Shown: piece by piece, positions 1-64,000 of the stretch
How positions within the stretch are numbered: the stretch's first letter is position 1
How the letters are laid out: each line of letters opens with the position of its first letter
NCBI GenBank assembly: GCA_003599055.1
Contig: QZIM01000006.1
Location: 24,615-88,614, forward strand
Direction of reading: 5' to 3'
Source: Candidatus Woesearchaeota archaeon
GTDB taxonomy: Archaea; Nanobdellota; Nanobdellia; Woesearchaeales; ARS49
DNA length: 64,000 nucleotides
Notes under the pieces: model-generated
What the model was told of the DNA's origin: nothing
The model's database searches: none
The model's input: only the letters and a program-made list of their open reading frames with translations
Position numbers and translations under genes: made by a program

Positions 1-604
1 CCGCAAACGAAACATCCATCCCCTTCACGCTGTACGGGAGCTCGACATACTTTCCTACCGCCAACTTTTCAACTTTCGGACCACCCGGAAAGCCAAGACC
101 AATTTCACGCGCAAACTTATCCAGCATATTGCCAAGCCCGACATCCAAGGTCTCACCAAACACGCGATACCTCCCACCGGAAAGCCCAATCACCTGCGTG
201 TTCGGGCCTGAAACGTACAGATACATCGGGTCTTTTGCCCCGCAAATCAAGTCACCGATGGTCAAATGACAAATACTGTGATTCACGCCAACAAGAGCAA
301 TATCGTGCTCTTTTGCAAGCGCTGCCGCGAAATTCTTTCCGACAATCAAACACGGAGCAAGACCCGGCGCAGCTGAATAAGAAATAAGGGAAATATCCTT
401 CCACGAGACGTTGGCCTTTTCCAGCGCTTCCTTTAGCACCACTTCCTTTATCTCTTCGTGATGCCTTGCCACATCAGACGGAATCATCCCGCCCTCACTT
501 GTCGTGAACTGGCGCTTTGCGTTTGCGAGAATTTTCCCATCAAACGTTACAATTCCCACGCCAAACGTGTGCGCGGTTGATTCGATACCAAGACAGAATT
601 TCAT
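1..604 (-). CDS. kae1: tRNA N6-adenosine threonylcarbamoyltransferase Kae1, N-terminal part (gene runs off the window start)
   Basis: My own minus-strand translation from the ATG at 604-602 gives MKFCLGIESTAHTFGVGIVTFDGKIL..., which is the Kae1/TsaD N-terminal signature. The frame stays open to position 1. It is absent from the ORF track because it is truncated. Confidence 0.8.
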   Translation of the reverse strand, partial: MKFCLGIESTAHTFGVGIVTFDGKILANAKRQFTTSEGGMIPSDVARHHEEIKEVVLKEALEKANVSWKDISLISYSAAPGLAPCLIVGKNFAAALAKEHDIALVGVNHSICHLTIGDLICGAKDPMYLYVSGPNTQVIGLSGGRYRVFGETLDVGLGNMLDKFAREIGLGFPGGPKVEKLAVGKYVELPYSVKGMDVSFA

Positions 605-1464
605 GCCTGATTCTTGCTCACCTTACTGCTCCAAAAAGACGGGAGCGGAACCGCAAGAAGCCCCTCGTATTCTGCGTCAAACACATAACAGTGCGCCTTT
701 CTTTGCGAAGAATCAACCTGGCTGATTGCCTTGTTTGCCGTCTGATAAAGGTCCTTCATCACGGAACGCTCCATCTTCTCCTGCAAAAGACTCCCTTCCT
801 TGAGCACAACCACGTCACAAAGGTTGAGCACGTTCTTATCAATCATACCCGTATTTTGGGTGATGAACAAAAGCGTGAGGTCCTTATGGCGCGCGATTGC
901 CAAAAGCCCCGCAAGGTCACGGTTCTCCTTTGCCATACTGTTTCGGCTGCCAAATGAAACCGCACCCTCGTCAACAAGAACAACACCGCCGTTCTTCACA
1001 TCTTCAAGACGCTCAATCGACTGAATCCACGCAGGCAGCATCCCCTGCTTTACGCCAAGCACAAAACACGGGCGCTTGGTCTTATCGTGCACGTTTTCCA
1101 TCAGGCGGAACCCGAGCACTGACTTGCCTGAACCTCTCCTGCCCGCAATTGCAACGATAAGACTCTCCTTGAGGAGGCGGTTTTCAAACGTTGTGAAGTC
1201 TCCTTTTACCGTGCTTGCGACCGCCGGCAACGCGTAGGTTGCGGGAGTTTTTGGCTGTTCACTCCTTATTTTTTGCTCTGCACGCGCACTTGAAACTGCC
1301 GACGCAGTCCTTGAAAAACCAGCAGAAATACCGCTGCCGATACCCCTGACAACCCACCAAACACCCTTGAATGTATAGACAACAGCCAGGCCGATTACAC
1401 GGCCAACGCCAATGCAACATTTTGCGAGAAAAGATTTACGGCGAGCCATAATTACCTTAGTCAT
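601..1464 (-). CDS. Membrane-anchored P-loop NTPase, family unassigned
   Basis: Walker A is AIAGRRGSGKS and Walker B is VVLVDEG. The N-terminus is hydrophobic (CCIGVGRVIGLAVVYTF..WWVV). I chose the start at MTKVIM (1464) because the longer ORF overlaps the upstream gene. The stop overlaps the kae1 ATG (ATGA). Confidence 0.7.
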   Translation of the reverse strand: MTKVIMARRKSFLAKCCIGVGRVIGLAVVYTFKGVWWVVRGIGSGISAGFSRTASAVSSARAEQKIRSEQPKTPATYALPAVASTVKGDFTTFENRLLKESLIVAIAGRRGSGKSVLGFRLMENVHDKTKRPCFVLGVKQGMLPAWIQSIERLEDVKNGGVVLVDEGAVSFGSRNSMAKENRDLAGLLAIARHKDLTLLFITQNTGMIDKNVLNLCDVVVLKEGSLLQEKMERSVMKDLYQTANKAISQVDSSQRKAHCYVFDAEYEGLLAVPLPSFWSSKVSKNQA

Positions 1465-2251
1465 ATGCCCCGCGCCTAAACTCACGGGCGGCAATAATAT
1501 ACTTTCCCCCCTGCTCAACCGGACAATTGGGATGCTCACTAGGAGGATTGCACCAATTCCACGTCAATTCAGCAGTGACCGAAGATAAGTCATCAAGCGT
1601 CCGGTCAAGAACCAACACGGCTGCCTCCTCATAAATTCCAGTCAGAAAATGCAACAGATGCTTCTCAAATGCACGTGCACCCATCTCTTCAGGAGCCTCC
1701 CCTTCGGGCCGAGTTGTCAGCCGTATATAGACCGGGACCACACCTTCAACAGTGTCGTCAGTCAACGGATTCTGCACGTTTAAGAAGTAGTCCAGACTTT
1801 TTCGCATTGCGTACGGAGTGCACAACCTGTCCTCAACCGCAGACTGCAATTCCTCAATACGGTCCTCAAACACAGAACGAGCGGCATCGTGCTCATCCCC
1901 TTCAGGAAACAAATCGGTAAGTGCAAGAAGGTTCGGCCAAGCATCCAACGACTCGCTTCGGTCTGCAATTCGAACAAACCGACCGTCTTTGATATAGCCA
2001 TACACCATTGAATGTCCCTGATCCTCATTGTCGCACATCTCGCCCACAACCGCAGCAACCCTCTTGGGCAAACGGCCATACAAACTCGGCGTCTTATTTT
2101 GAGCTTTCGCCATCGCTAATTTTGTTAAGCCTTCTTTATCAGACACATTAAATATATTGATTTCCGGACACTCATCCGGATACTGTTCAAGAGCATCCTC
2201 AAGATTTATCATACGCAAACCACGCTCCTCATGCTTGTTTTCTTCCCTCAT
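1457..2251 (-). CDS. Hypothetical acidic protein
   Basis: Clean 264-aa ORF rich in Asp and Glu with no recognisable motif. Its stop overlaps the downstream ATPase start by 8 nt (ATGACTAA). Confidence 0.55.
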   Translation of the reverse strand: MREENKHEERGLRMINLEDALEQYPDECPEINIFNVSDKEGLTKLAMAKAQNKTPSLYGRLPKRVAAVVGEMCDNEDQGHSMVYGYIKDGRFVRIADRSESLDAWPNLLALTDLFPEGDEHDAARSVFEDRIEELQSAVEDRLCTPYAMRKSLDYFLNVQNPLTDDTVEGVVPVYIRLTTRPEGEAPEEMGARAFEKHLLHFLTGIYEEAAVLVLDRTLDDLSSVTAELTWNWCNPPSEHPNCPVEQGGKYIIAAREFRRGAYD

Positions 2252-2300
2252 AAAGGGCTTTTCGGAAGAAGACAGTTAAAAATGTTTCCCTTAAGAGTGA

Positions 2301-4454
2301 CTATTTTTTGCTCACTGCCGATTCCAAAACCTGCTCAAATTCCCTGAGCTTCGGGCAATTGCTGAGCTTGTCCAATGCGGCAGAAACGGCCTTTGCGTCA
2401 AAAGTCTTTCTCCGGCCCACCTTTGCATTAATGAGCGCAACAAGCCCCTCTTCGAAATCAGAATCAATATCGCCGCACAGCGGAGCCAACGCTTTTAGAA
2501 TCTTGTCCATCTTCGGCGCAAGTTCGTCCGACTTGCCCAACTTCATAAGCGCAGTTGCCTTTCCAAAATAAGACTTGTCGCCTTGGCACAACTTCTTTCT
2601 GGAATCACGAATAAGCTTAATACACTTTTTCAGACCTTCTTTCTTTGCATCCTGCGCCAAATTTGCATCCCGCAAAAGACCTCTTGCATTTACCACCTGC
2701 GCGGCAATTTTAAGAACCAGCTCGTGCATTCCCGCAGAATCAACAATACCGATACCTACCGCACCCGCATAAACGCCCTTCTGCCGCTTCACCACTGCAT
2801 TTGTGCGCTCGCGCGCCTTCTTCTCAACCTTCTCGTATTCAACAACCTTGCCCTGCGCGCCCTTGAGCAGCTCTTCGAGCCTTGCCAAATCAACCGAGCA
2901 ACCTTCAAGCTTGCCCGACTCTTCCAAAATCCAGCGAACAGTCAATTCAACGCCGCGATGGACTTCCTGCAAAACCTCGCCGCGGCGCGCGCCAGCCTCG
3001 CCAAGCTGACCCAAGAGTTCTGACACGCGCTTTACCTGCGCATCAAGACCAGCAATACCCTCACCACCCTTGAGCTCATCGAGCTTTCTCGCGTGCTCCC
3101 GCATCTCATCAAGCATACCCGCAATACCAAGCACAATACCCTGCATCTGCTCGCGCATCGGCTCAAGGTCATTATTAATCGACGCTGCAAGAACATCGAG
3201 CTCTTCCTGAATTTCCGTTTTGAGTGCTGCCTGAATCGCCGCTGACTGCGCCTCAACCGCCTGCCTGATACGCTCATCACGCTCACGCATTTCCGTAATT
3301 GACGCCGTAATCAGCGACCCTTGCGCATTCACCCTTTCAAGAATAGGCCTTAACTTTTGGTCATCGAGTGTCTTGAGCTCCGCAAGAACACCCTGCACTT
3401 CCGCAGAAGTTGCCGACTTCGTTAACCGTGACTCAACATTCTTCAAGTGCGCATTCACCGCGGCAAAACGGGCAACATTTGCAACGGTACCATCCGCGAG
3501 CGCCTGATTAACCGCCGCAAGTTCAGTTTTGAGTGAAGACATTCCGTCCGAAACATCCCTCTTAATTCCTGCACTAAGCGCGGTTAGCCCGTCAACTTTT
3601 GTACTAACCCTGTCAATATCGCGCAACACCAGAGGAAATTGCCTTGTGCACTCATCACGAAGTTGTTCCGTGAGCACGTTGCCCGCCTTCACTTCTGCAA
3701 TGACCGCCGCCTGCACTGCGTCCAAATCCGCCTTCACCGCGGCAGCAACTTTTGCCGGAGATTCAGTGAAACCTTTCTCTATTTCGGTTCGCACGGCATC
3801 CTGCGCGGTCTTGAGGTCAAGAATAGAATCTTCCACTGCCTTTTGGCGGGTGCCGAGGTCCTTCACTTCAGTTGTGAGATTTGAGAATTCACCGGTGATT
3901 CGCGCAGTCTCCGTTAACACCGGCCGCACTTCATTTGTCACAAAATTCTGAAAGTTCGGCCATTCACTTGTACGCCATCGCTCGAGCTCAGCAGTTCTTG
4001 CGCTTATTTGCTGAACACTTGCGCCGATTGGATTGATGAGGTTTTCCATCGCCGTCCTAAACTGGTCAAGCATCCTGCCCCACTGCCGAATACCCTGTAA
4101 CATCCGCGCAAGCGCGGTGCGCAAATTACTGATTTCCGCACGGGCGTGATTCACATCCGTATGCACGTGCTGCACTGCCTGATCGAGCCTGTCAAAACGC
4201 TGTTCGATTTGCTGAATTGCAGCAGCGCTCGCCGCCGCGGGAGCCGCGCCGCCCCTGAAATGACGAGCAATCCAAACCATTCCCGCAAGGAAAAGGCCGA
4301 TAAATGCAAGCGAGAAGAGCGATAGAATGATTTCATCAAGCGCGCCGCGCGTTTGAGTCCCCATACTGCGCATCCCGAGCGCAAACATAAGACCGACGAT
4401 TATTGCAATAGGAACAGTAATGTGCAAAAACTGGCGAGGAGGCCTTGGTGTCAT
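2301..4454 (-). CDS. Large membrane-anchored coiled-coil protein (717 aa)
   Basis: Two N-terminal hydrophobic helices (ITVPIAIIVGLMFAL and LFSLAFIGLFLAGMVWIA). They are followed by about 600 aa of A/E/L/Q/R-rich, heptad-like sequence. The ATGA junction overlaps the upstream gene. Confidence 0.65.
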   Translation of the reverse strand: MTPRPPRQFLHITVPIAIIVGLMFALGMRSMGTQTRGALDEIILSLFSLAFIGLFLAGMVWIARHFRGGAAPAAASAAAIQQIEQRFDRLDQAVQHVHTDVNHARAEISNLRTALARMLQGIRQWGRMLDQFRTAMENLINPIGASVQQISARTAELERWRTSEWPNFQNFVTNEVRPVLTETARITGEFSNLTTEVKDLGTRQKAVEDSILDLKTAQDAVRTEIEKGFTESPAKVAAAVKADLDAVQAAVIAEVKAGNVLTEQLRDECTRQFPLVLRDIDRVSTKVDGLTALSAGIKRDVSDGMSSLKTELAAVNQALADGTVANVARFAAVNAHLKNVESRLTKSATSAEVQGVLAELKTLDDQKLRPILERVNAQGSLITASITEMRERDERIRQAVEAQSAAIQAALKTEIQEELDVLAASINNDLEPMREQMQGIVLGIAGMLDEMREHARKLDELKGGEGIAGLDAQVKRVSELLGQLGEAGARRGEVLQEVHRGVELTVRWILEESGKLEGCSVDLARLEELLKGAQGKVVEYEKVEKKARERTNAVVKRQKGVYAGAVGIGIVDSAGMHELVLKIAAQVVNARGLLRDANLAQDAKKEGLKKCIKLIRDSRKKLCQGDKSYFGKATALMKLGKSDELAPKMDKILKALAPLCGDIDSDFEEGLVALINAKVGRRKTFDAKAVSAALDKLSNCPKLREFEQVLESAVSKK

Positions 4455-4810
4455 GGACTAAAATGCGCCTCCACATATTTGTCAATGAACGACCACGTCA
4501 AAAGCCCGACCCAAGCGCCGATAAAGAGCGGCAAAACCCAGCCCCCCATCAACTCGCGAATCGGCCACTGGCGGGCAACCAAGATTGCGATTGCAAGACC
4601 GAAAAGCTGCCCGACACGCTCATCATACGTTTTTCTTGGCGCAGTAGCCCCTGCCGCGTGCGTTCCCCCGCCGAACATATTGGCCTTTTTTGCCGCAGCG
4701 CCAAAGAGCGGAATGAACACGATAGCATAGATGAAAAGCCCGTTCATAAAGTCAAGAAGTACGCCGAAGGCGAGTTCACTAATACGAGTCCACGAGCTTG
4801 GAAGTGCCAT
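4451..4810 (-). CDS. Small integral membrane protein
   Basis: 119-aa ORF with about three hydrophobic segments. It is the first gene of the co-directional overlapping operon. A TATA-like TATTTAAAAA lies about 38 nt upstream. Confidence 0.55.
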   Translation of the reverse strand: MALPSSWTRISELAFGVLLDFMNGLFIYAIVFIPLFGAAAKKANMFGGGTHAAGATAPRKTYDERVGQLFGLAIAILVARQWPIRELMGGWVLPLFIGAWVGLLTWSFIDKYVEAHFSP

Positions 4811-4886
4811 AATCCTCTTTTCCTGATAATCAGAGATTGGCTCTTTTTAAATAGGTTTCGGCAGTCGTCCGACGGGAAGCGAAAAG

Positions 4887-4896
4887 CTTAAATATT
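4887..4896 (+). promoter_or_regulatory. TATA box (CTTAAATATT) for the gene starting at 4918
   Basis: Centred about 26 nt upstream of the ATG at 4918. An identical decamer is repeated at 5445-5454 upstream of the paralogue. Confidence 0.6.
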
Positions 4897-4917
4897 AACC
4901 ATTGTTAAGTGGTAACT

Positions 4918-5421
4918 ATGCCTCCAGCAACACCCCCTCCCGCACCAGGACCAGGTCCCGCGCCAGCAGCACCCGCAGCAGGCGGAACTTCCCCCTCACC
5001 CTCAGGAATCACCCTTGGCAAAGTCGTCGGCATCCTAGCCGGCGCAACAGTTGCCCTTGGAATGATGAGCGCAGCATCCCCGCAAGGACCCCTTTATCGC
5101 GGACCTGCAAGCGAAAGCGCACGCGAAGCATACCGACATAACGACGGAGCATACCGCGTGCGCGAAGAAAACGGCACCTATGTTCTTGAAGTGACCCTTG
5201 GCAACAGAACACGCACCTTTGAAATCAGCGAGCGAAACTACAACCGCCTCGAAGGCAACCTCTTCGAATACCAGGGACGAACAGGAATCACCCTCACCGA
5301 AGGCGACCTTGCGCACGCCATCAGCTTGCTTGACACCGACCACAACAGAACCATCAGCGACCGAGAACTTGACCCGATTCGCAACGTGCTTTATGAAGTC
5401 ACGCACCGGCGCCAAGACTGA
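4918..5421 (+). CDS. Membrane-anchored EF-hand protein with a Pro/Ala-rich N-terminus
   Basis: EF-hand loop DTDHNRTISDRE at 5332-5367. TM segment VVGILAGATVALGMM. I moved the start to the ATG at 4918 (the track gives GTG 4909) on the basis of TATA spacing. Confidence 0.65.
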   Translation: MPPATPPPAPGPGPAPAAPAAGGTSPSPSGITLGKVVGILAGATVALGMMSAASPQGPLYRGPASESAREAYRHNDGAYRVREENGTYVLEVTLGNRTRTFEISERNYNRLEGNLFEYQGRTGITLTEGDLAHAISLLDTDHNRTISDRELDPIRNVLYEVTHRRQD

Positions 5422-5444
5422 ATTTTTGATTCTTGAGCGAAACG

Positions 5445-5454
5445 CTTAAATATT
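5445..5454 (+). promoter_or_regulatory. TATA box (CTTAAATATT) for the gene starting at 5475
   Basis: Centred about 25 nt upstream of the ATG at 5475. Same decamer as 4887-4896. Confidence 0.6.
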
Positions 5455-5474
5455 GGAACTACTGAACAGTAGTT

Positions 5475-5822
5475 ATGGTCAACGTTTTCCACTATCTCAA
5501 AGCCACTGCCGCCAGCATCGCCTGCGCAACACTTCTTGGCTGCGGCGACCCGAAACAATACGAAACAAAGACCGGAACTGACACGACCACCATTACGACC
5601 CGCTCAGGCAGCATTGAACAAAACTACGAAATGACCCCTGAGACACACTCCAGATTCCAACGCATGGTTGCAGACTACCAGGTCCGCAAAGGAGTCCGCA
5701 TCAGCGAAAGACAGCTCGCAAACGCAGTCGTTCGCCTTGACGCAGACTTTAACGGAACCGTCAGCCCGCAAGAAGCAGCACAGACAAACCTTGAGCGCGT
5801 CCTTGACGAAGTCACCCGATAA
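5475..5822 (+). CDS. Putative lipoprotein with a canonical EF-hand loop (paralogue of 4918..5421)
   Basis: Lipobox-like ATLLGCG. EF-hand loop DADFNGTVSPQE at 5739-5774. The C-terminal roughly 60 aa are co-linear with the upstream gene. Confidence 0.65.
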   Translation: MVNVFHYLKATAASIACATLLGCGDPKQYETKTGTDTTTITTRSGSIEQNYEMTPETHSRFQRMVADYQVRKGVRISERQLANAVVRLDADFNGTVSPQEAAQTNLERVLDEVTR

Positions 5823-6474
5823 GAATTCGGCGCGCCTCAAACATATGATACGCGGCAAACTTCTCCTTCCCAAGCCGCTCGTACATATCGCCTAACGCAA
5901 CGTGCGCCTTTCTCAACAGGCGCGCATCAGCAGGATTTGCCGCAACCAACTTTAACATATGCGCGGCAAGCGCATCCGCATACTTCTTTTGTTTTATGCG
6001 ATAAAGAGTCGGAACCCATACTGCCGCCACTTTGAGGCGCAATTCTTTTTCACCCGCCCGCGCAAACATTGACTTTTTCATCGCCGCACCCGCATACTGC
6101 GCGCCAGGAAGCCGCCAATACCACGGCAGTGTTGCAAGATAGGCCTTTTCAAGAAACTCGTGCGCCTGAACATTCGCGCCTGATGCAGCCATCCGCTTCC
6201 CATACTCAAACCACTGCGCAGCATACGAGGCGTCTTCCTTTACCGGTCCAAGCACGTTCACTAATGAGTCCATCTCGCGATAGCGCGCACCGATTTTGCG
6301 TAGCGATGCATAAATTACGTCACCCCCTGCAGGCGGAAATTCCCGCAGCGTTCCATTCTCAAACGCCTCAACATCCCTTGCCACCTGCTGCAAACGCGCC
6401 TCCAAATCAAGCGCGCGCTCAAGATTTTTCCGCGCGACATCACGCGCTGCCTGCAATTCAACTGCTTCGTCCAT
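5812..6474 (-). CDS. Hypothetical helical protein
   Basis: 220-aa ORF with plausible composition and no motif recognised. Convergent 11-nt overlap with 5475..5822. Confidence 0.5.
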   Translation of the reverse strand: MDEAVELQAARDVARKNLERALDLEARLQQVARDVEAFENGTLREFPPAGGDVIYASLRKIGARYREMDSLVNVLGPVKEDASYAAQWFEYGKRMAASGANVQAHEFLEKAYLATLPWYWRLPGAQYAGAAMKKSMFARAGEKELRLKVAAVWVPTLYRIKQKKYADALAAHMLKLVAANPADARLLRKAHVALGDMYERLGKEKFAAYHMFEARRILIG

Positions 6475-6604
6475 ACTCCCACTTGGTCACGCGTGCCTTT
6501 TCAAACCTTTCGCACCAAAACCAAGAAAGATTCCGATGATAGTCGAAAACCTTCCCGAAAATTCAGCGCAAGCTATGTAAAGCAAAAAAAGCACACTCGA
6601 ACCC

Positions 6605-7477
6605 ATGAAACACCCCTACGAACACACCACCATTGCAGGATACACCAACCTCACCCTCATCGCACGCGCGCCAAGCGTGAACGGCCACCTCCTTTGCGGA
6701 ACGAACAACCTTGGCGCCCGGCGCGCAATAAAAATAGGAGCGAGCGGAGCCGAAGACAAAATCACGCACGAAGCACGAACACTTGCCGCACTCAACCACC
6801 CGCACATCACCCCCTACATTGCACACGGAACCCACCACGACTCGCCGTACTTTATCACGGCAGCTCACGGACAAAGCCTTGCCGAACGAACAAAAACGCA
6901 ACCCCTCTACCCGCAGGAAACGCTCCGCATCGCGCGCCACATCCTTTCCGCCCTTGACCACGCACACACCCACGGCATCATCCACTGCGACATCAAGCCC
7001 GCACACATCCTCGAAACCAACACCACCCACGCCCTTTGCGACTTTGGCAACGCAAACACCCCTTGCGACCTTGAACACAGCCTTGCCTCTGACAACCCCT
7101 TCCTTGGCAGCGCACCCTATATGAGCCCTGCCCAACAACGCGGCGAAAAACCAATCCCAAAATTCGACCTCCACGCACTCGGTACCACGCTCTACTCCGC
7201 ACTTACCCGCGCCATTCCCGCCCACCCGTACCAAAAACCCTGCGCACACGAGCCGCTTGCAAAACTTATTGACCGCCTCATCCACGAACACGGATACACC
7301 CACGCACGAGAAGCACTTGACGACCTTGCAAAACTCGACCGCCTGCAGGAAAAAGCGCTTGCGGAAGAAAACACCCTGCTTCGCGAGCGCATCACCAAGA
7401 CATCAAAAGAAACTGCAATACACTGGATTGGCTATGCTGCAGCAGGAGCTGCCGCGCTCACCCATCTCCTTCGCTAA
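6605..7477 (+). CDS. Hanks-type Ser/Thr protein kinase with a C-terminal membrane anchor
   Basis: Motifs seen: AIK lysine, catalytic loop HCDIKPAHIL, DFG (CDFGNA), an APE-like SAPYMSP, and a C-terminal hydrophobic tail IGYAAAGAAALTHLL. Confidence 0.8.
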   Translation: MKHPYEHTTIAGYTNLTLIARAPSVNGHLLCGTNNLGARRAIKIGASGAEDKITHEARTLAALNHPHITPYIAHGTHHDSPYFITAAHGQSLAERTKTQPLYPQETLRIARHILSALDHAHTHGIIHCDIKPAHILETNTTHALCDFGNANTPCDLEHSLASDNPFLGSAPYMSPAQQRGEKPIPKFDLHALGTTLYSALTRAIPAHPYQKPCAHEPLAKLIDRLIHEHGYTHAREALDDLAKLDRLQEKALAEENTLLRERITKTSKETAIHWIGYAAAGAAALTHLLR

Positions 7478-7680
7478 ACATCCTGCTTTTGCAAGCCCGC
7501 AACGATAAGAACCGCAATCGCAAGAAGCGCAGCCATAACGCTAAGAACAGTCCCGTTCGTTACCGGCACATTCGCGCCCGATGCCTGACCGGTAAGACCC
7601 CCGCCAAGAAGACCCACCCCAAGAACTGCCGCAAACACAAGAACAATAATCCAAACACCAGCACCTTTCATTCGCGTCAC
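7474..7680 (-). CDS. Small 2-TM membrane protein
   Basis: 68 aa with two clear hydrophobic helices. Coding status rests only on the ORF and its hydrophobicity pattern. Confidence 0.4.
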   Translation of the reverse strand: MTRMKGAGVWIIVLVFAAVLGVGLLGGGLTGQASGANVPVTNGTVLSVMAALLAIAVLIVAGLQKQDV

Positions 7681-7760
7681 CTTTTTCTTCCCTGAACATT
7701 CAGCATTATAAAATAATTGCTATCCAAAACTATATAAAGCCACGTGCTTTCGACAACACC

Positions 7761-8480
7761 ATGCCAAAAGAGGGAAACCGCAGCACACTTAAGAAAAAAA
7801 TAAAAGCAAAAACCGTCATCGTCGGATTCCCAGGATTCGGCCTTGTCAGCACCATTGCCACCGGATTTCTCATCGACCACCTCAAATGCGAACAAATCGG
7901 CAAACACTGGTTTGAAGAAGGAGTCCCCACCCTTGCAATCCACAACTGCACCCTCGTCGACCCCATCGGAATCTATTACAACAAAAAACACGACGTCGTC
8001 ATCATCCACAGCATCGCACCCGTCCACGGGCTCGAATGGAAAACCGCAGACTTAGTCCTTGACATCGCACGACAGGTCGGCGCAGGAGAAATACTGACCA
8101 CCGAAGGCGTCGGCAGCCAAGCACCCGAAACCCGCGGGTTCTTCTACACCTCAAACCCCACCCACCGCAAAAACTTTGAAAAAATCGGCATCGAATGCCT
8201 CGGTGAAGGAATCGTCGTCGGCATCAGCTCCGCACTCCTGATGAAAGCAGAAGACACCGACGTGTGCTGCCTCTTTGCCGAAACACACTCCCAACTCCCC
8301 GACAGCAAGGCCGCAGCGAAAATCATCGAAATGCTCGACCAATATCTCGGACTCGACGTTGACTACGAACCCCTTCTGAAACAGGCAGCAGCATTTGAAA
8401 CCAAACTGCGCGGCATCATCGACCAGGCAAGCAAAGCCAAAGAAGAAAAGGACAAGAAACAGATAAGTTATGTCGGCTGA
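7761..8480 (+). CDS. PAC2-family proteasome assembly chaperone
   Basis: N-terminal VIVGFPGFGLVSTIATGFLIDHL is typical of archaeal PAC2/PbaA-like proteins. Length is 239 aa. Confidence 0.7.
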   Translation: MPKEGNRSTLKKKIKAKTVIVGFPGFGLVSTIATGFLIDHLKCEQIGKHWFEEGVPTLAIHNCTLVDPIGIYYNKKHDVVIIHSIAPVHGLEWKTADLVLDIARQVGAGEILTTEGVGSQAPETRGFFYTSNPTHRKNFEKIGIECLGEGIVVGISSALLMKAEDTDVCCLFAETHSQLPDSKAAAKIIEMLDQYLGLDVDYEPLLKQAAAFETKLRGIIDQASKAKEEKDKKQISYVG

Positions 8481-8529
8481 TTATCCCAATCCAGTCACCA
8501 ATTCATTATTTGAAGCGTAAAAGGAAATC

Positions 8530-9138
8530 CTATCGTACCCACACCGGATAGCTCATCTGCGGAATTGGCCGAGCGCAGCCGCCAAGGCGCGCGCCGATGA
8601 GCCGCACGGAAGAACCCGTATATTCCTCGCCTGCACGCACACAGCACTGGCTTGCCGTCTCGTACACGTCGCAATACCCCGTGAATGTTTGGGCAACACC
8701 CTGATAGAAGCCGGACGTGGAATGCTTCCATTCCTGAACGGAACAGCACGCGTCATAGCGCTGGCCGCGCGGCACCTGCGCAGGATATTCCACTTTTGGC
8801 CTGTCACGACTGCAATAGCCCTCCACCGCACCAACAAGGCGCACCGGATACTTTGAACGCATACCGCCATCACGCAAACAACAGGACTCCTTTAACTCAT
8901 TACCCGCACAGGCAACACTTCTCGTCGCAGTAACACCCTGGAACAGCCCGGTTGAGCCCGTGCGCCACTCCTGAGTACTGCAGCACGCAACATACGAGTC
9001 CGCAAACGCGTTCCCCGTTATATTGTTCGCCAATTTGGCCTGCCAGCCAAGGAAAAGAAGACCTCCAACTGACAAGATTGCAATCATCAGCACAACAACC
9101 GGCCGCACGTGGTGCGGCTGCTCTGCAAGTTCAGGCAT
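8530..9138 (-). CDS. Membrane-anchored secreted protein with two Cys-rich repeats
   Basis: N-terminal anchor VVVLMIAILSVGGLLFLGW. Two roughly 75-aa repeats share the pattern Y.ACCS.QEW..(G/S)..G(L/F).QGV...C...CC.R.G......VRL(V/I)GA..G.C. Confidence 0.6.
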   Translation of the reverse strand: MPELAEQPHHVRPVVVLMIAILSVGGLLFLGWQAKLANNITGNAFADSYVACCSTQEWRTGSTGLFQGVTATRSVACAGNELKESCCLRDGGMRSKYPVRLVGAVEGYCSRDRPKVEYPAQVPRGQRYDACCSVQEWKHSTSGFYQGVAQTFTGYCDVYETASQCCVRAGEEYTGSSVRLIGARLGGCARPIPQMSYPVWVR

Positions 9139-9568
9139 AAGAACTGCACAAGAGACCCTCTTTAAAAGGATTTATCACTACAGAACGTGAGTGACTGTTC
9201 TTCGACGAGAGAAAAGTCAAAAAACGCGTTCGTTTTGGGCACCAGAAAACAGAAGTCTCACTTTTCAGCACATCCAGATAAAATGAAAGCGAATACCGTT
9301 CTATGAACCCGTACACGCAAAAACACATAGTGCCTACATTTGACTGCTGCCGCCCATCAGCCCCCCACTCACAAGCACCACACAAACCACAGAACCCTCA
9401 CTTCTCCTGAAGCAAAAATGCAACAACTCCCCCCGTCCATCAAAAAAAAAACCGCGCCGCCCGTTTCTAAACAAAACCTGTTTGCACCACACGATGCTCA
9501 AGAAAACCGAGCACCACACCACTCCTCCCAAACACTCACAAAACGCACACGGAAAACCCACTGCAAAA

Positions 9569-9669
9569 TAGGCACCAGAAAATATCCAAGTGCGTCGCCA
9601 ATAACCCCGGAAAAACACCTCTGATTTAACGCTCACTTTTCACGAACAAAAATTAACCAAAAGTGAGAC
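9569..9669 (+). repeat. Three-block repeat, copy R1 (TAGGCACCAGAAAA / GGAAAAACACC / AAAAGTGAGAC)
   Basis: Block A lies at 9569-9582, block B at 9609-9619 and block C at 9659-9669. An inverted block C (CTCACTTTTC) lies at 9632-9641. A-to-C spacing is 89 nt, the same as copy R3. Confidence 0.7.
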
Positions 9670-9960
9670 CCAAAAAATAACTGCAAAAAATAGATTCTAA
9701 AGTGAATTTAAAAAAATAACTTATTTGAAAAATATTTTGAAACCTATCTTATTAAAAATAATTTTTATAAAAGAAATAAACAAAACTTGAGAAAAATAAA
9801 CCTTCAACAAAACTTAAAAAAATTTGAAAAATTCACGGAAAACCACTCAGAAACGACCCAGTAACGCATAAGTTCAACTGATAAAATCAGATAACACTGA
9901 CAGAAAAAATCCAAGAATTAAATTAAGTGAAAAAAGGAGAATTGACAAAAAAAAAGAAAC
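9640..9960. other. Extremely AT-rich non-coding core (candidate DNA-unwinding or plasmid-type origin region)
   Basis: A spot count of 9721-9780 gives 6 G+C in 60 nt, against about 60 % in flanking genes. There is no credible ORF. It sits inside a 1.45-kb non-coding stretch. Confidence 0.5.
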
Positions 9961-10593
9961 CGAATCTGCTCCCACACCGTCACTACCACGAATCTCCCTC
10001 ACTCATCACGCTACGCGCACGCTGCGGCCAAAAAGAGGCACGAACTCGCGCAAAAAGAGAGGAAAACACTGCCCAAAAAAAATCCCCGCAAATCGACTAA
10101 AAAAGAGGTTTACGAAGATGACAGGAAAAATACCCGAATTTGCGCACGTGTGCAAGAGTTGCAAATGTTTGGCGCGGCACCTTGGGTTTAGGCGCGAAAC
10201 CCCCTGACCTTCAATGTCGGAAAAATGGGCGAAAGTCGGATGAAATTCCGTCTCCGACGGAGAAACAGCAGAAAGTGCCGGTTTTGAAAAACCCACCGGC
10301 AGAACCAGATGGCAAAAAGTGTCGGAACTTTTGGCGAATTCTAAGCCAGTTCAGCGAAAAAACAACAGTTGAAATGCTGTGCAACTCATCTTTACCAAAA
10401 AAGTGCGCCAGAATTGATTTAATGAAGAATTCGGCGTTTTTTGCGCGTTAAAATTTTGCTGAAAAAAATTAAGATAATAATTTGCTGTCAAAGATGAAAA
10501 AATGTTGCGTCGGCAAGACTGCGACACTGGACAGGCGTTATCGGAAAACTTTTAACCGCCGGCGCGATTCACTGACTTCAAAAGGTGACCGTA

Positions 10594-11136
10594 ATGGAAT
10601 TCCTCCTCGAACACGCAGAACCCATCAGCTCAGACGTCCACGAACTCTCCAAAGTACTCCTTGCACGATTCGGCCTTTTGCCGCGCAAAAAAGACGGCTC
10701 GGCAAAAATGCACACCCTCCTCCTCGAACTCAACGAGAGAAAAAAACGCGCAAACCGCGACCGCCAACCCGAAACCGCCGTCATGCCCGTCGAAGAAATG
10801 GCCCTTCACGCCGGCATCAAGCGACAAACCATGTACGACTACCTGCACCGCTGGCTCTCGCTTGGCATTTTGAAAAAAACAAGCTTTGTCAGCTCAGGAA
10901 AAGTCATCGTCGGCTACGAGCTCAACGGGCCCACCCTCGACGGAGCATTCCGCAAGGCAGAAAACGCGCTCAAAAACCACCTCGACTACAGCTTCAAAGT
11001 CCTCGAACAGTTGCAAAACGAAATCAAAAAAGAAAAATTGAGAGAAATCAGCAGCGCATCCAGCACGTCAGCGGAGCATCAAGGCCAAGCACGTTCTTCT
11101 TCGCCTGAACCTCCCGAAACACCGCATCAACCCTGA
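10594..11136 (+). CDS. Winged-helix DNA-binding protein
   Basis: wHTH-like segment EEMALHAGIKRQTMYDYLHRWLSLGILKK..G.. with a low-complexity tail. ATG at 10594 (the track gives GTG 10585). The 3' end overlaps the convergent gene by 89 nt. Confidence 0.55.
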   Translation: MEFLLEHAEPISSDVHELSKVLLARFGLLPRKKDGSAKMHTLLLELNERKKRANRDRQPETAVMPVEEMALHAGIKRQTMYDYLHRWLSLGILKKTSFVSSGKVIVGYELNGPTLDGAFRKAENALKNHLDYSFKVLEQLQNEIKKEKLREISSASSTSAEHQGQARSSSPEPPETPHQP

Positions 11137-11590
11137 CAAAAACCGCATTCCCGTCGTGACGCTTCACCAGGGGAACACCCTTCTCAAGCATCGACCCGAT
11201 GGCCGCGCACACCTGCTCACGCGAGAGCAAGGATTTTCGCGCAACCTGCTCATACGACGCATACGGCTGGGTTTCCGTCAGACGATACAGAACGGAAAAC
11301 ACTTCCTTTTCCTTGCCCGAAAGCGGCTGCACGCAAAATTCCGGCTGCGCCTTTTGGCCCTTGACGAGCAACGTCAACTCGTCGAGCCGCTCGGCAAGCG
11401 CGTCCAGGCGACGGTTTACCGCGCCCAGCATCTCGTACGTTTGCGCCTGCTCCTGCGTATTCTCGTTAATTGCGAGCCGGTGGTCTTCAAGCTCACCCTG
11501 CACGCACTCGAGCACCTGCACGAGCTTGTGGCGTATCACGGACACATCACCCGATAGCAATAGCTGCTCTTGGTTCTGAATGCAAATCAC
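11048..11590 (-). CDS. Coiled-coil plus C-terminal winged-helix protein
   Basis: N-terminal heptad region (LEDHRLAINENTQEQAQTYEML..LDALAERLDELTLL). C-terminal wHTH-like segment KEVFSVLYRLTE..SYEQVARKSLLSREQVCAAIGSMLEKGV. GTG start. Confidence 0.55.
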   Translation of the reverse strand: MICIQNQEQLLLSGDVSVIRHKLVQVLECVQGELEDHRLAINENTQEQAQTYEMLGAVNRRLDALAERLDELTLLVKGQKAQPEFCVQPLSGKEKEVFSVLYRLTETQPYASYEQVARKSLLSREQVCAAIGSMLEKGVPLVKRHDGNAVFVRVDAVFREVQAKKNVLGLDAPLTCWMRC

Positions 11591-11772
11591 CCCGATTTAC
11601 AACGATGGAAAACAGGAGAGGGGCACTGGTTTAAATGGGTTTGGGTGTGGAAAAAAATAATGTCGGCGATTTTTTCGACGATAAAAAAGCGCACGCGGCG
11701 TCAGAAAAACGCGCCAAAAAACGGCAAGAAATGCGCCAAAAAATCGCGAAAAAAAATTCAAAAAAACAACGG

Positions 11773-12483
11773 TTATGCGTGCCTTTCGTGCTTCGCACTC
11801 GCCACATAAATCGTGTGCTTGCCATCGGAGACTACCTGCAGCAGATGTTCCCGCTCCATCTCTTCCAGAATGCGGTAAAAGCTCGACTTGCTGCACAGGC
11901 CCTGCTCCTCGACGATAATCTCGCGCATCTGGAGCGCGCCGATACGGCCGTATTTGTGCACAAGCGAGAGCGCCAAATTCTTGATGTACTCCTTGCTGTT
12001 TCGCGCAAGCTTGCGCGCAAGCTTTTCCTTGATTGCCGCACGGGACTCTTCCCTCGAAGAAACCGGCACTTCCTTTCGCTCACTTTCAGCGCTGGCGCTA
12101 GGATGCTTCTCGACTAAAGGGTGGCCGAGTACGTGCGCGCGCTGCTGGCTGCGCAGCTCCACCGCGTCGATTTTTTGCTCAATGTGCCGGATGCGCTGCA
12201 AAATCGGCTCCACATTGTAGTGCGCATCGACGAGCTGGCGAATCTCGCCCGCCGTCTTCGGCACGTGCTGGAGCGCAACACGCAACTCGTGCAACGAGAG
12301 CTTTTGCTCGTCAACAAGACGGCGCAGGACGCTGTTGTGCTCCTGCAACTGCTGATTTTGCTGGTGCAAATACGCAACCCACTGGTACAGCGCATCCGTG
12401 TCCTTCTTGACCTTTGAAAACGACTGCGAAACGGACTCATCCATTTCCTGAATTTGCTTCCCGTACCCAAATAAGTCGAACAT
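11773..12483 (-). CDS. Coiled-coil plus C-terminal winged-helix protein (same architecture as 11048..11590)
   Basis: Start moved to MFDLFGYG (12483), which lies 27 nt downstream of a TATA box. Long heptad region, then the wHTH-like LVHKYGRIGALQMREIIVEEQGLCSKSSFYRILEEMEREHLL. Confidence 0.6.
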   Translation of the reverse strand: MFDLFGYGKQIQEMDESVSQSFSKVKKDTDALYQWVAYLHQQNQQLQEHNSVLRRLVDEQKLSLHELRVALQHVPKTAGEIRQLVDAHYNVEPILQRIRHIEQKIDAVELRSQQRAHVLGHPLVEKHPSASAESERKEVPVSSREESRAAIKEKLARKLARNSKEYIKNLALSLVHKYGRIGALQMREIIVEEQGLCSKSSFYRILEEMEREHLLQVVSDGKHTIYVASAKHERHA

Positions 12484-12505
12484 ACCCCGAGGAAACGCGC
12501 AGTCC

Positions 12506-12519
12506 TTTAAATATTTTTT
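12506..12519 (-). promoter_or_regulatory. TATA box for the wHTH gene 11773..12483
   Basis: The minus strand reads AAAAAATATTTAAA, centred about 27 nt upstream of the ATG at 12483. The first iteron starts 5 nt further upstream. Confidence 0.6.
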
Positions 12520-12523
12520 GCCA

Positions 12524-12850
12524 GACCGTCCCAGGACCGTCTCAGGACAGTCTCTGGGACCGGACCGTCCCACGACGTTAATCGCCTTAAACGGAGAAAA
12601 AATACGCACGAAACAGTCTCAAGACCGTCCCAATAAGACCAATAGTCCCGAAAAAAGACCATCCCAAAGATAGTCCCAGAGACAGTCCCAAGCCAATTTA
12701 TCGACGATAAACTGAATTGAGACCAATTTGGGACTGTCCGAACCAGTCTTAAGACCGTCCTGCGACTGTTTTGCGACATTCCCAGGACCGTCCCACGCAA
12801 AATTATCGACGATAAACCATTGGGACCGAGACAATCCTGAGACTATCGCA
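12524..12850. repeat. Iteron-like array of GAC(C/A)GTC(C/T)CA decamers plus a duplicated palindrome-containing unit
   Basis: Copies start at 12524, 12535, 12546, 12563, 12612, 12623, 12657, 12669, 12681, 12753 and 12786. An inverted copy lies at 12729-12738 and degenerate copies at 12830 and 12841. TTATCGACGATAAAC occurs at 12698-12712 and 12803-12817. Confidence 0.85.
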
Positions 12851-13198
12851 AGACTTCCGGCGAAAAAAAGAGCCCGACCCAAAGGAGCAACCTCAAAAAA
12901 AGTTCGCACAAAAAGACTAGTCAAATAAAAAACCCCCCCCCCCGCCAAAAAAAACACCAAGAAGACCCAAAAGAAGCCCAAGAACGGCCATTGGCAAAAG
13001 CAGCAAACGCAAGGCACAAATTCCCAACTGGTGCCTAAAAAGAGCCGGAAAAAAGGCAGCACCCTGCAACCCCCGCAACCTGCAAAGCCAACCAGTGAAC
13101 ACGAATAAACGACCCACCAGGCTCAAAACACCAAAAACCAACTTTATTCGTAAAAAGTGAGAGTTCATTTGAGCAAAAAAAGAGCCACCGCGACCATT

Positions 13199-13302
13199 TT
13201 AGGCACCTGAAAAACGGAAAGCATAAAAGCACTTGCCCCCTTATGCACTTTATGACAACCAAAGGGGACGAAAAACACCACATTTGTTCAGAAAAAGTGA
13301 GA
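13199..13302 (+). repeat. Three-block repeat, copy R2 (degenerate copy of the rsmE 5' region)
   Basis: TTAGGCACCTGAAAA at 13199-13213, GAAAAACACC at 13270-13279 and GAAAAAGTGAGA at 13291-13302. A-to-C spacing is 92 nt. Confidence 0.65.
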
Positions 13303-13995
13303 ACTCGCTTGTACCGCCCAGAGGCAGAATCAGGAAGAACCATTGCGCTCACGAACGAACAAATTAGGCACCTGAAAGTACTTCGCACTGAAAAACACCA
13401 CCACGTCCACGTGTTTGACGGCAAAGGACACGAATACTGCGCCACGCCTTCGGAAAAAGTGAGAGACGCAATTGAAGTTGGGCACTATGTGAAAACTGCA
13501 ACTGAGCCCCCCATTACAATCACACTTGCAACCGCGGCACCCAAGGGAAACAGAATGGACACGCTCGTTGAAAAAGTGAGTGAACTTGGCGTGAAAAAAC
13601 TAGTGCCTATTATTTTTGCGCGAAGCGTGGTCGAGCCGGGCGCGAGCAAAATCGAGCGCCTCCAACGCATTGCCATCGAAGCCTGCGCACAAAGCAACAG
13701 AACCATTGTTCCGGAAATCACCGCCCCAACAGCATTTACCGCCTTACTCGAAAAAGTGAGAGAAGCCAAAACCGCCCTTGTTTGCCATAAGAGCGGACAA
13801 GCACTTGATAAAATAGCCATTACAAACACAAGCGACGTACTTGTCATCATCGGCCCCGAAGGAGACTTCACCCCTGAAGAACTCGCCAACCTTGAAAAAG
13901 CAGGCTGCAAAAAAGTGCGGCTTGCCCCATCAACCTTACGCGTGGAAACCGCCGCAATCACCGCACTCGCCCAGCTCGCAAGCAAACATTTATAA
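13243..13995 (+). CDS. rsmE: 16S rRNA (uracil-N3)-methyltransferase, RsmE family
   Basis: ITLATAAPKGNRMDTLVEKVSELGV, ERLQRIAIEACAQSNR, VIIGPEGDFTPEE and LRVETAAI match RsmE/DUF558. The family-typical N-terminus begins near the in-frame GTG at 13297 (VRTRLYRP), so the true start may be 13297. Confidence 0.8.
   Translation: MHFMTTKGDEKHHICSEKVRTRLYRPEAESGRTIALTNEQIRHLKVLRTEKHHHVHVFDGKGHEYCATPSEKVRDAIEVGHYVKTATEPPITITLATAAPKGNRMDTLVEKVSELGVKKLVPIIFARSVVEPGASKIERLQRIAIEACAQSNRTIVPEITAPTAFTALLEKVREAKTALVCHKSGQALDKIAITNTSDVLVIIGPEGDFTPEELANLEKAGCKKVRLAPSTLRVETAAITALAQLASKHL
13365..13464 (+). repeat. Three-block repeat, copy R3 (inside the rsmE coding sequence)
   Basis: TAGGCACCTGAAA at 13365-13377, GAAAAACACC at 13390-13399 and GAAAAAGTGAGA at 13453-13464. 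A-to-C spacing is 89 nt. Confidence 0.65.
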
Positions 13996-14018
13996 ACCCC
14001 CTGAATCGGAAGCCGCCT

Positions 14019-14291
14019 ATGGACATCCACATCATCGAGGAAAAAAAGAACAAAATCGTCTTCGAACTCAAAGGCGAAGGCCACACGCTCAGCAACGCAG
14101 TCCGCAAAGAACTCTCCAATGACGAACACGTCAAAGGAGCAGCATACACGATTGAACACCCCCTTATCGAAGTTCCCCGCTTTATCGTCGAAACAGACGG
14201 CGCAGAACCGCGCAAAGTCCTTGCAGCCGCAGCAAAACGCGTTGCCAAAGACGCCGAAAAAATTAAATCCGAAGCAAAAGAACTCAAGTAA
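14019..14291 (+). CDS. rpoL: DNA-directed RNA polymerase subunit L (Rpo11)
   Basis: FELKGEGHTLSNAVRKEL...V..AAY.IEHPL is the RpoL/RBP11 signature. Length is 90 aa. TATA ATTTATAAAC lies 27 nt upstream. Confidence 0.85.
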   Translation: MDIHIIEEKKNKIVFELKGEGHTLSNAVRKELSNDEHVKGAAYTIEHPLIEVPRFIVETDGAEPRKVLAAAAKRVAKDAEKIKSEAKELK

Positions 14292-14558
14292 ATGGCTTCT
14301 TCCCTTGACGGAATCGTCAGCGACATCCAAACAAAACGCGAATCAGGGGCGCGCATTGACTATATCACCATTGCACTCTCGCGAACCAGCATCGATGAAC
14401 CACCCCGCGACATCACCGTCAAAATACCCCACGATGAAAACCCCTTTCTTTTTGGCGACTACCTCCGCATCACAAGCGAAAAACCACTCTCTCTTCTTCG
14501 CGTAACTCCCGAAGGCAAAACCCTCGAACACTACCATTCAGACCGCGACGTTGCGTAA
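14292..14558 (+). CDS. Hypothetical protein
   Basis: 88-aa ORF starting immediately after the rpoL stop. No motif recognised. Confidence 0.45.
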   Translation: MASSLDGIVSDIQTKRESGARIDYITIALSRTSIDEPPRDITVKIPHDENPFLFGDYLRITSEKPLSLLRVTPEGKTLEHYHSDRDVA

Positions 14559-14597
14559 AACAGAATCCTTAAAAGGCAGAACCATAGTGCCTATGCT

Positions 14598-15098
14598 ATG
14601 TTCGTCCGCGTCAAAAACATCAAAGGCAAGCAGTATGCGTACTTGGTCGAAAACGAATGGACCCCGTGGGGCTCACGACAACGCGTCACCAAATACCTCG
14701 GCAAAACACAACCGCTCACCCGTTATACTGACACGGACACCCAACTCCCGCGCGGATACCAAGAAAGCGTCCGCGCACTCATCATCCAAGAACTCAAAAA
14801 CCACGGCTTTTTGCACGAAGGAGACCTGCTGAAGAACGACGCGATTTGCGTCCACCTCACCAACAAGACCGTCCGCGCGGGAACAAAAAACATCACCCTG
14901 CAACTCAACGAAGGGTTCCTTTGCGACCACACCCTCGGACAGCTCCTTCACTTTGCGCCAACAGACCGCCCCGACACCACTGCCAAAAAACTCGCAAGCC
15001 ACGCCCTTGAAGCAGGCCTCAAACTTCGCGAAGAACACTTCGTCCACCTCTTCGAACAGGCAAAAACTATTAAAAAAGAGCCGAGCGGAGGCAGCTGA
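14598..15098 (+). CDS. Hypothetical protein
   Basis: 166-aa ORF with a plausible globular composition. The stop overlaps the uppS start. Confidence 0.5.
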   Translation: MFVRVKNIKGKQYAYLVENEWTPWGSRQRVTKYLGKTQPLTRYTDTDTQLPRGYQESVRALIIQELKNHGFLHEGDLLKNDAICVHLTNKTVRAGTKNITLQLNEGFLCDHTLGQLLHFAPTDRPDTTAKKLASHALEAGLKLREEHFVHLFEQAKTIKKEPSGGS

Positions 15099-15796
15099 TG
15101 CGCGTCCCAAAACACATCGGCATCATCTTAGACGGCAACCGCCGCTTTGCCAAACGCCTTATGCTCAAACCCTGGAAAGGCCACGAATGGGGCGCGGACA
15201 AATTCAAAAAATTCGTCACCTGGTGCGAAGAGCTCGGCATTGAAGAAATTACCGCGTACTGTTTTTCTATTCAGAACTTCAACCGCCCAAAAGAAGAATT
15301 CGACTACATTATGAATGTCTTCACCAAAGAGCTTGAAGACCTCACCACCCCGCAAAAACTCGCAGAATTACGCGAACACGGAATCCAATACCGCATTATC
15401 GGACGACTGCATCTTCTGTCGCCGCACCTACAGGAACTGTGCAAAAAATTAACGGATTCCACCAAAAACAACAGCCCGCGCCGCATCAACCTCGCATTTG
15501 CCTACGGCGGCCGCGAAGAAATCATTGACGCGGTGCAAAAAATTGCCGATGAAGCGCGCGCAGGCAAAATTGAACACATCACCGAAGACACCATCAAAGA
15601 ACACCTGTGGCTCCAATCAGAACCCGACCTGATAATCCGAACCGGCGGAGAACAGCGCACCTCCAACTTTCTCCCCTGGCAAAGCACGTACAGCGAACTT
15701 ATCTTCATTGAAAAATTCTGGCCGGAATTTGAGAAAGAAGACTTGGTTGCGTGCGTAAACGAGTACGGAGAACGAGAACGACGGTTTGGGAAGTAA
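15098..15796 (+). CDS. uppS: Undecaprenyl (cis-prenyl) diphosphate synthase
   Basis: HIGIILDGNRRFAK, AYCFSIQNFNRP, AFAYGGREEI and IRTGGEQRTSNFLPWQ are UppS family motifs. Confidence 0.9.
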   Translation: MRVPKHIGIILDGNRRFAKRLMLKPWKGHEWGADKFKKFVTWCEELGIEEITAYCFSIQNFNRPKEEFDYIMNVFTKELEDLTTPQKLAELREHGIQYRIIGRLHLLSPHLQELCKKLTDSTKNNSPRRINLAFAYGGREEIIDAVQKIADEARAGKIEHITEDTIKEHLWLQSEPDLIIRTGGEQRTSNFLPWQSTYSELIFIEKFWPEFEKEDLVACVNEYGERERRFGK

Positions 15797-15875
15797 CCCA
15801 CCAAAAACTTTATAAACCCCCTCTCGCGGGGGCAGAATATCCCGCAAACTGTACCACCTCGGTGGGAGGGAAACA

Positions 15876-16616
15876 ATGAACAAAAAAACATTCACCCAAG
15901 CAGCAGACGCATTAAAAGCACTGCCACCGCGCAAGTTCAAGCAAACATTCGAATTCATCATTAACCTGCGCGACCTTGACCTCAAAAAGCCCGAACACCA
16001 GGTTGAACAATGGGTCCAACTGCCAAGCGGCAAAGGAATCCCGGTCAAAATCGGCGCGCTCGTCGGCCCCGAACTTGCAGAACAGGCAAAGGCCGCCTGC
16101 GACACCGTCATTGTCCACGACGACTTCTCCACATTCGCAAACGACAAAAAAGCAATCAAAAAACTCGCCGCAACCCACGACTACTTCATCGCACAGGCAA
16201 ACCTTATGGCAGATGTTGCTAAAACGTTTGGCCGATACTTCGGACCACGCGGCAAAATGCCAAACCCAAAAGCAGGATGCGTCGTCCCGCCCAATGCAAA
16301 CCTCAAAGTTCTTGCGGAAAAACTCCGCAAAACCGTCAAGGCAACCGCAAAAATGCAGCCATCGGTTAAAGTTGTCGTCGGCACACAGGACACTCCCTCG
16401 GACCAGGTCGCAGACAATATGCTTGCCGTTTACAGTTCTGTCATTCCCAAACTTCCCGGCGAAACCGCAAACATTCGCTCCGTTCTGCTCAAGCTCAGTA
16501 TGAGCCCACCGGTCAAAATCCTTGCGGACAGCATTGTTGCACCGAAAGCAGCGGCAACCGAACCACCTGCTGAAAAGAAACCAAGCAAGAAAAAAAGTGA
16601 CGGAGGTGCCCAATGA
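15876..16616 (+). CDS. rpl1: 50S ribosomal protein uL1
   Basis: KFKQTFEFIINLRDLD, VQLPSGKG and MPNPKAG are L1 hallmarks. The C-terminal tail is Lys-rich. Confidence 0.9.
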   Translation: MNKKTFTQAADALKALPPRKFKQTFEFIINLRDLDLKKPEHQVEQWVQLPSGKGIPVKIGALVGPELAEQAKAACDTVIVHDDFSTFANDKKAIKKLAATHDYFIAQANLMADVAKTFGRYFGPRGKMPNPKAGCVVPPNANLKVLAEKLRKTVKATAKMQPSVKVVVGTQDTPSDQVADNMLAVYSSVIPKLPGETANIRSVLLKLSMSPPVKILADSIVAPKAAATEPPAEKKPSKKKSDGGAQ

Positions 16617-17485
16617 GCGATAACGAAAAAACCTCCAAGGCAGCCCCCGAAAAGAAAGAAATCGTCGCCCACATCCAAAAATTGGGCAAAGAATACCCCA
16701 TCATCGCCGTCATCAACATGGAGAACCTGCCCGCAAGCGCACTCCTCCAGATGAAAAAACAGCTCCGCGGAAAAGTCGAACTCGTCATGACGAGAAAAAC
16801 ACTCATCACGCGCGGACTTGAACAGCTCAAGCTGCCAAAAGGCGAAGAACTTATCGCAAAAGTTCAGGGAATGCCCGCACTCATGTTCACCAAGGACAAC
16901 CCATTCGCACTCTACCGCACCATCAAGAAAAGCAAGACCCCCGCGCCGGCAAAAGCAGGACAGCTCGCCCCGCGCGACCTTGTAATTCCGAAAGGACCCA
17001 CCCCGTTCACCCCCGGTCCCGTCATCTCCGAATTCGCACAACTCGGCATCAAAGCAGGAGTCGAAGGCGGCAAAGTCGCGGTCAAAGAAGACACCACTGT
17101 CGTTCGCGAAGGACAACCCATCTCCGACAAGCTTGCAAGCATGCTTACCCGCCTTGGCATCACCCCAATGGAAATCGGGCTCGACCTTGTCTGCGCCTAC
17201 GAGAAAGGAATCATCTACGGCAGGTCAGTCCTTGACGTTGACGAAACCAAGTTCGCCGCAGACCTTGCACTCGCCGCAAGCGGCGCATTCAACCTTGCGT
17301 GCGACCTTGGCTGGGCAACCGCGGACACCATTGAAACACTCATCGGAAAAGCATTCCGCGAGGCAAAACAAGTCTCGCTTGACGGCGGCATCATAACGCC
17401 CGAACTCGCCGAAGAAGTGCTTGCCAAAGCGTTCCGCGAAGCAAGCGCAGTCGCAGAAGAAAGTAACATTCAAACCAACAATTGA
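16613..17485 (+). CDS. rplP0: 50S ribosomal protein uL10 (acidic protein P0)
   Basis: Position between L1 and P1. L10/P0-like sequence ([30 protein letters not shown]). 4-nt overlap with rpl1. Confidence 0.85.
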
Positions 17486-17504
17486 TACTTACGGAGGTAA
17501 GACT

Positions 17505-17819
17505 ATGGAATACATCTATGCCGCACTGGTCATCCACAAGGCCGGCAAGAAAGTCGATGAGGCAACCCTCAAAAAGGTCCTCGAAGCAGCAGGCGTCAGC
17601 GCAGATGATGCACGCGTCAAGGCAACCGTCGCAGCGCTCGAAGGCGTCAACATCGACGAAGCCATGAAGAAAGCAGCAGCTGCACCCGTCGCAGTCGCAG
17701 CAGCACCGGCAGCAGCCGCAGGCGGCGAGAAGAAGGAAGAGAAGAAAGGCAAATCGGCAGCGGAAGAGAAGAAATCCGAAGAAGAAGCAGCCGCAGGCCT
17801 TAGCGCACTCTTTGGCTAA
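17505..17819 (+). CDS. rpl12: 50S ribosomal stalk protein P1 (L12)
   Basis: [15 protein letters not shown]... followed by an Ala-rich hinge, EEKK repeats and a C-terminal GLSALFG. GGAGGT lies 7 nt upstream. The track start at 17421 is rejected. Confidence 0.9.
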
Positions 17820-17849
17820 ACATTTTTTTCCCTTTTATTATGCCGAGGC

Positions 17850-18710
17850 GTGAGCCCCATGCAGGAAGAACAGAAGTCAGAACAAACGGAAGTACTTCGA
17901 GAAGAAATAGACACGCTTCGCGAAACCCTGAGTGAGATTTCAGACCAAAAAGAAGAACTCTTCCAAAAACGCTCAGGCCTTGGCAAAAACATTTCTGAAC
18001 TCATCGCCAAAATAAAACAGCTCAAGGAAGAGCGCAATGCGCTCACCGACCAGGTCAAGGCGGCAAAAGAAAAACGCAGCAAAATAACCGCTGAACTCCG
18101 CGAAAAAATCGACCAGCACAAAAAACTCATCGCAGACAAAAAAGACCTGCCAAAACCAACCGGCAAAGACCCAAGATTCCTCAAAAAACAAATCGAAAGC
18201 ATCGAATACAAAATCCAAACCGAAGCGCCATCTTGGGAGAAAGAACAAAAGCTCATGAAAACCCTGCGCGAGCTCAAAAAAGAATACAACGCAAGCGCAG
18301 CAAGCCACAAGGCATACGAAGCCAGCGGAGCCCTTGGCAGCGCCATTTCCCAACTCAAAAGACAAGCAGACGCACTCCACGCAGAAATCCAGCAAAAAGC
18401 AAAATCAAGCCAGGAAAAACACGAACAACTACTCAAACTCTCCGCACAAGTTGACGAACTCAAGAAACAGGAAGGGGAAGTCTTCGAACAAATCGGCGAG
18501 AAAAAAGCAGAAATTGCCGAAAAAGCACGCCCCCTTGACGAGAAACGCAAAAAACTCCACGCACAGGCAGAATTGGGCCGCCAACAAAGCGAACGGCAAA
18601 AAAGAAAGAAGCTCTCAGAATTACGCGCGGAAGTTGAGATGAAAATCAAGAACAAACAAAAACTCACGACACAAGACTTACTGATTTTACAGAGCGCGCC
18701 GGAAGAATGA
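17850..18710 (+). CDS. Archaeal coiled-coil protein (COG1340-like)
   Basis: 286 aa of near-continuous K/E/L/Q heptad sequence. The antisense 342-aa ORF 17816..18844 is a shadow. Confidence 0.6.
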   Translation: MSPMQEEQKSEQTEVLREEIDTLRETLSEISDQKEELFQKRSGLGKNISELIAKIKQLKEERNALTDQVKAAKEKRSKITAELREKIDQHKKLIADKKDLPKPTGKDPRFLKKQIESIEYKIQTEAPSWEKEQKLMKTLRELKKEYNASAASHKAYEASGALGSAISQLKRQADALHAEIQQKAKSSQEKHEQLLKLSAQVDELKKQEGEVFEQIGEKKAEIAEKARPLDEKRKKLHAQAELGRQQSERQKRKKLSELRAEVEMKIKNKQKLTTQDLLILQSAPEE

Positions 18711-19078
18711 GCGAAGAATTCTTTCGCGTGATTGCCGGCACACAAGGCATTTATGCCGCAGTTGAGCGCGACTGTCCGCGAAATGATGCACGCAGAAAAA
18801 ACAAGCCGGACGGCAGCTGGCTCCCAAAAGAAGGACCAAAACACCCCGGCGCAATCTCGTTTTGGAAAGAGTTCGGACTTCAGAAGTATATTGCTTCAGG
18901 GCTTCTTGGCTGGCACGCCTTCGTTGTCAAAGAGCCAATTCAGGTACAAATCATATCACGACCGCCAAAAATCCTGCACGAAGACGACTACCAAATAATT
19001 TGCATACCTGCGGATGTTCAGATTCTGCGCGAAGAGCCGCTTGAACAATTTCTCGCGCATAGGACGGTCCCAGAATAG
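18707..19078 (+). CDS. Hypothetical protein
   Basis: 123-aa ORF with a 4-nt overlap with the upstream gene. Confidence 0.45.
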   Translation: MSEEFFRVIAGTQGIYAAVERDCPRNDARRKNKPDGSWLPKEGPKHPGAISFWKEFGLQKYIASGLLGWHAFVVKEPIQVQIISRPPKILHEDDYQIICIPADVQILREEPLEQFLAHRTVPE

Positions 19079-19117
19079 GACTCGGGACCATCTCATTCTT
19101 GGAAATTTTCCGAAATA

Positions 19118-19399
19118 TTGAACGACAGGTTTAAGAATACAATTCCCTCCTTAACCAATATGAATACTGAAACTATCCAAATTCACAAGAAAGAAACTTC
19201 CAAGAACAAACTCTTGGAAGATATTACGCTCCCGCTTGAACTTGGACTGGAAGCCATACGCGCAGGAAAAGTCAAGCGCGTACGACATCTTGTGCGACCT
19301 GAAATTAAAGACGACCTTCTCTGGCAGCTTGAAGAAAGCCTAAAAGACATCAAAGCGGGCAGAGTGACTCTGTTCAAACCCTCAACGAAGCAACGCTAA
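19118..19399 (+). CDS. Small protein with an antitoxin-like C-terminus (tentative)
   Basis: The C-terminal LEESLKDIKAGRV resembles the tails of several type II antitoxins. Local sequence is AT-richer. Convergent 18-nt overlap with the RelE-like ORF. Confidence 0.35.
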   Translation: MNDRFKNTIPSLTNMNTETIQIHKKETSKNKLLEDITLPLELGLEAIRAGKVKRVRHLVRPEIKDDLLWQLEESLKDIKAGRVTLFKPSTKQR

Positions 19400-19687
19400 G
19401 TATTTCTCTTTGTTTTTCATGATAAACCCAATTATACTTCCCTGTTCTTTCTTTGTTGCAAATGCCACGAGCACTGCACCCGTTCGCTTTTCGTTAACGA
19501 CATAAAGCAAGCGCTTGCCTCTGCACTTTCGTTCGCGCAACCAATCGCAACCCAGCGGCTTGCCTCCCGTTAAATCGCGCTCCAACCTACAGAACACGCG
19601 GTCAATCCACTTACGCTCAACGTAATCCAATTTTCCATATTGCTGGCGGAATAAATCAGTCTGCCCAATACTATTCATTAACCGCAC
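19382..19687 (-). CDS. RelE/ParE-superfamily toxin-like protein
   Basis: About 100 aa and basic. ..RERKCRGKRLLYVVNEKRTGAVLVAFATKKEQ.. resembles the RelE/StbE core. The start may be the second Met (19678). Confidence 0.5.
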   Translation of the reverse strand: MRLMNSIGQTDLFRQQYGKLDYVERKWIDRVFCRLERDLTGGKPLGCDWLRERKCRGKRLLYVVNEKRTGAVLVAFATKKEQGSIIGFIMKNKEKYLALLR

Positions 19688-19733
19688 AAGATAGCTGCGA
19701 TTAATATGCCTTCGCAGAAAAAACCCGGAACGT

Positions 19734-20066
19734 TTACTTCCTCTTCAACTTCTCAAAGAACTCACGAACCCGCTCATCTCCGCGAACGGCTGCTTTTGGG
19801 CCGAGCTTGTAGTATTTTTTTTCGACCATTGAACCCCAACTGTACTCGCCTTTTTCCTGCTTGATTTCCGCAAGCTCAAACTCACCGAGCTTCACCCCCT
19901 TGCGCAGGTTGTAGTAAATATTTTCTCTTGTGCACGGCGGGAAAAGCTCATTGTACCAGCGGTGAATCTTATAGCCGTACTCCGGTCCAATCACGGCAAG
20001 CATTTCCACAATATTTTGCCGAATATCCGACCTGACCGGACGGCCCCTTTGCGCCACTAGCAACAC
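19734..20066 (-). CDS. PadR-like winged-helix transcriptional regulator
   Basis: GYKIHRWYNELF..ENIYYNLRKGVKLGEFEL....KKYYKLGPKA fits the PadR wHTH pattern. Confidence 0.55.
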   Translation of the reverse strand: MLLVAQRGRPVRSDIRQNIVEMLAVIGPEYGYKIHRWYNELFPPCTRENIYYNLRKGVKLGEFELAEIKQEKGEYSWGSMVEKKYYKLGPKAAVRGDERVREFFEKLKRK

Positions 20067-20067
20067 C

Positions 20068-20505
20068 TCATTTGAGAACCGCCTCAGTTGCCATCAACGC
20101 CATCACGTGCCGCATCAACTGCGCGTATTGCGCATTCAAATTCTGAAAGACAACTTCACGATTTTCCGCACTATAAAAAGACTCGGCAAGACTGCCGATT
20201 GACTCAATATCGCCGTGAATCTGCGCAAGCTCGCTTTCCATCTCGTGAAGCGCCTTTTCCGCACCCCGAAAACGAACCGCAGACTTTTCCAACATCAATG
20301 CCCCAATAACCTTCTTTGCCTCGTGCACGTGCTCATTCATTTGGTCACAGGAACGCCGAATACGCCTCCCTATCACCTCTGCCTTTGCAAGCTCAAGCGG
20401 AGACTTTGCCAGCACGAACTCATCAAGGTCCAAAAGCCCCTGCGAAACCTCACGCACCAATGCCGCAACCTTTTCCTCCTCCGCAAACAAACGGCCCAGC
20501 TTCAC
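20068..20505 (-). CDS. Hypothetical helical protein
   Basis: 145-aa ORF with a 4-nt overlap with the ppsA stop. No motif recognised. Confidence 0.5.
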   Translation of the reverse strand: MKLGRLFAEEEKVAALVREVSQGLLDLDEFVLAKSPLELAKAEVIGRRIRRSCDQMNEHVHEAKKVIGALMLEKSAVRFRGAEKALHEMESELAQIHGDIESIGSLAESFYSAENREVVFQNLNAQYAQLMRHVMALMATEAVLK

Positions 20506-22916
20506 TTTTTCTTCCTCTTCTTCTCATATTCCGCAATCACCAGACTTGTCCGCACAACCGCGTCGGGCGAAAGGCTGATACTGTCAATTCCGCAATCAAC
20601 CAAAAACTCCGCAAACTCATCATACGTTGAAGGCGCATCGCCGCAAATACCTATCTTTTTCTTGTGCTCCTTTGCAACGCTAATCACGTGCTGAACCATC
20701 CGCTTCACCGCGGGGCTTCGCTCATCATAAATGTCCGCCACAAGCTCACTGTCACGGTCAACGCCCAGCGTCATTTGCGTCAAGTCATTGCTCCCGATGC
20801 TAAACCCGTCAAACACCCCGCAGAACTCGTCAGCGAGAATAACATTGCTTGGGACTTCGCACATCACGTACACCTGCAAGTCATTCTTCCCGCGCTCAAG
20901 ACCGTTCTCCTTCATCACCTGCAAGACTTTCCTCCCTTCCTCAGGAGTCCTGCACACCGGCACCATTACCTTGAGGTTGCGCAGGCCAAATTCCTCCCGC
21001 ACCTTCTTTATCGCACGACACTCAAGCGCGAAACCCTCCCTGTAACCGGGCTTGTAATACCGGGACGCACCGCGCCAGCCAATCATCGGATTCTCCTCCT
21101 TTGGCTCAAAATACTTCCCGCCAATGAGGTTCACATACTCGTTTGTCTTAAAGTCGCTGAAGCGCAAAATAACATCCTTCGGATAGAACGCCGCTGCAAT
21201 CAGACCCACCCCTTGGGCGAGCTTGTCCACAAAAAATTCCCGCTTATCCTTATACCCTGCAGTCAGCTTCTCTATCTGCCTTCGCACATCCGCGTCCTTT
21301 ACCTTCTCAAAATGAATGAGCGCCATCGGATGAATCTTAATGTACTCATTCACGATAAACTCCTCACGCGCAAGGCCCACCCCGTCATTTGGCAAAAAGC
21401 TGAGCTCAAAGGCCTGGTCGGGATTGCCCACATTCATCATAATTTTTGTCTTTGGCCGAGGCGCCTCCTTTAAGTCAATCCTGTTCACCTTAAACTTCAA
21501 AAGACCGTCGTAGACAACCCCGTGCTCGCCCTCTGCGCACGACACGGTCACCTTTTGGCCCGTCCTAATTTTCTGCGTTGCATCGTTCGTTCCGACAATA
21601 CACGGAATGCCGATTTCCCTACTCACAATCGCCGCGTGGCTTGTTCGCCCGCCCCGATTTGTCACAATCGCGCTTGCAAGCCGCATAATCGGAACCCAAT
21701 CCGGGTCAGTCATTTCCGTCACGAGCACTTCGCCTTTGCGGAACTGGCTGATATCGCGCACATCACGAATCACGTGCGCAGCCCCTTGCGCAATCTTATT
21801 CCCCACACTTTTCCCAACCGCAAGCACCTTTCCCTTTTGCATCATCTTATACTCTTCAAGCACTGAGCGGTCCTTTCGCGAGTGAACGCTCTCGGGACGC
21901 GCCTGCACGATATACAGCTCGTGATTGCGCCCATCCTTTGCCCACTCAATATCCATCGGAACCCACCTGCTGCGCTTTTGGCTGTAATAATCCTCAATCG
22001 CCATCGCCCAGGACGCAAGGGTTAGCACCTCATCATCCGAAAGACAAAACTTTGCGCGCTCAGGAGCGGGCGTGTCAATAATCCTTGTCGCCTTACTCCC
22101 CTCCTCCGCATAAATCATCTTCGTTGCCTTCTCACCCAAACGCTTGTCAATAATCGGGCGATACTTGTGATTCAGCGTCGGCTTAAACACGAAAAACTCA
22201 TCCGGGTTCACCGCGCCCTGCACCACCATCTCCCCAAGACCGTAACTTCCCGTCACAAACACCACGCCCGGAAAACCGGTCTCCGTATCAAGCGTGAAAA
22301 TAACCCCGCTTGCGGCAAGGTCTGAGCGAACCATCCGCTGCACGCCAATTGAAAGGTACACCTTGAAATGGTCAAACCCGTTTTCCGTCCTATAGGCAAT
22401 CGCGCGATTTGTGAACAAAGACGCAAAACACCTGCGGCACGCATCCATTAGCTCGTGCGCGCCACGCACATTCAAAAACGTCTCCTGCTGGCCCGCAAAA
22501 CTTGCCTCAGGCAAATCTTCCGCCGTTGCTGATGAGCGAACGGCAACATCAGTATTATGGACCTTTGACTCCCTGCACAATTTTTGATACGCTTCCTCAA
22601 TTGCACGCTTTAACTCTTCCGGGAACTCACAGCGCAAAATAATCTCACGCGCCTTCCTTCCCGCCTCGGAGAGCTTGCGCACGTTCCGCACGTCAAGCCC
22701 CTTGAGCGCTGCCTTTAACTCAGCCTCAACACCGGACTTTTCCAGCAAGAAACGATACGCATATGCAGTAATTGCAAAACCATTCGGAACCTTAACCCCT
22801 TTTTTTGAAAGGTTCTGATACATTTCACCAAGACTTGCATTTTTTCCGCCGACCAGACCCACATCATCAATGCCAACCTGGTCAAACCAGAGGATAAGCT
22901 CCCTTGAACGATCCAT
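20502..22916 (-). CDS. ppsA: Phosphoenolpyruvate synthase (pyruvate, water dikinase)
   Basis: VGGKNASLGEM, TNRGGRTSHAAIVSREIGIPCIVG (phospho-His domain) and GIDSISLSPD (PEP-utilising TIM barrel). I set the start at MDRSREL (22916), not the track start at 23012. Confidence 0.92.
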   Translation of the reverse strand: MDRSRELILWFDQVGIDDVGLVGGKNASLGEMYQNLSKKGVKVPNGFAITAYAYRFLLEKSGVEAELKAALKGLDVRNVRKLSEAGRKAREIILRCEFPEELKRAIEEAYQKLCRESKVHNTDVAVRSSATAEDLPEASFAGQQETFLNVRGAHELMDACRRCFASLFTNRAIAYRTENGFDHFKVYLSIGVQRMVRSDLAASGVIFTLDTETGFPGVVFVTGSYGLGEMVVQGAVNPDEFFVFKPTLNHKYRPIIDKRLGEKATKMIYAEEGSKATRIIDTPAPERAKFCLSDDEVLTLASWAMAIEDYYSQKRSRWVPMDIEWAKDGRNHELYIVQARPESVHSRKDRSVLEEYKMMQKGKVLAVGKSVGNKIAQGAAHVIRDVRDISQFRKGEVLVTEMTDPDWVPIMRLASAIVTNRGGRTSHAAIVSREIGIPCIVGTNDATQKIRTGQKVTVSCAEGEHGVVYDGLLKFKVNRIDLKEAPRPKTKIMMNVGNPDQAFELSFLPNDGVGLAREEFIVNEYIKIHPMALIHFEKVKDADVRRQIEKLTAGYKDKREFFVDKLAQGVGLIAAAFYPKDVILRFSDFKTNEYVNLIGGKYFEPKEENPMIGWRGASRYYKPGYREGFALECRAIKKVREEFGLRNLKVMVPVCRTPEEGRKVLQVMKENGLERGKNDLQVYVMCEVPSNVILADEFCGVFDGFSIGSNDLTQMTLGVDRDSELVADIYDERSPAVKRMVQHVISVAKEHKKKIGICGDAPSTYDEFAEFLVDCGIDSISLSPDAVVRTSLVIAEYEKKRKKK

Positions 22917-23023
22917 AACACACCCCTTTTCAAAACCAGTGAAAGAAAATCGCTTATTTAAATATTCCTTTTTGCGCCCTGCCGTACCACACACATTTAA
23001 ACCTGTGCCCACGCCTAACTTTT

Positions 23024-23929
23024 ATGAACCCGCTCATCCTCTCACACGTCAAAAAAACCTTCCCCGGCAAAACCGGACCCATCGTTGCCCTTCGCGACGC
23101 AGACTTCGCCATTGAAGAAGGAGAAATCTTCGGACTCCTTGGCCCCAACGGCGCAGGCAAAACAACCATCATCAACATCGCCTTAAACCTTCTCAAGCCG
23201 GACAGCGGAGAAGTACGGATTTTTGGCGAAAAACCCAGCCCGAACGTCCTTCGCCAAATCAACCTCATCGCCGGCGGCTCCTCATTTCACTGGGCGCAAA
23301 CCCCAAAAGATATCCTCACCTTCTTCTCCAAAGCATACCACATTCCCGACCGCGACAAAAAAATCGCAGAAGTCCTGCAAAAAACACGCACCGAACACCT
23401 GCAAGACCGCAAATTCAGCTGGCTCTCCACCGGTGAACGCCTGCGCGTCGCATTTGCCAAAGCACTCCTCAATTCACCAAAACTCCTCTTAATGGACGAG
23501 CCAACATTAGGCCTTGACCCCGACGTTGCACGCCAAATCAGAAAAGAAGTCCTCGACCTTAAAAAAAGCGGCACGACCATCCTCTTAACGACACACTATA
23601 TGCACGAAGTCGAACAGCTCTGCGACCGCATCGGATTCATCTATCGCGGACAAATCATTGACATTGGGCGCGTCAAAGAAGTCAAGCTCAAGCACTTCGG
23701 CACGTACGACGCCATCTTAACGCTCAACAAAAAGCCAAGCGCACGGCTTGCAAAAGACCTCGCCCTCACCGTGAAAGAAAATAAAGCCAAAGCCACCCTT
23801 GAAAGCGAAGACGCGCTTGCAAACCTCCTTGCCGCAGTGCACACCGCCGGCTACAAAATCATTGACATCCACCTCAAAAAGCCCAGCCTTGAAGACTACT
23901 TTATCAAAATCACCGGAGAACAACAATGA
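23024..23929 (+). CDS. ABC transporter ATP-binding protein (ABC-2 type)
   Basis: Walker A GPNGAGKTT, signature LSTGERLR, Walker B LLLMDEPTLGLD, H-loop TTHYMHE. Confidence 0.9.
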   Translation: MNPLILSHVKKTFPGKTGPIVALRDADFAIEEGEIFGLLGPNGAGKTTIINIALNLLKPDSGEVRIFGEKPSPNVLRQINLIAGGSSFHWAQTPKDILTFFSKAYHIPDRDKKIAEVLQKTRTEHLQDRKFSWLSTGERLRVAFAKALLNSPKLLLMDEPTLGLDPDVARQIRKEVLDLKKSGTTILLTTHYMHEVEQLCDRIGFIYRGQIIDIGRVKEVKLKHFGTYDAILTLNKKPSARLAKDLALTVKENKAKATLESEDALANLLAAVHTAGYKIIDIHLKKPSLEDYFIKITGEQQ

Positions 23930-24705
23930 GAGCACGCAACATCCTTGCCGTCATGTGGAACGACCTTAAAATCCTTCGGCGAAACCAATACCGCCTCATT
24001 GACATCTTATACTTTCCAATCATCACTGCACTCATCTGGGGACTCTACGCCACGTACACAAAAACATTCGCCCTTGAAGCAGGACTCGTCGTTTTGATAT
24101 CAAACCTTTACTGGTCCTATTCGCTCCTCTGCCAGCAACAAAGCAACTACCTTGTCATGGAAGACCTCTGGAGCAACAGCCTTCGGCAAGTCCTCGTTGC
24201 AGGCATCACCGAATTCGAATACCTCATTGCAAAGCTTGCAACCACCACCATCGGCGCAACCGCAGTCGGAACCGCACTCCTCCTTATCGCACAACACTTT
24301 GGCGCGCCGCTCTTTGCAAACCTGCACGTCACACTCCTTTTGGCCCTTGCCGCATTCCTTGGCAGCATGGCCCTTGGCATCATCGTCACCGGCATCGTCA
24401 TTGCCGCAGGAAAAGAATACCAGTTTTTGGCGTGGAGCACGCTGGAACTGTTCGTGTTCTTCTCCGCGCCATTCTATCCCGCAGACCTTCTGCCCTCATT
24501 CATTCGATGGATATCAGACGTGATGCCCTTTACCTCGCTCTTCGAAGGAGCACGCCTCCTTGCAACCGGCGGCAGCGTGCCCCCTGCACTCATTGGAGCA
24601 GCACTCATCGCAAGCGGAGCATACTTCATTTTGGCGTGGCCGTTCTACGCGTGGTGCTTTAAACGGGCGAGGCGCAGCGGGCAGTTAGCACGAATTGCGA
24701 CCTAA
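23926..24705 (+). CDS. ABC-2 type transporter permease
   Basis: 4-nt overlap with the ATPase gene. About six hydrophobic segments. Length is 259 aa. Confidence 0.75.
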   Translation: MRARNILAVMWNDLKILRRNQYRLIDILYFPIITALIWGLYATYTKTFALEAGLVVLISNLYWSYSLLCQQQSNYLVMEDLWSNSLRQVLVAGITEFEYLIAKLATTTIGATAVGTALLLIAQHFGAPLFANLHVTLLLALAAFLGSMALGIIVTGIVIAAGKEYQFLAWSTLELFVFFSAPFYPADLLPSFIRWISDVMPFTSLFEGARLLATGGSVPPALIGAALIASGAYFILAWPFYAWCFKRARRSGQLARIAT

Positions 24706-24766
24706 TCGGTAAACTTTCCGGCTTTTTTACCGCAACACACAAAAAGCGACCTGCAATCAATAGTCT

Positions 24767-25108
24767 ATGCGCGAATACCTTATCTCAGCAACACTCCTTT
24801 TTGGCGGGTGCGCACTCCCAAACACCCAACACCATTATGAAAAAACCGCGCCCCCCTGCAGAACCGCACAAACCGACAGGCTTGAAGAAAAAGTAACTCC
24901 CGTGCAAAAACCACCCCAAAGAGAACCCGAACACACCAATGAAACTGCAACCACACAAAAACACCAAAACAACCACGAATACCTTCTCGCATACCTCGCC
25001 CTTGCAACAGGAACCCTCGGAATGCTCGCAGTCAAATATGCCTACGAAGCACACGCATCATACATCCCGCCTGATTCACTTGCAACCGACGAATGCTCAC
25101 AGGAGTGA
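24767..25108 (+). CDS. Hypothetical lipoprotein/membrane protein
   Basis: Lipobox-like LLFGGCA and one C-terminal TM (LLAYLALATGTLGMLAV). The middle is low-complexity. Confidence 0.4.
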   Translation: MREYLISATLLFGGCALPNTQHHYEKTAPPCRTAQTDRLEEKVTPVQKPPQREPEHTNETATTQKHQNNHEYLLAYLALATGTLGMLAVKYAYEAHASYIPPDSLATDECSQE

Positions 25109-25259
25109 AAGCACAAGAACAAGCACGACCGCAAGACAGACCAGCTCACGCCGAAACGGAAGACCCGCCGCGCGGCCTTTTGGCATTGCCGCCTCACTAT
25201 ACCGCCTATCGTAATACACGTCTTCTCACCCACAACAAAAAATGTGAAATTAAAAAAAA

Positions 25260-25631
25260 TTACTCTTCGCTTGCAAGCACCCAAATCGTCTTGAACGCGA
25301 CAATTAAGGCAGCAGGGAACACAAACGTTACCACATTGCCCAAAATGACTGCCGCAGTGTAGCCAAGCTGAATAATATCGCCCGCCGCGTCAGCCGCGAT
25401 AACAAGCGCCACAGTTGCCACCAAAAACTGCTCGGTTTCCCGCGCCGTGATGTTCAAAAGGCCAACAATAAGGCCAAGCCCCACGAGCACCCACGCAATC
25501 TTGGGCGTCTGAAGCGCAGGAACAAGCCCTGCAATCACTGCAAGCACAACCCCAATGAGGAACGCCCAGTGACCGACTTTGGAATCACGAACCGGCATAA
25601 CCGGCATAGACCGAACAACTCTTTTTGCCAT
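25260..25631 (-). CDS. Integral membrane protein
   Basis: 123 aa with three to four TM helices. TATA (TTTTATAT on the minus strand) lies about 25 nt upstream. Confidence 0.6.
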   Translation of the reverse strand: MAKRVVRSMPVMPVRDSKVGHWAFLIGVVLAVIAGLVPALQTPKIAWVLVGLGLIVGLLNITARETEQFLVATVALVIAADAAGDIIQLGYTAAVILGNVVTFVFPAALIVAFKTIWVLASEE

Positions 25632-25726
25632 ACAAAGACTTGAACAATGACGATATAAAAGGTTATGTTATTACCTGAGAGTTGTTAGTAGTTGGTTTTC
25701 AGTTTTCAGTTATCAGTGCTCAGTAT

Positions 25727-26707
25727 TCAAAGACCATCCAAAATACCGTGCGCACTCTGCGAACGCGCCAATTGCCCGAAACGCTCCCTTGTCTTTACCG
25801 CAAACTGCAACGCAAGCTGGCCCTCCTCCTCTCTTGTCACCTGCGCCATCCTGTCCGCATCAAGAAGACCATACGGATAGCCCAAAAACACCGGGTCACG
25901 CGCATTTTCGGCAAGCGCAGAAACCCCCGCGCCAAAAAGAGAACGCTCGCCCAGAACGTCACAGCGGAACACATACCGCGAACGCTCGTGCAACTTCAAA
26001 AAACACACTGACTTCTTCGCATCAAAACACCACGGCTGCCTTGGACCCTTTTGCATCAGCACCTCTGTTGCGCTCCGACCCGTGTCCGTGAGCAAAGCTG
26101 ACGTCTTGGAAACTCCGAACACGATCACCCTTGATTGCAGCGCCAAGCGCTCAATCCCCTTGCGCACATCAGTCAGCAACTCCCCCTCAAAATCAAGGTC
26201 ACCGTCACGAACGACCACTCCGCCCTCACCCACCCTATTGACCAGCCGCTCAACCATTGCAAACTCAAGCCACTTACGCACCACACCCAACACGGTTTCA
26301 GGACGCGCACGCCTGCCGCCGAGCGCAAGCAACGGGTCATACGCATCAAAAACCAAATTATTCGTCAACTGCCCATCCGTCCTTAGCAGCGACGCCTCCA
26401 ATTTCCGCTCACCGCGCGCCACAACCACCACAAACCGCTCATCGAACATCCGCTCACGGCGAGAGCCATACAAACAACCATACGTTCGCACAAAACCCAC
26501 CACCGCGCCCGCACCCGCAAGCAAAACGCCACTCCCCGCATCCACGAACGCCAAACGAGGACCCGCACCTGCATTCACCTGCGAAAAAAACTCACCCGTA
26601 AGCTCAAGAGACTCCTTCCCGCACACAATCTTTTGTCCCGCATCCGCCCTCGCACCATCAAGCGCGGACGCCACCGCATCAAAACCCAGCATACCCCAAA
26701 AAAGCAA
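25727..26707 (-). CDS. NurA-like nuclease domain protein (tentative)
   Basis: FVDAGSG, VVVRDGDL and LGYPYGLLDADRMAQV resemble the NurA D..DGS / DGSL / GYP..L..AH blocks. The assignment is by eye only. Confidence 0.45.
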   Translation of the reverse strand: MLFWGMLGFDAVASALDGARADAGQKIVCGKESLELTGEFFSQVNAGAGPRLAFVDAGSGVLLAGAGAVVGFVRTYGCLYGSRRERMFDERFVVVVARGERKLEASLLRTDGQLTNNLVFDAYDPLLALGGRRARPETVLGVVRKWLEFAMVERLVNRVGEGGVVVRDGDLDFEGELLTDVRKGIERLALQSRVIVFGVSKTSALLTDTGRSATEVLMQKGPRQPWCFDAKKSVCFLKLHERSRYVFRCDVLGERSLFGAGVSALAENARDPVFLGYPYGLLDADRMAQVTREEEGQLALQFAVKTRERFGQLARSQSAHGILDGL

Positions 26708-26735
26708 ACCGGCAAGATAAAAGAATATCGCAACT

Positions 26736-27197
26736 CTAGATAATACTCAACAACCTAAACCCGCCAAGCGTCACACCCATAACCAAAAGCCCTGCCGCAA
26801 ACACCCCCACCGCCACCGCGGCAAACGCCTTTGGCCGAGACATCCCCAAAAACCACGCCGCAGCCATCCCCGTCCACGCACCCGTCCCCGGAAGCGGAAG
26901 CGCGACAAAAAGCGCAAAACCCGGAATCCCGTATTTTTCAACATACGGGTGCACCTTCCTTCTTGTCCGCTCCATATACCGGTCAAAACGGGAACGATAC
27001 CCGTCGTGATGCATAAACCGACGATGAATAAACTCAAAAAAAACAAACACCACCGGAAGCACCGCAACATTCGCAAGATAACACAAAACAAACACGAGAA
27101 CAGGATTATAGCCCGCGGCAATCCCCACCGGAATCCCCGCCCGCAACTCCGTGAGCGGAGCCATACTCAACAGCACCGCAATAACCAGCCCGTTCAC
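26736..27197 (-). CDS. Small multidrug-export-like membrane protein (COG2426/PF06695-like)
   Basis: LSMAPLTELRAGIPVGIA.G and LPLPGTGAWTG motifs. Four TM helices. Overlaps the cca stop. Confidence 0.6.
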   Translation of the reverse strand: MNGLVIAVLLSMAPLTELRAGIPVGIAAGYNPVLVFVLCYLANVAVLPVVFVFFEFIHRRFMHHDGYRSRFDRYMERTRRKVHPYVEKYGIPGFALFVALPLPGTGAWTGMAAAWFLGMSRPKAFAAVAVGVFAAGLLVMGVTLGGFRLLSII

Positions 27198-28435
27198 AAC
27201 ACCACCCTTTGCACCCGCTCAAGAACATACTTTTCCTTTATGAGCTGCCTTACCGCATCAGAAGGCGTCCGCACGGGCCGCTTCACCCGCGCAAACACAC
27301 GACCCTGCCGCACAAACGTGTCCGCATACACCCGCCTGAAATCATTCACCGCATCACTTAACTTCACCGGAGGACCGGGCCAGTCCATCAGTTCAGGAAG
27401 CCGAGCGGCCTTCAGAACAAACCACCACTCCCCCTTCTGCCTTCTGTCCCACAACCAACCCGCATCAACAACCTGAAAATCACCAAGACGGTCCCGCACA
27501 AACTCGAACGCACGCACAAACTTTGTTCCCGCAACATCCTCTTTCCCCTCAACCGAATCCACCTTCACACGCACAAGAACCCCTTTTTTGGAAAGACGCG
27601 CAAAATCAACCTCTTTCTCCTCAAAAAAGCGGAGCGAAGGCGCCTTCAGGAACCTCTGCGCCGCCTTCACAAACCTCTCAAAATTATCCTCCGTCAACGC
27701 CGCTGCCGCATTCCGGTTTGGCTGCACCGGGTCAACAAGAACAAGCGGCCCTTGCGTCTTACTCTCATTGAGCATCAGGAGTGCCTTGCCCCTGAACGCA
27801 TTATTGTAATCAAGAACCACCTTTGGCTTCCACTTTACCGCAGCCCTGAGCAGCGGCAAAAAACCCTTATAGTAAATGACGAGAATATCCGCCACGTGCC
27901 CCGAGAAGCCGCGAATGTAACTTTCCGCACCATAACACTTTGCCGCCTTACAAAACTTTTTCACAAGACGAATATCCCCCTTGAACGCCTTTCCTTTTGT
28001 GTTCACCCAGCTCACGTGCAAGGGCGAAAAATCAGTCACGTTTTGCGCATCGGAAGACTTTTTCACATCAAGCACAGGAACTATCTCGTACTTTATCCCG
28101 TTTCGCACCCAAAAATAATCACGACTCCCGTGAATGCGCTCAAACGGCCATTTTGCCAACGCACGCTCAAGCAAGCCGCTGATGTCCCTATCCTTTTGCG
28201 AGAGGTCAAATTTTACAAACACGTCAACATCATAATCACCCGACAACCACGTGTCCTTGGCATAACTTCCGCCAAGAACGGCAACCGCCTGAATTTTTTT
28301 CGCCTTCAACTCCGCGTTCAACCGCCTCAAAAAATCATTCACCGCATCAAGCGTTCGCGCGCGCTCATCCTTTTTTGGCTCAATTCCCGCAAGAACCTCC
28401 CTTAACAGCACCGAGACGCGAACCATACCCCGCAA
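27194..28435 (-). CDS. cca: Archaeal class-I CCA-adding tRNA nucleotidyltransferase
   Basis: VLGGSYAKDTWLSGDYDVDVFVKF is the class-I nucleotidyltransferase motif. Length is about 410 aa. TATA spacing favours the Met at 28426 as the start. Confidence 0.85.
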   Translation of the reverse strand: MRGMVRVSVLLREVLAGIEPKKDERARTLDAVNDFLRRLNAELKAKKIQAVAVLGGSYAKDTWLSGDYDVDVFVKFDLSQKDRDISGLLERALAKWPFERIHGSRDYFWVRNGIKYEIVPVLDVKKSSDAQNVTDFSPLHVSWVNTKGKAFKGDIRLVKKFCKAAKCYGAESYIRGFSGHVADILVIYYKGFLPLLRAAVKWKPKVVLDYNNAFRGKALLMLNESKTQGPLVLVDPVQPNRNAAAALTEDNFERFVKAAQRFLKAPSLRFFEEKEVDFARLSKKGVLVRVKVDSVEGKEDVAGTKFVRAFEFVRDRLGDFQVVDAGWLWDRRQKGEWWFVLKAARLPELMDWPGPPVKLSDAVNDFRRVYADTFVRQGRVFARVKRPVRTPSDAVRQLIKEKYVLERVQRVVL

Positions 28436-28482
28436 AACTGTTCCCGTGATTTATAAGCTTTCGGTCGCGCGCAGTACCAAAT

Positions 28483-28491
28483 GTTTAAATA
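28483..28491 (+). promoter_or_regulatory. TATA box (GTTTAAATA) for the antiporter gene
   Basis: Centred 27 nt upstream of the ATG at 28514. Confidence 0.5.
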
Positions 28492-28513
28492 GCGTCCAGA
28501 CACAAAAAACAGG

Positions 28514-29683
28514 ATGGCCGATGCACTCATCACCACGACTGCCATCGCAGTCCTCCTCTTTGTCGGCGTCATTTGCAGCTGGATTGGAAAAAAGCTCACC
28601 GTCCCCGACGCATTACTGCTCATTTTAGCCGGTCTCGGATTCGGCCAGGCAACCTTCAAAGGAAAACCCCTCATCGAATTCCCCGAACTCTTCCTTAGCT
28701 CCCTTGCCATTTTGGCGCTCGCCATGATTGTCTTTGACTCCACCGCGCGCCTGCGCATCCGCGAACTTGACACGTTCTCCCTCAAAGCAGTGCGGCTTAT
28801 GTTCAACTTCACCATCTTCACCCTCATCCTCTTCACCCTCGCCAGCCACTACATCTTAGGCATCTCGTGGTGGACCGCACTCCTCTTCTCCGCAATCATG
28901 GTCGGAACAAGCCCCGAAGCAGTCCTCACCTCAGTCGGCAAAAGCAAGGCCGCAACCCTTCTCAAACTCGAAAGCATCTTCAACACCCCCCTTACCATCA
29001 TCCTGCCGTTCCTGGTCATCGACCTTATGACCAACGTCAAAAGCAGCATCCTGTCCGAAGTTGTCGAACAACTCACCCCCTTCATCATGCAAATCATCGT
29101 CGGAATCGGCGCAGGCATCTTTGTCGGGCTCATCCTGTTCAAACTCGTCCAACACGTCTATGCAGAAGTGTACTCCCCCCTTGCCGTCATCGTCGCCGCA
29201 CTCCTTGCCTACGTCCTTGCCGAAAACCTCGGCGGGTCAGGCGTATTGTCCGTTACCGCCCTCGGACTCTTTTTCGGCAACGTCTACGTCAAGGAAAAAA
29301 TCACCCTCCTTGGCATTGAAACCGTCCTTGCAAAAGCACTCTACATCCTTGTCTTCATACTCACCGGCCTTATCATCAAAGTCCCCCTCACCAAAGAATT
29401 CTTCATCACCTCCGGAATCCTGTTTGGAACCTATATTGCCATTCGCACCCTTGCCGTCTACGTTTCCGTTCGCGACGAAAACCTCCCCTTCCACGACTTC
29501 GTCCTTATGGCCCTTTGCGCGCCCAAAGGCATCGCAACCGCCGCAGTCGTGTTCTCATTACTCGTCATCAAGTCGCCGGACATCCTCATCATCTTGGATA
29601 TGACCTTTGCATTCATCCTCTACAGCATTGTTGTGAGCTCGATTACCCTTATGCTCACGCGCGAACAACACCAACACCACTAA
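28514..29683 (+). CDS. Cation/proton antiporter (CPA1/NhaP-like)
   Basis: 389 aa with about 11 TM helices and a typical Na+/H+ exchanger layout. No regulatory C-terminal domain. Confidence 0.7.
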   Translation: MADALITTTAIAVLLFVGVICSWIGKKLTVPDALLLILAGLGFGQATFKGKPLIEFPELFLSSLAILALAMIVFDSTARLRIRELDTFSLKAVRLMFNFTIFTLILFTLASHYILGISWWTALLFSAIMVGTSPEAVLTSVGKSKAATLLKLESIFNTPLTIILPFLVIDLMTNVKSSILSEVVEQLTPFIMQIIVGIGAGIFVGLILFKLVQHVYAEVYSPLAVIVAALLAYVLAENLGGSGVLSVTALGLFFGNVYVKEKITLLGIETVLAKALYILVFILTGLIIKVPLTKEFFITSGILFGTYIAIRTLAVYVSVRDENLPFHDFVLMALCAPKGIATAAVVFSLLVIKSPDILIILDMTFAFILYSIVVSSITLMLTREQHQHH

Positions 29684-29687
29684 CGCA

Positions 29688-30071
29688 ATGAAAACCGTCA
29701 TCCTTGACACCAACTTTCTCATCGAATGCGCCAAAAACAAAGTCGACATTCAAACGGAACTCACCCGCATACTTGACTTTTCCTTTGACATTGCCGTCCT
29801 TGACAGAACCCTTGAAGAACTCGACGTTGTCGCCGCCCGCGGCGGCAAAGAAGGAGCAGCCGCAAAACTCGCACGCACAATTTTGCTCACAAAAAAAATA
29901 AACATCATTGCAACCTCCGGCGGGCACACGGACAAATTACTTATTGAACGGGCAGATGACAACCACATTATTGCAACCATGGACCGGGAACTTAAGCAAA
30001 AACTCAAAAAGAAAAAACAAGACGTTATTATCATCCGCGGAAAAAAGAAATTGGCAGTGGACGGAGCGTAG
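29688..30071 (+). CDS. PIN-domain protein, Fcf1/Utp24-like
   Basis: ILDTNFLI at the N-terminus and IIATMDRELKQKL near the C-terminus match the archaeal Fcf1-type PIN fold. Confidence 0.7.
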   Translation: MKTVILDTNFLIECAKNKVDIQTELTRILDFSFDIAVLDRTLEELDVVAARGGKEGAAAKLARTILLTKKINIIATSGGHTDKLLIERADDNHIIATMDRELKQKLKKKKQDVIIIRGKKKLAVDGA

Positions 30072-30072
30072 A

Positions 30073-30363
30073 TTACTTTGCCATTCGTTCAATCAATTCA
30101 TTAATCCGATAGGCAAGGTCATCGTCCTGGCCCAACGCAAGCGCATACGCGCTCGCAAGACCAGAACGCGCATCACCAAAATTTCCACCGGCCAGATACG
30201 TTCTCGCATCGCGCAAGTAATCAAAGAGGTCCACATCATTTAACCCCCCTGCCTGATGAAGAATACTCTCCAATTCCATAAGTGCTTTTCGCGCTTCCAT
30301 ACGCGATTTGGCACCGACTCCCTTTAAGTTTGTTTTCCCAAATTCCACCCCAACCCACCGCAA
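30073..30363 (-). CDS. Hypothetical protein
   Basis: 96-aa ORF. The start is uncertain, with an internal Met at 30300. Confidence 0.4.
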   Translation of the reverse strand: MRWVGVEFGKTNLKGVGAKSRMEARKALMELESILHQAGGLNDVDLFDYLRDARTYLAGGNFGDARSGLASAYALALGQDDDLAYRINELIERMAK

Positions 30364-30467
30364 GCTTTATAAACACCCCTTTGGGTTTCCCGTCCCGTGA
30401 GATGCCGCTTGGGTTCTCTCCAGACCCGCGGCATTGATGCAAACCAACACCGGAGGAACACAACACA

Positions 30468-31046
30468 ATGTATTACCGCATGGAAGTTTCAGACCACATC
30501 AGAGTCCCGCCCCGATTCTTCGCCTTTTCGCGAGAAGAAGCAGTACTCAAGGCAGTCAAGCAAAAATACGACGGAATGATAGACCCGCAGCTCGGCGTCG
30601 TCATCGACGTTGCAACCGTCAAAAACATCGGCGAAGGAATCATCATCCCGGGCGACGGCGCAAGCTACTACGACACCACGTTTGAACTGCTCGTATTCCA
30701 ACCGGAACTTCAGGAAGTCCTCAAAGGCAAAATCAAGGACATCGCAGACTTCGGCGCATTCATCACCCTTGGCCCCATCGACGGCATGATACACATCTCG
30801 CAAACCATGGACGACTTCGTCTCGTTTGCAAAAGACAAAACCCTTGCCGGCAGAGACAGCAAGCGGTCACTACGCATCGGCGATGCGTGCCGCGCACGCG
30901 TCATTGCCGTATCATTTAAAGACGTCACCAACCCCAAAATCGGCCTTACCATGAGACAACCCGGACTTGGCCGCCTTGACTGGCTCGACAAGGAAGAAGA
31001 AACACCCGCTGAACCAAAAGAAGAAAAGAAATCCAAGGAGAAATAA
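30468..31046 (+). CDS. rpoE: DNA-directed RNA polymerase subunit E' (Rpo7)
   Basis: MYYRMEVSDHIRVPPRFF is the Rpo7 N-terminus, followed by an S1 domain (GKIKDIADFGAFITLGPIDGMIHISQ). GGAGGA lies upstream. Confidence 0.9.
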   Translation: MYYRMEVSDHIRVPPRFFAFSREEAVLKAVKQKYDGMIDPQLGVVIDVATVKNIGEGIIIPGDGASYYDTTFELLVFQPELQEVLKGKIKDIADFGAFITLGPIDGMIHISQTMDDFVSFAKDKTLAGRDSKRSLRIGDACRARVIAVSFKDVTNPKIGLTMRQPGLGRLDWLDKEEETPAEPKEEKKSKEK

Positions 31047-31051
31047 ACACC

Positions 31052-31240
31052 ATGAGCAAGAAAAACGCCTGCAAAAAATGCAAATACCTCTATGACGGAC
31101 AAGAATGCCCTGCCTGCAAGTCAGCACAACCCGTCCAAAACTGGAAAGGCAGAGTTGCCGTCCTTGACCTTGACAACAGCGGCATTGCCAAAAAAATCGG
31201 CGCCGAACAAGGCGGCGAATACGCAATCAAGGTGAACTAA
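31052..31240 (+). CDS. spt4: Transcription elongation factor Spt4 (RpoE'')
   Basis: 62 aa with the Zn ribbon CKKC...CPAC followed by W.G... Confidence 0.85.
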   Translation: MSKKNACKKCKYLYDGQECPACKSAQPVQNWKGRVAVLDLDNSGIAKKIGAEQGGEYAIKVN

Positions 31241-31528
31241 ATGGAACTGAACATAACAACAGAAAAGAAAAACTCCCTGCTCGGCAGAACAGAAGTATAC
31301 GGAACCGTCACGTTCGAAGGCGCAACCCCAAGCAACGCGCAAGTCTCTGAAGCACTTGCCAAAAAATACGGCAAAGACACGGACACCGTCGTTGTCAAAC
31401 ACATCCTTGGCAAATTCGGCGGCATCACCGCAACCTTTGAAGCAGACGTGTACGACACCAAAGAACAACTCCTCAAAACTGAGCCCAAGAAGAAAGAAAA
31501 GGCCGCGGGAACCGCGCCGGCAGCGTGA
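31241..31528 (+). CDS. rps24e: 30S ribosomal protein eS24
   Basis: N.LLGR.E....V.F.GATPS.......LAKKY is the S24e signature. The start abuts the spt4 stop. Confidence 0.88.
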
Positions 31529-31764
31529 TTTTAATGGCAGACGCAAAAAAACCAGCAGCAAAAGGAGCAGCACCCGCCAAAAAAGGAGCCGTCCGCGGCG
31601 TTTGGCAACTCTTTGAAAAGAAAGGAGATGCACTAGTTCGCAAAAACAAAAGCTGCCCCAAATGCGGACCCGGATTCTTCCTTGCAAACCACAAAGACCG
31701 CCAAGTCTGCGGAGCCTGCGGATATTCTGAGTTTGTTAAGAAAGCGGAAACGGCGAAGAAGTAA
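31525..31764 (+). CDS. rps27ae: 30S ribosomal protein S27ae (eS31)
   Basis: Zn ribbon [24 protein letters not shown]. 4-nt overlap with rps24e. Confidence 0.88.
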
Positions 31765-32088
31765 ATGACCAACCTTTACATCGCGGCAGAACGCGACGCT
31801 CAAGGAATCCGCGCACTCCATATAGGCTACGTTACCGGCGCCATCAGCGCAGTCTCAACCATCTCCGCGCAAAAAATTATTGAAATTGCCGACGATACGC
31901 AACATCCCGAACGCACTGCACGCATCGCAGACTACGTTCTTGGCATCTTTCGCAACCACACGCCGGAACCCGTGCAATTCACGCACGTTATTAACGGCAT
32001 CCTCCCAAAGGGACACAAGGAAAACAGCCTAGAACCAGTACCCTTGCACCTCGAAGAAATGCTTTCCGAAAAAATCCGTCAGAATTGA
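31765..32088 (+). CDS. Hypothetical protein
   Basis: 107-aa ORF starting directly after the rps27ae stop. Confidence 0.45.
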   Translation: MTNLYIAAERDAQGIRALHIGYVTGAISAVSTISAQKIIEIADDTQHPERTARIADYVLGIFRNHTPEPVQFTHVINGILPKGHKENSLEPVPLHLEEMLSEKIRQN

Positions 32089-32561
32089 ATATCCCTTTTT
32101 CTGCTATCAAAAAGAACAGCCAATACCCGGCCGATAATGAAGACTAAATAAAATACCCCATGCGCGCGGCAACACAAACTGAACAGCCATCGGCCCAAAC
32201 CTCTCTGGGACCCGCGACGTAACGCCGAATTGCCTCTGAAATCACAGTGCCTCAAAAAAAAGAGGGCGGAAGGGCCACAGCGTTTAGCTTTGTTTTGGTG
32301 GTATGCGCTCAGCATATGGCCCGAATCGGCACAAAAGGAGTTGCGCTCTGCTCTTCCTTGTGCCCATCCACATCACAATGATGCCAAGCATCACTCTGAA
32401 GCCGAACTGCCTTCGCAGATTCGGAATCACTGTTCTTTCCTAATGATAGTATTGATATCAGGGTTTGATATAATTGTTTGGCACATACAGTATAGATAGC
32501 CGTACTTTTCCGCACAGAACAACACACAAACATTCTTAAATCCGCAAGAGAACTACACTAT

Positions 32562-32858
32562 ATGGCACTCCATACCACCGTCATCATCTCCCTATCCCTT
32601 ACCTTTGGCATCGTCCTTGCCGCACTCATCGGAACCGCACTCATCTACTTCTCAAAACCAAAACACAAAACCGCCCTTGGCTGGCTCGCATTCGCAAACA
32701 TCTGCATCCTTATCTGGACCACGTTCCACTTATTCTTAGACCTTGAACTCTTCGCTCCAACCTTTGTTGAAACCGTCCACTACTGGATAACCCACCCCTT
32801 CATCATCATCGCAAGCATCAGCCTGTACCAAGCAGCACGAGTTCTGACAAGAAAGTAA
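32562..32858 (+). CDS. Small 3-TM membrane protein
   Basis: 98 aa with three hydrophobic helices and host-like composition. It is the last gene before the low-GC island. Confidence 0.5.
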   Translation: MALHTTVIISLSLTFGIVLAALIGTALIYFSKPKHKTALGWLAFANICILIWTTFHLFLDLELFAPTFVETVHYWITHPFIIIASISLYQAARVLTRK

Positions 32859-32956
32859 GAGGAGAGCCTCACGCGGGAGGCGACACCCTCTTCGTAAGCA
32901 CCAACGCTTTATTTTGGAGGTGCGAGAATCTGAATGTTAAGAAGTGGTGGTTGTAT

Positions 32957-34114
32957 TTATTTGTTTTGTTCATTGTTTAACGCTGCGCCCTGATCCCCAT
33001 CAAGAAATATTATGAATTCTTTGAGGAGTTGAAGACAAAACTCTGCCTCAGATTTACTAGTCTCCTGAGTTAGCCTCTGAAAATTGTGTTTCATAAAATC
33101 TTCTGGTTCTATTGATAGCTTCTCGCTTATTGACTTATTGAGACGTGTGCGATCCATGTGCGAATATGTGTTTCTTATCTCACCAAACAAATTCAGCCGT
33201 TTCGAGAAATCAGGAACTTTAGACCCTATCAAATCAATAATTCCTATTTTTTTAACTATGCTTTGTAAAGCATTCAACTCCAGTCGATCCACAATCAATC
33301 CTACTTCATTATACAATGTTTCGTCTTCAATCTGGTGACAAACTCTATTTTGAATTGATCTTTTCAATAAATGTTCCATACACGCTGCCGAGCATATGAT
33401 TGATGCAACGTAGTTTCCCAGGATGAATGACGTGTGAGCTTCATTGTATAGATAAACACCCAATTCATAGTATTCAGAGTAAAGCAATTCAGGAAACGGG
33501 ATCTTGTCCAAGTTGCTAATGAAAGCAGGCGCACTCTTCTCAAAAAAGCTCTTCAATGACAATTCGGATGCCTTTTCCTTAGAATAACTATTTAGAATAT
33601 TGACATATAGCGGCGGTAGAGGTTGGACGTGACTTTCGGCGAGTGTTGAAAAAATCATCTCATTGAAGATTGCTTCGTTATTGAGTAGCTTTCTCACAAA
33701 CTCATCTACTGCATTTTTAATCGCTAAATCGGATTTACCGCTGACTATGATTCGCAAATGATTGAATTTGTCTTTGAATGCTAAAACGAATCCATCTCGT
33801 ATTTTGAGTTCCTTGTCAAAACCATGTTCTTTTATTGCTTTCAAAACCCACTTATTCGTTTGACTGTCACCAACACAAATCAAGTCAGAGTTGTAATAAT
33901 CTTCATCGGTCAATTCCGAGGCTAATTTTGCAGAATTTATTGACAACACTTGCTTTGAATGTGAATACAAAAGAGTCTGCACTGTTTGAATAAGTGCAAC
34001 TGCAAAGACAACCATGATTCCTTTGTCATTATCTCCCACCGTGATAATTAAGGGGTTCTTGGAGGACTTAAGGAAATCGGCGACTTTCTCTTGACCCTGT
34101 TCAGATGTCATCAC
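32957..34114 (-). CDS. HEPN-domain protein with an N-terminal alpha/beta domain of unknown function
   Basis: The C-terminal half has AACMEHLLKRSI ... LFGEIRNTYSHM, which contains the canonical HEPN R-N-x3-H motif. The N-terminal half has three strand-Gly motifs (LIITVGDN, LICVGDS, RIIVSGKS). No signal peptide. Confidence 0.6.
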   Translation of the reverse strand: MMTSEQGQEKVADFLKSSKNPLIITVGDNDKGIMVVFAVALIQTVQTLLYSHSKQVLSINSAKLASELTDEDYYNSDLICVGDSQTNKWVLKAIKEHGFDKELKIRDGFVLAFKDKFNHLRIIVSGKSDLAIKNAVDEFVRKLLNNEAIFNEMIFSTLAESHVQPLPPLYVNILNSYSKEKASELSLKSFFEKSAPAFISNLDKIPFPELLYSEYYELGVYLYNEAHTSFILGNYVASIICSAACMEHLLKRSIQNRVCHQIEDETLYNEVGLIVDRLELNALQSIVKKIGIIDLIGSKVPDFSKRLNLFGEIRNTYSHMDRTRLNKSISEKLSIEPEDFMKHNFQRLTQETSKSEAEFCLQLLKEFIIFLDGDQGAALNNEQNK

Positions 34115-34124
34115 GGCCTCGCAA

Positions 34125-34319
34125 TTATCTAATGACTCTTTTTGCCACGCTTACGATTCCCAAGAACCCGAGCACGATCCCAATGAAAACACCTGCAAAG
34201 ACCGCCAAATTTCCCGCGCCGGGTGAAATGCCAGTTGCTTGCAAGATGATGCCTGCAACCACAAGAGTGCCTACGATGCCTGTCGCACCTAAACCAAGAC
34301 CGAAGATTTTTTGTGCCAT
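34125..34319 (-). CDS. Gly-rich 2-TM small membrane peptide
   Basis: 64 aa with two Gly/Ile/Val-rich helices containing GxxxG-like spacing. It sits 1 nt after the upstream stop and 10 nt before the downstream start. Confidence 0.55.
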   Translation of the reverse strand: MAQKIFGLGLGATGIVGTLVVAGIILQATGISPGAGNLAVFAGVFIGIVLGFLGIVSVAKRVIR

Positions 34320-34320
34320 T

Positions 34321-34602
34321 TTATCGGCCTTTGTTCCAGTATCCTTTGCGCCTCAATCTTGTGTTTATTGATCCATCGCCGTTTGACATAGTGACAACAC
34401 TTCGACCATAGCTTTTTCCTACCACTTGCACGTTGACGTAACCGTTTGAGCGGCTTGTCATTCCTGCAGCAGTTCTTGTTGCCTTAGAGCCTCCAAACTG
34501 GTGTTTTTCAGGGGCGCGTACATTCGCCAGCCGGAAGGGGGTTCCATCCGTAAAATAGCCCGAGTCACCATCATGCCAGTGATCAATTCGTTTTCGTTTC
34601 AT
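34321..34602 (-). CDS. Minimal SNase/thermonuclease-like protein (93 aa)
   Basis: HDGDSGYF...FRLANVRAPE...KSYGRSVV...G.INTRLRRKGY is co-linear with staphylococcal nuclease DGDT..FRL..VDTPE..DKYGR....G..VN..LVR.G. The Asp of D-T-P-E is replaced by Arg. Start at 34602 with GGAGGT 8 nt upstream. Confidence 0.6.
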   Translation of the reverse strand: MKRKRIDHWHDGDSGYFTDGTPFRLANVRAPEKHQFGGSKATRTAAGMTSRSNGYVNVQVVGKSYGRSVVTMSNGDGSINTRLRRKGYWNKGR

Positions 34603-34813
34603 TTTATTAACCTCCAAGGGTTCAATACTTTCCCGCAGGCTGTGAAGTATAAAAAGGTTATGAATTAAGCCATAATGAAAATCAACAATGTGACTTAAAA
34701 CGTTACTTATTTGACAAACATTGTACAACTATTTACGGTTTAGTCCACAATGAACAGAAACGCTTATAAATTAAACCTTCAAACTACTCAAAAGTGGGGG
34801 TAAAAGTTTAAGA

Positions 34814-35884
34814 ATGGGAATGAACACTTCTAAGGTTATGGGTGATACAACCCGTAAAAAGAGGGCTGATATCTTCAAAGACATAGTTGATAGCTTACGA
34901 AACGGCAGTCAAACAATACTTCAGATATCTAAAGCAACTGACATTAATTGGGAAACTGTAAAAAATTGTCTTGAAACGCTCAAAACGCTCAGTATCATTC
35001 AAGAAGAAGAAAAAAACGGAAAAACATTCTACTTCGTAGATGAAAGTAAGCTTATTCAAACTGAAGAGAACACTCTTTTGGGCTTGCCATTAACCGAAGA
35101 TCGAAAAAATGCAACATATGGTCTGTTCAAACGAATAATCGAACGATGGGAAAAGATACGCCCTGACCGAAAAATCAACAAGACATTTTTACATAAGATT
35201 CTGGTCAAGGTCGTCAAGAATAATGACAAGGATCTGAAATTCCCACATGGTTGGTATCTCTTTGGCGAGTGCGCAGTATTACAATGTGATCCAATGGACT
35301 GCAAAGAACAACCTTATCAAATTGGAACCGAATATGATGCAAAAATAGATGTGGTCGTAACTGAGTATTCTCAATTATCTTCAACACACGAGTTAATGCA
35401 AAGACAATATACTGACGAAGGGAATGAACTGTACACGTTGAGACTAAAAATCAGCGATAAACTTCTCAATAAATTCACCGAGACTTCAGTTCATGAACTC
35501 AAAAGAAGCCTCAAAGATTTTGTTTTCAGTTTCAAAAAAAATGAAGAAAACGAAGAACTCCTTGAATATTTGAATGGATTCCTTTCAATAGTTACTCGTC
35601 TTATCAATGGTCTTAAACTTGGAGAACTTGACGACATCAGACCAGTCATCAATGAAACGTTTATGTCAATTTGGGAGCTTCTTGCGACTTACAATCTTTA
35701 CAAATCTCTTGTCGAGCGCGGATACTACGAAAAGGCAACTATACGAAAATACTATACTCTACGCATGGGCAATTTGAAACACATTGCAGAAAGTTATCTA
35801 TCTGCACTACACGACTATTGCCCACCGTTACTAATCCCTCAAGAAGACCCACTGCGCAAGCTTATAACTCCTCAGGCATCCTGA
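34814..35884 (+). CDS. N-terminal winged-helix protein with a large uncharacterised C-terminal domain
   Basis: The wHTH-like segment is IFKDIVDSLRNGSQTILQISKATDINWETVKNCLETLKTLSII. The remaining roughly 280 aa have no recognised motif. The gene is divergent from the HEPN operon. Confidence 0.6.
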   Translation: MGMNTSKVMGDTTRKKRADIFKDIVDSLRNGSQTILQISKATDINWETVKNCLETLKTLSIIQEEEKNGKTFYFVDESKLIQTEENTLLGLPLTEDRKNATYGLFKRIIERWEKIRPDRKINKTFLHKILVKVVKNNDKDLKFPHGWYLFGECAVLQCDPMDCKEQPYQIGTEYDAKIDVVVTEYSQLSSTHELMQRQYTDEGNELYTLRLKISDKLLNKFTETSVHELKRSLKDFVFSFKKNEENEELLEYLNGFLSIVTRLINGLKLGELDDIRPVINETFMSIWELLATYNLYKSLVERGYYEKATIRKYYTLRMGNLKHIAESYLSALHDYCPPLLIPQEDPLRKLITPQAS

Positions 35885-36269
35885 TCTCAATAAGATTTCT
35901 GAACTCAGCAAAATCCTGAATGTTCCGCGTAACTATGCAAATTGCATTACCCTTTTTCGCCAAAACCACGTGCAAAGCATCAGGAAAGTTGTTATTTGAT
36001 AGTTCCCGAGCTTGTTTTTCATCGCCATCTGCTCTCAGAATGGTAATCACCTGCTCTTTTTTCAAATCACTAACTAACCTGTTAATCTCCTCTTCAGAAC
36101 GATACTTCTTGAACTCCTCAATAACCCAATCAGAAATAACCAACGAATACTCACCTTCTCTAATTTTACGAAAGACATTAAGCGCGAACTCACCTAAATC
36201 CCGGAAACGGTCTTTGCGACCTTCAAATAAGTCAATGTAGACATTAGTGTCTACGTAAATTTTATCCAT
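35862..36269 (-). CDS. PIN-domain (VapC-like) nuclease
   Basis: MDKIYVDTNVYIDL, ..ISDWVIEE.., DALHVVLA.. and CIVTRNIQDF supply the PIN acidic residues. No adjacent antitoxin ORF. Confidence 0.7.
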   Translation of the reverse strand: MDKIYVDTNVYIDLFEGRKDRFRDLGEFALNVFRKIREGEYSLVISDWVIEEFKKYRSEEEINRLVSDLKKEQVITILRADGDEKQARELSNNNFPDALHVVLAKKGNAICIVTRNIQDFAEFRNLIEIRMPEEL

Positions 36270-36356
36270 TGCCCGACTTATTCAGGAGGAATATAAAAAC
36301 ACTACTCCGGTTCACTATCAATAATTTTATAAGCAGCGTTCCTAAACTAAATCATA

Positions 36357-39062
36357 GTGAAAGAGCGCGCAAAAGAAAGGATTTCGCAGTTAGTCGCTAA
36401 ATATGAGCGTCTGAAAGCTGAAGGTAGATTGAAGTCCTATAATGAAGAGATGACGAAAAAGGACTTCATCCTTCCGTTATTCGAAGCGCTTGGATGGGAC
36501 GTTTATAATACGAATGTAGATGAAGTGTCTGCCGAAGAAAAAGTTTCCAAAGGACGCGTTGACTATGGATTTAGAATCGCGGGAATCCCCAAGTTCTTCC
36601 TTGAAGCAAAAGCCCTTAAAGCTGACCTTGAGGACCTAAAATGGGCTGAACAAGCAATCAATTACTCTTGGCACAAGGGCGTCGTTTGGGCAGTCCTTAC
36701 TGACTTTGAAACAGTTCGTGTATTCAATGCAGAAGTCAAAACTGCCAATCCTGCGCAAAGCCAATTCTTTGCTCTGTACACAAATCAATTTCTCGATAGA
36801 TTTGAGCAGTTATGGTTGTTATCCCACGAAAGTTTTGAAAAAGGCTTAATCAATGAAGAAGCAGAGAAATGGGGTAAAAAACTGAAGAAAATCCCTGTTG
36901 ATAAACAACTCCTTTCAGACTTCACTTCATTCAGGGAGTTGCTTTCTAAGAGCGTTTTAAAGAACAACCCACAGAAAAAACTCACTGAAGAAGATATCGA
37001 CGAGTCAGTGCAGAGGATACTTGACAGACTCATTTTCATTAGAACGACTGAGGACAAAGAGATTGAACCCCCGCACTTAATGCCTCTTCTGAGAGAAGAT
37101 ACTGGCAAAAGAGTTCTCAAGAAGTTAAACGTGCTTTTCAGATACTATGATGAAATCTATAACAGTAAATTGTTCCAGCCACACCTATGCGAAGACCTTG
37201 AGATTGATGATCACGTCCTAGAACACATAATTCAAGGTTTGTATTGTTCAAAAGAGTGGAGCATACACTACAACTTCGCCTTATTGGATGCTGACATTTT
37301 AGGAAGCATTTATGAGCAGTATTTGGGACACATTCTAAAGAAAACAGAAAAACGAGCTACGCTTACTGAAGGAAAAATACACAGAAAAGAACAAGGAATA
37401 TACTATACGCCCACATATATTGTTGATTACATCGTCAAGAACACCATTGGTGAATTGGCAAAAGACAAAAAGTTTGATATGGACAAGATAAAGATTCTCG
37501 ATCCTGCTTGCGGTTCAGGTTCATTCTTAATTAAAGCTTTTGACTTCCTCAATCAACATCATAGCAGAAAAGGAACTGGAGAACAGACAAAGATTGACAC
37601 AAGCGGAGTTGCCGCAACTTTTACTAAAAAACTCGAACTTCTCAAAAATAACATTTACGGCGTTGACTTGGACCCAAAAGCTGTTGAAATCGCGCAACTC
37701 AACCTCCTTCTAAAAGCAGCTGAGAAAAAGCATAGACTGCCAACACTCCAAAACAACATCAAATGCGGCAATTCATTAATAGACGACCCAAATATTGCAG
37801 GACAAAGGGCCTTCAAATGGGAGGATGAGTTCAGCACAATAATGAAAGACGGCGGATTTGATGTCGTGATTGGAAATCCGCCTTATGGCGCATCATTCAA
37901 TACTCAGGAAAAAGAATACTTCAATTCAAGATACACTTATGTAAAATCTGTTTATGAAAGTTACCGTTTATTCATAGAACTAGCTTCAAAATTAGTAAAG
38001 GATAGAGGATATATGGGGCTAATTGTCCCAAACACGTGGTTTTATTTAACAAATGCTGAAAACATGAGAAAGGAAATTTTGTCAAATTATTCAGTAACTA
38101 AATTGATTAATCTTCCACAAAGCGTTTTTGAGGATGCGACAGTCGATACTTGCATAATAATATTCAGAAAGGAACCTCCAAAAAATAATCAAGTTGAAAC
38201 TCACTTTTTTAATTATAAAGATAAAATTAACAGCCTTGAATGTATGAAATATTCTGAATTAAAGCAAAACGACTTTCTAAAAAATGCTGAATGCATAATT
38301 AATATCAATCGCAATGCAGAAGATGTTAAACTAATTTCAAAAATTAAAAAGCAACCTCAAGTTTTAGATGAGTATGTTACAATAATAACTGGGATAAAAC
38401 CATATCAAGTCGGAAAAGGTGTGCCTCCTCAAACAAAAAAGGATTTAGAGGAGAAAAACTTCACTGCAACTTATCAAAAAGATAAATCATTTAAACCTTG
38501 GTTAACTGGGAAATTTATCTCCAGATACCAAGTTTTACCAAATAAAGAATTCATAAAATATGGTGCTTGGCTTGCAGAACCAAAAATACCTGATATTTTT
38601 GAAAAGGATAGGATAGTTTTACAACAAATACGGAATCCCTCATTGCCCCGTCGTATTATTGCCACTTTTATTAAAGGGGGAATATATACTAATAATGGAA
38701 TTCATAATCTAATCCCGAAAAATGACGAGCAGACTTTTTGGATTCTTGGAATATTGAACTCTAAATTGATGAATTATTACTTTGCATCACATTACAATGA
38801 TGTAAATATCAAACCATCTAATTTATACAGTTTACCTTATCCTGTTTATGATAACAAATCAAAACTATCAGAACTCGTATCAAAAATTGTTTTTATCGGT
38901 CAAAAACTCACACAATTAGAAGGTAAACAAACCGATGAACAGGTTCAATTAGAAAAAGAATTCAAAAAATTGGATAAGGAAATCGATGAAAAAGTTTATG
39001 AAATATATGGCTTGAATGAATCTGAGCGAAAAGTAATAGAAGACCACCTCAAAAGTAACTGA
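36357..39062 (+). CDS. Type IIG restriction-modification fusion enzyme (PD-(D/E)xK nuclease + N6-adenine methyltransferase + specificity region)
   Basis: The N-terminus has HsdR_N-like FILPLFEALGWDV...GRVDYGF...FFLEAKA (D...ExK). Methyltransferase motif I is ILDPACGSGSFLI and motif IV is VIGNPPYG. 901 aa with a GTG start. Confidence 0.8.
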   Translation: MKERAKERISQLVAKYERLKAEGRLKSYNEEMTKKDFILPLFEALGWDVYNTNVDEVSAEEKVSKGRVDYGFRIAGIPKFFLEAKALKADLEDLKWAEQAINYSWHKGVVWAVLTDFETVRVFNAEVKTANPAQSQFFALYTNQFLDRFEQLWLLSHESFEKGLINEEAEKWGKKLKKIPVDKQLLSDFTSFRELLSKSVLKNNPQKKLTEEDIDESVQRILDRLIFIRTTEDKEIEPPHLMPLLREDTGKRVLKKLNVLFRYYDEIYNSKLFQPHLCEDLEIDDHVLEHIIQGLYCSKEWSIHYNFALLDADILGSIYEQYLGHILKKTEKRATLTEGKIHRKEQGIYYTPTYIVDYIVKNTIGELAKDKKFDMDKIKILDPACGSGSFLIKAFDFLNQHHSRKGTGEQTKIDTSGVAATFTKKLELLKNNIYGVDLDPKAVEIAQLNLLLKAAEKKHRLPTLQNNIKCGNSLIDDPNIAGQRAFKWEDEFSTIMKDGGFDVVIGNPPYGASFNTQEKEYFNSRYTYVKSVYESYRLFIELASKLVKDRGYMGLIVPNTWFYLTNAENMRKEILSNYSVTKLINLPQSVFEDATVDTCIIIFRKEPPKNNQVETHFFNYKDKINSLECMKYSELKQNDFLKNAECIININRNAEDVKLISKIKKQPQVLDEYVTIITGIKPYQVGKGVPPQTKKDLEEKNFTATYQKDKSFKPWLTGKFISRYQVLPNKEFIKYGAWLAEPKIPDIFEKDRIVLQQIRNPSLPRRIIATFIKGGIYTNNGIHNLIPKNDEQTFWILGILNSKLMNYYFASHYNDVNIKPSNLYSLPYPVYDNKSKLSELVSKIVFIGQKLTQLEGKQTDEQVQLEKEFKKLDKEIDEKVYEIYGLNESERKVIEDHLKSN

Positions 39063-39296
39063 TTTTTGGCAAAATAAACCAGTTGTCGATTTTTTAGCTC
39101 TGTCTGGGGACTGCTTTTCATCGTTGATACATTTCATCAAGCAGTTTGTTGTTGCATTATACTGTTTTGCCAGCTTATCCTTGAACTGGGTGCTCAAGCC
39201 AAGAAACTCCAAGATTTTCTGGTCTTTGAAAACTGAGTGCAACTCTCTCAAAACTATTCTGGTTCCCTTACCAGACGATAAATGACGGGATTTTCA

Positions 39297-39368
39297 AGCC
39301 TCCGGAGGGATTTGAACCCCCGACCTACTGCTTACGAAGCAGTCGCTCTGCCGCTGAGCTACGGAGGC
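39297..39368 (-). tRNA. tRNA-Thr (anticodon CGU)
   Basis: Folded by hand as GCCUCCG/CGGAGGC acceptor, GCUC/GAGC D stem, ACUGC-UUCGUAA-GCAGU anticodon arm and GGGGG-UUCAAAU-CCCUC T arm. No encoded CCA. Confidence 0.9.
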
Positions 39369-39455
39369 GGCACGGTTGGTAGCGACGATGGACCATTTAA
39401 AAAGGTTGTGGGAAGGATTCACAAAACATAAAAAGGCAAAAGGAACAAAAAGACT

Positions 39456-39770
39456 ATGATTCTCACCACCACGGAAACCATCCCCGGCAAGACAGTTAAA
39501 GACATTCTCGGCATTGCCAAAGGAAGCACGGTTCGCGCAAAACACATCGGCAGAGACATAATGGCCGGGCTTAAACACCTCGTCGGCGGAGAACTGAAAG
39601 GATATACCGAAATGCTCAACGAAGCGCGCGAAGAAGCGCTCAAACGAATGCGGGACGATGCCAAAAAGAAAGGCGCGGACGCGGTCGTTTGCGTACGCCT
39701 TGTCACCTCCGAACTTATGCAGGGCGCAGCAGAAGTCTCCGCATACGGAACCGCAGTCAAACTCAAGTAA
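39456..39770 (+). CDS. YbjQ/UPF0145 family protein
   Basis: MILTTTETIPG..V..ILGIAKGSTVRAKHIGRDIMAGLK.LVGGE...Y..ML..AREEAL.RM is a near-consensus UPF0145 sequence. Confidence 0.8.
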   Translation: MILTTTETIPGKTVKDILGIAKGSTVRAKHIGRDIMAGLKHLVGGELKGYTEMLNEAREEALKRMRDDAKKKGADAVVCVRLVTSELMQGAAEVSAYGTAVKLK

Positions 39771-39802
39771 GTATTATATAGCACATTCTTTGGCACCCGC
39801 AT

Positions 39803-40264
39803 ATGGACGAACATTCCTACAAAGAACTGCAAAAAAAGCACACCCTGCTCCCCGAATGGGCAGACATCAACCGCGAATTCGAAATCTGCACCATCGACAC
39901 CGAACACTTCCCCTTACGCATGATACTTCGCAAAATGGCCGAGCGCATCGAGCCCGTCCTTGAAATCCTCGAGCGCGCAATCACCCCCGACCCCAACCGG
40001 TTCACCGACATGTACGAATGCAGGTGCATCTCAAACGGCGACAAAAAACAGCTCCTTGACGTCTTTCGCCACTTAATGGAACACCACCGCCTCCTCCTTG
40101 AAGCAGACCTTACCTGCGAAGAAAAAACCGAACTTGAAACCATCCGCAAAGTCCACGACCTTTGGCTATCAGAGAAAAAACACGTCATCGGATTCGTCAA
40201 AAAGCTCCGCGCGTGCTGGCAAAAACACGTCGAGCCAAAAGAACTCCTTGACTACTTAGGCTAA
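39803..40264 (+). CDS. Hypothetical protein
   Basis: 153-aa helical ORF. The stop overlaps the adk start. Confidence 0.5.
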   Translation: MDEHSYKELQKKHTLLPEWADINREFEICTIDTEHFPLRMILRKMAERIEPVLEILERAITPDPNRFTDMYECRCISNGDKKQLLDVFRHLMEHHRLLLEADLTCEEKTELETIRKVHDLWLSEKKHVIGFVKKLRACWQKHVEPKELLDYLG

Positions 40265-40887
40265 TGAACATCATCCTCCTCGGACCCCAAGGCTCAGGAA
40301 AATCAGTCCAGGCACGGCTTCTTGCAGAACGATTCGGCTTCCACCACCTCGCAACCGGCGACCTCATCAGGCTCGGCATTGAACAAAAAGATCCGGACGC
40401 ACTTGCCATCAAACAATATACCGACCAAGGAAAACTCGTCCCCACAAAAACCGTCATCGCATTCGTCAAAAAACACCTCAAAGAACACAACCTCTTTGAC
40501 GGCATCCCCCGAACACTCCCCCAGGCAGAAGCACTTGACACCCTCGTCCACATCGACCTTGTCATCGCCCTTGAACTTGACGATAACACCGCAATCAAAC
40601 GCATCGGCTCGCGCAAGACCTGCCCCACCTGCCAGGCAGTCTATGGCCCCACCAACCCGCCGCGAAAAAAAGACGCCTGCGACCACGACGGAAGCGCGCT
40701 TGCCGTCAGAAAAGACGATTCACCGGATGCCATCAGAAGACGCCTTGCCATCTACCGGGAAAAAACCGAACCCCTCATCGAGTATTACAAGCCGCGCGAC
40801 ATCGTCTTCACGATTGATGCATCACAAGACATTTCCGCAATATTCAGCGAAATAAGCGCCCTTATCGAGCAACACTCTGCCGAATAA
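40264..40887 (+). CDS. adk: Adenylate kinase (long, Zn-lid type)
   Basis: P-loop LLGPQGSGKS, GDLIR, and the lid CPTC....C.HDG. Confidence 0.85.
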   Translation: MNIILLGPQGSGKSVQARLLAERFGFHHLATGDLIRLGIEQKDPDALAIKQYTDQGKLVPTKTVIAFVKKHLKEHNLFDGIPRTLPQAEALDTLVHIDLVIALELDDNTAIKRIGSRKTCPTCQAVYGPTNPPRKKDACDHDGSALAVRKDDSPDAIRRRLAIYREKTEPLIEYYKPRDIVFTIDASQDISAIFSEISALIEQHSAE

Positions 40888-41758
40888 ACTCGGTCGCATA
40901 ACAGCCCTTTTGCAGGAAAAAAGAGAGAACCACTTTCTTTTTCCCCGAAAAACACTCATCATCCTCAAGCGAGCCCACAACCAACTCTTTTACCTCACAC
41001 CAGACCGCGCGAACAGACCCCTCTGCACTCACCTCAGGCAACTCACGAATCACAAAATCAGACGGGCGAATCCCTTCCTCCTCAAGAACCGACCGTGTTG
41101 CACCGTCATTCACTTCAGTCCCAAAACCCACCACCGGTAAATGCTCTTCCGCTGAACGCATCGCCGCGCGGTTCCAGAGCAAACTTTGATACGCGTGCAC
41201 GTAAAATATGAGCTTTTTGCGCCCGCACTTTCGCAGCGCGCCAACCACATCACTTCCTCTCACTTCAAGCCCGAGCAGAGCAGCCGCCTGCCGAAACTCC
41301 CTCTTCACGATATGCTTCCCAACCTGCGCATTCTGCGTGCTTAAACGCTGGACTCCGTAGAGATTGCGAAACTTGGGCAAAAACACCGGAAGCAAATCCA
41401 GCCCCCGCAGGGTAATTCTGAAACGATTCCCCTCCAAATCACCAATGTGCACCGGCTCATCACCAAAGCCAAGCAACATTACTGAAACCCCCTGCACATT
41501 AACGTTTTCCAGCCGTTCAGCACTGATGCCGTCCGCAGAACACACCTGGCTTGTTACGGCAATCTTATCCTTAAGCCCTGCAAAACCAAACCGCGTTTCA
41601 GGAACGGAGAGCGCTCTTGCGATGTCCCTTATCGCATCCGCAGTATTCCGATTGCGCTTTTTGAGCAGAAAATAGACAAAGCGACCGGACTCTTTTGGGA
41701 CAATGGTACTGACTTCATCAACGATAAAGTCTTCGGGAAGATGCTTGAGGACTGCCAT
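40862..41758 (-). CDS. truD: tRNA pseudouridine synthase TruD/Pus7-like (short form)
   Basis: PEDFIVDEV at the N-terminus and FGFAGLKDKIAVTSQ (catalytic Asp motif). Convergent 26-nt overlap with adk. Confidence 0.75.
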   Translation of the reverse strand: MAVLKHLPEDFIVDEVSTIVPKESGRFVYFLLKKRNRNTADAIRDIARALSVPETRFGFAGLKDKIAVTSQVCSADGISAERLENVNVQGVSVMLLGFGDEPVHIGDLEGNRFRITLRGLDLLPVFLPKFRNLYGVQRLSTQNAQVGKHIVKREFRQAAALLGLEVRGSDVVGALRKCGRKKLIFYVHAYQSLLWNRAAMRSAEEHLPVVGFGTEVNDGATRSVLEEEGIRPSDFVIRELPEVSAEGSVRAVWCEVKELVVGSLEDDECFSGKKKVVLSFFLQKGCYATEFIRQSVAR

Positions 41759-41770
41759 ATTTGAATAAAA

Positions 41771-41845
41771 CGCGCCGTGGAGGATTTGAACCCCCGGCCT
41801 ATGGGTTAGGACCCCACCGCTCTATCCAGGCTGAGCTAACGGCGC
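41771..41845 (-). tRNA. tRNA-Arg (anticodon CCU)
   Basis: Folded by hand as GCGCCGU/ACGGCGC acceptor, GCUC/GAGC D stem, GUGGG-GUCCUAA-CCCAU anticodon arm and GGGGG-UUCAAAU-CCUCC T arm. G at position 32 is unusual. Confidence 0.8.
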
Positions 41846-41879
41846 ATGAAAACAGACCGCAAAAACACGGTATAAAAAC

Positions 41880-43115
41880 CTACCGCCACGTCCTCTTGGA
41901 CCTTCGCACTTCCTTTGCAATCGAGGAAATCCAGTTCAGCGCGCTAAAATACGGCATCACGAGCGTGTAGGCAACAAACGGCATAATATTGCGCAAGAAC
42001 TGCTCCTTAAACAACTTATGCGCTGCGTGAATCAAATACAGGCCGATTATAAGCGTAATCGTCAAAGGCAACGTCACCTGCACGTTGCGCGCAAGCACAA
42101 ACTGCTTGAGCGTCGGAATGCTCGTCAATTGCGCCCAAAAATAGCCGTCAATTGAAATGCTGCGCAGGAAAAACTCAACCCACCGGTCCATTGCATCAAA
42201 CGAAATGAGCCCGATATTCAGGATAAGAAGGCCGACCGCCAAAACATTCACCGGCATTTGGAACGTTCCCAAAAGGCCGTGCGCCTTATTGAAAATCATC
42301 TTCCGATAGTTCCACATATTGTAAATGTAGCCGCGGCTCCACCTTGTTCGCTGCTTCCAAATTGCCTTCGGACTTGCCGGAACGTGCGTGTATGACGTCG
42401 CGCGCGGCTCCATAACCACCCTGTACCCCGCGTGCCGCAAGCGAAGCGCAATCTCAAAATCCTCCGTCAAATTCTCACGATTGTCATCAAAACCGCCAAC
42501 CTTTCGCAGCGTCTTTACCCGAAACATCGTGCAGGCGCCGTGCGTGATTGCAAGCGTGCCGAAATTATTCATCAAAAAGCGCGTGAGTGAAGACATCACA
42601 TACTCAAAACGCTGCATCCGCTGGAAAAAGTTCTTTGGCTCATCAACGCGGATACGGCTGATGACCGCGCCCGCCCGCTCATCCTTAAAATGCGGAATCA
42701 TCCAATGCAGGACATCCCTTTCCACACGGCTATCCGCATCCATCACCACAAAAAACTCGCCCCCGGCATTCTTGAGCGCAAGATTGAGCGCGCTTGCCTT
42801 ACCGCCGTTTGCCTTATTGATAAGCGTCACTTCCGGATGGGATTTGATAAACTTTCGCACCAGCGCAGCGGTCCTGTCCGTACTCCCGTCATTCACGATA
42901 ATAATCTGCTTTTTGCCTTTCGGATAGTCAACCTCAATGAGCGATTGCAGCGTGCGCAAAACGGTCTTTTCCTCGTTCCACACCGCCGTTCCGAACGTGA
43001 CCTTGGGAACCGCATCCTTTCGCGGACGCCTTGCAGGCATTGCCAAATAGCTCAGCCACACCAAACTCAGCCAAAGCGTCACGAACGTGATAGCCCAAAC
43101 TATATACTGTAGCAT
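41880..43115 (-). CDS. Processive family-2 glycosyltransferase (membrane-embedded, PgaC/NodC-like)
   Basis: IIIVNDGSTDRT, VVMDADS (DxD) and QRTRWSRG (QxxRW), with TM helices at both ends. Confidence 0.8.
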   Translation of the reverse strand: MLQYIVWAITFVTLWLSLVWLSYLAMPARRPRKDAVPKVTFGTAVWNEEKTVLRTLQSLIEVDYPKGKKQIIIVNDGSTDRTAALVRKFIKSHPEVTLINKANGGKASALNLALKNAGGEFFVVMDADSRVERDVLHWMIPHFKDERAGAVISRIRVDEPKNFFQRMQRFEYVMSSLTRFLMNNFGTLAITHGACTMFRVKTLRKVGGFDDNRENLTEDFEIALRLRHAGYRVVMEPRATSYTHVPASPKAIWKQRTRWSRGYIYNMWNYRKMIFNKAHGLLGTFQMPVNVLAVGLLILNIGLISFDAMDRWVEFFLRSISIDGYFWAQLTSIPTLKQFVLARNVQVTLPLTITLIIGLYLIHAAHKLFKEQFLRNIMPFVAYTLVMPYFSALNWISSIAKEVRRSKRTWR

Positions 43116-43215
43116 AGTGAAAGGAATTCAGTTTTGCCCTTTATAAGCTTTTCGGTCTTTCCCGAGGAGAACCCACACCCGAACATTTTTAAATCCCGTC
43201 ACGATTTTTAACCCT

Positions 43216-44481
43216 ATGAAGACCGCACGCCCGGGCGACCTTGTCCTGATTAAGACCGCCTCAGAAACACTCGAAGGCACTTTCCTTACCCGCTCCGAAC
43301 TCCTTGACAAAAACATCCTCGTCCTCAAACTCCCAACCGGCTACAACATCGGCATCCACCGCAAAAACATCAAAAAAATCACAACCCTTCGCCCCGCACA
43401 CACCCCCCTTGCGCCCGCGCCAAAAGCACAACACAACCCGAACCTCCCCACCATCGCAATCCTCTCCACCGGCGGAACCATCTCAAGCAAAATCGACTAC
43501 CGCACGGGCGGCGTCCACGCAGACTACACTGCCGATGACTTTTGCGCCATGCTCCCCGAACTTTCCCTCATTGCCAACATCACCACCAAAAAAGTCCTCA
43601 ACATTATGAGCGAAGATGCAACCCCTGCAGACTGGCTCGCCATTGCAGAAAACACCATTGACGCACTTCGCAAAGCAGACGGCGTTGTCATCACCCACGG
43701 CACAGACACGATGCACTACACCGCAGCAGCACTCTCCTTTCTCCTCAAAGATCTTGGAAAACCCGTCATCCTCACCGGCGCACAACGCTCCATAGACCGC
43801 GGCTCATCAGACGCATTCATGAACCTCCTTTGCGCGGTCACCGCCGCCGCACAATGGAACTCCCGCGAAGTTGCCATCTGCATGCACGCAAGCATGAACG
43901 ACGACTACTGCCACCTCATCCGCGGAACAAAAGCCCGCAAAATGCACACCTCGCGCAGAGACGCCTTTCGCGCAGTCAATGACACTCCCCTTGCCCGCGT
44001 TTACCCCGACGGCCGCATTGAAGAACTTGCGCCCGCACAACCGCGCAGGGACACGACACCCGAACTTCGCCCAATCGACAAGCACGTCAGCCTCATCTAC
44101 GCGCACCCCAACCTTCACCCGCAGGAAATCGAACTGTGCCTCAAACAAAAAACAAAAGCAATCCTCATTGCGGCAACCGGGCTTGGCAACCTCCCCATCC
44201 ACACTAAAGAAAAGATTCTCCCCGCGCTCCTCAAAGCCGCAAAAAAAGTCCCCATCTTCATCTGCGCACAAACCCCCTTTGGCAGAGTCCACCCGAACGT
44301 CTACAGCACCATGCGCGAACTCAGCATCCTGTGCGGCGCGCACTACCTTGAAGATATGCACGCAGAAACCGCCCTTGCAAAATTATGCGTCGCAGTCACG
44401 CACAAAGACCCCCTCACATTCATGCGCGAGAATATTGCAGGAGAATACACCGACCGGAGCCTTGATGACCACTTCCTATGA
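43216..44481 (+). CDS. gatD: Glu-tRNA(Gln) amidotransferase subunit D
   Basis: N-terminal GatD-specific domain followed by asparaginase motifs ILSTGGTISS and ITHGTDTM. Confidence 0.9.
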   Translation: MKTARPGDLVLIKTASETLEGTFLTRSELLDKNILVLKLPTGYNIGIHRKNIKKITTLRPAHTPLAPAPKAQHNPNLPTIAILSTGGTISSKIDYRTGGVHADYTADDFCAMLPELSLIANITTKKVLNIMSEDATPADWLAIAENTIDALRKADGVVITHGTDTMHYTAAALSFLLKDLGKPVILTGAQRSIDRGSSDAFMNLLCAVTAAAQWNSREVAICMHASMNDDYCHLIRGTKARKMHTSRRDAFRAVNDTPLARVYPDGRIEELAPAQPRRDTTPELRPIDKHVSLIYAHPNLHPQEIELCLKQKTKAILIAATGLGNLPIHTKEKILPALLKAAKKVPIFICAQTPFGRVHPNVYSTMRELSILCGAHYLEDMHAETALAKLCVAVTHKDPLTFMRENIAGEYTDRSLDDHFL

Positions 44482-44711
44482 AAACGGAAAAAGAAATGCT
44501 CGACCACATACGCTGGGACCCCAAACTCCACGAAGGAGACTGGCGCATCCACTACCTCGACCTTGGCAAACTCAAGGAAATCAAATATGCCGACATCAAG
44601 AAAACAGACGAGGGACTTATGCTCGTTGACCTTGACGGCAAAGAGACCGCAATCCCCCTTCACCGCATACGAAAAATCACGCGCAACGGAGAGACAGTAT
44701 GGCAGCGATAA
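44478..44711 (+). CDS. UPF0248/DUF504 family small protein
   Basis: 77 aa. ..L..I.WDP........I.Y.D.G....I.........IPLHRIR.I..NGE.VW.R matches archaeal UPF0248. It overlaps gatD by 4 nt and gatE by 13 nt. Confidence 0.65.
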   Translation: MKTEKEMLDHIRWDPKLHEGDWRIHYLDLGKLKEIKYADIKKTDEGLMLVDLDGKETAIPLHRIRKITRNGETVWQR

Positions 44712-46528
44712 AAAACCAGCCGGAGAAGAACGAGATAACCTGCGGCCTTGAAATCCACCAACAGCTCAACACGCGCAAACTTTACTGCAACTGCCCAAGC
44801 ACCATCACCGACGACTTCCACTACACCGTCAAACGAAAACTCCGCGCAGTCGTCGGCGAAAGCGGAGAAGTGGATGTTGCCGCAGCAGAACAGTCCCGCA
44901 AAGGCAAAACCTACCACTACCAATGCAACGACGAGAACGTATGCCTCATCGACCTTGACGAAGAGCCGCCGCGGCCCTTGCGCGAAGAGGCACTCCATAT
45001 CGCCATCGCCGCAGCAAAACTGCTCAACGCCACCTTTGTCGACGAAGCACAACCCATGCGCAAAACCGTCGTTGACGGCTCGAACACCACCGGATTCCAA
45101 AGAACAACGCTCATTGCACGCAACGGAAAAATCGGCAACGTCACCATCCCCACCATCATCCTCGAAGAAGACAGCGCGCGAACCATATCAGAAGATACCG
45201 AAACCACCACCTTCCGGCTTGACCGGCTCGGCATCCCCCTCCTTGAAATCAGCACGGGACCAGATATCAAGACGCCCGAACAGTGCCAGGCAGTTGCAGA
45301 GAAATTAGGGCTACTCCTTCGCTCGCTCAACGTCAAACGCGGCCTTGGCACGATTCGCCAAGACGTCAACGTATCCGTCCCTGGCGGAGAACGCGTAGAA
45401 ATCAAAGGAGCGCAAGAACTCAAACAACTCCCGCAACTCGTCCGCCTCGAGGCACTGCGGCAAAACACCCTCCTTGCAATCAGGGACGAACTCAGGAAAC
45501 GAAACGTAAAAGACGTCAACGCACAAATCCAGGACGTCACCCCCCTCCTTTCGAAAAGCCAAAGCAAAGTGCTCCAAACAGGACTTGCAAACGGAGCAGC
45601 CATTCTTGCCCTCAGACTCCAAGGATTCAAAGGCATTATCGGAAAAGAACTGCAGCCCAACCGAAGATTAGGCACTGAATTCTCCGACCGCGCAAAAGCA
45701 CGCGCAGGCGTTCGCGGCATCTTCCACTCGGACGAAATGCCCAACTACGGAATCACCGCAGACGAAACTTCGGCACTCTCAAAAACACTCGACCTTGGCA
45801 AAGACGACGCATTCGTCCTTGTCTGCGCCCAAAAAGCCCAGGCAGAACAAGCACTCCACGCAGTCATTTCCCGCGCAAAAGAAGCCCTCATCGGCGTCCC
45901 AAAAGAAGTCCGGCGGGCAAATGACGATGGAACCACCACCTTTTTGCGCATGATGCCCGGCGCCGCACGCATGTACCCTGAAACAGACGTCCTTCCCGTG
46001 CGCATCGACAATACCCTGATTGACTCCGTTGCCGTACCCGAACTCATCGAAAACAAAATACTGCGCTACGAAAAACTCGGACTTGGACGCGACCTTGCCG
46101 AACTCTGCGCGAAATCAGAAAAGAACGAACTTTTTGATGCTGCCGTTACCAAATTCAAAAAACTCAAGCCCGCCTACATCGCCGAAGTGCTGCTGACTTC
46201 CGATAAGACCATCAAACGACAATCCGGCATTGACGTTGCGCCAAGCGATGAAGACTACCTCACACTCCTTGAGGCACTCGAGGGCGAACACATCAGCAAA
46301 GAAAGCGTGCTTGAAGTACTCAAAGAAGGAAAAAGCGTGAAAGAGGTTATTGGCAAATACCACGTCCTGAATGACACTGAACTCAAACGGGAACTTGAAA
46401 AAATCATTTCCGAAAACAAAGGAAAGCCCTACAACGCCCTCATCGGCGAAGCAATGAAAAAACTCCGCGGAAAAGCAGCAGGGCAAAAAATAGCGGAAAT
46501 GCTCAAAGAGTTGGTTCGCGGTTTGTAG
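44699..46528 (+). CDS. gatE: Glu-tRNA(Gln) amidotransferase subunit E
   Basis: ITCGLEIHQQLNTRKLYCNCPS is the GatE/GatB N-terminal signature. 609 aa with a C-terminal YqeY-like tail. Confidence 0.92.
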   Translation: MAAIKNQPEKNEITCGLEIHQQLNTRKLYCNCPSTITDDFHYTVKRKLRAVVGESGEVDVAAAEQSRKGKTYHYQCNDENVCLIDLDEEPPRPLREEALHIAIAAAKLLNATFVDEAQPMRKTVVDGSNTTGFQRTTLIARNGKIGNVTIPTIILEEDSARTISEDTETTTFRLDRLGIPLLEISTGPDIKTPEQCQAVAEKLGLLLRSLNVKRGLGTIRQDVNVSVPGGERVEIKGAQELKQLPQLVRLEALRQNTLLAIRDELRKRNVKDVNAQIQDVTPLLSKSQSKVLQTGLANGAAILALRLQGFKGIIGKELQPNRRLGTEFSDRAKARAGVRGIFHSDEMPNYGITADETSALSKTLDLGKDDAFVLVCAQKAQAEQALHAVISRAKEALIGVPKEVRRANDDGTTTFLRMMPGAARMYPETDVLPVRIDNTLIDSVAVPELIENKILRYEKLGLGRDLAELCAKSEKNELFDAAVTKFKKLKPAYIAEVLLTSDKTIKRQSGIDVAPSDEDYLTLLEALEGEHISKESVLEVLKEGKSVKEVIGKYHVLNDTELKRELEKIISENKGKPYNALIGEAMKKLRGKAAGQKIAEMLKELVRGL

Positions 46529-46543
46529 TCGGTGGTTGATTAA

Positions 46544-47419
46544 ATGAAATTCCTCATTATCGGAGACCTGCACGGCCACAAACCGAATATTTACTTCAAA
46601 GAATTTGACGCAATCATTGCCCCCGGCGACTTCTGCTCGGACGCACCCCGCGCGTGGATGTTCAAGGCACTCAAAGACCAACTCGCCAGCGCAAAAAGCA
46701 AAACAACCTGGTACGGCCTTGTCGGCAGAAAAAAAGCCAAAAGAATGGTCCAAAAAAGCCTTGCAGACGGCCGCGCAATCCTTGAATACCTTAACTCATT
46801 TGGCAAGCCAGTTTATGCAGTCCCCGGAAATTGGGACTGGACCGGCAAAGAATCAGACTGGACATTCATCAAGAAAAATTACTGGCCCCGGCTCATCAGG
46901 GACCTTAATAATGTTGTAGACTTGCACCATAAAACAGCCATTTCAAACGGAATCACTCTTCTCGGACACGGCATCATATCAGGACCAGAATACCCACAGG
47001 ACCCTGCGGAAAAAAAGAGACTTACCGACTCAGGAGAACTTGACTCCGTTAAAAAAAGCTACATCCGCCAAAAATCAATTGTCACAAGACTCTTTTATGA
47101 TGCAAAATCACCCGTCATCTTTATCCCGCACAACGTCCCCTACAACACGCCCCTTGACCAAATCAACAACCCCGCATCACCACGCAACGGGCAACACTTC
47201 GGCTCAGTCATTGCAAGAGAAATGATATACCGATTCTCACCCCTTGTCTGCATCGGCGGACACATGCACGAACACTTCACCCACTGCAAACTCGGGAAAA
47301 CCCTGTGCATCAACGCAGGATTCGGGCCTCACGTCAACGTCCTTCTTGAGATTGAAGGAGACACCGTGAAAAAAGTTGAATTCTCCAAGGCGGGCAAGAT
47401 TGTTGAGACAATCAGTTAA
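46544..47419 (+). CDS. Calcineurin-like metallophosphoesterase
   Basis: MKFLIIGDLHG, PGNWDW and GGHMHE metal-binding motifs. Confidence 0.75.
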   Translation: MKFLIIGDLHGHKPNIYFKEFDAIIAPGDFCSDAPRAWMFKALKDQLASAKSKTTWYGLVGRKKAKRMVQKSLADGRAILEYLNSFGKPVYAVPGNWDWTGKESDWTFIKKNYWPRLIRDLNNVVDLHHKTAISNGITLLGHGIISGPEYPQDPAEKKRLTDSGELDSVKKSYIRQKSIVTRLFYDAKSPVIFIPHNVPYNTPLDQINNPASPRNGQHFGSVIAREMIYRFSPLVCIGGHMHEHFTHCKLGKTLCINAGFGPHVNVLLEIEGDTVKKVEFSKAGKIVETIS

Positions 47420-48095
47420 CCCTTCTTGACCACTCCCCCACGTCCTCAAAATAATAGGCGGATTTCGGGCGCGCAACCAAAGCACGCCGCACGACGAGGA
47501 TAAGCATTGCCGCAAGGATGCCAAGCGAATTGAAAATCAAGTCCCAACCCGTATTAATCCAGCCGCCACCGATGTTGTCAATTGCGTCCGTGTGCGCGGC
47601 TGACGGAAGACCGTCGCCCGGACCGAACGCAAACGCGCCCTCACCAAAACCCCACTTGAGGTAACCGGCAAATTCCGACAGCTCAATCACTGCACCCACA
47701 CCCTGCGCGGCAAGGAAAATCGTGATAAGCAAAAATACATTCTTTTTTGAAAATACGCGCGCGTCCATCCACTGCTCAACAAAGCCAAAAATGAGCAGAG
47801 CAAACGCGAAAAGGCCCACGAAGTGCGTCACGTGGTCCCACTGAATCGGCAGCGGAGACTCCCCGTAAAAACCAAGCGCGCCAAAACCGTGCAAAAGCAT
47901 ACCAAAAATGACCAGCGTCAATACCGGGACTTTGAGCTTTAGCGCACCCGCGTGATATGCGAGAAGAACAGTGAGCGCGGCAAAAATAAGCAGCTCAGGA
48001 ATAAAGCCGGACGTTCCGCTTATGATTGCAAGCGGAATTAAGACTAGGAAAGAAAGAACGCCGAGCACGGTTACGAGCCAGTTCATAGTTACCAT
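47412..48095 (-). CDS. Integral membrane protein
   Basis: 227 aa with about six TM helices. No motif recognised. Confidence 0.55.
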   Translation of the reverse strand: MVTMNWLVTVLGVLSFLVLIPLAIISGTSGFIPELLIFAALTVLLAYHAGALKLKVPVLTLVIFGMLLHGFGALGFYGESPLPIQWDHVTHFVGLFAFALLIFGFVEQWMDARVFSKKNVFLLITIFLAAQGVGAVIELSEFAGYLKWGFGEGAFAFGPGDGLPSAAHTDAIDNIGGGWINTGWDLIFNSLGILAAMLILVVRRALVARPKSAYYFEDVGEWSRRVN

Positions 48096-48128
48096 TAAAG
48101 AGTGACGATTTATAAAAGTATCGCCGAA

Positions 48129-50405
48129 TCAGCCGAAATAAATCGGCAGTTCCTGCTTCATCTCCTTGGCCCGCGCACCACGGAAACGCTCGCGAAGGTC
48201 CTCATACATCTTCTCAACATCCTTTGTCACGCTTGCAGGAACTTTCCTTAACGCCTGCTCAAAATGCCCCATTGTCACGCTCTTTGCCTGCAGGCTTTCC
48301 CTTAGCGCAAGAATTGCCGCCTCGCGGCAAACCGCCTCAATATCCGCACCAACATACCCTTCCATCTTCTCCGCAAGCTCCTCAAGATTCACGTTCCTGA
48401 GCGGCATTGATTTTGCGTGCACGTTCAAAATCTCCAAACGGCTCGCATAATCAGGGACAGGAGTGAGAATAATGCGGTCAAAACGGCCCGGACGAAGCAG
48501 TGCCGTATCCATAATATCAGGACGATTGGTTGCGCCAATCACTACCACATCGTGCATCCCCTCAAGGCCGTCAATTTCCGTCAAAAGCTGATTGACCACC
48601 CGCTCCGTCACGTGACTGTCACTGCTCGCACCGCGCCTTGGCGCAATACTGTCAATCTCATCAAAGAAAATAATTGTCGGAGCCGCCTGCCGCGCCTTCT
48701 TGAACACCTCGCGAACAGCCTTCTCACTCTCCCCAATCCACTTGCTCAAAAGCTCAGGACCCTTGACGCTGATAAAGTTCGCCTCACTCTCATTCGCCAC
48801 CGCCTTTGCAAGCAAAGTCTTACCCGTCCCCGGCGCACCATACATCAAAATACCCCTCGGCGCGCGCACGCCCAAACGCCTGAACACTTCCGGGTGCTTG
48901 AGCGGCCACTCAACCGCCTCACGAAGCTCCTGCTTTACCCCCTCAAGCCCACCAATCTCCTGCCATTTGACGTTTGGCACCTCAACAAGCACTTCGCGAA
49001 GCGCAGACGGGCGCACAACCTTTAACGCATCACGGAAGTCACGCTTATGAATCTTGAGCTTTTCCAAAATTTCCTTCGGAAGCGGCTCATCCTTTCCGTG
49101 CTTGAGGTCAGGCAAAACCCTGCGCAAAACAATCATCGCCGCCTCCTTTGCAAGCGATGCCACATCCGCACCCACAAAACCGTGCGTCACCGACGCGAGC
49201 TCCTTTAAGCTCACATCCTTGTCCAGCGGCATATTTCTCGTGTGAATCTTCAGAATGTTCAGGCGGCCCTCCTTGTTCGGCACGCCAATCTCAAGCTCGC
49301 GGTCAAAACGACCCGGACGGCGAAGCGCGGCATCAAGCGTATTCGGCACATTTGTTGCGGCGATAACAACGACCCTGCCGCGCGACTTAAGGCCGTCCAT
49401 TAACGCAAGCAGCTGGGCAACAACCCTTCGCTCAACCTCACCCTTCGTCTCCTCGCGCTTGGTCGCAATTGCGTCAATTTCATCAATAAAAATAATGCTC
49501 GGCGCGTTCTTCTCCGCCTCCTCAAACTTCTTGCGCAGGTTCTCCTCAGACTGCCCGTAATACTTTGACATAATCTCAGGACCGTTAATACTGATAAAAT
49601 GCGCATTCGTCTCATTCGCAACCGCCTTTGCAAGCAAGGTCTTTCCCGTCCCCGGAGGACCGTGCAAGAGAACACCCTTTGGCGGCTCCACACCCAAACG
49701 CTCAAAAATCTCCGGATGCCGAAGCGGCAACTCAATCATCTCCCGCACTTTTGTAATCTCATCCTGCAGGCCACCGATATCCTCATACGTCACTTCCGGA
49801 ACGGCCTCCTCCTTAATCTCAACCGCCTCCGGATTCAAAACGACCTCAGTTTGCTCAGTCACAATGACCGCAAGCTTCGGATTCGTCTCGGCAACGACAA
49901 ACTTCAAGTCCCCAAAACCATACGCCATCATAGACTCTTCCATCATTGAGAACACTTCATCAAAAAACGGAGACTGAGACATCGTTGACTTTCTGCGCTT
50001 GGTCCCGCCAAGAGAAATAATATCACCCTTACTCAACGCGCGGCCGAGCAATCCCTGCTTGAAAATCATCGCCGACGCCCGCACCACAATCCCTTCCCTT
50101 GCAGGCGCGATAACCACCTTTTTTGCCGGCTCAACCTTTGCCTTCCGAACAGAAATCATCTCCCCAATACTCGTTCTTGCGTTCTTCCTTGAGAGGCCGT
50201 CCATACGGATAATATTGTTGCCGATATCCCCGGGATACGCACGGTCCACAATCGCAACCGACTTTCTTGCGCCCTCAATTTCCACAATGTCACCGGGACG
50301 CACATCAATTTCCCGCATAAAACTGCTATCTACGCGAACAATCCCCTTATGCACGTCATCCTGAATTGCTTCCGCGACTTTTAGCTTAATTTCTGCCGGC
50401 ATCAC
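48129..50405 (-). CDS. cdc48: CDC48/VCP-like AAA+ ATPase (two AAA domains)
   Basis: N-domain [11 protein letters not shown]. Two Walker A motifs ([15 protein letters not shown] and [15 protein letters not shown]). Two Walker B motifs (IIFIDEID and IIFFDEID). Confidence 0.95.
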
Positions 50406-50473
50406 AACACCCCACCCTTAAAATAAGGCAAACACTGTTTAAATAGTTTTCTCCTCTCCAGTGAAAAAGAAAA

Positions 50474-50881
50474 TCACTTCAGCTGAATTTTCGGCAACGG
50501 AATCGGCGGCGGCAGGTTCACTTCGCGCGACAACAGCAGCGCCTCAACATTGCAACGCGAGAAAATCGTGTTCAGCACCGCAGACATCACGTCTTTTGGC
50601 ACCTTCTTCTCCTTTTTCCACTGGTCCAAAATCTGCGTTGCAACCTCGGGCTTTTCAACAAACGTGAGGAAGCCGACAAGAAGCATATCCGCAAGCTTTG
50701 GCTCGTACTTTGCCGTAAACTCAAAATGGAACTTCAGCGCGCCCTGCTTTGCAGAACCCACCGAAATGTCACTCTTCTCAACGTCCTTGAGCACGACATT
50801 ATTGTTGACCTGAATCTTTCCCTTCGCGGGACCGTGCTTTTCCACAAGCACCTTGTTTAACGCTAATCCGACAACTGGCAT
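50474..50881 (-). CDS. Hypothetical protein
   Basis: 135-aa ORF with plausible composition. No motif recognised. Confidence 0.5.
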   Translation of the reverse strand: MPVVGLALNKVLVEKHGPAKGKIQVNNNVVLKDVEKSDISVGSAKQGALKFHFEFTAKYEPKLADMLLVGFLTFVEKPEVATQILDQWKKEKKVPKDVMSAVLNTIFSRCNVEALLLSREVNLPPPIPLPKIQLK

Positions 50882-50981
50882 ACCCGTGCCTGACCAGAGG
50901 CATTATTTAAGGTTTACGGAACTCCAGTACCTCAATCCCGTAGTACCAATAATTTAAAAGGCCCGACGATACAGAACCACT

Positions 50982-51947
50982 ATGGCATTCCCTGAATTTT
51001 TTGCACACCCCCTTGCCTTCAACATCCCCGTCCTCATCGCGTCACTCTACATCCTCTTCAAAAGCGCAGACCTCCTCGTTGACGGCATTTCCGACTACGC
51101 CAAAAAATTCGGGCTTTCCGATGCCATTATCGGGCTCGTCGTCGTTGCCATGGCCGCGTCCGCGCCCGAGATTATCTCATCGCTCAACGGATTCCTCTCC
51201 GGCTCAGTTGGCGTCGGATTCGGCACCATCATCGGAACCAACATGGTCCACGCTGCATTCGCCCTTGGCCTTGTCACCATCCTTGGGCGCAAGATAAAAC
51301 TTGAGCCCACCATCTTCACCCGCGAGCGGCTCCCCATGTGGGTTGCCCTTATGCTCCCCTTCATCCTTGCACTCGACGGACAACTCAGCAGGCCCGACGG
51401 CGCGATACTGGTTATTGCGTTTTGCGCGTACCTGCTCAACTTATGGCGCCTTGAAGGAACTTTTGGGAAAATAAAGAAAAACGTCCCCCTCAAAAGTATC
51501 TGGAAAGACGTACTCATTTTCCTTGGCTGCTTTGTCGCCCTTATGCTCTCCGGCAAATGGCTTGTTTTCAGCTCAGTCCAAATCGGCAGGTATTTTGCGA
51601 TTCCGGAATACTTCGTTGCCCTCACCATCATCGGCATCGGAACAACCCTTCCCGACGTCGCCGTAGAACTCAAGGCGCTCAGAAAAAAACACGCGCAAAT
51701 CGGGCTTGGCGACCTTCTTGGCTCACTCATCATCGAACTGCTCCTGTTCTTTGGCCTTGTTGCGCTCTTCTCACCCATCACCGTCAATTTGGCACAAGCG
51801 GCAAACGCGCTCATCTTCCTTTGCGCATCCCTTACCCTTATGATGTTCCTTATGAACCGCAAAGAACTCACGTGGAAACACGGGCTTGTCTTTGCCGGGC
51901 TTTACCTTGCGTTCCTCTCCATTGAAATCTGGAATGTTGTTCGGTGA
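50982..51947 (+). CDS. Ca2+/cation antiporter (CaCA/YrbG family)
   Basis: Two alpha-repeat-like motifs (AMAASAPEIISS and GIGTTLPDVAVEL). About 10 TM helices. Confidence 0.75.
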   Translation: MAFPEFFAHPLAFNIPVLIASLYILFKSADLLVDGISDYAKKFGLSDAIIGLVVVAMAASAPEIISSLNGFLSGSVGVGFGTIIGTNMVHAAFALGLVTILGRKIKLEPTIFTRERLPMWVALMLPFILALDGQLSRPDGAILVIAFCAYLLNLWRLEGTFGKIKKNVPLKSIWKDVLIFLGCFVALMLSGKWLVFSSVQIGRYFAIPEYFVALTIIGIGTTLPDVAVELKALRKKHAQIGLGDLLGSLIIELLLFFGLVALFSPITVNLAQAANALIFLCASLTLMMFLMNRKELTWKHGLVFAGLYLAFLSIEIWNVVR

Positions 51948-51986
51948 AACGAAAGCAATAAAACACGGAGAGCGAACCTAACCGAA

Positions 51987-52781
51987 ATGATACTCACCGA
52001 CGACCACTGCCACTTAACACACGAATTGTTCAAGGACCAGCTTGACGCAGTCCTTGAACGGGCAAGACAGGCAGGCGTGAAGGCTATAATTTGCTCAGGC
52101 GTAAACGTGCCGACGAACAGGGAAGTCCTGGCCCTTGCGAAAAAGTACGGGCCGCTCGTCCGGTGCAGCCTTGGAATTTATCCCGTTGATGCGCTCGATA
52201 TTGCACCCGATGCAACCGGACTTTCACGACAGCTGCAGCACTTCGATGTTGATGAAGAATTGGAATTCATTCGACAGCATAAAAACGATATTGCCGCAAT
52301 CGGCGAAGCCGGCCTTGATTACCACTGGGTCAAGGATGCCGTCTTGCAGAAAAAAGAAAAAGAAAACTTTGCAAAAGTGATTAAGACCGCAGAAGACCTG
52401 AAAAAGCCGCTCGTGGTTCACACCCGCGATGCCGAATCTGACTGTTTAGAGATGCTTGAAAGCAGCACGGTGAAAAATGTTGTTTTGCACTGTTTTACCG
52501 GCAGGAAACACTTGGTCAAGAAAGCCGCTGATTTAGGGTATTACTTCTCTGTTCCCGCAGTCATTGAAAAACTGCAGCACTTCAAGATGGTTGCAGAAAT
52601 CGCAAGCATCAACCAACTCCTTTCTGAAACAGACGGGCCGTGGCTATCACCCATTGCGGGCGAACCAAATGAACCCAAGAACGTGATATTTACTGTTCGC
52701 AACATCGCAAAAGTCAAGAAATTTACTGAGGAAGAAGTCGCGAATAACATTTGGCTTAACTTCCAGCGCGTCTACGGCTAA
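51987..52781 (+). CDS. tatD: TatD-family metal-dependent hydrolase/DNase
   Basis: DDHCHL, IGEAGLDYH, VVHTRDA and VLHCFTG motifs. Confidence 0.85.
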   Translation: MILTDDHCHLTHELFKDQLDAVLERARQAGVKAIICSGVNVPTNREVLALAKKYGPLVRCSLGIYPVDALDIAPDATGLSRQLQHFDVDEELEFIRQHKNDIAAIGEAGLDYHWVKDAVLQKKEKENFAKVIKTAEDLKKPLVVHTRDAESDCLEMLESSTVKNVVLHCFTGRKHLVKKAADLGYYFSVPAVIEKLQHFKMVAEIASINQLLSETDGPWLSPIAGEPNEPKNVIFTVRNIAKVKKFTEEEVANNIWLNFQRVYG

Positions 52782-53371
52782 AAGAGCTTGCCGCCCTGAT
52801 AGTTCGCCTGCGCCTGCTGCTCGTAGTGCGATTCCCCCCTTAACTCGGTGAACACGAGCTGGCTGAACCTTGAGCCAAGCTCAATTTCGCTGCCAAGAAA
52901 CGGCAGGAGCATAAAGGTGAGAAATCCACGATACCCTGCTTCCCCCACGGTTGTGAAAAGACCGGACTGCGTCAAGCGAAAGAGCGTTGTCCTTGACTCA
53001 ATGTGGCACATCACGTTTGAAGGAATATTCACCTCCTCGCACGTCACGGCAAAATACGGACGAAGCGGATTGAGCTTTACCGCAAACTTCTCATCAACAC
53101 TCTCGATTTTTTCAATGCCGTACTCCGCAAGACGCATCTCATAGCCCTTGAGCACAAACGCCTTCCCCAATTTCGGCATCTTGTTGTCTGACTTTTCAAC
53201 CGCAAGCTTGCCCCCATCAACGATTTCCACCAGCGCTGCAAGACGCAAGTCAATCCCGTTTGCCGTGAGCTGCTTTTCCAAATCACGAAAACCTGAAACC
53301 AACTTCTGCTTTTCAATGAGCGACTTAAGTATTGGACGACTGAAGTGCATAGACGGTGAAGACTCCCGCAT
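52778..53371 (-). CDS. dcd: dCTP deaminase/dUTPase-superfamily protein
   Basis: GIDLRL and ..SRTTLFR......TTVGEAGYRGFLTFML......ELGSRFSQLVF.EL are co-linear with the Dcd family. The start may be the Met at 53350. Confidence 0.6.
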   Translation of the reverse strand: MRESSPSMHFSRPILKSLIEKQKLVSGFRDLEKQLTANGIDLRLAALVEIVDGGKLAVEKSDNKMPKLGKAFVLKGYEMRLAEYGIEKIESVDEKFAVKLNPLRPYFAVTCEEVNIPSNVMCHIESRTTLFRLTQSGLFTTVGEAGYRGFLTFMLLPFLGSEIELGSRFSQLVFTELRGESHYEQQAQANYQGGKLF

Positions 53372-53379
53372 TCATTTAA

Positions 53380-53919
53380 TCATTTCGGTACCAGAAAACC
53401 ACGAATCAAGACAAACGACGAAGGCGCATGATGATTCACGTACTTCACGAAACTCCTTAACCCGCGATAATTGATAACTGTAAGCGCGTTTTCCTGCGGA
53501 GAGACGCGCATGACCTCACCCTCCTTTGCAATGAGCGAAACAAAACCTCCCCACTCCTCATCCCAGCGCAGATTTGGATTCACACGCAACAAGAACAGCA
53601 CGCCCCTGCCTTTCTTTTGCGCATCGGAAAGAACCGTATAATCACCCTTACCAAAAACGCAAAGCTCAACCTCCGCAAGCCGCCCCCTAAAACCTGCGAT
53701 GCCCTCAAGCAAACGCAAGAACTCAACAGAATGAATAAAAGAAGGCACTTTACCGACTTGGTACGAAAAGCGCAAAGGGTCATGCTTTCTCCTGAGTGAA
53801 CCCACTGCAAGCTTACCGGTAAAAAACTTCTGCAATGTCGTGTTTTTGTGCTCAACGAACTGCTTATGTAAAAGCCCAATCACCTCCCGGGTGTAAAACT
53901 GATTCAGCCAGTCAGCCAT
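53380..53919 (-). CDS. Ofd1/Tpa1 C-terminal degenerate double-stranded beta-helix domain-like protein
   Basis: GDYTVLSD...VLFLLRVNP..RWDEEWGGF.......NALTVINYRGLRSFVKYVN follows the non-catalytic CTD pattern. The start overlaps the upstream stop by 8 nt. Confidence 0.5.
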   Translation of the reverse strand: MADWLNQFYTREVIGLLHKQFVEHKNTTLQKFFTGKLAVGSLRRKHDPLRFSYQVGKVPSFIHSVEFLRLLEGIAGFRGRLAEVELCVFGKGDYTVLSDAQKKGRGVLFLLRVNPNLRWDEEWGGFVSLIAKEGEVMRVSPQENALTVINYRGLRSFVKYVNHHAPSSFVLIRGFLVPK

Positions 53920-54499
53920 GAAACCACCCGGCCAATGTCACCCGCTTCTTGCCTGACCTCACTTCCTCAACCTGATGCACCGACTTTTTTGATACTTCAA
54001 AAATTGAAAACGTGTTCAATGACGGAACAATTGACTTCACCACTTCTTTTCCCTTGAAAAACTGCAGCGCGCCGCCATCCGCTCTTGTGAAGTTGCGCGA
54101 GAGGTTCACGATGTACGCAATTTTGCGACCCTCCAGACGGTCGTCGTGCGGGAGCAAATAGTCCGTATCATCATAAATGAAACCAGACATATCAATTGAC
54201 TTCAGACGCTTGCCCGTTATTTGAGAAATGAACAAGAGAAATTCATCAGAGGAGAAAAAAGAATGAAACCCGCGCAGCACCGGGTCTGACAATTCAGACA
54301 CATCATCCGTCTGCTCAAACTGAAACAAGTCACTGTTTTGCTCAACAAAATTTTGGCGAAGCAGCGCCCTTTCAACTCCAAGAATCCTTGCTGTGAAAAA
54401 ATCGGGAAGAACAAGATGCGGAAAAGGACTTGCCCGCTTAAATTGAGCATTCAAACCTGCTGTATCCGAATACCGAACATTCACCCAGCCCATACCCAT
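53912..54499 (-). CDS. 2OG-Fe(II) oxygenase, Tpa1/Ofd1/OGFOD1 N-terminal catalytic domain-like
   Basis: PFPHLVLPDFF, YLLPHDD (HxD), VHQVEEV (distal His) and RVTLAGWFHG. Confidence 0.65.
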   Translation of the reverse strand: MGMGWVNVRYSDTAGLNAQFKRASPFPHLVLPDFFTARILGVERALLRQNFVEQNSDLFQFEQTDDVSELSDPVLRGFHSFFSSDEFLLFISQITGKRLKSIDMSGFIYDDTDYLLPHDDRLEGRKIAYIVNLSRNFTRADGGALQFFKGKEVVKSIVPSLNTFSIFEVSKKSVHQVEEVRSGKKRVTLAGWFHG

Positions 54500-54547
54500 T
54501 CCATCCGCGCAACCTTTATAAACGTTTCAACAGGAGCTGCACATCAC

Positions 54548-54619
54548 GAGCCCGTGGTCTAGCGGTATGACGTCTCATTCACACTGAGGAGGTCGCCAGT
54601 TCGAATCTGGCCGGGCTCA
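54548..54619 (+). tRNA. tRNA-Val (anticodon CAC)
   Basis: Folded by hand as GAGCCCG/CGGGCUC acceptor, UCUCA-UUCACAC-UGAGG anticodon arm and GCCAG-UUCGAAU-CUGGC T arm. Discriminator is A. No encoded CCA. Confidence 0.88.
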
Positions 54620-54628
54620 TTTTTCTTT
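54620..54628 (+). terminator. Oligo-T tract (TTTTTCTTT) directly after tRNA-Val
   Basis: Archaeal terminators are oligo-T runs. This tract starts at the first base after the discriminator. Confidence 0.4.
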
Positions 54629-54684
54629 GCTTCACTACTCCCTTTGGAACAGGAAACCCTAAAAAGAAAGCGAGTCGACGAGAA

Positions 54685-55317
54685 GTGATGAGAATCATCA
54701 TTGCGCTCCTCACCATTGCAAGCGTACACGCGCTCTCGCTTGCCGACTACCCCGGGATGTTTTTTACACCGGAATTTAATGCAACCATTATCATTCCCGA
54801 TGCCAAAAGCCCGGAGATGACTTTTGCCGCAAACTACCTCCTCACTACTCTCCCTCAATACACCATCCGCACAAGAGACACAAAAACCCACGCAACACGA
54901 GAACACGTCCGCGCAGCCATCACAACCGCGGCAAATGCACCGCAACACGGCCCTGCAATCATCATCGGAACCCCTTGCGAAAACGAACACACCAGACGCG
55001 TCATTCCAACCCTGCCCTGCACACTTGCACTTCCCCCCGACCAGTCACGCATCATCTTACGCGAAGGCCCAACCCTTGTCATCACCGCAGGCACCCCTGC
55101 CTTAATTCCCCTCACCTTACGCGCATTCCAAGAACACCCCGCACAATTTGACGCACAAGAAATCCACTTTCAGAAAACAAACAATCTCGTGAAGACCGGT
55201 GTTTACAAAACCACCCACTCACTCCCCTACAGCATCCAAAACCAAAACCACAGCGTCCGCAACGACCACCAAATACGCAAGATGAGATACGGAACAACAA
55301 TCAAAGCTCAATCGTGA
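54685..55317 (+). CDS. Secreted protein with an S-layer-associated-like N-terminal domain (tentative)
   Basis: Signal peptide MMRIIIALLTIASVHA, then LADYPGMFF...ATIIIPD.., ..PAIIIGTPCEN.. and ..TLVITAGTP.. blocks. Confidence 0.5.
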   Translation: MMRIIIALLTIASVHALSLADYPGMFFTPEFNATIIIPDAKSPEMTFAANYLLTTLPQYTIRTRDTKTHATREHVRAAITTAANAPQHGPAIIIGTPCENEHTRRVIPTLPCTLALPPDQSRIILREGPTLVITAGTPALIPLTLRAFQEHPAQFDAQEIHFQKTNNLVKTGVYKTTHSLPYSIQNQNHSVRNDHQIRKMRYGTTIKAQS

Positions 55318-55562
55318 GTGTCAAGATTGAACACCGCGCCGCTATCCCTTAGCGCATCAACCACCTTATCACCAAGCGCGAGAACCTCGTGCTTTTGCGG
55401 CTGGCTTTCACCCCACTCATAAATGAAGTCATACGGCCCGTAGTGCGTCACAAACCCAAGCCCCTCAAGACGCGTTGCAACCTCAGACGGCCTTACCTTT
55501 GTCCCAAAATACATCACCAAATGCGTGCGCCAGGCCATAGACGAAGCAAAAACCGGCACCAT
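55308..55562 (-). CDS. Hypothetical small protein
   Basis: 84-aa ORF with globular composition. Confidence 0.45.
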   Translation of the reverse strand: MVPVFASSMAWRTHLVMYFGTKVRPSEVATRLEGLGFVTHYGPYDFIYEWGESQPQKHEVLALGDKVVDALRDSGAVFNLDTHD

Positions 55563-55711
55563 ATAAAAGAGTTATGACAAACGCTGCTTAAACAAAATTC
55601 ACCGGAGCTACCGTGCTTTAAACGGACAGAAGAACCCAAATACACAAAAACCGCGCGTTAAAAAATAAGACCTGTGGATTTTGAGTTCCCGAAGTTTGCC
55701 TCCTTCCGTAA

Positions 55712-55782
55712 TGGGACTGCCGTGATTCGAACACGGGCCACAAGGTCCCGAACCTTGCATCCTACCACTAGACTACAGCCCC
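55712..55782 (-). tRNA. tRNA-Pro (anticodon CGG)
   Basis: Folded by hand as GGGGCUG/CAGUCCC acceptor (one G-U pair), CAAGG-UUCGGGA-CCUUG anticodon arm and CCGUG-UUCGAAU-CACGG T arm. Confidence 0.88.
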
Positions 55783-55809
55783 AATACGGCAACAACCCCC
55801 GTCCCGCAT

Positions 55810-56628
55810 TTATAAAGATGTCGGCAAAGAAACAATATCGCCGCTCAGTTTCACAAGCCCCTCTTTTGCCAATTCTTTGACCAGCATTTCCGTCCACGCC
55901 GGCGATTTCTTTATGGACTTTGCAATGACACTGACCGTGCGCGGCTCCTCTGCAAGACGAAGAATTCGACCGCGATAAAACCTCCTTGAACCCACAAACG
56001 GCTTTTGCCTTGGCGCGACACGCAAATATGCGTCCTGCGTGCCCTTCCTCAACGCAAGACACTGCGACTTTAGCGGGCAGATGCCACATTTTGGCGACTT
56101 TGCCGTACAAACAAGACTGCCAAAATCCATCAGCGCATTGTTCCAGTCAACCCCTCTCCCCTCCGGCACCGCCGCCCTTACTTTTTCATCTATCTTTTCC
56201 ACCGTACCCTTCCCTGAAAAAAACACGCGCGAAAAAATCCGGCGAACATTCGTATCAACAACCGCAACATCCCTGCCGAATGCAAAACACTCAACCGCGC
56301 GCGCCGTGTACTCACCCACGCCCGGAAGCTCGCGCAAGTCGGACGGAATTTCCCTTGCCAAAACCTGCGCCGCGCGCTGCAAAAAGAGTGCGCGCCGATT
56401 ATACCCCAGACCAGACCACGCCACAATCACGTCCGCAGGAGACGCACCCGCGAGCGCCTTTGCCGTCGGAAACTTTTGCAAAAAATCACCATACTTGGGC
56501 AAAACCCGGCCAACCTGCGTTTGCTGCAACATCATTTCCGAAACAAGAACCCGATACACATCACACGTCTTTCTCCACGGCAAATCACGCCTGTTTTGCG
56601 CATACCACTCCAGAATTTCTCTTTGCAT
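55810..56628 (-). CDS. mutY: MutY-family adenine DNA glycosylase (HhH-GPD with a 4Fe-4S cluster loop)
   Basis: LPWR..DVYRVLVSEMMLQQTQV, GLGYNRRA and the cluster loop C..KSPKCGICPLKSQC. I set the start at MQREIL (56628), 26 nt from a TATA box. Confidence 0.8.
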   Translation of the reverse strand: MQREILEWYAQNRRDLPWRKTCDVYRVLVSEMMLQQTQVGRVLPKYGDFLQKFPTAKALAGASPADVIVAWSGLGYNRRALFLQRAAQVLAREIPSDLRELPGVGEYTARAVECFAFGRDVAVVDTNVRRIFSRVFFSGKGTVEKIDEKVRAAVPEGRGVDWNNALMDFGSLVCTAKSPKCGICPLKSQCLALRKGTQDAYLRVAPRQKPFVGSRRFYRGRILRLAEEPRTVSVIAKSIKKSPAWTEMLVKELAKEGLVKLSGDIVSLPTSL

Positions 56629-56650
56629 GCACGATTGTACATACCAAGAG

Positions 56651-56657
56651 TATATAA
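56651..56657. promoter_or_regulatory. Shared TATA element (TATATAA) between divergent leaderless genes
   Basis: Centred 26 nt from the mutY ATG (56628, minus strand) and 28 nt from the ATG at 56682 (plus strand). Confidence 0.55.
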
Positions 56658-56681
56658 GCCAATCTTTGCGCACCATTACGC

Positions 56682-56924
56682 ATGAAGCTCTCCATTGACA
56701 CGCAAGCAGACAGCAAAGACGACCTGCGCAAAGTCATCGCACTCCTCCAAGGAATCATCGGAGAAGAACTCCGCACAACCAACCTTGCCGAAAGCCCGCT
56801 CCCCAGCACAGACGTCTCAGGGCTTATGAGCCTCTTTGACAATACGCCCGCACAAAACACCCCTCCCGCGCACGCAGAAGACCTCACGGATCCCTCAGAA
56901 CTTCCCGCACTCGAATTTTACTAA
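56682..56924 (+). CDS. Hypothetical small acidic protein
   Basis: 80-aa ORF with the TATA box at the correct distance. Confidence 0.45.
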   Translation: MKLSIDTQADSKDDLRKVIALLQGIIGEELRTTNLAESPLPSTDVSGLMSLFDNTPAQNTPPAHAEDLTDPSELPALEFY

Positions 56925-56927
56925 GAA

Positions 56928-57398
56928 ATGACCAAACTCGACCAAATCGCACGAGACACGCAAATCCTTCGCGAACGGCTTGTTGAAAAAGAACCCGGCC
57001 ACTTCGGAATGCGCCGCATCGTCTCTGCATTCTTTGGCGCGCTCTTCTTCGGATTCACCTTCGTCCTCAAGGGACTCCTCTTTGAAGTCGGACTTAACCT
57101 CAGCAATGCAAACCTTCTCCTCCTCATCCTCACCGCGTGGATAATCCTTTCTGCAGAAATTTATTTCGTCGGATACGCACGCGTACTTGACAAGACAAAA
57201 CGCCCCTTTGGCCAATTCTGGGCAAAAAGAATTATCACATATTACTGCATCGCCCTATTCACCAGCTTCCTTTTGCTCTCCGTTTACGGCGTTCCGGAAA
57301 TGGTCCAAAATACCTGGCTCACGTTCAAACTCGTCATCGCCGTGAGCTTCCCTGCCGCAGTCGGCGCGGCACTTGCAGACCTTCTTGGAAAATACTAG
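56928..57398 (+). CDS. Integral membrane protein (DUF2391-like, tentative)
   Basis: 156 aa with four TM helices. Confidence 0.5.
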   Translation: MTKLDQIARDTQILRERLVEKEPGHFGMRRIVSAFFGALFFGFTFVLKGLLFEVGLNLSNANLLLLILTAWIILSAEIYFVGYARVLDKTKRPFGQFWAKRIITYYCIALFTSFLLLSVYGVPEMVQNTWLTFKLVIAVSFPAAVGAALADLLGKY

Positions 57399-58534
57399 CG
57401 CAACACACCTGCACTTCTTGCCAACTGACCTACGGCAACTCCAGCCACCGTCAGCGCAATCAAAGACCACATCAATGTCGGAAACAACACGTCAAAACCC
57501 GCAATACCCGCTCCGCCTGCATAAAACAACAGCAAAAAACTTCCCACCCCTTTCGGCGCAACCGCAGTCGCCAACACCCTCTCCTTAAGCGACCACTTCC
57601 TCTCGTGCCGAGAAATTGCCAAAAAACGCGCCCCGTAGAAAAAAACCAGCAGCAACACCATCCCCGCAACCGACGGAAACTCCCCTCTTGCGATGACTCC
57701 GTACATCAAAATGATAACAACGGCAAAAACATCCGCCCCCCGCTCAATTCTCGAAGTGAACTTCAATTTCCTCTCCCCTAAGACCGCGCCAACCAAGAGG
57801 CCGAACGCCAGCATCGCGACCACCACACTTCCGCCGAATGCCTGTGCAACTCCCGCACTCAAAAACAACAACAGCACCAGCAACACCTCCCTTGACCGCC
57901 TACGAGACCCGCGCGACGCGTGCCAGAACAAAAAGCCAACAACACCCGCGCCAAGCCCCACAATTCCCTGAACCACCAACCCCTGCCCCACGGAAAACAA
58001 ACCTGCGCCCCCTTCATTAAGCAAATCAAGAAGTGCCAGCGCAAGAACCAAATCAATCTGAGGATTCAGCAAAGCCTCAAAACGCAAAAAGACCGAAACC
58101 TCCCCCCGCAACCCGGACAGCATCGGAAGCACAATCGCGGTCGATGGGCCGATTAACGCAAGACCCCCAATCACCGCAGCAAATACCGAAACACCAAATA
58201 CACCCCACAACACCACCGCAAGAGCAAACACCCCCAACGCCATTGAAGACAAAATAAACGCCCCCATCCTCCCTGCGTGCCTGTCCAGCTCACGAAGCGC
58301 AACCTGAAGCGCGCTCGAAAACACAATCAACACCACCGCAACAAACGATGCTGCCTTCACAAGCCAGCCGGGAAAAGCCAACGGGAGCACCCCCGCAAAC
58401 GACACGTTTCCAAGCACAATCCCCGCACAGAGAACCAACAGGACAAACGGAATTTTCCACCGAACACAATACTGACGAAACACGAACAGCCCTGCCAAAA
58501 CCGCACAAAAAATCACTGCCTGCACAACATCCAT
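57395..58534 (-). CDS. Cation/proton antiporter family membrane protein
   Basis: 379 aa with about 11 TM helices in a CPA-like layout. Second such transporter in the window. Confidence 0.6.
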   Translation of the reverse strand: MDVVQAVIFCAVLAGLFVFRQYCVRWKIPFVLLVLCAGIVLGNVSFAGVLPLAFPGWLVKAASFVAVVLIVFSSALQVALRELDRHAGRMGAFILSSMALGVFALAVVLWGVFGVSVFAAVIGGLALIGPSTAIVLPMLSGLRGEVSVFLRFEALLNPQIDLVLALALLDLLNEGGAGLFSVGQGLVVQGIVGLGAGVVGFLFWHASRGSRRRSREVLLVLLLFLSAGVAQAFGGSVVVAMLAFGLLVGAVLGERKLKFTSRIERGADVFAVVIILMYGVIARGEFPSVAGMVLLLVFFYGARFLAISRHERKWSLKERVLATAVAPKGVGSFLLLFYAGGAGIAGFDVLFPTLMWSLIALTVAGVAVGQLARSAGVLR

Positions 58535-58622
58535 TCCCTTTGAGAAAAACCCATCATATAAAAACTACCCGCCAAAAAAAAACGCGCAAAAGCTTATAAA
58601 CCGCTCCCGACGATTTTCACCT

Positions 58623-59042
58623 ATGCCCTACAAATTCATCGAAAACGTCACGCGCGCAGACCTGTGCTTTGAAGCCACCGGAAAAAACCTCACTGCACTC
58701 TTCCAAAGCGCGGCAGACGCAGTCCTTGCAGCAATGGCAGATGTTCGCAGCATCAAGAAAAAAATCACCAAAAAAGTAATTATCGAAGCAGAAACCGTTG
58801 AAGACTTACTGTACAACTTCCTTGAAGAAATCATCTTCCTTAAAGATGCGGAAAACCTGGTCTTTGCCGACGCCCAAGTCACGGTTTCCCCTGACCAAAA
58901 AAAAGCAACCGCAACACTTTTTGGCGATACCGTCAGCCCAACAACACAAAAACTCCACCAGGACGTCAAGGCAGTCACCAGACACTATTATAAAGTTGAG
59001 AAAAACGGAGAATGGAAAACACAAATCGTCCTTGACATCTGA
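58623..59042 (+). CDS. Archease (RtcB activator)
   Basis: MPYKFIENVTRADLCFEATG ... VKAVTRHYYKV match the archease termini. It lies directly upstream of rtcB. Confidence 0.85.
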   Translation: MPYKFIENVTRADLCFEATGKNLTALFQSAADAVLAAMADVRSIKKKITKKVIIEAETVEDLLYNFLEEIIFLKDAENLVFADAQVTVSPDQKKATATLFGDTVSPTTQKLHQDVKAVTRHYYKVEKNGEWKTQIVLDI

Positions 59043-59043
59043 A

Positions 59044-60507
59044 ATGATAAACCGCAACATCCCCCTGCCACACTTTGAGAAAAAAAGCCCGAACATATGG
59101 GACATCCCAACCAGCTACAAAGAAGGAATGCGCGTCCCTGCCCGCATCTTTGCCAGCGAAGAACTCCTCAAAGACATGGACCTTGCCGTCTTTGACCAAC
59201 TCACCAACGTTGCCTGCCTTCCCGGCATCACCACACCCGCCCTGTGCATGCCCGACGGGCACAGCGGCTACGGATTCCCCATCGGCGGCGTCGCCGCATT
59301 TGACGTGAACAGCGGCGTCATCTCGCCCGGAGGCATCGGATTTGACATCAACTGCGGCATGCGCCTTGTCACCACCAACCTCACCCTTAAAGAAGTTCGG
59401 CCAAAGCTGCACAAGCTTGTCGACCTCCTTTTTGAGCGGGTCCCCTCAGGCGTCGGCGGGCACGGATTTGTCAAAATCGAGAAAAGCCAATTTAAGGACG
59501 TCATGCGCGAAGGCGCACGCTGGTGCATCGACAACGGCTACGGATGGGACGAAGACCTGAACCGCATCGAAGACTTTGGCCGCATCGAACACGCAGACGC
59601 GAACCTGGTGTCGGATAAAGCAATCTCGCGCGGATTCAACCAACTCGGCACCCTTGGCTCAGGCAACCACTACCTTGAAATCCAGCACGCCGCAGACATT
59701 TTTGATGCGAAAACCGCAGCCAAATTCGGCATCCACTCACCCGACCAAATCTGCGTTATGGTCCACTGCGGCTCACGCGGCTTTGGCCACCAAATCGCAA
59801 CCGACTATCTCAAAGTATTCCACGACGTCATGAAACGCGAAGGCATCGCGGTCCGCGACCCCGAACTTTCCTGCGCGCCATTCTCCAGCAAAGAAGGCCA
59901 GAATTATTTCAAGGCAATGGCGTGCGCCGCCAACATGGCATTCGCAAACAGACAAGTCATCCTGCACCGCATCCGCGAATGCTTCAAGACTGTCTTTGAA
60001 CAAAGCCCGGAAAAAATGGAAATGAACCTGGTGTACGACGTTGCGCACAACATCGCCAAACTCGAAGAACACAACGTTGACGGCAAAAAGAAAAAACTCC
60101 TCGTCCACAGAAAAGGCGCCACACGCTGCTTTGGCCCCGGCCGCCAAGAACTCGCACCCGCCTTGCGCAAAATCGGACAACCCGTCATTATCGGCGGAAG
60201 CATGGAAACAGGAAGCTACCTCCTCCTCGGCACGGAAAAAGCACTTGAGGAAACCTTTGGCAGCACCGCACACGGGTCGGGACGCACGATGAGCAGAACC
60301 CAAGCCCGCGGAGAAGTGCGCGGAGAACAACTCCAAAAAGATTTGGAGAAAAAAGGAATATACGTCAGGACTGCGAGCTACTCGGGACTTGCCGAAGAAG
60401 CAGGATTTGCCTACAAGCCGATTTCTTCAGTAGTAGACACTATGCACGAGGCAGGAATCAGCAAGAAAATAGTCGGGTTCAAGCCGATTGGAAATATCAA
60501 GGGGTAA
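59044..60507 (+). CDS. rtcB: RNA-splicing ligase RtcB
   Basis: PDGHSGYGFPIGGVAAF, GGIGFDINCG, GSGNHYLE, HCGSRGFGHQ and AHGSGR. I set the start at MINRNIPL (59044), not the track start at 58798. Confidence 0.93.
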   Translation: MINRNIPLPHFEKKSPNIWDIPTSYKEGMRVPARIFASEELLKDMDLAVFDQLTNVACLPGITTPALCMPDGHSGYGFPIGGVAAFDVNSGVISPGGIGFDINCGMRLVTTNLTLKEVRPKLHKLVDLLFERVPSGVGGHGFVKIEKSQFKDVMREGARWCIDNGYGWDEDLNRIEDFGRIEHADANLVSDKAISRGFNQLGTLGSGNHYLEIQHAADIFDAKTAAKFGIHSPDQICVMVHCGSRGFGHQIATDYLKVFHDVMKREGIAVRDPELSCAPFSSKEGQNYFKAMACAANMAFANRQVILHRIRECFKTVFEQSPEKMEMNLVYDVAHNIAKLEEHNVDGKKKKLLVHRKGATRCFGPGRQELAPALRKIGQPVIIGGSMETGSYLLLGTEKALEETFGSTAHGSGRTMSRTQARGEVRGEQLQKDLEKKGIYVRTASYSGLAEEAGFAYKPISSVVDTMHEAGISKKIVGFKPIGNIKG

Positions 60508-60508
60508 G

Positions 60509-61681
60509 TCAGCGCACAAAACCCGCAAGAATATTCATCAAAATCATCCCCGCAAGCGCAACTGACACGAGCGACCAGACTTTCAGCCCCTGCTCCTTTC
60601 CAAACCAACGCGCGCATACAAGCTCAAACATCCGACCCCCATCCAACGGGCCGATTGGCAAAAGATTAAACAAGCCAATACCCAAATTGAGCAAAAACAG
60701 CCAGAAGAAAAGCCCCGCAAGCCACTTTGCCGCCTTCGGCAAAAAAACACCGTACTGTTCCGTGAACTCATCATTCAAAACAACATTTGGCTTTACCTGC
60801 ACGCCAAGAAATGCCCTGTCCGCATTTTTTTGGCTTGCACCCGCAACGAGCTCAAATGCGTGGTCTTTCGTTGCGGCAACAAGGGAATCTCCCGGAGAAG
60901 CATTGCCCAAAACGGAAGATACGTTGGCAAGAGAAATAATAGGAACACCTCCCAGCGTCTCGACCACCATTCCCTCCCGCAGCCCCGCAGCAAACGCGGG
61001 ACCCTCCGCATCAACTGATGACAAAACTACCCCTTGTGTCACGAACGCAGAAGAAAGAACAGGAGACAACGCAGCAAACAGGCCAACTGACAGGAGCGCA
61101 AACAACACATTCGAAAACGGCCCTGCAGCATAGACCGCAAGCTGCTGTTTTGCCCTTGCCTTTCTCAACACCTTCTCATCCGGCTCCACAAACGCCGCAG
61201 GAATAACGGGCAGAAAAATACACAAAAATGCAAACCCTGAACGCCTTACCGGAATCTTATGGAGAAACGAAACAACACCGTGCGCGCCCTCGTGCACCAC
61301 CGCAATAAGGAAAATGCTCAAAACCCAATACAAAAACGGCACGAAAAACACTCCCTTTGCCTCAAACGGAAGCACCGGCTGAACGCCTGCCTGCGCCTCA
61401 GGACTTGTAAACAGCAGAACCGAACCGTACGCGAGCTGGCCGACAATGAACACCATCCCCAAAAAACCAACAATGATTCCCAGAACACCAAGCACATTCA
61501 GCACGCGCGGAAAACGGGACGCAAGACGCTTCATTACACCAAGCCCAATCGTTGAGCGGTACATTACCACATAGAGAATCGGAAAGAGCGCGCGCTGAAC
61601 CTCAATTTTCGACCGCTTCAGAAACAAAAGAATGCCAAGACAAAGAATAACAACAATCGCCGCGATTCCGTCAATACTCAT
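60509..61681 (-). CDS. Site-2 protease (M50 family) with an embedded PDZ-like domain
   Basis: HEGAHGV (HExxH) and NLLPIGPLDGGRM. Multiple TM helices. Confidence 0.85.
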   Translation of the reverse strand: MSIDGIAAIVVILCLGILLFLKRSKIEVQRALFPILYVVMYRSTIGLGVMKRLASRFPRVLNVLGVLGIIVGFLGMVFIVGQLAYGSVLLFTSPEAQAGVQPVLPFEAKGVFFVPFLYWVLSIFLIAVVHEGAHGVVSFLHKIPVRRSGFAFLCIFLPVIPAAFVEPDEKVLRKARAKQQLAVYAAGPFSNVLFALLSVGLFAALSPVLSSAFVTQGVVLSSVDAEGPAFAAGLREGMVVETLGGVPIISLANVSSVLGNASPGDSLVAATKDHAFELVAGASQKNADRAFLGVQVKPNVVLNDEFTEQYGVFLPKAAKWLAGLFFWLFLLNLGIGLFNLLPIGPLDGGRMFELVCARWFGKEQGLKVWSLVSVALAGMILMNILAGFVR

Positions 61682-61683
61682 AC

Positions 61684-61845
61684 CTACTTCTTACGCTTGG
61701 GCTTGAACTTCTTGCCCGCACACGCGCGGCACTTCACCTGCGATTCCGTCACTTTCCGCGACGGGGCACGCAAAACTGCCTTGCAGCGCCTGCAGACAAA
61801 CTTGTTGCGAAACAAGCGAACATCGGCCTCAGGGAACTTCACCAT
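61684..61845 (-). CDS. rpl40e: 50S ribosomal protein eL40
   Basis: My own translation gives MVKFPEADVRLFRNKFVCRRCKAVLRAPSRKVTESQVKCRACAGKKFKPKRKK (53 aa). It has a C4 Zn ribbon. It is below the ORF-track size cut-off. Confidence 0.8.
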   Translation of the reverse strand: MVKFPEADVRLFRNKFVCRRCKAVLRAPSRKVTESQVKCRACAGKKFKPKRKK

Positions 61846-62246
61846 TACTCTGCTCCCCCCTTGAGCTGCTTCATTACGCGCTCACCAAGAATCGTCCAAT
61901 ACAAAATCTTGCAATTCGGAACCACAGACTCCTTGAGCTCCTCAGGAATCTTCAGGTCGAAGGTCTCAAAAGACTCGTCGTCCATCACATTTGCCATATC
62001 ACCCGTGACACTCAGCACCTGCGCGGACTTCTTCTCAATAATCGGAACATCCACATTATCGCTTGCAGGCATCACAATCTCGCGCTTCTTGTTATCAAGA
62101 AGGCCGATTGCCATAATGCGCGCCTTTGCGTGACCGTGCTTGCCCGACTTTGACGTCTCCGCACTCACCACTTTACACGCAACACCATCAATCACAATGA
62201 AACTGCCTTCCTTGACGCTTCCCGCGCCCACGACTTTGGTACTCAT
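61845..62246 (-). CDS. eif5a: Translation initiation factor 5A (aIF5A)
   Basis: Hypusine loop SKSGKHGHAKA. Length is 133 aa. Confidence 0.92.
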   Translation of the reverse strand: MSTKVVGAGSVKEGSFIVIDGVACKVVSAETSKSGKHGHAKARIMAIGLLDNKKREIVMPASDNVDVPIIEKKSAQVLSVTGDMANVMDDESFETFDLKIPEELKESVVPNCKILYWTILGERVMKQLKGGAE

Positions 62247-62269
62247 ACCGCCAAAAAGAAAAGAGGGGG

Positions 62270-62278
62270 TTTATAAAG
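62270..62278 (-). promoter_or_regulatory. TATA box (TTTATAAA region) for the aIF5A-eL40-S2P operon
   Basis: Centred 28 nt upstream of the ATG at 62246. Confidence 0.55.
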
Positions 62279-62394
62279 CTGACGGTCAAACTTTGATAAA
62301 GCCAAGAAAACCTGAAGTTTTCACCTGCGAATATGCACTCTTGCCCTAACGATGTCGCGCAGCCCTATCCTGCCCACTACGCAGGTTCCGCACA

Positions 62395-63579
62395 CTATAC
62401 CTTTGCCAACCACTCTGCCTCTTCCTCAGACAACGAGAGCTCTTCAGAGATTTTGGCAGCAGACGGGTGCCCTGCCTGATAAACACGCTGCAAAAGGCCC
62501 ACCGGCAGGAGCGCCTTCTTTCCCGAACAATGCATTACCCGACCCAATTTTAATGAAACTTCCTTTCGCTTTGCATACTTTTGGTTCGCCATCCACCGCT
62601 TCAAAATACGCTGCGTTCGCTGGTACTGCACAAACTGGCCGGACTTTTTGTCCTTTGCCACCGCAACACCCGCAGTCATAAGCACGTTCACGTATGCAAG
62701 GAAGCGCCAGTACTGCCAACGCTTAATACGCCCCTTAAATACATCCGCACGCGAGAGGCACTCCATCGCCCGCGCCAAATCCCGACCCGCGTACTCCCTT
62801 GGCATATTCTCATCAACCCACAACATACACTCATCAATATCCTCGCCCACCGAGTCAAATGCCGAAAGCGCAACCTGCGGGTCAGTTGACTTGAGAATCT
62901 TAATCAACGCCTGCATCATACTCTCCTCGCGCTGACGCTCGTGCAGCGAATTGAGCGCAGCAACATCAAACCCCTGTGCTGACAAGACCTGCGCATCAAT
63001 AATCGCTCCGCGAATATCCCCACCGCTCCGCCTTGCCAAGGCCTTTAGCACATCATCCGATGCGACGAGCCGTTCACTGTGCACGATTCTTTTCAGCACA
63101 TCCGCAAGCTTTAACGCAGGCACCGCAGGAAACTCAACCAGCACACACTTTGACCGAAGCGAACTGAGCTTTTGATTATACGGGTCATTTGCCACCAAAA
63201 TCAACGGAAAAGCAGCATCTTTCACCAAATCAACAAGCGCACCAACACCCCCCCTGTCCTGATTTCCCGCAATCCCGTCAACCTCATCCACCAAAATTAA
63301 CTTGCCCGAACCGAACAAACTGTACTGCTTTAACGCCTGACCCACTTTTGCGTGAATCTCATCAGCACTCCGAAAATCAGACGCATTCACTTCCACCAGC
63401 TCAAGACCGAACTCTTTGGCAATTGCAACCACCGCAGCAGTCTTTCCCGAACCGCTCGGGCCGTGCAGCAACACCGCCTTCTTTTTCTGCTTCTTAAAAT
63501 CCCGCACGAAATTCAAAAGAGGAGAAGTGTCCTGCGGAATTTCCGCCACCTTTGGTGCATACTTGTGCGTCCAGAGCAT
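62395..63579 (-). CDS. rfcL: Replication factor C large subunit
   Basis: LWTHKYAPK, Walker A LLHGPSGSGKT, Walker B LILVDEVDG. I set the start at the MLWTHKY Met (63579). Confidence 0.88.
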   Translation of the reverse strand: MLWTHKYAPKVAEIPQDTSPLLNFVRDFKKQKKKAVLLHGPSGSGKTAAVVAIAKEFGLELVEVNASDFRSADEIHAKVGQALKQYSLFGSGKLILVDEVDGIAGNQDRGGVGALVDLVKDAAFPLILVANDPYNQKLSSLRSKCVLVEFPAVPALKLADVLKRIVHSERLVASDDVLKALARRSGGDIRGAIIDAQVLSAQGFDVAALNSLHERQREESMMQALIKILKSTDPQVALSAFDSVGEDIDECMLWVDENMPREYAGRDLARAMECLSRADVFKGRIKRWQYWRFLAYVNVLMTAGVAVAKDKKSGQFVQYQRTQRILKRWMANQKYAKRKEVSLKLGRVMHCSGKKALLPVGLLQRVYQAGHPSAAKISEELSLSEEEAEWLAKV

Positions 63580-63626
63580 AAGAAAAAAAAAGAAGCACAC
63601 CAGTACTTAAGGTTTTGGCGCGCACA

Positions 63627-63637
63627 ATATTTATATA
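63627..63637 (+). promoter_or_regulatory. TATA box (ATATTTATATA) for the ORF starting at 63660
   Basis: Centred 27 nt upstream of the ATG at 63660. Confidence 0.5.
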
Positions 63638-63659
63638 CAAGCACCCGTGCAGAGCGCCC

Positions 63660-64000
63660 ATGAAGCCCGTCGATATATTGTTTAAAAAAATCGAAATTGC
63701 CGACTATTACTCACAACTTGACCAAGTCAAGATACGCATTCTCTTCAACGACGGCAAGGACAAGGCGCTTGAAAAACAGCTCACGATTACTTCACCCGCA
63801 GAACACGTTTCAGCGTGGATGGCCGAAATCCGGCAAAAAATCAAAGACCAGCACTCAACCCGGTCACTTGATGATGACCCTCTTGCGGGAGCGGTCACGC
63901 TTCGCTTTTCCCAAGAAACCGACCTCATTGAGGAAAAAATGGCGCGCTTCCTTGCAAGCGCAAACGAGCGCATCCGGTCAGGAAAACTTGCCAAGCTCAG
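63660..64000 (+). CDS. Hypothetical protein (5' part; runs off the window end)
   Basis: My own translation gives MKPVDILFKKIEIADYYSQLDQVKIRILFNDGKDKALEKQL... The frame stays open to position 64000. Confidence 0.5.
   Translation, partial: MKPVDILFKKIEIADYYSQLDQVKIRILFNDGKDKALEKQLTITSPAEHVSAWMAEIRQKIKDQHSTRSLDDDPLAGAVTLRFSQETDLIEEKMARFLASANERIRSGKLAKL

Follow-up and report, generated by a model that had tools for sequence, protein, structure and literature searches.

Upstream of rsmE, in the 64,000-nucleotide stretch of a Woesearchaeota contig analysed here (the window), three genes for winged-helix (wHTH) proteins lie in a gene-poor module, and short sequence blocks recur on both of its sides. 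What are these blocks, and what do they serve? The earlier note on this DNA read them as a unit of three blocks, A, B and C, which occurs three times (R1, R2 and R3) and was copied from the 5' end of rsmE.

The blocks themselves were found again by our searches. That is, block A (T[AG]GGCACC[AT]GAAA) occurs at 9236, 9569, 13200 and 13365, with an inverted copy at 13028-13038; block B (GAAAAACACC) at 9610, 13270 and 13390, with an unrelated extra copy at 34500 on the minus strand; and block C (AAAAGTGAGA) at 9256 on the minus strand, 9659, 13293 and 13455. The distances of 89, 92 and 89 nt from the AGG of A to C were also reproduced in the window. The three-block unit did not hold, since neither block B nor the spacing is conserved and extra copies of A and C exist in both orientations. 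The copies that had been overlooked are those of C at 13153, 13570 (GAAAAAGTGAGT), 13752, 9632 (minus strand) and, in degenerate form, 9392 (minus strand), and those of A at 9330, 13603 and 14583 (minus strand) and 13477. Block B follows A by 41, 70 and 25 nt in R1, R2 and R3, is mutated in a strain about 96% identical (L036), and its second and third copies are absent from L035, a relative with 84% identity in wHTH1. Outside the coding region, relatives have distances from A to C of between 31 and 288 nt; the match of 89, 92 and 89 nt is thus set in part by the codons of rsmE (R3) and is for the rest a coincidence.

We compared the counts in the 64-kb window with third-order Markov simulations. 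Block B was observed 4 times against 0.85 expected, the A core 4 times against 0.12, and the C 10-mer 6 times against 0.24, so that the latter two are 25- to 33-fold over expectation. The consensus of A is TTAGGCAC[C/T], with a longer form TTAGGCAC[C/T]A[T/G]; that of C is AAAAGTGAG, with the full form TTTATTCGT-AAAAGTGAG-AGTTC. PWMs trained solely on noncoding sites of other genomes and then applied to the window gave matches almost only at the sites of the module. In 14 loci (215 kb), 94 of the 98 copies of AAAGTGAG lay in the two arms flanking the cassette, and TAGGCAC had 63 copies in the 45 kb of the arms as against 18, the chance level, in the other 170 kb. A and C are therefore nearly confined to this locus.

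In the same 14 loci, C was distributed over the strands as 30(-):10(+) in the left arm, 21(+):0(-) in the right arm upstream of the gene, and 33(+):0(-) at the 5' end of the downstream gene, through whose first ~450 bp the array on the right runs. Such a polarity would also be expected if C were a promoter signal, or one acting at the RNA level, on transcripts that run outward. Motif A stands in both orientations within a single arm, and one of its forms is quasi-palindromic. The equivalent of the outermost C(-) site was present in 11 of 11 left arms examined, and the word of the A2 site, AGTGCCTA, in 10 of 11. The noncoding DNA of L035 could not be aligned with that of the window apart from islands at A, at C and at a few other elements; AACTGGTGCCTAAAA, at the inverted A site of the right arm, is such an isolated island. 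These results indicate that A and C are real, separate motifs, deeply conserved and specific to this locus, and that C is polar, its arrays on the two sides of the cassette being mirror images.

Table 1. Sites and genes of the module and its surroundings in the window.
Feature	Position	Strand	Evidence and remarks
Motif A site, variant TTTGGGCACCAGAAA	9234..9248	+	PWM 10.3; composite with inverted C at 9252-9275, kept in L035
Motif C site, outermost of left arm; core AAAGTGAG at 9257-9264	9252..9275	-	PWM 15.1
Motif A2 site CATAGTGCCTACA, quasi-palindromic ATAG-N3-CTAT	9326..9338	-	PWM 15.4; footprint island against L035
Degenerate motif C site, GAGAAGTGAGGGTTC on minus strand	9392..9415	-	PWM 13.7; CTCACTT kept in L035
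Motif A site, block A of R1	9567..9581	+	word and PWM match; AAATAGGCACCAGAAAAT identical in L035
Block B of R1, GAAAAACACC; no conserved element	9610..9619	+	partial in L035; absent from L001-L003
Inverted pair C(-) 9627-9650 / C(+) 9649-9672, CTCACTTTTcACGAACAAA-N-AAAAGTGAG	9627..9672	.	left edge of AT-rich stretch
AT-rich stretch	9670..9960	.	GC 0.41 (9-10 kb bin); locally at least 75% A+T
Conserved noncoding D region; TGTCGG(G/A)A sites at 10215 and 10320, 105 bp apart	10120..10420	+	
Conserved block directly 5' of wHTH1, CGACACTGGACAGGCGTTATCGGAAAA..TTAA	10521..10556	+	27 nt identical in L035; recognisable in L002
wHTH1, predicted Lrs14/MarR-like winged helix, then long C-terminal helix	10594..11136	+	AF2 pLDDT 84.8
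wHTH2, N-terminal coiled coil and putative C-terminal winged helix	11048..11590	-	domains from sequence pattern alone
wHTH3, predicted ~120-aa coiled coil, disordered linker, C-terminal winged helix	11773..12486	-	AF2 pLDDT 85.1
Iteron field, GACCGTCCCAGGAC, GGGACTGTCC and similar; TTATCGACGATAAA palindromes at 12699 and 12804	12520..12850	.	
Motif A site, inverted; top A match of window	13027..13039	-	PWM 19.6
Motif C site C0, TTTATTCGTAAAAAGTGAGAGTTC; top C match of window	13143..13166	+	PWM 30.4 (maximum 30.5); conserved island against L035
Motif A site, block A of R2	13198..13212	+	word search, L035 footprint, PWM
Small inverted repeat GCATAAAAG...CTTATGC	13221..13246	.	kept in L035
Block B of R2, A-rich box	13270..13279	+	18-27 nt upstream of rsmE GTG
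Motif C site spanning rsmE GTG start codon (13297)	13283..13306	+	PWM, codon alignment
rsmE, 16S rRNA m3U methyltransferase family	13297..13995	+	Pfam PF04452 at 6e-47, PUA_4
Motif A site in rsmE, codons I-R-H-L-K, block A of R3	13363..13377	+	word search, codon alignment
Block B of R3, inside rsmE; not conserved	13390..13399	+	word search, L035/L036 comparison, codon alignment
Motif C site in rsmE, E-K-V-R, block C of R3	13445..13468	+	word, codon alignment, PWM
In-gene pair C(+) 13562-13585 (E-K-V-S-E), A2(-) 13599-13611 (L-V-P-I)	13562..13611	.	PWM, codon alignment
Motif C site in rsmE, E-K-V-R-E	13742..13765	+	word search, PWM
Outlying A2 site CATAGTGCCTATG	14583..14595	-	PWM 15.3; directly 5' of 166-aa gene starting at 14598

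The arms also hold elements of other kinds. Iteron words were present in all 12 right arms and TTATCGAC in 11 of them, and the D region has a mean column identity of 65% in an alignment of 10 loci. The conserved block directly 5' of wHTH1 is the probable promoter and operator of that gene. Block B of R2, which carries a C-to-G change in L036 and reads GAAAATAGCG in L035, is possibly a weak TATA-like element. A weak A/T-rich signal 23-26 nt 5' of the C-site GTG would suit tandem promoters. Taken with the iterons, an AT-rich stretch that lies between polar repeats in inverted orientation resembles a replication origin.

A and C sites are embedded in the first ~460 bp of rsmE, whose start was placed at the GTG because a TAA stop directly precedes AAA-GTG in L001 and L002. 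The codon alignment showed that, depending on the lineage, the in-gene motifs lie at different codons and in both reading frames, namely AAA-GTG-AGN or CAA-AGT-GAG for C and ATT-AGG-CAC or TTA-GGC-ACT for A. At block C of R3, AAA GTG AGN is retained and the third residue alternates between R and S. RHLK is encoded by CGG CAT TTG in L016, meaning that the motif was lost there and the peptide retained, and in L035 the in-gene A2 site has moved by about 9 nt and is inverted. Within the gene, C was observed 21 times, compared to 3.4 in synonymous-codon shuffles (maximum 11 in 2000 trials), and A 20 times, compared to 3.0 (maximum 8 in 2000 trials). The excess is about six-fold, and selection therefore acts on the nucleotides. 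A and C are under purifying selection at the nucleotide level, and the codon choice of the downstream gene, here rsmE, is bent so as to keep them.

Structure models indicate that the cassette proteins have DNA-binding folds, Lrs14/MarR-like in wHTH1 and a coiled coil plus wHTH in wHTH3. The best Foldseek matches of the wHTH1 model were 1sfx and AbfR2 (6cmv), and those of wHTH3 were merely generic wHTH matches of ArsR, MarR, AspA and TubR. No Pfam domain was found in wHTH1, which has 339 homologues, nearly all named Woesearchaeota; wHTH3 has 300 homologues. No significant family match was obtained for wHTH2, the gene of which overlaps that of wHTH1 by 89 nt at the 3' ends. The cassette proteins and the arrays were found together in every locus examined.

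We therefore favour the reading that the arrays of A and C are cis-acting binding sites for the wHTH/coiled-coil proteins of the cassette, in a regulatory or chromosome-organising locus, and we give this explanation about an even chance of being right. It takes up a proposal of the earlier note, in which the blocks were spaced sites bound by one of the local wHTH proteins; such sites are consistent with all the findings. A and C would act as DNA rather than as RNA, and the local wHTH proteins would be their binders. One or two of the cassette proteins would bind A and C, and a third would bind the iterons beside wHTH3. The coiled coils would then build a large, possibly looped, nucleoprotein complex across their own locus. 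This complex could regulate the cassette together with the transcription units that flank it divergently (rsmE-rpoL-...-ribosomal protein genes). Alternatively, the complex might mark a fixed chromosome-organising, centromere-like site. Since the module has no partition ATPase or other effector gene, such a centromere role would be one without a visible motor.

The strict sense orientation of C in the right arm and the gene, 54(+):0(-) in all, could also be explained if C represented tandem promoter or initiator elements, or sites (AAAGUGAG on the RNA) of an RNA-binding regulator on the outward transcripts; translation of the methyltransferase gene would be regulated through the copy at its start codon, and the left arm would encode a decoy RNA. 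A C copy indeed overlaps the GTG of the downstream gene (RsmE or MTS-family) in the window, in most rsmE-bearing relatives and in L028 (AAAATGAGA stands at the start site in L022 and L024, and L020 has an ATG start without C). Moreover, positions -26 to -23 carry a weak A/T-rich signal and position -34 an A, which puts them in the archaeal TATA/BRE register relative to the GTG. However, the left-arm C(-) sites of L028 and L031 face the 3' end of a convergent gene and have no co-oriented gene to serve, and those of the window lie upstream of the TATA box of the Cys-rich gene, outside its mRNA. The two orientations of A within one arm and its quasi-palindromic form are typical of double-stranded DNA sites. 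No consensus RNA structure was found in the neighbouring D region, and neither this region nor the arms had an Rfam match. We consider this explanation unlikely.

It may also be asked whether the locus is a chromosomal replication origin, primary, secondary or dormant, in which C would be ORB-like polar initiator sites inverted around an AT-rich unwinding element, and the iterons and wHTH3 an anciently captured plasmid-like pair of replicator and initiator. Eleven left arms were mapped, and in 10 of them (the window and 9 relatives; L018 scores none) the AT-rich stretch lies immediately to the right of the innermost C(-) in a C(-)/AT-rich/C(+) layout, and in L016, L022, L024 and L028 the two C sites of the inverted pair flank it, one on each side. 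Several relatives have a second AT-rich stretch between the iterons and the C(+) array, and the iterons adjoin the start of wHTH3 in 12 of 12 loci. Against this, the strand asymmetry at third codon positions is very strong and keeps its sign across the module and the whole window, the plus strand being rich in C and A whichever way the genes are oriented (GC3 about -0.4 to -0.5, AT3 about +0.4), and no change of sign was seen in L001-L003, L016 or L018 either. The ORB core consensus is TCCAGTGGAAA, to which motif C has, to our knowledge, no convincing match. No significant match to a replication-initiator family was found for wHTH1-3, nor any homologue of wHTH1 or wHTH3 in IMG/VR or of wHTH3 in PLSDB. 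Finally, the window contains no Orc1/Cdc6-like gene, and in no locus is there one at distances of up to 10 kb from the module, as far as the locus extends, although Orc1/Cdc6 is encoded in 206 of 208 complete Nanobdellota genomes and Woesearchaeales possess it (bioRxiv 10.64898/2026.05.13.725050). An origin is thus disfavoured, and we regard it as quite improbable.

The earlier note had further proposed that R1 and R3 are att-like direct repeats, which an element of ~3.8 kb left when it integrated into the 5' region of rsmE. In a variant of this reading, the arrays would be Tn7/Mu-like transposon ends with several subterminal sites. The cassette is indeed flanked by direct copies of A and C, the multi-copy, mirror-oriented C sites look like transposon ends, and several relatives have the extended C consensus, AAAAGTGAGAGTTCG, as the start region of their rsmE. 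However, the repeats form multi-copy arrays and not one pair, and the order PAC2 – noncoding – wHTH1 – wHTH2 – wHTH3 – iterons – noncoding – rsmE – rpoL is shared, in position and orientation, by 14 or more loci of Woesearchaeota, in which RsmE identity falls to as little as 34%; the sole exception, L025, outside this set, has wHTH1 inverted. In nearer relatives the identity is 54-72% for the wHTH proteins, 51% for RsmE and 74% for PAC2 and RpoL, and the module diverges at chromosomal rates in every relative recovered. The codon-position composition of the cassette genes fits the strand bias of the host. No empty site was found among the relatives recovered, and no integrase, transposase or Rep domain in the module. 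The contigs of four metagenome assemblies showed no excision joint where one was predicted, and the searches of IMG/VR and PLSDB described above gave no viral or plasmid relatives. In the distant lineages L020, L027, L028 and L032, the gene downstream of the array is a different methyltransferase and the C array is still present, and therefore the motifs were not copied from rsmE. The module is not a recent insertion, the mobile-element reading is rejected as very improbable, and vertical inheritance of the three-gene cassette is the best explanation across the relatives sampled. We give hardly any credence to a functionless origin of the blocks, whether by chance and low complexity in this A-rich region or by a duplication of the 5' end of rsmE, tandem or dispersed, that has since decayed. 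Read in the frame of rsmE, R2 does bear a loose resemblance to R3 (RHLK...EKHH...SEKVR), as the earlier note had seen. However, block B is out of register between the two, a stop codon stands between the A2 equivalent and rsmE in L035, the Markov and shuffle tests contradict chance, and exact islands of 8-13 nt kept across deep divergence in otherwise unalignable DNA are not expected of neutral decay.

Among known systems, Sulfolobus oriC1 has a DUE with polar ORBs inverted around it, and a nucleoid protein binds a further motif there, ucm (PMC12141716). The module, for which we favour binding sites of the cassette proteins, resembles it in combining several motif classes, a likeness that speaks for an origin.

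The A and C motifs of the window and the three-gene wHTH cassette between them constitute a cis-element system and a protein cassette that are undescribed and are conserved across the sampled Woesearchaeota lineages. The coordinates of the features are collected in the table.

A word search of the window confirmed all the coordinates that the earlier note had assigned to three short blocks, A, B, and C, and also the spacing of 89, 92, and 89 nt from the AGG of A to C in the three proposed units R1, R2, and R3 (the last inside rsmE). When the chance expectation was calculated from third-order Markov simulations of the window, 0.12 copies of the A core, 0.24 of the C 10-mer and 0.85 of B were expected, and 4, 6, and 4 were observed. 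These counts greatly exceed the expectation, meaning that the words did not arise by chance. All copies of these words are located in 9.2-13.8 kb of the window except one copy of B. With the A and C copies that the search added to those listed before, there are at least nine C and at least nine A sites. They occur in both orientations and cover about 440 bp on the left, from 9234 to 9672, and 740 bp on the right, from 13027 to 13765, with one outlying A.

The proposal that the blocks form a three-block repeat, in contrast, stood only in part. A and C are real, but B is not conserved: B2 has a substitution even in L036, a nearly identical strain, and in the relative L035, from which B3 is missing, it reads GAAAATAGCG; B follows A at 41, 70, and 25 nt in the three units. 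Between A and C, the noncoding units of the relatives have anywhere from 31 to 288 nt, and the in-gene distance alone is fixed (91 nt), by codons. Because B fails conservation and the A-to-C distance is variable, there is no three-block unit but two independent motif families. Two of the three observed blocks are real, and the pattern is more extensive than was first seen.

Features of the locus and its surroundings (window positions unless a relative's locus, L number, is given; (-), minus strand)
Feature	Position	Remark
Cys-rich membrane protein gene	8530-9138 (-)	left bound of the locus
Block A, T[AG]GGCACC[AT]GAAA	9236, 9569, 13200, 13365	word search
Block B, GAAAAACACC	9610, 13270, 13390, 34500(-)	word search; copy at 34500 unrelated
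Block C, AAAAGTGAGA	9256(-), 9659, 13293, 13455	word search
Further C copies	13153, 13570, 13752, 9632(-), 9392(-)	13570 as GAAAAAGTGAGT; 9392 degenerate
Further A-type copies	9330(-), 13477, 13603(-), 14583(-)	
D region	10120-10420	noncoding, about 300 nt, upstream of wHTH1
TGTCGG(G/A)A sites	10215, 10320	exactly 105 bp apart, in D region
wHTH1	10594-11136 (+)	
wHTH2	11048-11590 (-)	
wHTH1/wHTH2 3' overlap	11048-11136	89 nt; 26-35 nt in L001-L003
wHTH3	11773-12486 (-)	
Palindromes, TTATCGACGATAAA	12699, 12804, 11673	third copy between wHTH2 and wHTH3
Iteron field	12520-12850	GACCGTCCCAGGAC, GGGACTGTCC and similar
Run of 11 C, AAAAAACCCCCCCCCCCGCC	12925-12950	right arm
Small inverted repeat	13221-13246	GCATAAAAG...CTTATGC
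rsmE, most likely start	13297	GTG, inside block C of R2
Isolated strong A2 site	14583-14595	CATAGTGCCTATG; 3 bases before 166-aa gene
166-aa gene	14598-15098	conserved, function unassigned
Low-GC island	33000-39400	GC 0.30-0.43 against about 0.51
Eco57I/MmeI-like type IIG enzyme gene	36357-39062	901 aa, in low-GC island
tRNA-Thr	39297-39368	end of low-GC island
RFC-like gene	62395-63600	sole AAA+ gene in window
Left-arm insertion	L002 6716-7210	164-aa ORF
Left-arm insertion	L016 2816-4712	periplasmic-binding-like gene and TrmB regulator
Left-arm insertion	L028 4802-5701, L031 4805-5803	299-332-aa gene without Pfam hits
MTS-family gene	L020 7016-7642, L028 8755-9399	more distant lineages

The window, from a DPANN archaeon of the Woesearchaeota, encodes archaeal RpoL, UppS, ribosomal proteins L1 and L10, PAC2, RtcB, and the CCA-adding enzyme, and its closest public relatives are Woesearchaeota MAGs. 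The locus extends from the Cys-rich membrane protein gene to rsmE. A search with RsmE only gave three archaeal loci (L001-L003) whose RsmE is 51-52% identical to that of the window, and all three possess the full arrangement: PAC2, Cys-rich gene, noncoding DNA, wHTH1(+), wHTH2(-), wHTH3(-), iterons, noncoding DNA, rsmE, rpoL, the 166-aa gene, and uppS. A metagenome search with wHTH1 added 20 loci, and look-ups of the exact proteins added two, L035 (wHTH1 84% identical) and L036 (a strain whose DNA is about 96% identical); the wHTH1-based searches are biased towards the presence of the module, whereas L001-L003 were found through RsmE alone. Order and orientation were kept in all loci long enough, down to 34% RsmE identity, with the sole exception of L025, which is short and divergent and has wHTH1 inverted. 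The left arm tolerates lineage-specific gene insertions, and the order of the motifs is undisturbed by them.

The extended consensus of C is TTTATTCGT-AAAAGTGAG-(A/G)GTT, with conservation over positions -14 to +8 counted from the G of GTG. That of A is TTAGGCAC(C/T)A(T/G), and A also has a quasi-palindromic form (A2), ATAGTGCCTAT. In a set of 11-12 non-redundant loci we tabulated the non-AT-rich 8-mers of both noncoding arms. The C word AAAGTGAG occurred in 11/11 left and 9/12 right arms, and the A word TTAGGCAC in 10/11 and 9/12. The corresponding values were 10/11 and 3/12 for AGTGCCTA, an inverted A variant, 10/11 and 1/12 for TGTCGGGA, 0/11 and 12/12 for iteron words (e.g. GGGACTAT), and 2/11 and 11/12 for TTATCGAC. 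When the window was aligned with L035, the noncoding DNA was unalignable save for exact islands precisely at the A and C sites. Matrices made from the noncoding sites of the other genomes only selected, in the window, almost exclusively sites of the module.

As far as 215 kb from 14 loci can show, the sites are essentially confined to one locus, and 94 of the 98 copies of AAAGTGAG fall within the arms or the initial 500 bp of the downstream gene. C is also strongly polar. The left arms contained 30 minus-strand and 10 plus-strand copies, the right arms upstream of the gene 0 and 21, and the first 500 bp of the gene 0 and 33. The plus-strand copies of the left arm are paired with the innermost minus-strand copy, and this pair lies beside an AT-rich stretch in the window, L001, L002, and L035 and straddles it in L016, L022, L024, and L028. 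A showed no orientation preference in these loci; it was enriched about eleven-fold in the arms, and elsewhere its frequency was that expected by chance. The isolated A2 site before the 166-aa gene means that the site family may reach past rsmE and rpoL.

The product of rsmE has a PUA-like N-terminal domain (PF20260 PUA_4, 24.6 bits) and a SPOUT Methyltrans_RNA domain (PF04452, 6.3e-47, 159.7 bits against a cutoff of 23.9). RsmE proteins generally begin MRxxRxY.... Judged from the sequence, the gene most likely starts at the GTG that lies inside block C, because the resulting peptide VRTRLY... is typical and because a TAA stop directly precedes AAA-GTG in L001 and L002. In the codon alignment, in-gene C is spelled AAA-GTG-AGN at some positions and CAA-AGT-GAG at another, and in-gene A is spelled ATT-AGG-CAC in one clade, while L022 and L024 have TTA-GGC-ACT at another place in the gene. 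C occupies other codons in the L021/L029 and L022/L024 lineages than in the clade of the window, and the +310 A site is shifted and flipped in L035. In L016 the peptide RHLK is kept but is written CGG CAT TTG, and the motif is lost.

We shuffled the synonymous codons within each of ten rsmE genes in 2000 trials, which gave on average 3.4 C(+) and 3.0 A sites, with maxima of 11 and 8. The genes themselves contain 21 C(+), 20 A, and zero C(-) sites, a pooled figure that overstates independence because the genes are related, although most of the single genomes are individually significant. Selection inside rsmE acts on nucleotides, and the in-gene motifs behave like DNA elements. Furthermore, in the more distant lineages L020, L027, L028, and L032 a gene for an MTS-family class I methyltransferase (PF05175) takes the place of rsmE next to the right arm, and the C(+) array is still present; the last C copy again overlaps the GTG start in L028, and the array runs into the gene in L020. 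Since the array occurs without rsmE downstream, the motifs belong to the module and not to rsmE. A role of C as a mimic of the rRNA substrate of RsmE near U1498 was rejected, because C resembles that substrate too weakly and is also present where the gene is not rsmE.

The model of wHTH1 is confident (pLDDT 85) and has a winged helix and then a 45-residue helix, and its best structural matches were archaeal Lrs14-family (AbfR2) and MarR-type proteins. The model of wHTH3 (pLDDT 85) has a helical coiled-coil region of about 120 residues, a disordered linker, and a C-terminal winged helix, which in Foldseek matched only generic ArsR, MarR, PadR, AspA, and TubR domains; the AspA and TubR matches are generic winged-helix matches with E-values of 0.002 to 0.04. 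wHTH2 seems by sequence to have a layout similar to wHTH3, and a profile comparison of the two detected no paralogy. None of the three proteins had a significant match in Pfam, NCBIfam, PHROGs, or a PDB sequence search. wHTH1 and wHTH3 each have at least 300 homologues, almost all labelled Woesearchaeota and none with a Pfam domain.

Other elements accompany the arrays. The D region is conserved and alignable across 10 loci, and it has, besides the TGTCGG sites, an inverted CAAGG...CCTTG element. It was dropped as an ncRNA because RNAalifold, run on the 10 loci, found no covarying pair and an energy of -0.94 kcal/mol, and it is probably another set of protein-binding sites. Rfam searches, of the whole window at gathering thresholds and of 9.0-13.5 kb at permissive E-values, detected only four tRNAs, located elsewhere, and one chance miRNA match. 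The iteron field abuts the start of wHTH3 with about 10 copies in both orientations, and the iteron and palindrome word families are kept in 11-12 of 12 relatives. An iteron-type plasmid replicon was considered and rejected: iterons are present, but neither a Rep family nor a plasmid record matched wHTH3. Two small features of the right arm were also observed. The run of 11 C is deleted with its flanks in L036 and is a strain-variable tract, and the stem of the small inverted repeat between motif A and the rsmE start is kept in L035.

We think that the A and C arrays may be double-stranded DNA sites bound by the cassette's own proteins, which together would build a large and perhaps looped complex on the locus. 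The complex could serve to control the cassette together with the divergent transcription units that flank it, or it could be a fixed chromosome-organising, centromere-like site. We give about an even chance to this class, namely binding-site arrays for the cassette proteins with either purpose. Binding sites for a local wHTH protein had been the alternative proposal of the earlier note, and it is the one to pursue, with the binder as a prediction. We further entertain, as a rather doubtful possibility, a chromosome-organising centre (centromere-like or auxiliary-origin-like) not recognised before and common to the sampled Woesearchaeota, combining an AT-rich core and iterons with A sites and with C arrays of mirror polarity, which would be run by three lineage-specific coiled-coil/winged-helix proteins without relatives in described families and whose cis-elements would be written into the neighbouring rRNA methyltransferase gene.

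The main rival, that C is an RNA-level or promoter signal, is favoured by the strictly sense-oriented C copies of the right arm, by the C copy that overlaps the start codon, and by a weak A/T-rich signal between -26 and -23. However, the left-arm C sites have no co-oriented gene in L028 and L031, those of the window lie upstream of the Cys-rich gene's own TATA box, and A behaves as a double-stranded DNA site, and we regard this rival as unlikely. A scan for bacterial-type promoters and terminators gave only background level.

The possibility that the module is a replication origin seems quite improbable to us. It is suggested by polar repeats inverted around an AT-rich stretch (C(-)/AT-rich/C(+), at 9627-9960 in the window and also in relatives), by iterons next to a DNA-binding protein gene, and by several motif classes together, resembling Sulfolobus oriC1, in which the DUE lies between polar ORBs and a nucleoid protein, UBP, binds a further motif, ucm (PMC12141716). 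Against it, an Orc1/Cdc6-like gene was found neither in the 64 kb nor within 10 kb of the module in any locus, as far as the loci extend, although Woesearchaeales genomes do encode Orc1 (bioRxiv 10.64898/2026.05.13.725050). In addition, the sign of the GC3 and AT3 skews is the same to the left of, inside, and to the right of the module, likewise in L001-L003, L016, and L018, and third codon positions show no sign change anywhere in the 64 kb.

In the window, plus-strand genes have a GC3 skew of -0.54 and an AT3 skew of +0.42, and minus-strand genes, on their own coding strand, +0.40 and -0.41. These opposite values mean that, for genes of either orientation, C and A are in excess on the plus strand of the genome. 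The plus strand of the window has GC3 of about -0.4 to -0.5 and AT3 of about +0.4, and AT3 reaches +0.9 in L001. This asymmetry is extreme, and very strong in our experience; the bulk GC skew of the relatives is near zero, and the third-codon-position skew is the informative measure. To our knowledge, replication is the only ordinary cause of an orientation-independent strand asymmetry. If it is the cause here, forks cross the locus in one direction, and the locus is neither an active origin nor a terminus; it may be a dormant origin. In the literature we found no paper mentioning the A and C motifs and none describing a Woesearchaeota origin, and the preprint on complete Nanobdellota genomes, which include 123 of Woesearchaeales, only rotates them to orc1 (bioRxiv 10.64898/2026.05.13.725050).

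The earlier note had offered, as one reading, the integration of an element of about 3.8 kb into the rsmE 5' region, with R1 and R3 as att-like repeats. This interpretation is wrong, and we consider att-like repeats of an integrated element or transposon very improbable. The relatives have the same arrangement with no conserved block spacing, and no empty site was seen among the recovered loci long enough, including the three found via RsmE alone. Instead of a single direct-repeat pair at the boundaries, many sites in both orientations are spread over both arms. No integrase, recombinase, transposase, or Rep domain was detected in any ORF of 9.1-13.3 kb (Pfam, NCBIfam, PHROGs), IMG/VR gave no relative of wHTH1 or wHTH3, PLSDB gave none of wHTH3, and the wHTH proteins diverge at the pace of the flanking housekeeping genes. 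In four subsurface DNA metagenomes the module is contiguous in contigs, and their low-depth assembled contigs contained no excision joint at 9.6 or 13.3-13.4 kb. One low-depth contig of the metagenome run X1 joins 9768 to 15259 with 15 extra letters, off the predicted att positions; it is probably a spurious placement, one side being in an AT-rich low-complexity stretch. The low-GC island elsewhere in the window was probably acquired horizontally and is probably a better candidate for an integrated element. That the blocks are a decayed duplicate of the rsmE region is hardly credible.

Woesearchaeota are uncultured DPANN archaea whose gene regulation, small-chromosome organisation, replication, and segregation are almost unstudied. 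The locus offers a handle on them: three uncharacterised predicted DNA-binding proteins in hundreds of Woesearchaeota assemblies, conserved DNA sites of at least four families at a single locus only, directly testable protein-DNA pairs, and clear evidence that synonymous codon choice in a housekeeping gene is limited by the sites. The locus is a caution as well, in that repeats around a gene-poor AT-rich segment are not necessarily insertion scars.

Several known systems resemble the module in part. Transposons such as Tn7 and Mu have ends with multiple subterminal transposase sites. As in these, several copies of one polar site lie at each end and the ends are mirror-oriented; in contrast, the module has no transposase, its chromosomal position is fixed across the whole lineage, and one 'end' lies inside an intact housekeeping gene. 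With archaeal oriC1-type origins it shares polar repeats inverted about an AT-rich stretch, several conserved motif classes in one intergenic region, and a conserved chromosomal position. It differs from them in lacking an adjacent orc1/cdc6 gene and a switch of strand asymmetry, in arrays that extend hundreds of bp into a coding gene, in enclosing three small wHTH genes, and in a motif that is apparently unrelated to the ORB consensus.

Autoregulated archaeal wHTH regulators (Lrs14/MarR/TrmB) are similar in that wHTH1 is predicted to fold like AbfR2 and MarR proteins and in that the promoter regions of the cassette genes and of the divergent neighbours contain conserved sites. However, the module is of another scale (two motif families, iterons, and TGTCGG sites over about 2.7 kb of noncoding DNA and a neighbouring gene), its C is polar and not palindromic, and its sites are at one locus within the 215 kb covered and not in a dispersed regulon.

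Centromere or anchoring arrays whose cognate binder is encoded alongside include P1 parS with box A and box B, R1 parC-ParR, TubR-tubC, pNOB8 AspA, and B. subtilis RacA-ram. Mirror polarity like that of C is not general among those centromeres, and no ParA, ParM, or TubZ-like gene, the NTPase motor of a par locus, was found in the module, although repeats and DNA-binding proteins are present. The likeness lies in the clustered repeats (of two kinds in one case) beside the gene of a small wHTH/coiled-coil DNA-binding protein, in the presence of AspA and TubR among the Foldseek matches of the wHTH3 model, and in sites that may sit in coding sequence, as parS sites do.

Follow-up and report, generated by a model that had tools for sequence, protein, structure and literature searches.

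Genes and promoter at the array locus

The window, meaning the whole 64-kb stretch of DNA analyzed here, carries a repeat array at positions 12523..12848, in which approximately 13-16 units with the core GTC(C/T)CA occur in both orientations together with two palindromes. The array lies upstream of wHTH1 (11773..12483, minus strand, 236 aa), which is followed by ccHTH2 (11048..11590, minus strand, 180 aa), encoding a coiled coil with a C-terminal HTH, and by wHTH3 (10585..11136, plus strand, 183 aa), convergent with ccHTH2. All three are genuine (w)HTH genes, as a preliminary description of this DNA had proposed. On the opposite side, the divergent neighbor is the gene for an RsmE-type rRNA methyltransferase (13243..13995, plus strand), followed by Rpo11, h166, UPP synthase and L1/L10. 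Divergent-promoter control is doubtful in this genome, since ∼395 nt separate the array from the RsmE start. Besides Rpo11, L1 and L10, the window encodes RFC (large subunit at 62395-63600, identified during the search for Orc1/Cdc6), GatDE, the CCA-adding enzyme and tRNA genes.

The wHTH1 promoter (12505..12521, minus strand) is archaeal-type, with an A-rich BRE-like tract and TATTTAAA located ∼25-35 nt before the ATG at 12483; the gene strand reads ...TGGGACGGTCTGGCAAAAAATATTTAAAGG...ATG, and the TATA position is conserved (alignment A2). A few bases separate the first repeat unit from the A/T block 12506-12520. As the gene-strand sequence shows, this unit abuts the BRE-like A-tract at ∼10 nt from the TATTTAAA box; the earlier description had placed it 5 nt upstream of the TATA box. 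A start of wHTH1 at GTG 12609 was rejected in favor of ATG 12483. Two minus-strand ORFs over the array (12507..12800 and 12619..13062), one of which is called as a gene on a Logan contig, were judged not to be coding, since indels of 11 nt distinguish related arrays from one another. The array is non-coding DNA.

Architecture of the repeat array

The full repeat unit is GAC(C/A)GTC(C/T)CA, with about 15 units in total. Exact matches to this decamer (GACMGTCYCA) number seven in the 64 kb, all inside 12524-12795 (272 nt), against an expectation of 0.32 from dinucleotide shuffling of the full 64-kb window; seven were reached in 0 of 100 shuffles. When one mismatch is permitted, 13 copies are found inside 12524-12847, which bears out the earlier count of at least 12: those at 12524, 12535, 12546, 12563, 12612, 12623, 12657, 12669, 12681, 12775 and 12786 are on the plus strand, and those at 12729 and 12838 on the minus strand. 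The remaining 63.7 kb holds only eight more. The loose hexamer GWCYCA is not enriched across the window (74 seen vs 92 expected), and 13 GTCYCA hexamers are packed into 316 nt of the array. The array is not a generic oligonucleotide bias, the alternative raised in the preliminary description, as the decamer is not frequent outside it within the 64 kb.

The units are grouped along the array. The promoter-proximal cluster (12523..12574, plus strand) has starts at 12524, 12535 and 12546, in 11-nt steps, and at 12563, with an inverted unit at 12553-12565. Beyond it lie a pair 11 nt apart (12611..12634, plus strand; 12612 and 12623), a triplet in 12-nt steps (12656..12692, plus strand; 12657, 12669 and 12681), inverted units (12716..12739, minus strand; a GTCTCA hexamer at 12718-12723 and a decamer at 12729-12738), a further pair 11 nt apart (12775..12797, plus strand; GACATTCCCA at 12775 and GACCGTCCCA at 12786) and two inverted units that close the array (12819..12848, minus strand; 12819-12831 and 12836-12848). 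Both triplets and the inverted copy at 12729-12738 had been recognized before; the inverted copies at 12553-12565, 12819-12831 and 12836-12848 and the hexamer at 12718-12723 had been overlooked. The units are 10-11 nt long, abut one another and point both ways, whereas CRISPR repeats are 24-48 nt long with unique spacers, in agreement with the earlier view that this is not a CRISPR array. Outside the array, the strongest unit (16.6 bits) is an isolated GGACGGTCCCAGA at 19062..19074 (plus strand), inside the near-palindrome TAGGACGGTCCCA, and is a possible secondary site; the next is at 46830-46842 (13.9 bits).

The palindrome TTATCG-A-CGATAA (TTATCGACGATAA) occurs in two exact copies, as had been noted. 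The first (12698..12710) lies between the convergent units 12681 (+) and 12729 (-), and the second (12803..12815) within the duplicate of 12681-12712 spaced 105 nt from it. This duplication, initially described as a ∼45-nt unit, spans 32 nt with 88% identity (12681-12712 vs 12786-12817). A one-mismatch version (TTTTCGACGATAA) is located at 11672..11684, ∼35 nt upstream of the ccHTH2 TATA-like box, and across 80 related loci the palindrome has 27 matches 100-200 nt upstream of the wHTH1 gene. The AAAAGTGAGAGTTCA box constitutes a third motif.

Conservation and phasing in related genomes

The comparison set comprised 80 related Woesearchaeota/Nanoarchaeia genomes, with 81 loci in the gene-neighbor counts. 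The preliminary description had made conservation in related genomes a test of the array, and most of the 80 do keep the array, in an unchanged chromosomal position. Synteny of the locus with Rpo11, UPP synthase and L1/L10 is conserved across the set. Within 300 nt upstream of the orthologous gene there is a ∼30-fold enrichment of the core (G/T)TCCCA, with a GTCYCA/TGRGAC density of 1.8-2.7 per 100 nt vs a background of ∼0.07, and the upstream repeats persist down to ∼32-35% protein identity of the wHTH1 ortholog. Arrays contain 13-19 units across loci. One array was seen per locus, with almost no clusters elsewhere in ∼700 kb of flanks; the check on uniqueness covered the 64 kb and these flanks.

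The distance between neighboring units of the same orientation has a sharp maximum at 11 nt (110 pairs), followed by harmonics at 21-22, 32-33 and 43-44 nt. For divergent pairs the distances are 7, 18 and 29 nt, for convergent pairs they are 15, 26 and 37 nt, and both sets are 11-nt series; convergent pairs show an additional peak at 10 nt (15 pairs), off that series. In alignment A2, the ∼300 nt between two TATA boxes are conserved position by position, and three independent indels of exactly 11 nt correspond to the gain or loss of whole units. In one clade, the array fills exactly the gap between two divergent TATA boxes. Three loci (L059, L069 and L079) carry wHTH1 at its usual place but in inverted orientation; the array lies just past the wHTH1 stop codon in L059 and L069, and in L079 no cluster of at least three units was seen.

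A metagenome scan for four TCCCA at 11-nt steps returned, among the matches listed, four Woesearchaeota loci, all beside wHTH1-ccHTH2; most of the listed matches were perfect 11-nt tandem repeats from unrelated sources. Viral contigs with three GTCCCA at 11 nt (n=109) were rejected as a related system, none encoding wHTH1, ccHTH2 or wHTH3; their arrays are phage iterons of an unrelated kind, built from TGTCCCA or TTAGTCCCAA units.

That the repeats act as RNA (a repeat-rich non-coding RNA or leader, for instance a protein sponge) or form a neutral minisatellite is barely credible in light of these data. Either strand folds far more stably than shuffled sequence (z = -7.5 and -7.7), but this signal is symmetric on the two strands, as DNA inverted repeats predict, the predicted pairs are invariant motif copies with an unfavorable covariation term (+1.04), and the units point both ways. 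A search of Rfam returned nothing but tRNAs. Neutral evolution is excluded, given the conservation in 80 genomes and the indels of 11 nt that preserve the phase.

Replication context

The locus was initially interpreted as an iteron-type replication or partition locus. Helical phasing, the likeness to iterons and the wHTH neighbors hold up, with tandem helically phased direct repeats present in the window (11-12-nt steps) and in the 80 loci (11-nt peak), but every testable feature that defines replication fails. As for partition, that part could still apply, but no motor gene accompanies the array, and an operator array describes the locus better. A replication origin would have the repeats as iterons or ORB-like sites and the HTH proteins as initiators or origin-binding factors. 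It would fit the phased direct and inverted copies, the palindrome and the winged-helix genes alongside, as well as ∼110 nt of very AT-rich DNA at the distal edge of the array in the relative L021 and, in the window, a 1.45-kb gene-free stretch with 90% AT segments 2.5-3 kb away.

An origin is nevertheless very improbable. In and beside the array the AT content is 43-57% per 60 nt (12460-13100; the maximum is 0.70, at 13122), so that no unwinding element is apparent. Scans of the larger window proteins and of the conserved neighbor clusters revealed no Orc1/Cdc6, MCM or Rep. A Rep family (WH1-WH2) initiator had no match in Pfam or NCBIfam, and the AF2 model shows a coiled coil with a single wHTH. 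The (G/T)TCCCA unit does not appear to resemble the ORB dyad, and a Methanothermobacter-type mini-ORB word is at chance level. The housekeeping genes in the window and the synteny over 80 related genomes mark the locus as chromosomal, not extrachromosomal. A partition NTPase was likewise not found among the window proteins scanned or in the conserved neighborhood, where the operon is wHTH1-ccHTH2 only. The very strong strand skew does not change at the array: at third codon positions, GC3 (-0.36 to -0.47) and AT3 (+0.32 to +0.41) keep the same sign for both gene orientations. This sign is constant over at least 71 kb, reaching 19.6 kb to one side of the array and 51 kb to the other, and no switch occurs at 12.5 kb or 9.7 kb within the 64 kb and the 7 kb adjoining its left edge. 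A peaked skew pattern is documented in a DPANN archaeon (PMC7111523).

The adjacent HTH proteins

Structurally, wHTH1 consists of a coiled coil (residues 4-118), a disordered linker (120-143) and a helix with a winged helix (144-228); its AF2 model (pLDDT 81) has the same layout of long coiled coil, disordered linker and single winged helix. Foldseek matches are generic winged-helix folds only, mostly DNA-binding. They include the AspA wHTH entries 5k5q and 4rs8 and TubR (6aht, E = 0.019, TM 0.22/0.45), the latter as one among many such generic matches. Sequence searches of Pfam, NCBIfam and the PDB with the three proteins gave coiled-coil noise or weak HTH matches only, and a profile search of 1.8 billion representatives recovered 549 unnamed relatives. 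With its long coiled coil, flexible linker and C-terminal winged helix, wHTH1 is a new family. Its recognition-helix core SKSSFYR (EEQGLCSKSSFYRILEE in the window) is identical in every intact locus sequence; the flanks of this core vary conservatively only, and the rest of the protein diverges down to ∼32% identity. This invariant helix core matches the invariant TCCCA core of the repeats, which makes wHTH1 a candidate binder. The HTH protein ccHTH2 is encoded directly after wHTH1 in 79 of 81 loci. Paralogy of the two is unsupported (hhalign probability 5.7%).

The array might instead be bound by another protein, wHTH3 or an unlinked factor, and serve as an operator or enhancer for the Rpo11/ribosomal-protein side, with wHTH1 a mere neighbor. 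The third protein, a winged helix with a long C-terminal helix and an Lrs14/AbfR2/TrmB-N-like fold, shows extreme conservation, with 60-83% identity in cases in which that of wHTH1 is 32-40%, and the array keeps to the Rpo11 side where wHTH1 is inverted. We consider this unlikely, as wHTH3, present in 46 of 81 loci, is undetected within 5 kb in the other 35, several of which (e.g., L025 and L068) retain repeats; its own promoter region in the window has zero repeat units, and only wHTH1 and ccHTH2 constantly adjoin the array.

A candidate operator array

Taken as a whole, the array is most likely a protein-binding control or organizing site, not a plasmid-style replication origin. It may well function as an array of operators to which the adjacent wHTH proteins bind cooperatively and through which the flanking promoters are controlled. 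From the observed repeats, phasing, conservation, protein folds and chromosomal context, we infer the binder, its cooperativity and the regulatory outcome as follows. Approximately 15 recognition units would be held in an 11-bp register, so that each unit, in either orientation, faces the same side of the helix. DNA-level recognition is indicated by the use of both orientations and by the occurrence of TGGGAC-N-GTCCCA palindromes. Adjacency and co-conservation suggest a link between protein and motif, and the most likely binders would be the products of the adjacent operon, wHTH1 and perhaps ccHTH2 as its partner. The coiled coil of wHTH1 would hold two or more heads together, and its flexible linker could let each winged-helix head dock on units of either orientation. 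Neighboring molecules may then occupy the array cooperatively and form a nucleoprotein filament. Such a filament would set the transcription of wHTH1-ccHTH2 (autoregulation) and, in relatives, also that of the RsmE/Rpo11-side operon, because the array ends at the wHTH1 BRE/TATA and, in one clade, also at the divergent TATA box. The 13-bp palindrome, which sits amid convergent units and again upstream of ccHTH2, is a predicted second operator, putatively for a rigid dimer; when its half-site variants were compared with the ccHTH2 recognition helix, no pattern of covariation emerged.

Several observations weigh against an operator of this kind. The 13-19 sites far exceed the need of simple autoregulation, wHTH3, better conserved overall than wHTH1, could be the binder instead, and the array is not solely the wHTH1 operator, as it lies past the stop of the inverted gene in L059 and L069. 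A chromosomal centromere-like or organizing site is possible rather than probable: the array would nucleate a helical segrosome-type complex of both coiled-coil HTH proteins that serves segregation, cohesion or factor loading, with promoter control as a by-product, as in parC/ParR and tubC/TubR. The number of units and their 11-bp phase equal the size and geometry of parC/tubC, as generally known, and both partner proteins have long coiled coils. Also consistent with it are the persistence of the array beside wHTH1 even outside that gene's promoter, its single occurrence per locus with almost no clusters in the flanks, an Xer-type tyrosine recombinase nearby in 22 of 80 loci, and the way in which KfrA-type proteins join repeat-operator binding with plasmid stability (PMC7783346). 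Against it, the conserved neighborhood lacks a ParA, ParM, TubZ or SegA-type NTPase, and regulation alone suffices to explain an array placed exactly between two divergent TATA boxes in one clade. Its strongest form, a Woesearchaeota chromosomal centromere or organizing center at which two lineage-specific proteins build a kinetochore-like filament without a ParA/ParM/TubZ motor, is more doubtful still.

Either way, the locus pairs a sharply defined DNA element, (G/T)TCCCA at 11-bp phase plus TTATCG-N-CGATAA, with unannotated DNA-binding families, and throughout the clade this pairing sits beside core genes of transcription and translation. Woesearchaeota and other such DPANN archaea have not been cultured, and to our knowledge almost nothing is known of their gene regulation or chromosome maintenance; the locus offers a concrete protein-DNA system for in vitro tests that need no cultivation. 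If it is only an operator, it would be a striking case of filament-type promoter control in archaea, whereas a centromere-like role, if true, would represent a new kind of motor-less segregation or organization system in the ultra-small cells of DPANN archaea. As a lineage marker, the element is also convenient for recognizing Woesearchaeota contigs.

Comparison with known systems

In the type II parC/ParR and type III tubC/TubR systems, ∼7-10 repeats of 11-12 bp lie in or near the promoter from which the operon for the binding protein is transcribed, and cooperative binding on one face generates a superhelical complex; TubR is itself a winged-helix protein. The Woesearchaeota locus similarly has at least seven repeats of 11-12 bp at the promoter of a candidate binding-protein operon. 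Unlike parC/tubC, it has no actin-like or tubulin-like motor gene, its units are mixed in orientation, and it is chromosomal and clade-wide instead of residing on a mobile replicon. Compared with ParR and TubR, wHTH1 is three times larger and carries a coiled coil.

The archaeal site-specific DNA binders AspA (pNOB8) and SegB (SegAB) spread or oligomerize from sites upstream of their own operons. The present locus shares the archaeal setting and the upstream position of the sites, and the AspA wHTH fold is among the Foldseek matches. AspA and SegB use one or two palindromic start sites together with ParA-type ATPases, in contrast to a long phased array and no ATPase here. With iteron origins (RepA/RepE/pi) and archaeal oriC, the array has in common direct and inverted repeats beside winged-helix genes; unlike them, it has no initiator family protein, DUE or skew switch and lies in a chromosomal housekeeping context. 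An iteron unit is usually 17-22 bp (period ∼22 bp), vs 11 bp in the Woesearchaeota array.

A documented analog is KfrA of the broad-host-range plasmids RA3, RK2 and R751, a mostly alpha-helical autoregulatory protein with a coiled coil. Its operator of five direct repeats overlaps the kfrA promoter, its partner is the helical KfrC, and roles in both autoregulation and DNA maintenance have been proposed (PMC7783346). Like KfrA, wHTH1 combines a long coiled coil with one HTH head, a repeat operator (here a candidate) at its own promoter and a helical partner encoded nearby. KfrA has an N-terminal HTH and five 9-bp repeats, is plasmid-borne and has IncC/KorB as partners, whereas the Woesearchaeota locus is chromosomal and archaeal, has a C-terminal wHTH and carries 13-19 units of either orientation at 11-bp spacing. 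In Pfam, wHTH1 has no match to the KfrA family, with only coiled-coil noise and two weak, sub-cut-off winged-helix matches at E <= 0.1. By analogy, the array may well work in the manner of parC, tubC and the KfrA operator, as an operator array that belongs to none of those families.

A phased repeat array ahead of the wHTH1 gene

The stretch at 12523-12848 is a dense array of the unit GAC[C/A]GTC[C/T]CA (core GTC(C/T)CA), lying upstream of wHTH1, one of three neighboring unannotated HTH genes. All seven exact copies of the decamer GACMGTCYCA in the 64-kb window fall within 12524-12795 (0.32 expected from whole-window shuffles), and copies with at most one mismatch number 13 inside 12523-12848 versus 8 in the other 63.7 kb. 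These counts and a repeat finder uphold the preliminary description of the stretch: its triplets at 11 nt (12524/12535/12546) and 12 nt (12657/12669/12681) were recovered, as was its duplication of ∼45 nt, in the form of a 32-nt unit present twice, 105 nt apart, with 88% identity. The repeat finder also returned a perfect inverted 11-nt copy (12681-12691 with 12728-12738). The earlier account had overlooked further inverted units at 12553-12565, 12819-12831 and 12836-12848, together with a GTCTCA hexamer in inverted orientation (12718-12723). The loose hexamer GWCYCA shows no excess across the window (74 observed vs 92 expected), yet 13 copies of GTCYCA lie in 316 nt, which marks a local array rather than an oligonucleotide bias. 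On the gene strand, the wHTH1 promoter reads TGGGACGGTCT-GGCAAAAAA-TATTTAAA-(∼23 nt)-ATG, so that the last array unit directly adjoins the BRE-like tract.

The array is separated from the divergent RsmE gene (13243..13995, + strand) by a 390-nt A/C-rich spacer containing a homopolymer-rich tract, aaaaaacccccccccccgccaaaaaaaa, at 12928-12946. Ahead of the RsmE ATG, 144 nt (13099-13242) stay open in the RsmE reading frame and lack a start codon; they resemble the N-terminus of RsmE (LFV...FRHLK) in a degenerate, tandemly duplicated form, and a similar pseudo-copy occurs in the related locus L021. The top-scoring unit outside the array (19059-19095, 16.6 bits; runner-up 46830-46842, 13.9 bits) is intergenic and consists of the near-palindrome TAGGACGGTCCCA together with GGGACCATCTCA; the 79-aa ORF downstream of it (19160-19399) shows faint similarity to RelB/ParD.

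Conservation across related genomes

The array is genuine, strongly non-random and conserved throughout the clade. A one-genome-per-species scan yielded 80 loci encoding wHTH1 relatives, and the related loci share the gene order L10-L1-UPP synthase-h166-Rpo11-(RsmE), array, wHTH1-ccHTH2, wHTH3, PAC2, with ccHTH2 directly after wHTH1 in 79 of 81 loci. Within 300 nt upstream of wHTH1, GTCYCA/TGRGAC occurs at 1.8-2.7 per 100 nt, compared with ∼0.07 per 100 nt in the rest of the ∼700 kb, and this enrichment persists down to ∼32-35% wHTH1 protein identity; the array described from one genome is thus borne out in its relatives. TTCCCA outnumbers GTCCCA in many distant lineages, making (G/T)TCCCA the common core.

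Across the related loci, neighboring units in the same orientation are spaced at 11 nt (110 pairs), with harmonics at 21-22, 32-33 and 43-44 nt. Divergent pairs lie at 7, 18 and 29 nt, those at 7 nt forming the palindrome TGGGAC-N-GTCCCA, and convergent pairs at 15, 26 and 37 nt, with an extra 10-nt peak (15 pairs) off the 11-nt series. The array is therefore one of short recognition units on a single face, in either orientation. Within one clade, ten genomes can be aligned position by position over the ∼300 nt between the two divergent TATA boxes (mean identity 72%), and the alignment contains three independent indels, each of exactly 11 nt, which indicates that the register is under selection and that the stretch cannot be coding. 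An RNA element or neutral repeats would be an extremely improbable reading of the array. Folding is equal on both strands (z ∼ -7.5), as for DNA inverted repeats, the alignment is without covariation, and an Rfam search returned tRNAs only. On present evidence, the array is not a structured RNA.

A second conserved element, the palindrome TTATCGACGATAA, is present as exact copies at 12698-12710 and 12803-12815 and with one mismatch at 11672-11684. Allowing at most one mismatch, TTATCG-N-CGATAA has 27 matches 100-200 nt upstream of wHTH1 in the 80 loci and ∼10 additional matches 35-100 nt upstream of ccHTH2; matches farther upstream are mostly coding coincidence, such as the Rpo11 N-terminus IIDDK. 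In the aligned clade, as in the window, convergent repeat units flank the palindrome and form a symmetric composite element with it.

The proteins encoded beside the array

wHTH1 (11773..12483, - strand, 236 aa) matched no Pfam or NCBIfam family. Its start is assigned to the ATG at 12483 on the grounds that most homologues share this starting point, with MFDLFG or a close variant. A large protein collection holds 375 relatives at E ≤ 0.001, the few named ones being mostly 'hypothetical protein' from Woesearchaeota/Nanoarchaeia, and a profile search reached 549 representative clusters. AlphaFold2 (pLDDT 81) predicts three helices (residues 4-72, 78-88 and 92-118), then disorder over 120-143, and finally a helix at 144-178 followed by a winged helix ending at residue 228. 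Foldseek matched generic winged helices only, mostly DNA-binding (including Fur, Hop2, ArsR/SqrR, MarR, TubR and AspA), none below E = 0.003. Within the recognition helix (EEQGLCSKSSFYRILEE in the window), the core SKSSFYR is identical in all intact locus sequences, and the flanking residues show conservative changes only.

The next gene, ccHTH2 (11048..11590, - strand), encodes a second coiled-coil protein with a C-terminal HTH, matched by HTH_11 in 8 of 23 family members and by GerE/DtxR-type heads in the PDB; paralogy between ccHTH2 and wHTH1 was not detectable. The convergent wHTH3 (10585..11136, + strand) combines a winged helix, nearest in fold to Lrs14/AbfR2, TrmB-N and TFE-alpha, with a long C-terminal helix, and has 762 relatives, of which the few named are all 'hypothetical protein'. 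The earlier assignment of three wHTH genes is correct. There is a rather small chance that wHTH3, or some other protein, is the binder of the array in place of wHTH1 and ccHTH2.

A third locus-specific motif, AAAGTGAG, has 10 copies in the window (2.9 expected), 9 of them around the three HTH genes; it was noted at 9257-13760 in the window and 400-960 nt upstream of wHTH1 in related loci. In 21 related loci, a longer box, AAAAAGTGAGAGTTCA then TTAGGCAC, shows nucleotide-level conservation. The AAAAAGTGAGAGTTCA box is often multi-copy and often 10-15 nt ahead of a start codon, and its copy at 13152-13173 matches L021 at 22 of 22 positions. The third motif may serve as the wHTH3 binding site. 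A tyrosine recombinase of the Xer/integrase type is encoded ∼2 kb downstream of wHTH1 in 22 of the 80 related loci (e.g., L059 23-841, L065 6691-7341), with none in the window. Most long contigs among the relatives L003-L042 end 5-70 kb past the PAC2 side of the locus; a feature that disrupts assembly, perhaps a variable island or rRNA operon, is probably located there.

A proposed cooperative filament

At one end, the array runs up to the promoter of the wHTH1-ccHTH2 operon, whose products are both coiled-coil HTH proteins; wHTH1 bears its invariant recognition helix on a flexible linker. With roughly even confidence, we infer that the operon's proteins form a cooperative filament on the array and control the flanking promoters. 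wHTH1 and ccHTH2, as candidate binders, would fill the units cooperatively, their coiled coils giving avidity and lateral contacts, while the flexible linker would explain the tolerance of both unit orientations. The filament would extend across the intergenic region and govern transcription from the flanking promoters, with the palindrome as a putative second operator, for a rigid dimer.

Three genomes (L059, L069 and L079) have wHTH1 inverted at its usual place. In L059 (1122-2660), the one read in detail, wHTH1 diverges from ccHTH2 over a 46-nt spacer and the array begins at the wHTH1 stop codon; in L069, a unit cluster lies past the 3' end of wHTH1, directly after its stop codon; in L079, no cluster of at least three units was seen. 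The position of the array in L059 and L069 indicates a role beyond repressing wHTH1 and, together with a number of sites within the range of plasmid centromeres, keeps alive, as an unlikely reading, a centromere-like or organizing site, although the locus has no linked motor gene.

Strand skew and the replication reading

The preliminary description had read the array as a replication or partition locus. The replication reading is not supported: no Orc1/Cdc6, Rep or partition NTPase came to light among the window proteins scanned or the conserved neighbors, the array is 43-57% AT without an unwinding element, and the skew sign is constant over the whole window and 7 kb past its left edge (L311), at least 71 kb. 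Read on the + strand, third-codon-position skew in plus-strand genes is -0.47 for GC3 and +0.32 for AT3; in minus-strand genes the GC3 value is -0.36 and the AT3 value +0.41. This like sign in both orientations indicates a bias independent of transcription direction; the C- and A-rich skew of the + strand is strand-wide and exceptionally strong. A bacterial-type skew pattern has been reported in a DPANN archaeon (PMC7111523). A replication origin is thus very improbable, and on present evidence the array is neither origin nor terminus. A plasmid location is ruled out by the ribosomal-protein, RNA polymerase, RFC, GatDE and tRNA genes of the window.

Elsewhere in the window, 9140-10585 is 1.45 kb without a convincing gene, not at a skew switch. 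It includes ∼150 nt at 85-90% AT (9690-9830), and CTCACTTTT/AAAAGTGAG (9631-9668) form a 9-bp inverted repeat without mismatches. In L021, ∼110 very AT-rich nt (4610-4720) adjoin the distal array end, with no counterpart in the window. A low-GC island at 33000-39300 (30-43% GC vs ∼52%), without strand skew, encodes a 901-aa Eco57I/MmeI-like type IIG restriction-modification protein (36357-39062) and terminates at tRNA-Thr (39297-39368). This island probably represents an element that integrated recently.

Relationship to known systems

Many unrelated phage contigs among the viral contigs L082-L190 (e.g., L119, L148, L164 and L183) contain iteron arrays that are phased at 11 nt and share a GTCCCA core, with units such as TGTCCCACC or TTAGTCCCAA flanking AT-rich centers; none of L082-L190 encodes wHTH1 or ccHTH2. 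Full-text literature searches on Woesearchaeota or DPANN origins and ORB elements, on GC skew, and on coiled-coil HTH proteins or centromere-binding ones turned up no account of the element or its proteins.

In its working, the locus may be likened to the parC/ParR and tubC/TubR centromeres, in which 11-12-bp phased repeats surround the promoter of the binding protein's operon. The closest candidate likeness is to the KfrA/KfrC operator of broad-host-range plasmids, where KfrA is a coiled-coil HTH autoregulator on five direct repeats over its own promoter, with the helical partner KfrC (PMC7783346). However, compared with KfrA the order of domains is reversed, and the locus has no sequence relationship to any of these systems, is without an NTPase, and is chromosomal and archaeal. 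It is not a member of the KfrA, parC/ParR or tubC/TubR families; it is a variation on the theme of phased-repeat operators or centromeres, and the protein families associated with it are unannotated and come from an uncultured archaeal lineage.

Follow-up and report, generated by a model that had tools for sequence, protein, structure and literature searches.

The question raised by this locus is whether three tightly packed genes constitute a dedicated defence system, in which a staphylococcal nuclease (SNase)-like nuclease, a pore peptide, and a sensor-HEPN RNase act together. The genes lie in the window, i.e., the whole 64,000-nt stretch of DNA that was analysed. As described in a first-pass annotation, three minus-strand genes behind a single SD were found: ORF listing and sequence reading confirmed g1 (34321..34602, minus strand; 93 aa), g2 (34125..34319, minus strand; 64 aa), and g3 (32957..34111, minus strand) as co-directional, tightly packed ORFs, and GGAGGT was present at 34615..34610, 7 nt 5' of the g1 ATG. 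A 1-nt spacer separates g1 from g2, and the g2 stop lies 10 nt from a GTG of g3 (13 nt from its ATG). Judged from this arrangement, g1-g2-g3 is one tight operon, predicted to be co-transcribed. The ORF of g3 was confirmed, while its reported length of 385 aa, which corresponds to a start at the GTG at 34114, was not favoured. Because GAGG occurs 5 nt upstream of the ATG at 34111, the public annotation gives 384 aa, and the homologue in locus L001 starts at the aligned ATG, this ATG most likely is the start codon and the product a 384-aa protein.

A search of the PDB with a profile of 37 g1-family members retrieved SNase chains only (best E 1.1e-3), and g1 was co-linear with staphylococcal nuclease in the resulting alignment. 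Residues D13, R24, R29, A30, E32, and R67 of g1 corresponded to Asp21, Arg35, Asp40, Thr41, Glu43, and Arg87 of the nuclease, respectively. This alignment of R29 on Asp40 bore out the earlier description of g1 as an SNase homologue in which a Ca-binding Asp is replaced by Arg. The Ca2+ site is incomplete, with Asp21 kept as D13, Asp40 changed to R29, and Thr41 to A30. Among the 37 family sequences, Arg occupied the Asp40 position in at least 90%, the catalytic residues R24 (Arg35) and E32 (Glu43) and the equivalent of ligand Asp21 were invariant, and R67 (Arg87) was nearly so. Like staphylococcal nuclease, g1 has a predicted OB-fold core and retains equivalents of Asp21, Arg35, Glu43, Tyr85, and Arg87. 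Unlike that enzyme, it ends near SNase residue 110, lacks the C-terminal third with helix 3 and Tyr113/Tyr115, has Arg and Ala in place of Asp40 and Thr41, and carries no recognizable signal peptide in its sequence. Since Ca-ligand Asp40 and the Tyr113/Tyr115 region have been lost, nuclease activity may be missing from g1; as a natural minimal SNase of 93 aa with Arg replacing a Ca ligand, it is of enzymological interest.

In a single-sequence search, g1 scored 19 bits on Pfam SNase, versus a cut-off of 21 that its relative in locus L028 exceeded (28.8 bits). The g1 family comprised at least 126 clusters (57-83% identity), was concentrated in DPANN lineages, and included several proteins named thermonuclease or micrococcal nuclease with a precomputed PF00565 assignment. 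By homology, g1 belongs to a widespread and already annotated family of mini-SNases (PF00565; 'thermonuclease family').

Hydropathy and composition of g2 agreed with its earlier description as a Gly-rich two-TM peptide: it has two hydrophobic segments, and 13 of its 64 residues are Gly, with Gly-zipper spacing. Holins and small pore-forming effectors are small proteins with at least two TM helices; for g2, no family match was obtained in Pfam, PADLOC, NCBIfam, or PHROGs. Relatives of g2 occurred in three further loci, each time in a wHTH/SNase setting, adjoining a wHTH gene in L028 and L029, an SNase gene in L028, and a gene for a Csa3-like regulator in L030. When the window was compared with L028, g2 was the best conserved protein (66% identity), followed by SNase (43%), PIN (30%), and wHTH (22%). 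Between the window and L001, dN/dS of g2 was 0.05-0.10. The g2 copy in the L001/L002 block carries an 8-nt frameshifting indel.

Sequence searches with g3 yielded a single relative, 90% identical, among approximately 15 billion proteins (word-index search), and an exhaustive phmmer search over 1.84 billion representatives returned only g3 itself and one 90%-identical relative. Homologues were absent from plasmids and phages (tblastn) and from viral contigs (scan), and g3, whole and in halves, gave zero matches in Pfam (E up to 10), PADLOC, NCBIfam, PHROGs, and PDB sequences. Its dN/dS of 0.04 between the window and L001, at a dS of about 1.1, argued that g3 is functional and under strong purifying selection.

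HEPN domains are defined by an Rx4-6H motif whose Arg is followed by a polar residue and by an upstream acidic residue on helix 2, typically in the form E-x3-[KR]; their fold is a four-helix up-down bundle in which helix 3 ends with the Rx4-6H motif (PMC3710099). Of the proposal that g3 is a HEPN protein, the motif was confirmed: R314-N-T-Y-S-H319 has the prescribed spacing and polar residue, E247-H-L-L-K251 is located upstream, and the order of E-x3-K, an insert, and R-N-x3-H at a predicted helix end agrees with the published description (PMC3710099). E247-x3-K251 lies in a predicted helix, 67 residues upstream of R-N-x3-H, and is one of five E-x3-[KR] sites in g3, any of which may be the equivalent one. 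Because the R[NDH]xxxH class is represented by two sites in the window ORFs (19,065 aa in total) and appears in 3.7% of shuffled g3 sequences, the R-N-x3-H motif alone is at about chance expectation and has low evidential weight. The second part of the proposal, a match to HEPN profiles or structures, was not borne out. HEPN sequence profiles in Pfam, PADLOC, NCBIfam, PHROGs, and PDB sequences did not match g3, and the AF2 model, built from a 2-sequence alignment, was unusable (pLDDT 35.6). In this low-confidence model, an N-terminal alpha/beta half is followed by an all-alpha C-terminal half with helices at 208-231, 235-259, 300-318, and 322-332 and an insert between the second and third, which would fit a HEPN four-helix bundle; Foldseek with the same model returned noise only, e.g., SAH hydrolases.

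In its size, its predicted alpha/beta N-terminal and all-alpha C-terminal halves, and its R-N-x3-H near a helix end, with Asn after the Arg and E-x3-K upstream, g3 resembles sensor-HEPN effectors such as the CARF-HEPN proteins Csm6 and Csx1 and Abi-type HEPN proteins (PMC3710099). It differs from them in that HEPN and CARF models of Pfam and PADLOC failed to match it, as did PDB sequences and folds. Its setting also differs from that of CARF-HEPN proteins, as a tandem CRISPR array is absent from the window and genes for CRISPR functions or a cyclic-oligonucleotide synthase are absent among the island genes. A CARF reading of the N-terminal domain was rejected: CARF, Csx1, and Csm6 models in Pfam and PADLOC gave zero matches, and BLASTP against the bona fide Csa3-like CARF protein of L030 gave an E of 0.094. 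The weak co-linearity that had been noted by eye between this domain and the extracellular domain encoded by 54685..55317 dissolved in a BLASTP comparison (best E 2.7, over 6 residues). From these comparisons, g3 is best described as a lineage-specific orphan with HEPN-like motifs.

The operon is part of a variable, low-GC island of 6.35 kb (32934..39284), which further holds genes for a PIN protein (35862..36269, minus strand; 135 aa; Pfam PIN E 1.1e-8), a tandem winged-helix (wHTH) protein (34814..35884, plus strand; 356 aa), and an RM enzyme (36357..39062, plus strand; 901 aa). The latter was identified as a type IIG RM enzyme by Pfam (Eco57I 1.6e-42, N6_Mtase, TaqI_C, and HSDR_N) and PADLOC (REase_MTase_IIG, 2.7e-120); with the PIN gene, it substantiated the defence-island setting that had been claimed. 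GC content of the island was 0.30-0.43, versus 0.47-0.57 in the flanks, and its GC skew was near 0, versus -0.2 to -0.3. In a 95-96%-identical relative (L023), synteny ended at 32933 and restarted at 39285, and different genes (about 3.1 kb) occupied the interval. Loci L001/L002, from a 30%-GC organism, showed 74.7% nucleotide identity with the window over exactly 36306..32865, i.e., from PIN to g3; the type IIG RM enzyme is thus an island neighbour outside the transferred five-gene block. Base composition and synteny indicated that the island was acquired horizontally, and recently, in a 52%-GC host.

The L001/L002 block was also the only place outside the window where g1, g2, and g3 were found together, in the same order and at about 75% nucleotide identity. 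This limitation to one further block follows from the restriction of g3, which has no relatives except its 90%-identical copy. With g3 in the window and L001/L002 only, the co-occurrence survey contradicted the notion of a conserved three-part system. The proposal of a self-contained system also failed by the first-pass annotation's own standard of co-occurrence, as both g1 and g2 turned up at other loci that lack g3. Within PADLOC, the trio lies outside named systems, as had been proposed: g1, g2, and g3 matched zero models (PADLOC-DB 2.0.0, E up to 1). Absence of PADLOC matches, tight spacing behind one SD, conserved gene order in L001/L002, purifying selection on all three genes, and HEPN-like motifs in g3 would all suit joint action of the three proteins in defence, as would the sporadic coupling of HEPN and thermonuclease genes in Pgl/BREX operons (PMC3710099). 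The present locus parallels that coupling in that one defence island holds genes for a thermonuclease-like and a putative HEPN protein beside that for a PglX-like/type IIG methyltransferase. Unlike Pgl/BREX operons, the island is devoid of BREX core genes such as PglZ and PglY, and its methyltransferase scored 153 bits versus a BREX PglX cut-off of 500. Confinement of g3 to two closely related blocks, the spread of the g1 family over at least 126 clusters that have different genes downstream, association of g2 with SNase or wHTH genes in L028 and L029 without g3, the frameshift of g2 in the sole other trio, and the absence of a HEPN profile or fold match for g3 made a dedicated three-protein defence system very unlikely. 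At the level of gene content, g1-g2-g3 is not a conserved three-component system.

Conserved partners of g1 were instead found on its other side, outside the earlier finding. SNase loci were gathered with one peptide pattern, and 18-20 of them were examined. A wHTH gene was adjacent and divergent to the SNase gene in 10 of 18 loci, and a PIN gene was present in six of the 18. In the window, the wHTH gene is convergent with the PIN gene, with a 23-nt overlap of their 3' ends, and such convergent, overlapping pairs recurred in L001, L005, L009, L012, L022, L024, L025, L028, and the P0149 contig. RM genes, including complete type I systems, occurred within 4.5 kb in at least six of 18 SNase loci, a raw count without a background rate; GmrSD/ParE was also found in L024. 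The wHTH family (41 clusters) was mostly from Nano-/Woesearchaeota. Matches of the 356-aa protein to Pfam wHTH families were below cut-off; its AF2 model (pLDDT 86.3), which comprises a C-terminal helical domain in addition to the tandem winged helices, retrieved only wHTH/RPC62-like folds in Foldseek searches of PDB and BFVD (E 5e-3 or worse). From this modelled fold and its position, the wHTH protein is inferred to be a putative regulator. PADLOC gave zero matches for it and weak matches only for the PIN protein. The literature yielded nothing on DUF7342, on the SNase subfamily of g1, or on a wHTH/PIN/SNase module. Together, gene neighbourhoods indicated that the divergent wHTH protein and PIN are the conserved partners of g1, in a unit of wHTH, overlapping PIN, and divergent mini-SNase that at times includes a two-TM peptide and occurs mostly in DPANN archaea, often beside RM genes.

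A small PIN protein beside a DNA-binding protein in a mobile island is reminiscent of VapBC. In VapBC, the partner is a small VapB, whereas here it is a tandem-wHTH protein of 330-390 aa; the two genes converge and overlap at their 3' ends instead of being co-transcribed, and a small upstream antitoxin is absent, the 87 nt that separate PIN from the RM gene being free of ORFs. The NCBIfam VapC match of the PIN protein reached an E of only 0.073. Convergence of PIN and wHTH, which is not the classical layout of a toxin-antitoxin operon, speaks against a TA/Abi-like module.

Genes downstream of the g1 family differed between loci. They encoded lipoproteins, YdjM, ClpP-like and Cas4-like proteins, and TM peptides, and in most loci the gene after SNase coded for a lipoprotein, a YdjM-type protein, or a TM protein. 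The position after SNase thus appeared to be a variable cargo site, usually taken by a membrane protein or lipoprotein and here by g3. Such neighbours, together with the concentration of the SNase family in DPANN lineages, are consistent with a nucleic-acid-scavenging or envelope function of DPANN-type archaea rather than with any system, in which case g3 would be unrelated cargo with a chance R-N-x3-H; the chance frequency of R[NDH]xxxH in the window and the missing HEPN profile match for g3 agree with this explanation. It was considered unlikely, as the SNase has no signal peptide, its link to the wHTH/PIN pair and RM systems is strong, the module resides in a recently acquired island of a 52%-GC host, and the layout of E-x3-K and R-N-x3-H in an all-alpha half agrees with HEPN topology.

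The island borders were also compared. On the right, the island is bordered by tRNA-Thr(CGU) (39297..39368, minus strand), and on the left by a non-coding junction element of about 76 nt (32865..32940) that the window has in common with L023, the relative lacking the island, and with L001, a distant carrier of the block. This element matched at 66 of 76 positions between the window and L023, and at 50 of 76 positions, ungapped, between the window and L001 (chance mean 18.9, sd 3.7). An Rfam match was absent and its fold was no better than those of shuffles. In the RK2/RP4 par region, the SNase homologue ParB is encoded by parCBA, divergent to the parDE toxin-antitoxin pair. Here, too, mobile DNA carries an SNase-homologue operon that diverges from or adjoins a toxin-type gene, and by this analogy the module could serve maintenance of a mobile element instead of antiviral defence, the island being a decayed integrative element. 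Movement of the block as a unit between unrelated genomes, the tRNA-flanked variable site, the shared junction element, an IS insertion in L029, and an SNase gene that is divergent to a DNA-binding-protein gene accompanied by a toxin-type PIN are compatible with such a role. In contrast to the par region, the island lacks a resolvase (ParA) and ParC, and the likeness in sequence extends to the SNase fold only. Integrase, resolvase, Rep, and partition ATPase genes were absent from the island and from the other loci examined, direct repeats flanking the island were absent, and neither g1 nor g3 had matches in plasmid, phage, and viral-contig collections. Element maintenance was rated as quite improbable.

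The explanation that we consider best, at a tentative level approaching an even chance, is that g1-g2-g3 represents the distal part of an acquired five-gene block, composed of PIN (convergent), tandem-wHTH (divergent), mini-SNase, two-TM peptide, and g3, and that this block is an uncharacterised TA/Abi-like nuclease module with orphan cargo. In such a module, the wHTH protein would bind the divergent region between its gene and g1, thereby repressing the SNase operon and itself. PIN, as an RNase, and the SNase homologue, as a DNA/RNA phosphodiesterase whose metal site is altered, would be growth-arresting effectors, with the two-TM peptide as their membrane partner; g3 might be a further effector, acting as an RNase if its R-N-x3-H is a HEPN site. 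Release of repression upon infection or element loss would then lead to an abortive-infection or addiction-type arrest. In a more far-reaching version, which appeared rather doubtful, the wHTH/PIN/mini-SNase/Gly-zipper unit would be a module for defence or addiction that has no name yet, is widespread in archaea (largely DPANN), and can exchange the effector in its slot, and g3 would represent a new sensor-HEPN effector family, too divergent to be recognized except by structure. Archaeal immunity is poorly charted, especially in DPANN lineages, and an RM-associated module of wHTH, PIN, minimal SNase, and a conserved two-TM peptide would be a concrete candidate for testing. Since the three-part SNase/pore/HEPN claim was not upheld, the value of the locus lies in this redefined module and not in the trio.

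The divergent region to which the wHTH protein would bind (34603..34813) comprises 211 nt and holds the g1 SD. An AT-rich, TATA-like sequence, TTTTTATA, precedes the g1 ATG by about 45 nt, and the region also contains three short repeats of the TAAACC/AAGGTTTAA type and short inverted repeats at 34732-34811. The TATA-like TTTTTATA is a possible candidate promoter, and the TAAACC/AAGGTTTAA repeats are possible candidate operators.

The three closely packed minus-strand ORFs described by the first-pass annotation were located as g1 (34602..34321, 93 aa), g2 (34319..34125, 64 aa) and g3 (34114..32957, 385 aa counted from GTG), with gaps of 1 nt between the g1 stop and the g2 ATG and of 10 nt between the g2 stop and the g3 GTG. 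A GGAGGT sequence (34615..34610) lies 7 nt ahead of the g1 ATG. For g3, ATG 34111 is more likely than the GTG to be the true start, because GAGG precedes it by 5 nt, the public gene call is 384 aa, and the homologue in L001, a contig of a ~30%-GC organism, begins at the aligned ATG, which follows GGAG and 5 nt.

The g1-g2-g3 operon is real and is situated within a genuine, recently acquired defence island. Between 33 and 39 kb of the window, GC content was 0.30-0.43 and GC skew near zero; in the flanks these values were 0.47-0.57 and -0.2 to -0.3. Host DNA (1..32000 and 40000..64000) showed a very strong, uniform strand asymmetry regardless of gene orientation (plus-strand GC skew -0.1 to -0.4, AT skew often +0.2 to +0.4), and its near absence from the island also marks the latter as recent. 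Synteny with L023, a 95-96%-identical relative, continued until 32933 and resumed at 39285, just ahead of tRNA-Thr (39297..39368). Between these syntenic flanks L023 has ~3.1 kb of different gene content (an AAA_14/DUF4143 ATPase and a gene of the MPAB family), which makes 32934..39284 a variable island. Encoded there are g3, g2, g1, a 356-aa tandem winged-helix protein (wHTH; 34814..35884, plus strand), a 135-aa PIN-domain protein (35862..36269, minus strand) and a 901-aa type IIG restriction-modification (RM) enzyme.

The single-sequence score of g1 against Pfam SNase was 19 bits, under the cut-off of 21. Within the PDB, a 37-sequence profile of the g1 family matched SNase chains only (best E 1.1e-3), aligning D13, R24 and E32 with SNase Asp21, Arg35 and Glu43, R29 with Asp40, A30 with Thr41 and Y65/R67 with Tyr85/Arg87, and placing the g1 C-terminus near SNase residue 110. 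This alignment confirmed the proposed co-linearity with staphylococcal nuclease and the replacement of an SNase Asp by Arg. The family comprises at least 126 clusters (~93 aa, 57-83% identity), and several members carry PF00565 and are named thermonuclease or micrococcal nuclease; g1 is therefore not new and belongs to a known family. Its genome matches were mainly in DPANN archaea (Woese-, Pace-, Nano- and Nanohaloarchaeota), with others in Methanosarcinales and a few bacteria, and none were found among the viral, phage or plasmid sequences searched.

Comparison of 18 non-redundant mini-SNase loci placed a wHTH gene directly upstream and divergent in 10, with a PIN gene in convergent orientation to wHTH in 6. 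Members of the wHTH family, which has 41 clusters, come mostly from Nano- and Woesearchaeota, and a survey based on this family again recovered a convergent PIN gene overlapping the wHTH 3' end in L024, L025 and the P0149 contig, the first of which additionally carries an 89-aa SNase-like gene. These results indicated that the evolutionarily conserved unit is wHTH, PIN and mini-SNase, sometimes with the Gly-zipper peptide, and that g3 is lineage-specific cargo. The wHTH/PIN overlap measures 3-32 nt (35862..35884 in the window, with equivalents in L001, L005, L024, L025 and L028) and is kept across relatives just 22-50% identical, a conserved layout that is unusual for a PIN gene. The model of the wHTH protein (pLDDT 86.3) contains two winged helices and a helical domain, and its Foldseek matches were all wHTH/RPC62-like, with no enzyme fold among them.

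At least 6 of the 18 mini-SNase loci had RM genes, complete type I systems among them, no more than 4.5 kb away, and C5 methylases, HerA/mad8-like ATPases, GmrSD and ParE were also found near module loci. Judged by its domain types, the arrangement of its genes and their surroundings, the unit is most likely a regulated nuclease/toxin module of the toxin-antitoxin or abortive-infection kind, in which the wHTH protein would control the promoter region between the divergent genes and the effectors would be the nucleases and the membrane peptide. Its recognisable parts are all standard conflict-system domains, and neither PADLOC nor the literature searched contained the module as redefined here. 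The genes that follow the SNase gene vary by locus and are mostly membrane-associated (two lipoprotein families, YdjM-like proteins, a ClpP-like protease, a Cas4-like PD-(D/E)XK nuclease and TM peptides); a scavenging or envelope function, with g3 as an unrelated orphan gene, is an alternative to the nuclease/toxin module. The dedicated g1-g2-g3 system of SNase, pore peptide and sensor-HEPN protein originally proposed is the least supported explanation.

Peptide g2 consists of two hydrophobic helices with 13 Gly in 64 residues at GxxxG-type spacing, and had no family match in the databases searched. A metagenome scan recovered relatives in L028, L029 and L030. In L028, a divergent wHTH gene with a convergent PIN gene is followed by a peptide 66% identical to g2 over its full length, an 89-aa SNase, a second 2-TM peptide and VKOR. 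No other module gene is as well conserved between window and L028 as this g2-like peptide (SNase 43%, PIN 30%, wHTH 22%). L029 has a complete g2-like copy adjoining a divergent wHTH gene, followed at the expected SNase position by an IS3-family transposase pair (1163..2325). In L030, a g2-like fragment adjoins a Csa3-like CARF and winged-helix regulator (387..1097, opposite strand, upstream; Pfam HFX_2341_N, Csa3_N and DUF6293_C), which occupies the place held elsewhere by the 330-390-aa wHTH protein. Candidate operator half-sites for wHTH binding are three short TAAACC(T/G)T / AAGGTTTAA-type repeats in the divergent intergenic region of the window (34732..34811) and AAAGGTT(T/A)TGTT direct repeats at the corresponding place in L028.

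Searches with g3 in a 5.8-billion-cluster index returned only g3 itself and one relative (P0002, 90% identity), and exhaustive phmmer against 1.84 billion representatives only g3. Neither the whole protein nor its halves matched Pfam, PADLOC, NCBIfam, PHROGs or PDB sequences at E up to 10, and no match occurred in the plasmids, phages or viral contigs searched. The AF2 model built from the two-sequence alignment had a pLDDT of 35.6, and Foldseek with this low-confidence model yielded noise only. A dN/dS of 0.04 against L001 (dS ~1.1) shows that the gene is nevertheless functional. The motifs R314-N-x3-H319 and E247-x3-K251, together with a low-confidence helix pattern (208-231, 235-259, a helical insert, 300-318 and 322-332), would fit the description of HEPN domains, in which the motif ends helix 3, E-x3-[KR] lies in helix 2 and an insert separates helices 2 and 3 (PMC3710099). 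However, R[NDH]xxxH was present at two sites among the ORFs of the window (19,065 aa in all), and 3.7% of shuffled g3 sequences contained it; a HEPN assignment for g3 is therefore a reasonable guess but a putative one. The other of these two sites is at residue 64 of the plus-strand ORF 54685..55317, the same ORF to which the g3 N-terminal domain had been likened; comparison of the two proteins revealed no similarity.

L001 and L002, a near-identical second sample, share a block with the window: L001 showed 74.7% nucleotide identity over exactly 36306..32865, which spans PIN, wHTH, g1, g2 and g3, and its flanks were unrelated. Per 100 nt, g3 was most similar (75-93%; g1, wHTH and PIN 58-81%). 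The pS against L001 was 0.44-0.59 for g2-g3 and a saturated 0.79-0.84 for g1, wHTH and PIN (33011..34111 versus 34321..36306); the lower g2-g3 value hints at more recent exchange of this cargo or at codon-level constraint. The L001/L002 homologue of g2 (L001 2745..2931) lacks 8 nt in the loop between its helices, which disrupts the frame, and dN/dS was 0.05-0.10 in both halves; recent pseudogene formation, a split gene or recoding may explain this. Second-helix codons are still conserved in L001, with mostly synonymous changes (dN/dS 0.05), and the indel is identical in the two contigs, which come from two sequencing runs.

Maintenance of a mobile element is a further alternative to a defensive nuclease/toxin module. 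Exactly at the left island junction lies a ~76-nt non-coding element (window 32865..32940, L001 ~4118-4193, L023 ~12402-12477) with no Rfam match and no significant fold. Between the window and the island-less L023 it matched at 66 of 76 positions, and between the window and L001, a distant carrier of the block, at 50 of 76 ungapped (chance 18.9 ± 3.7). This element could be an att-like recombination site, or a scar from earlier island turnover.
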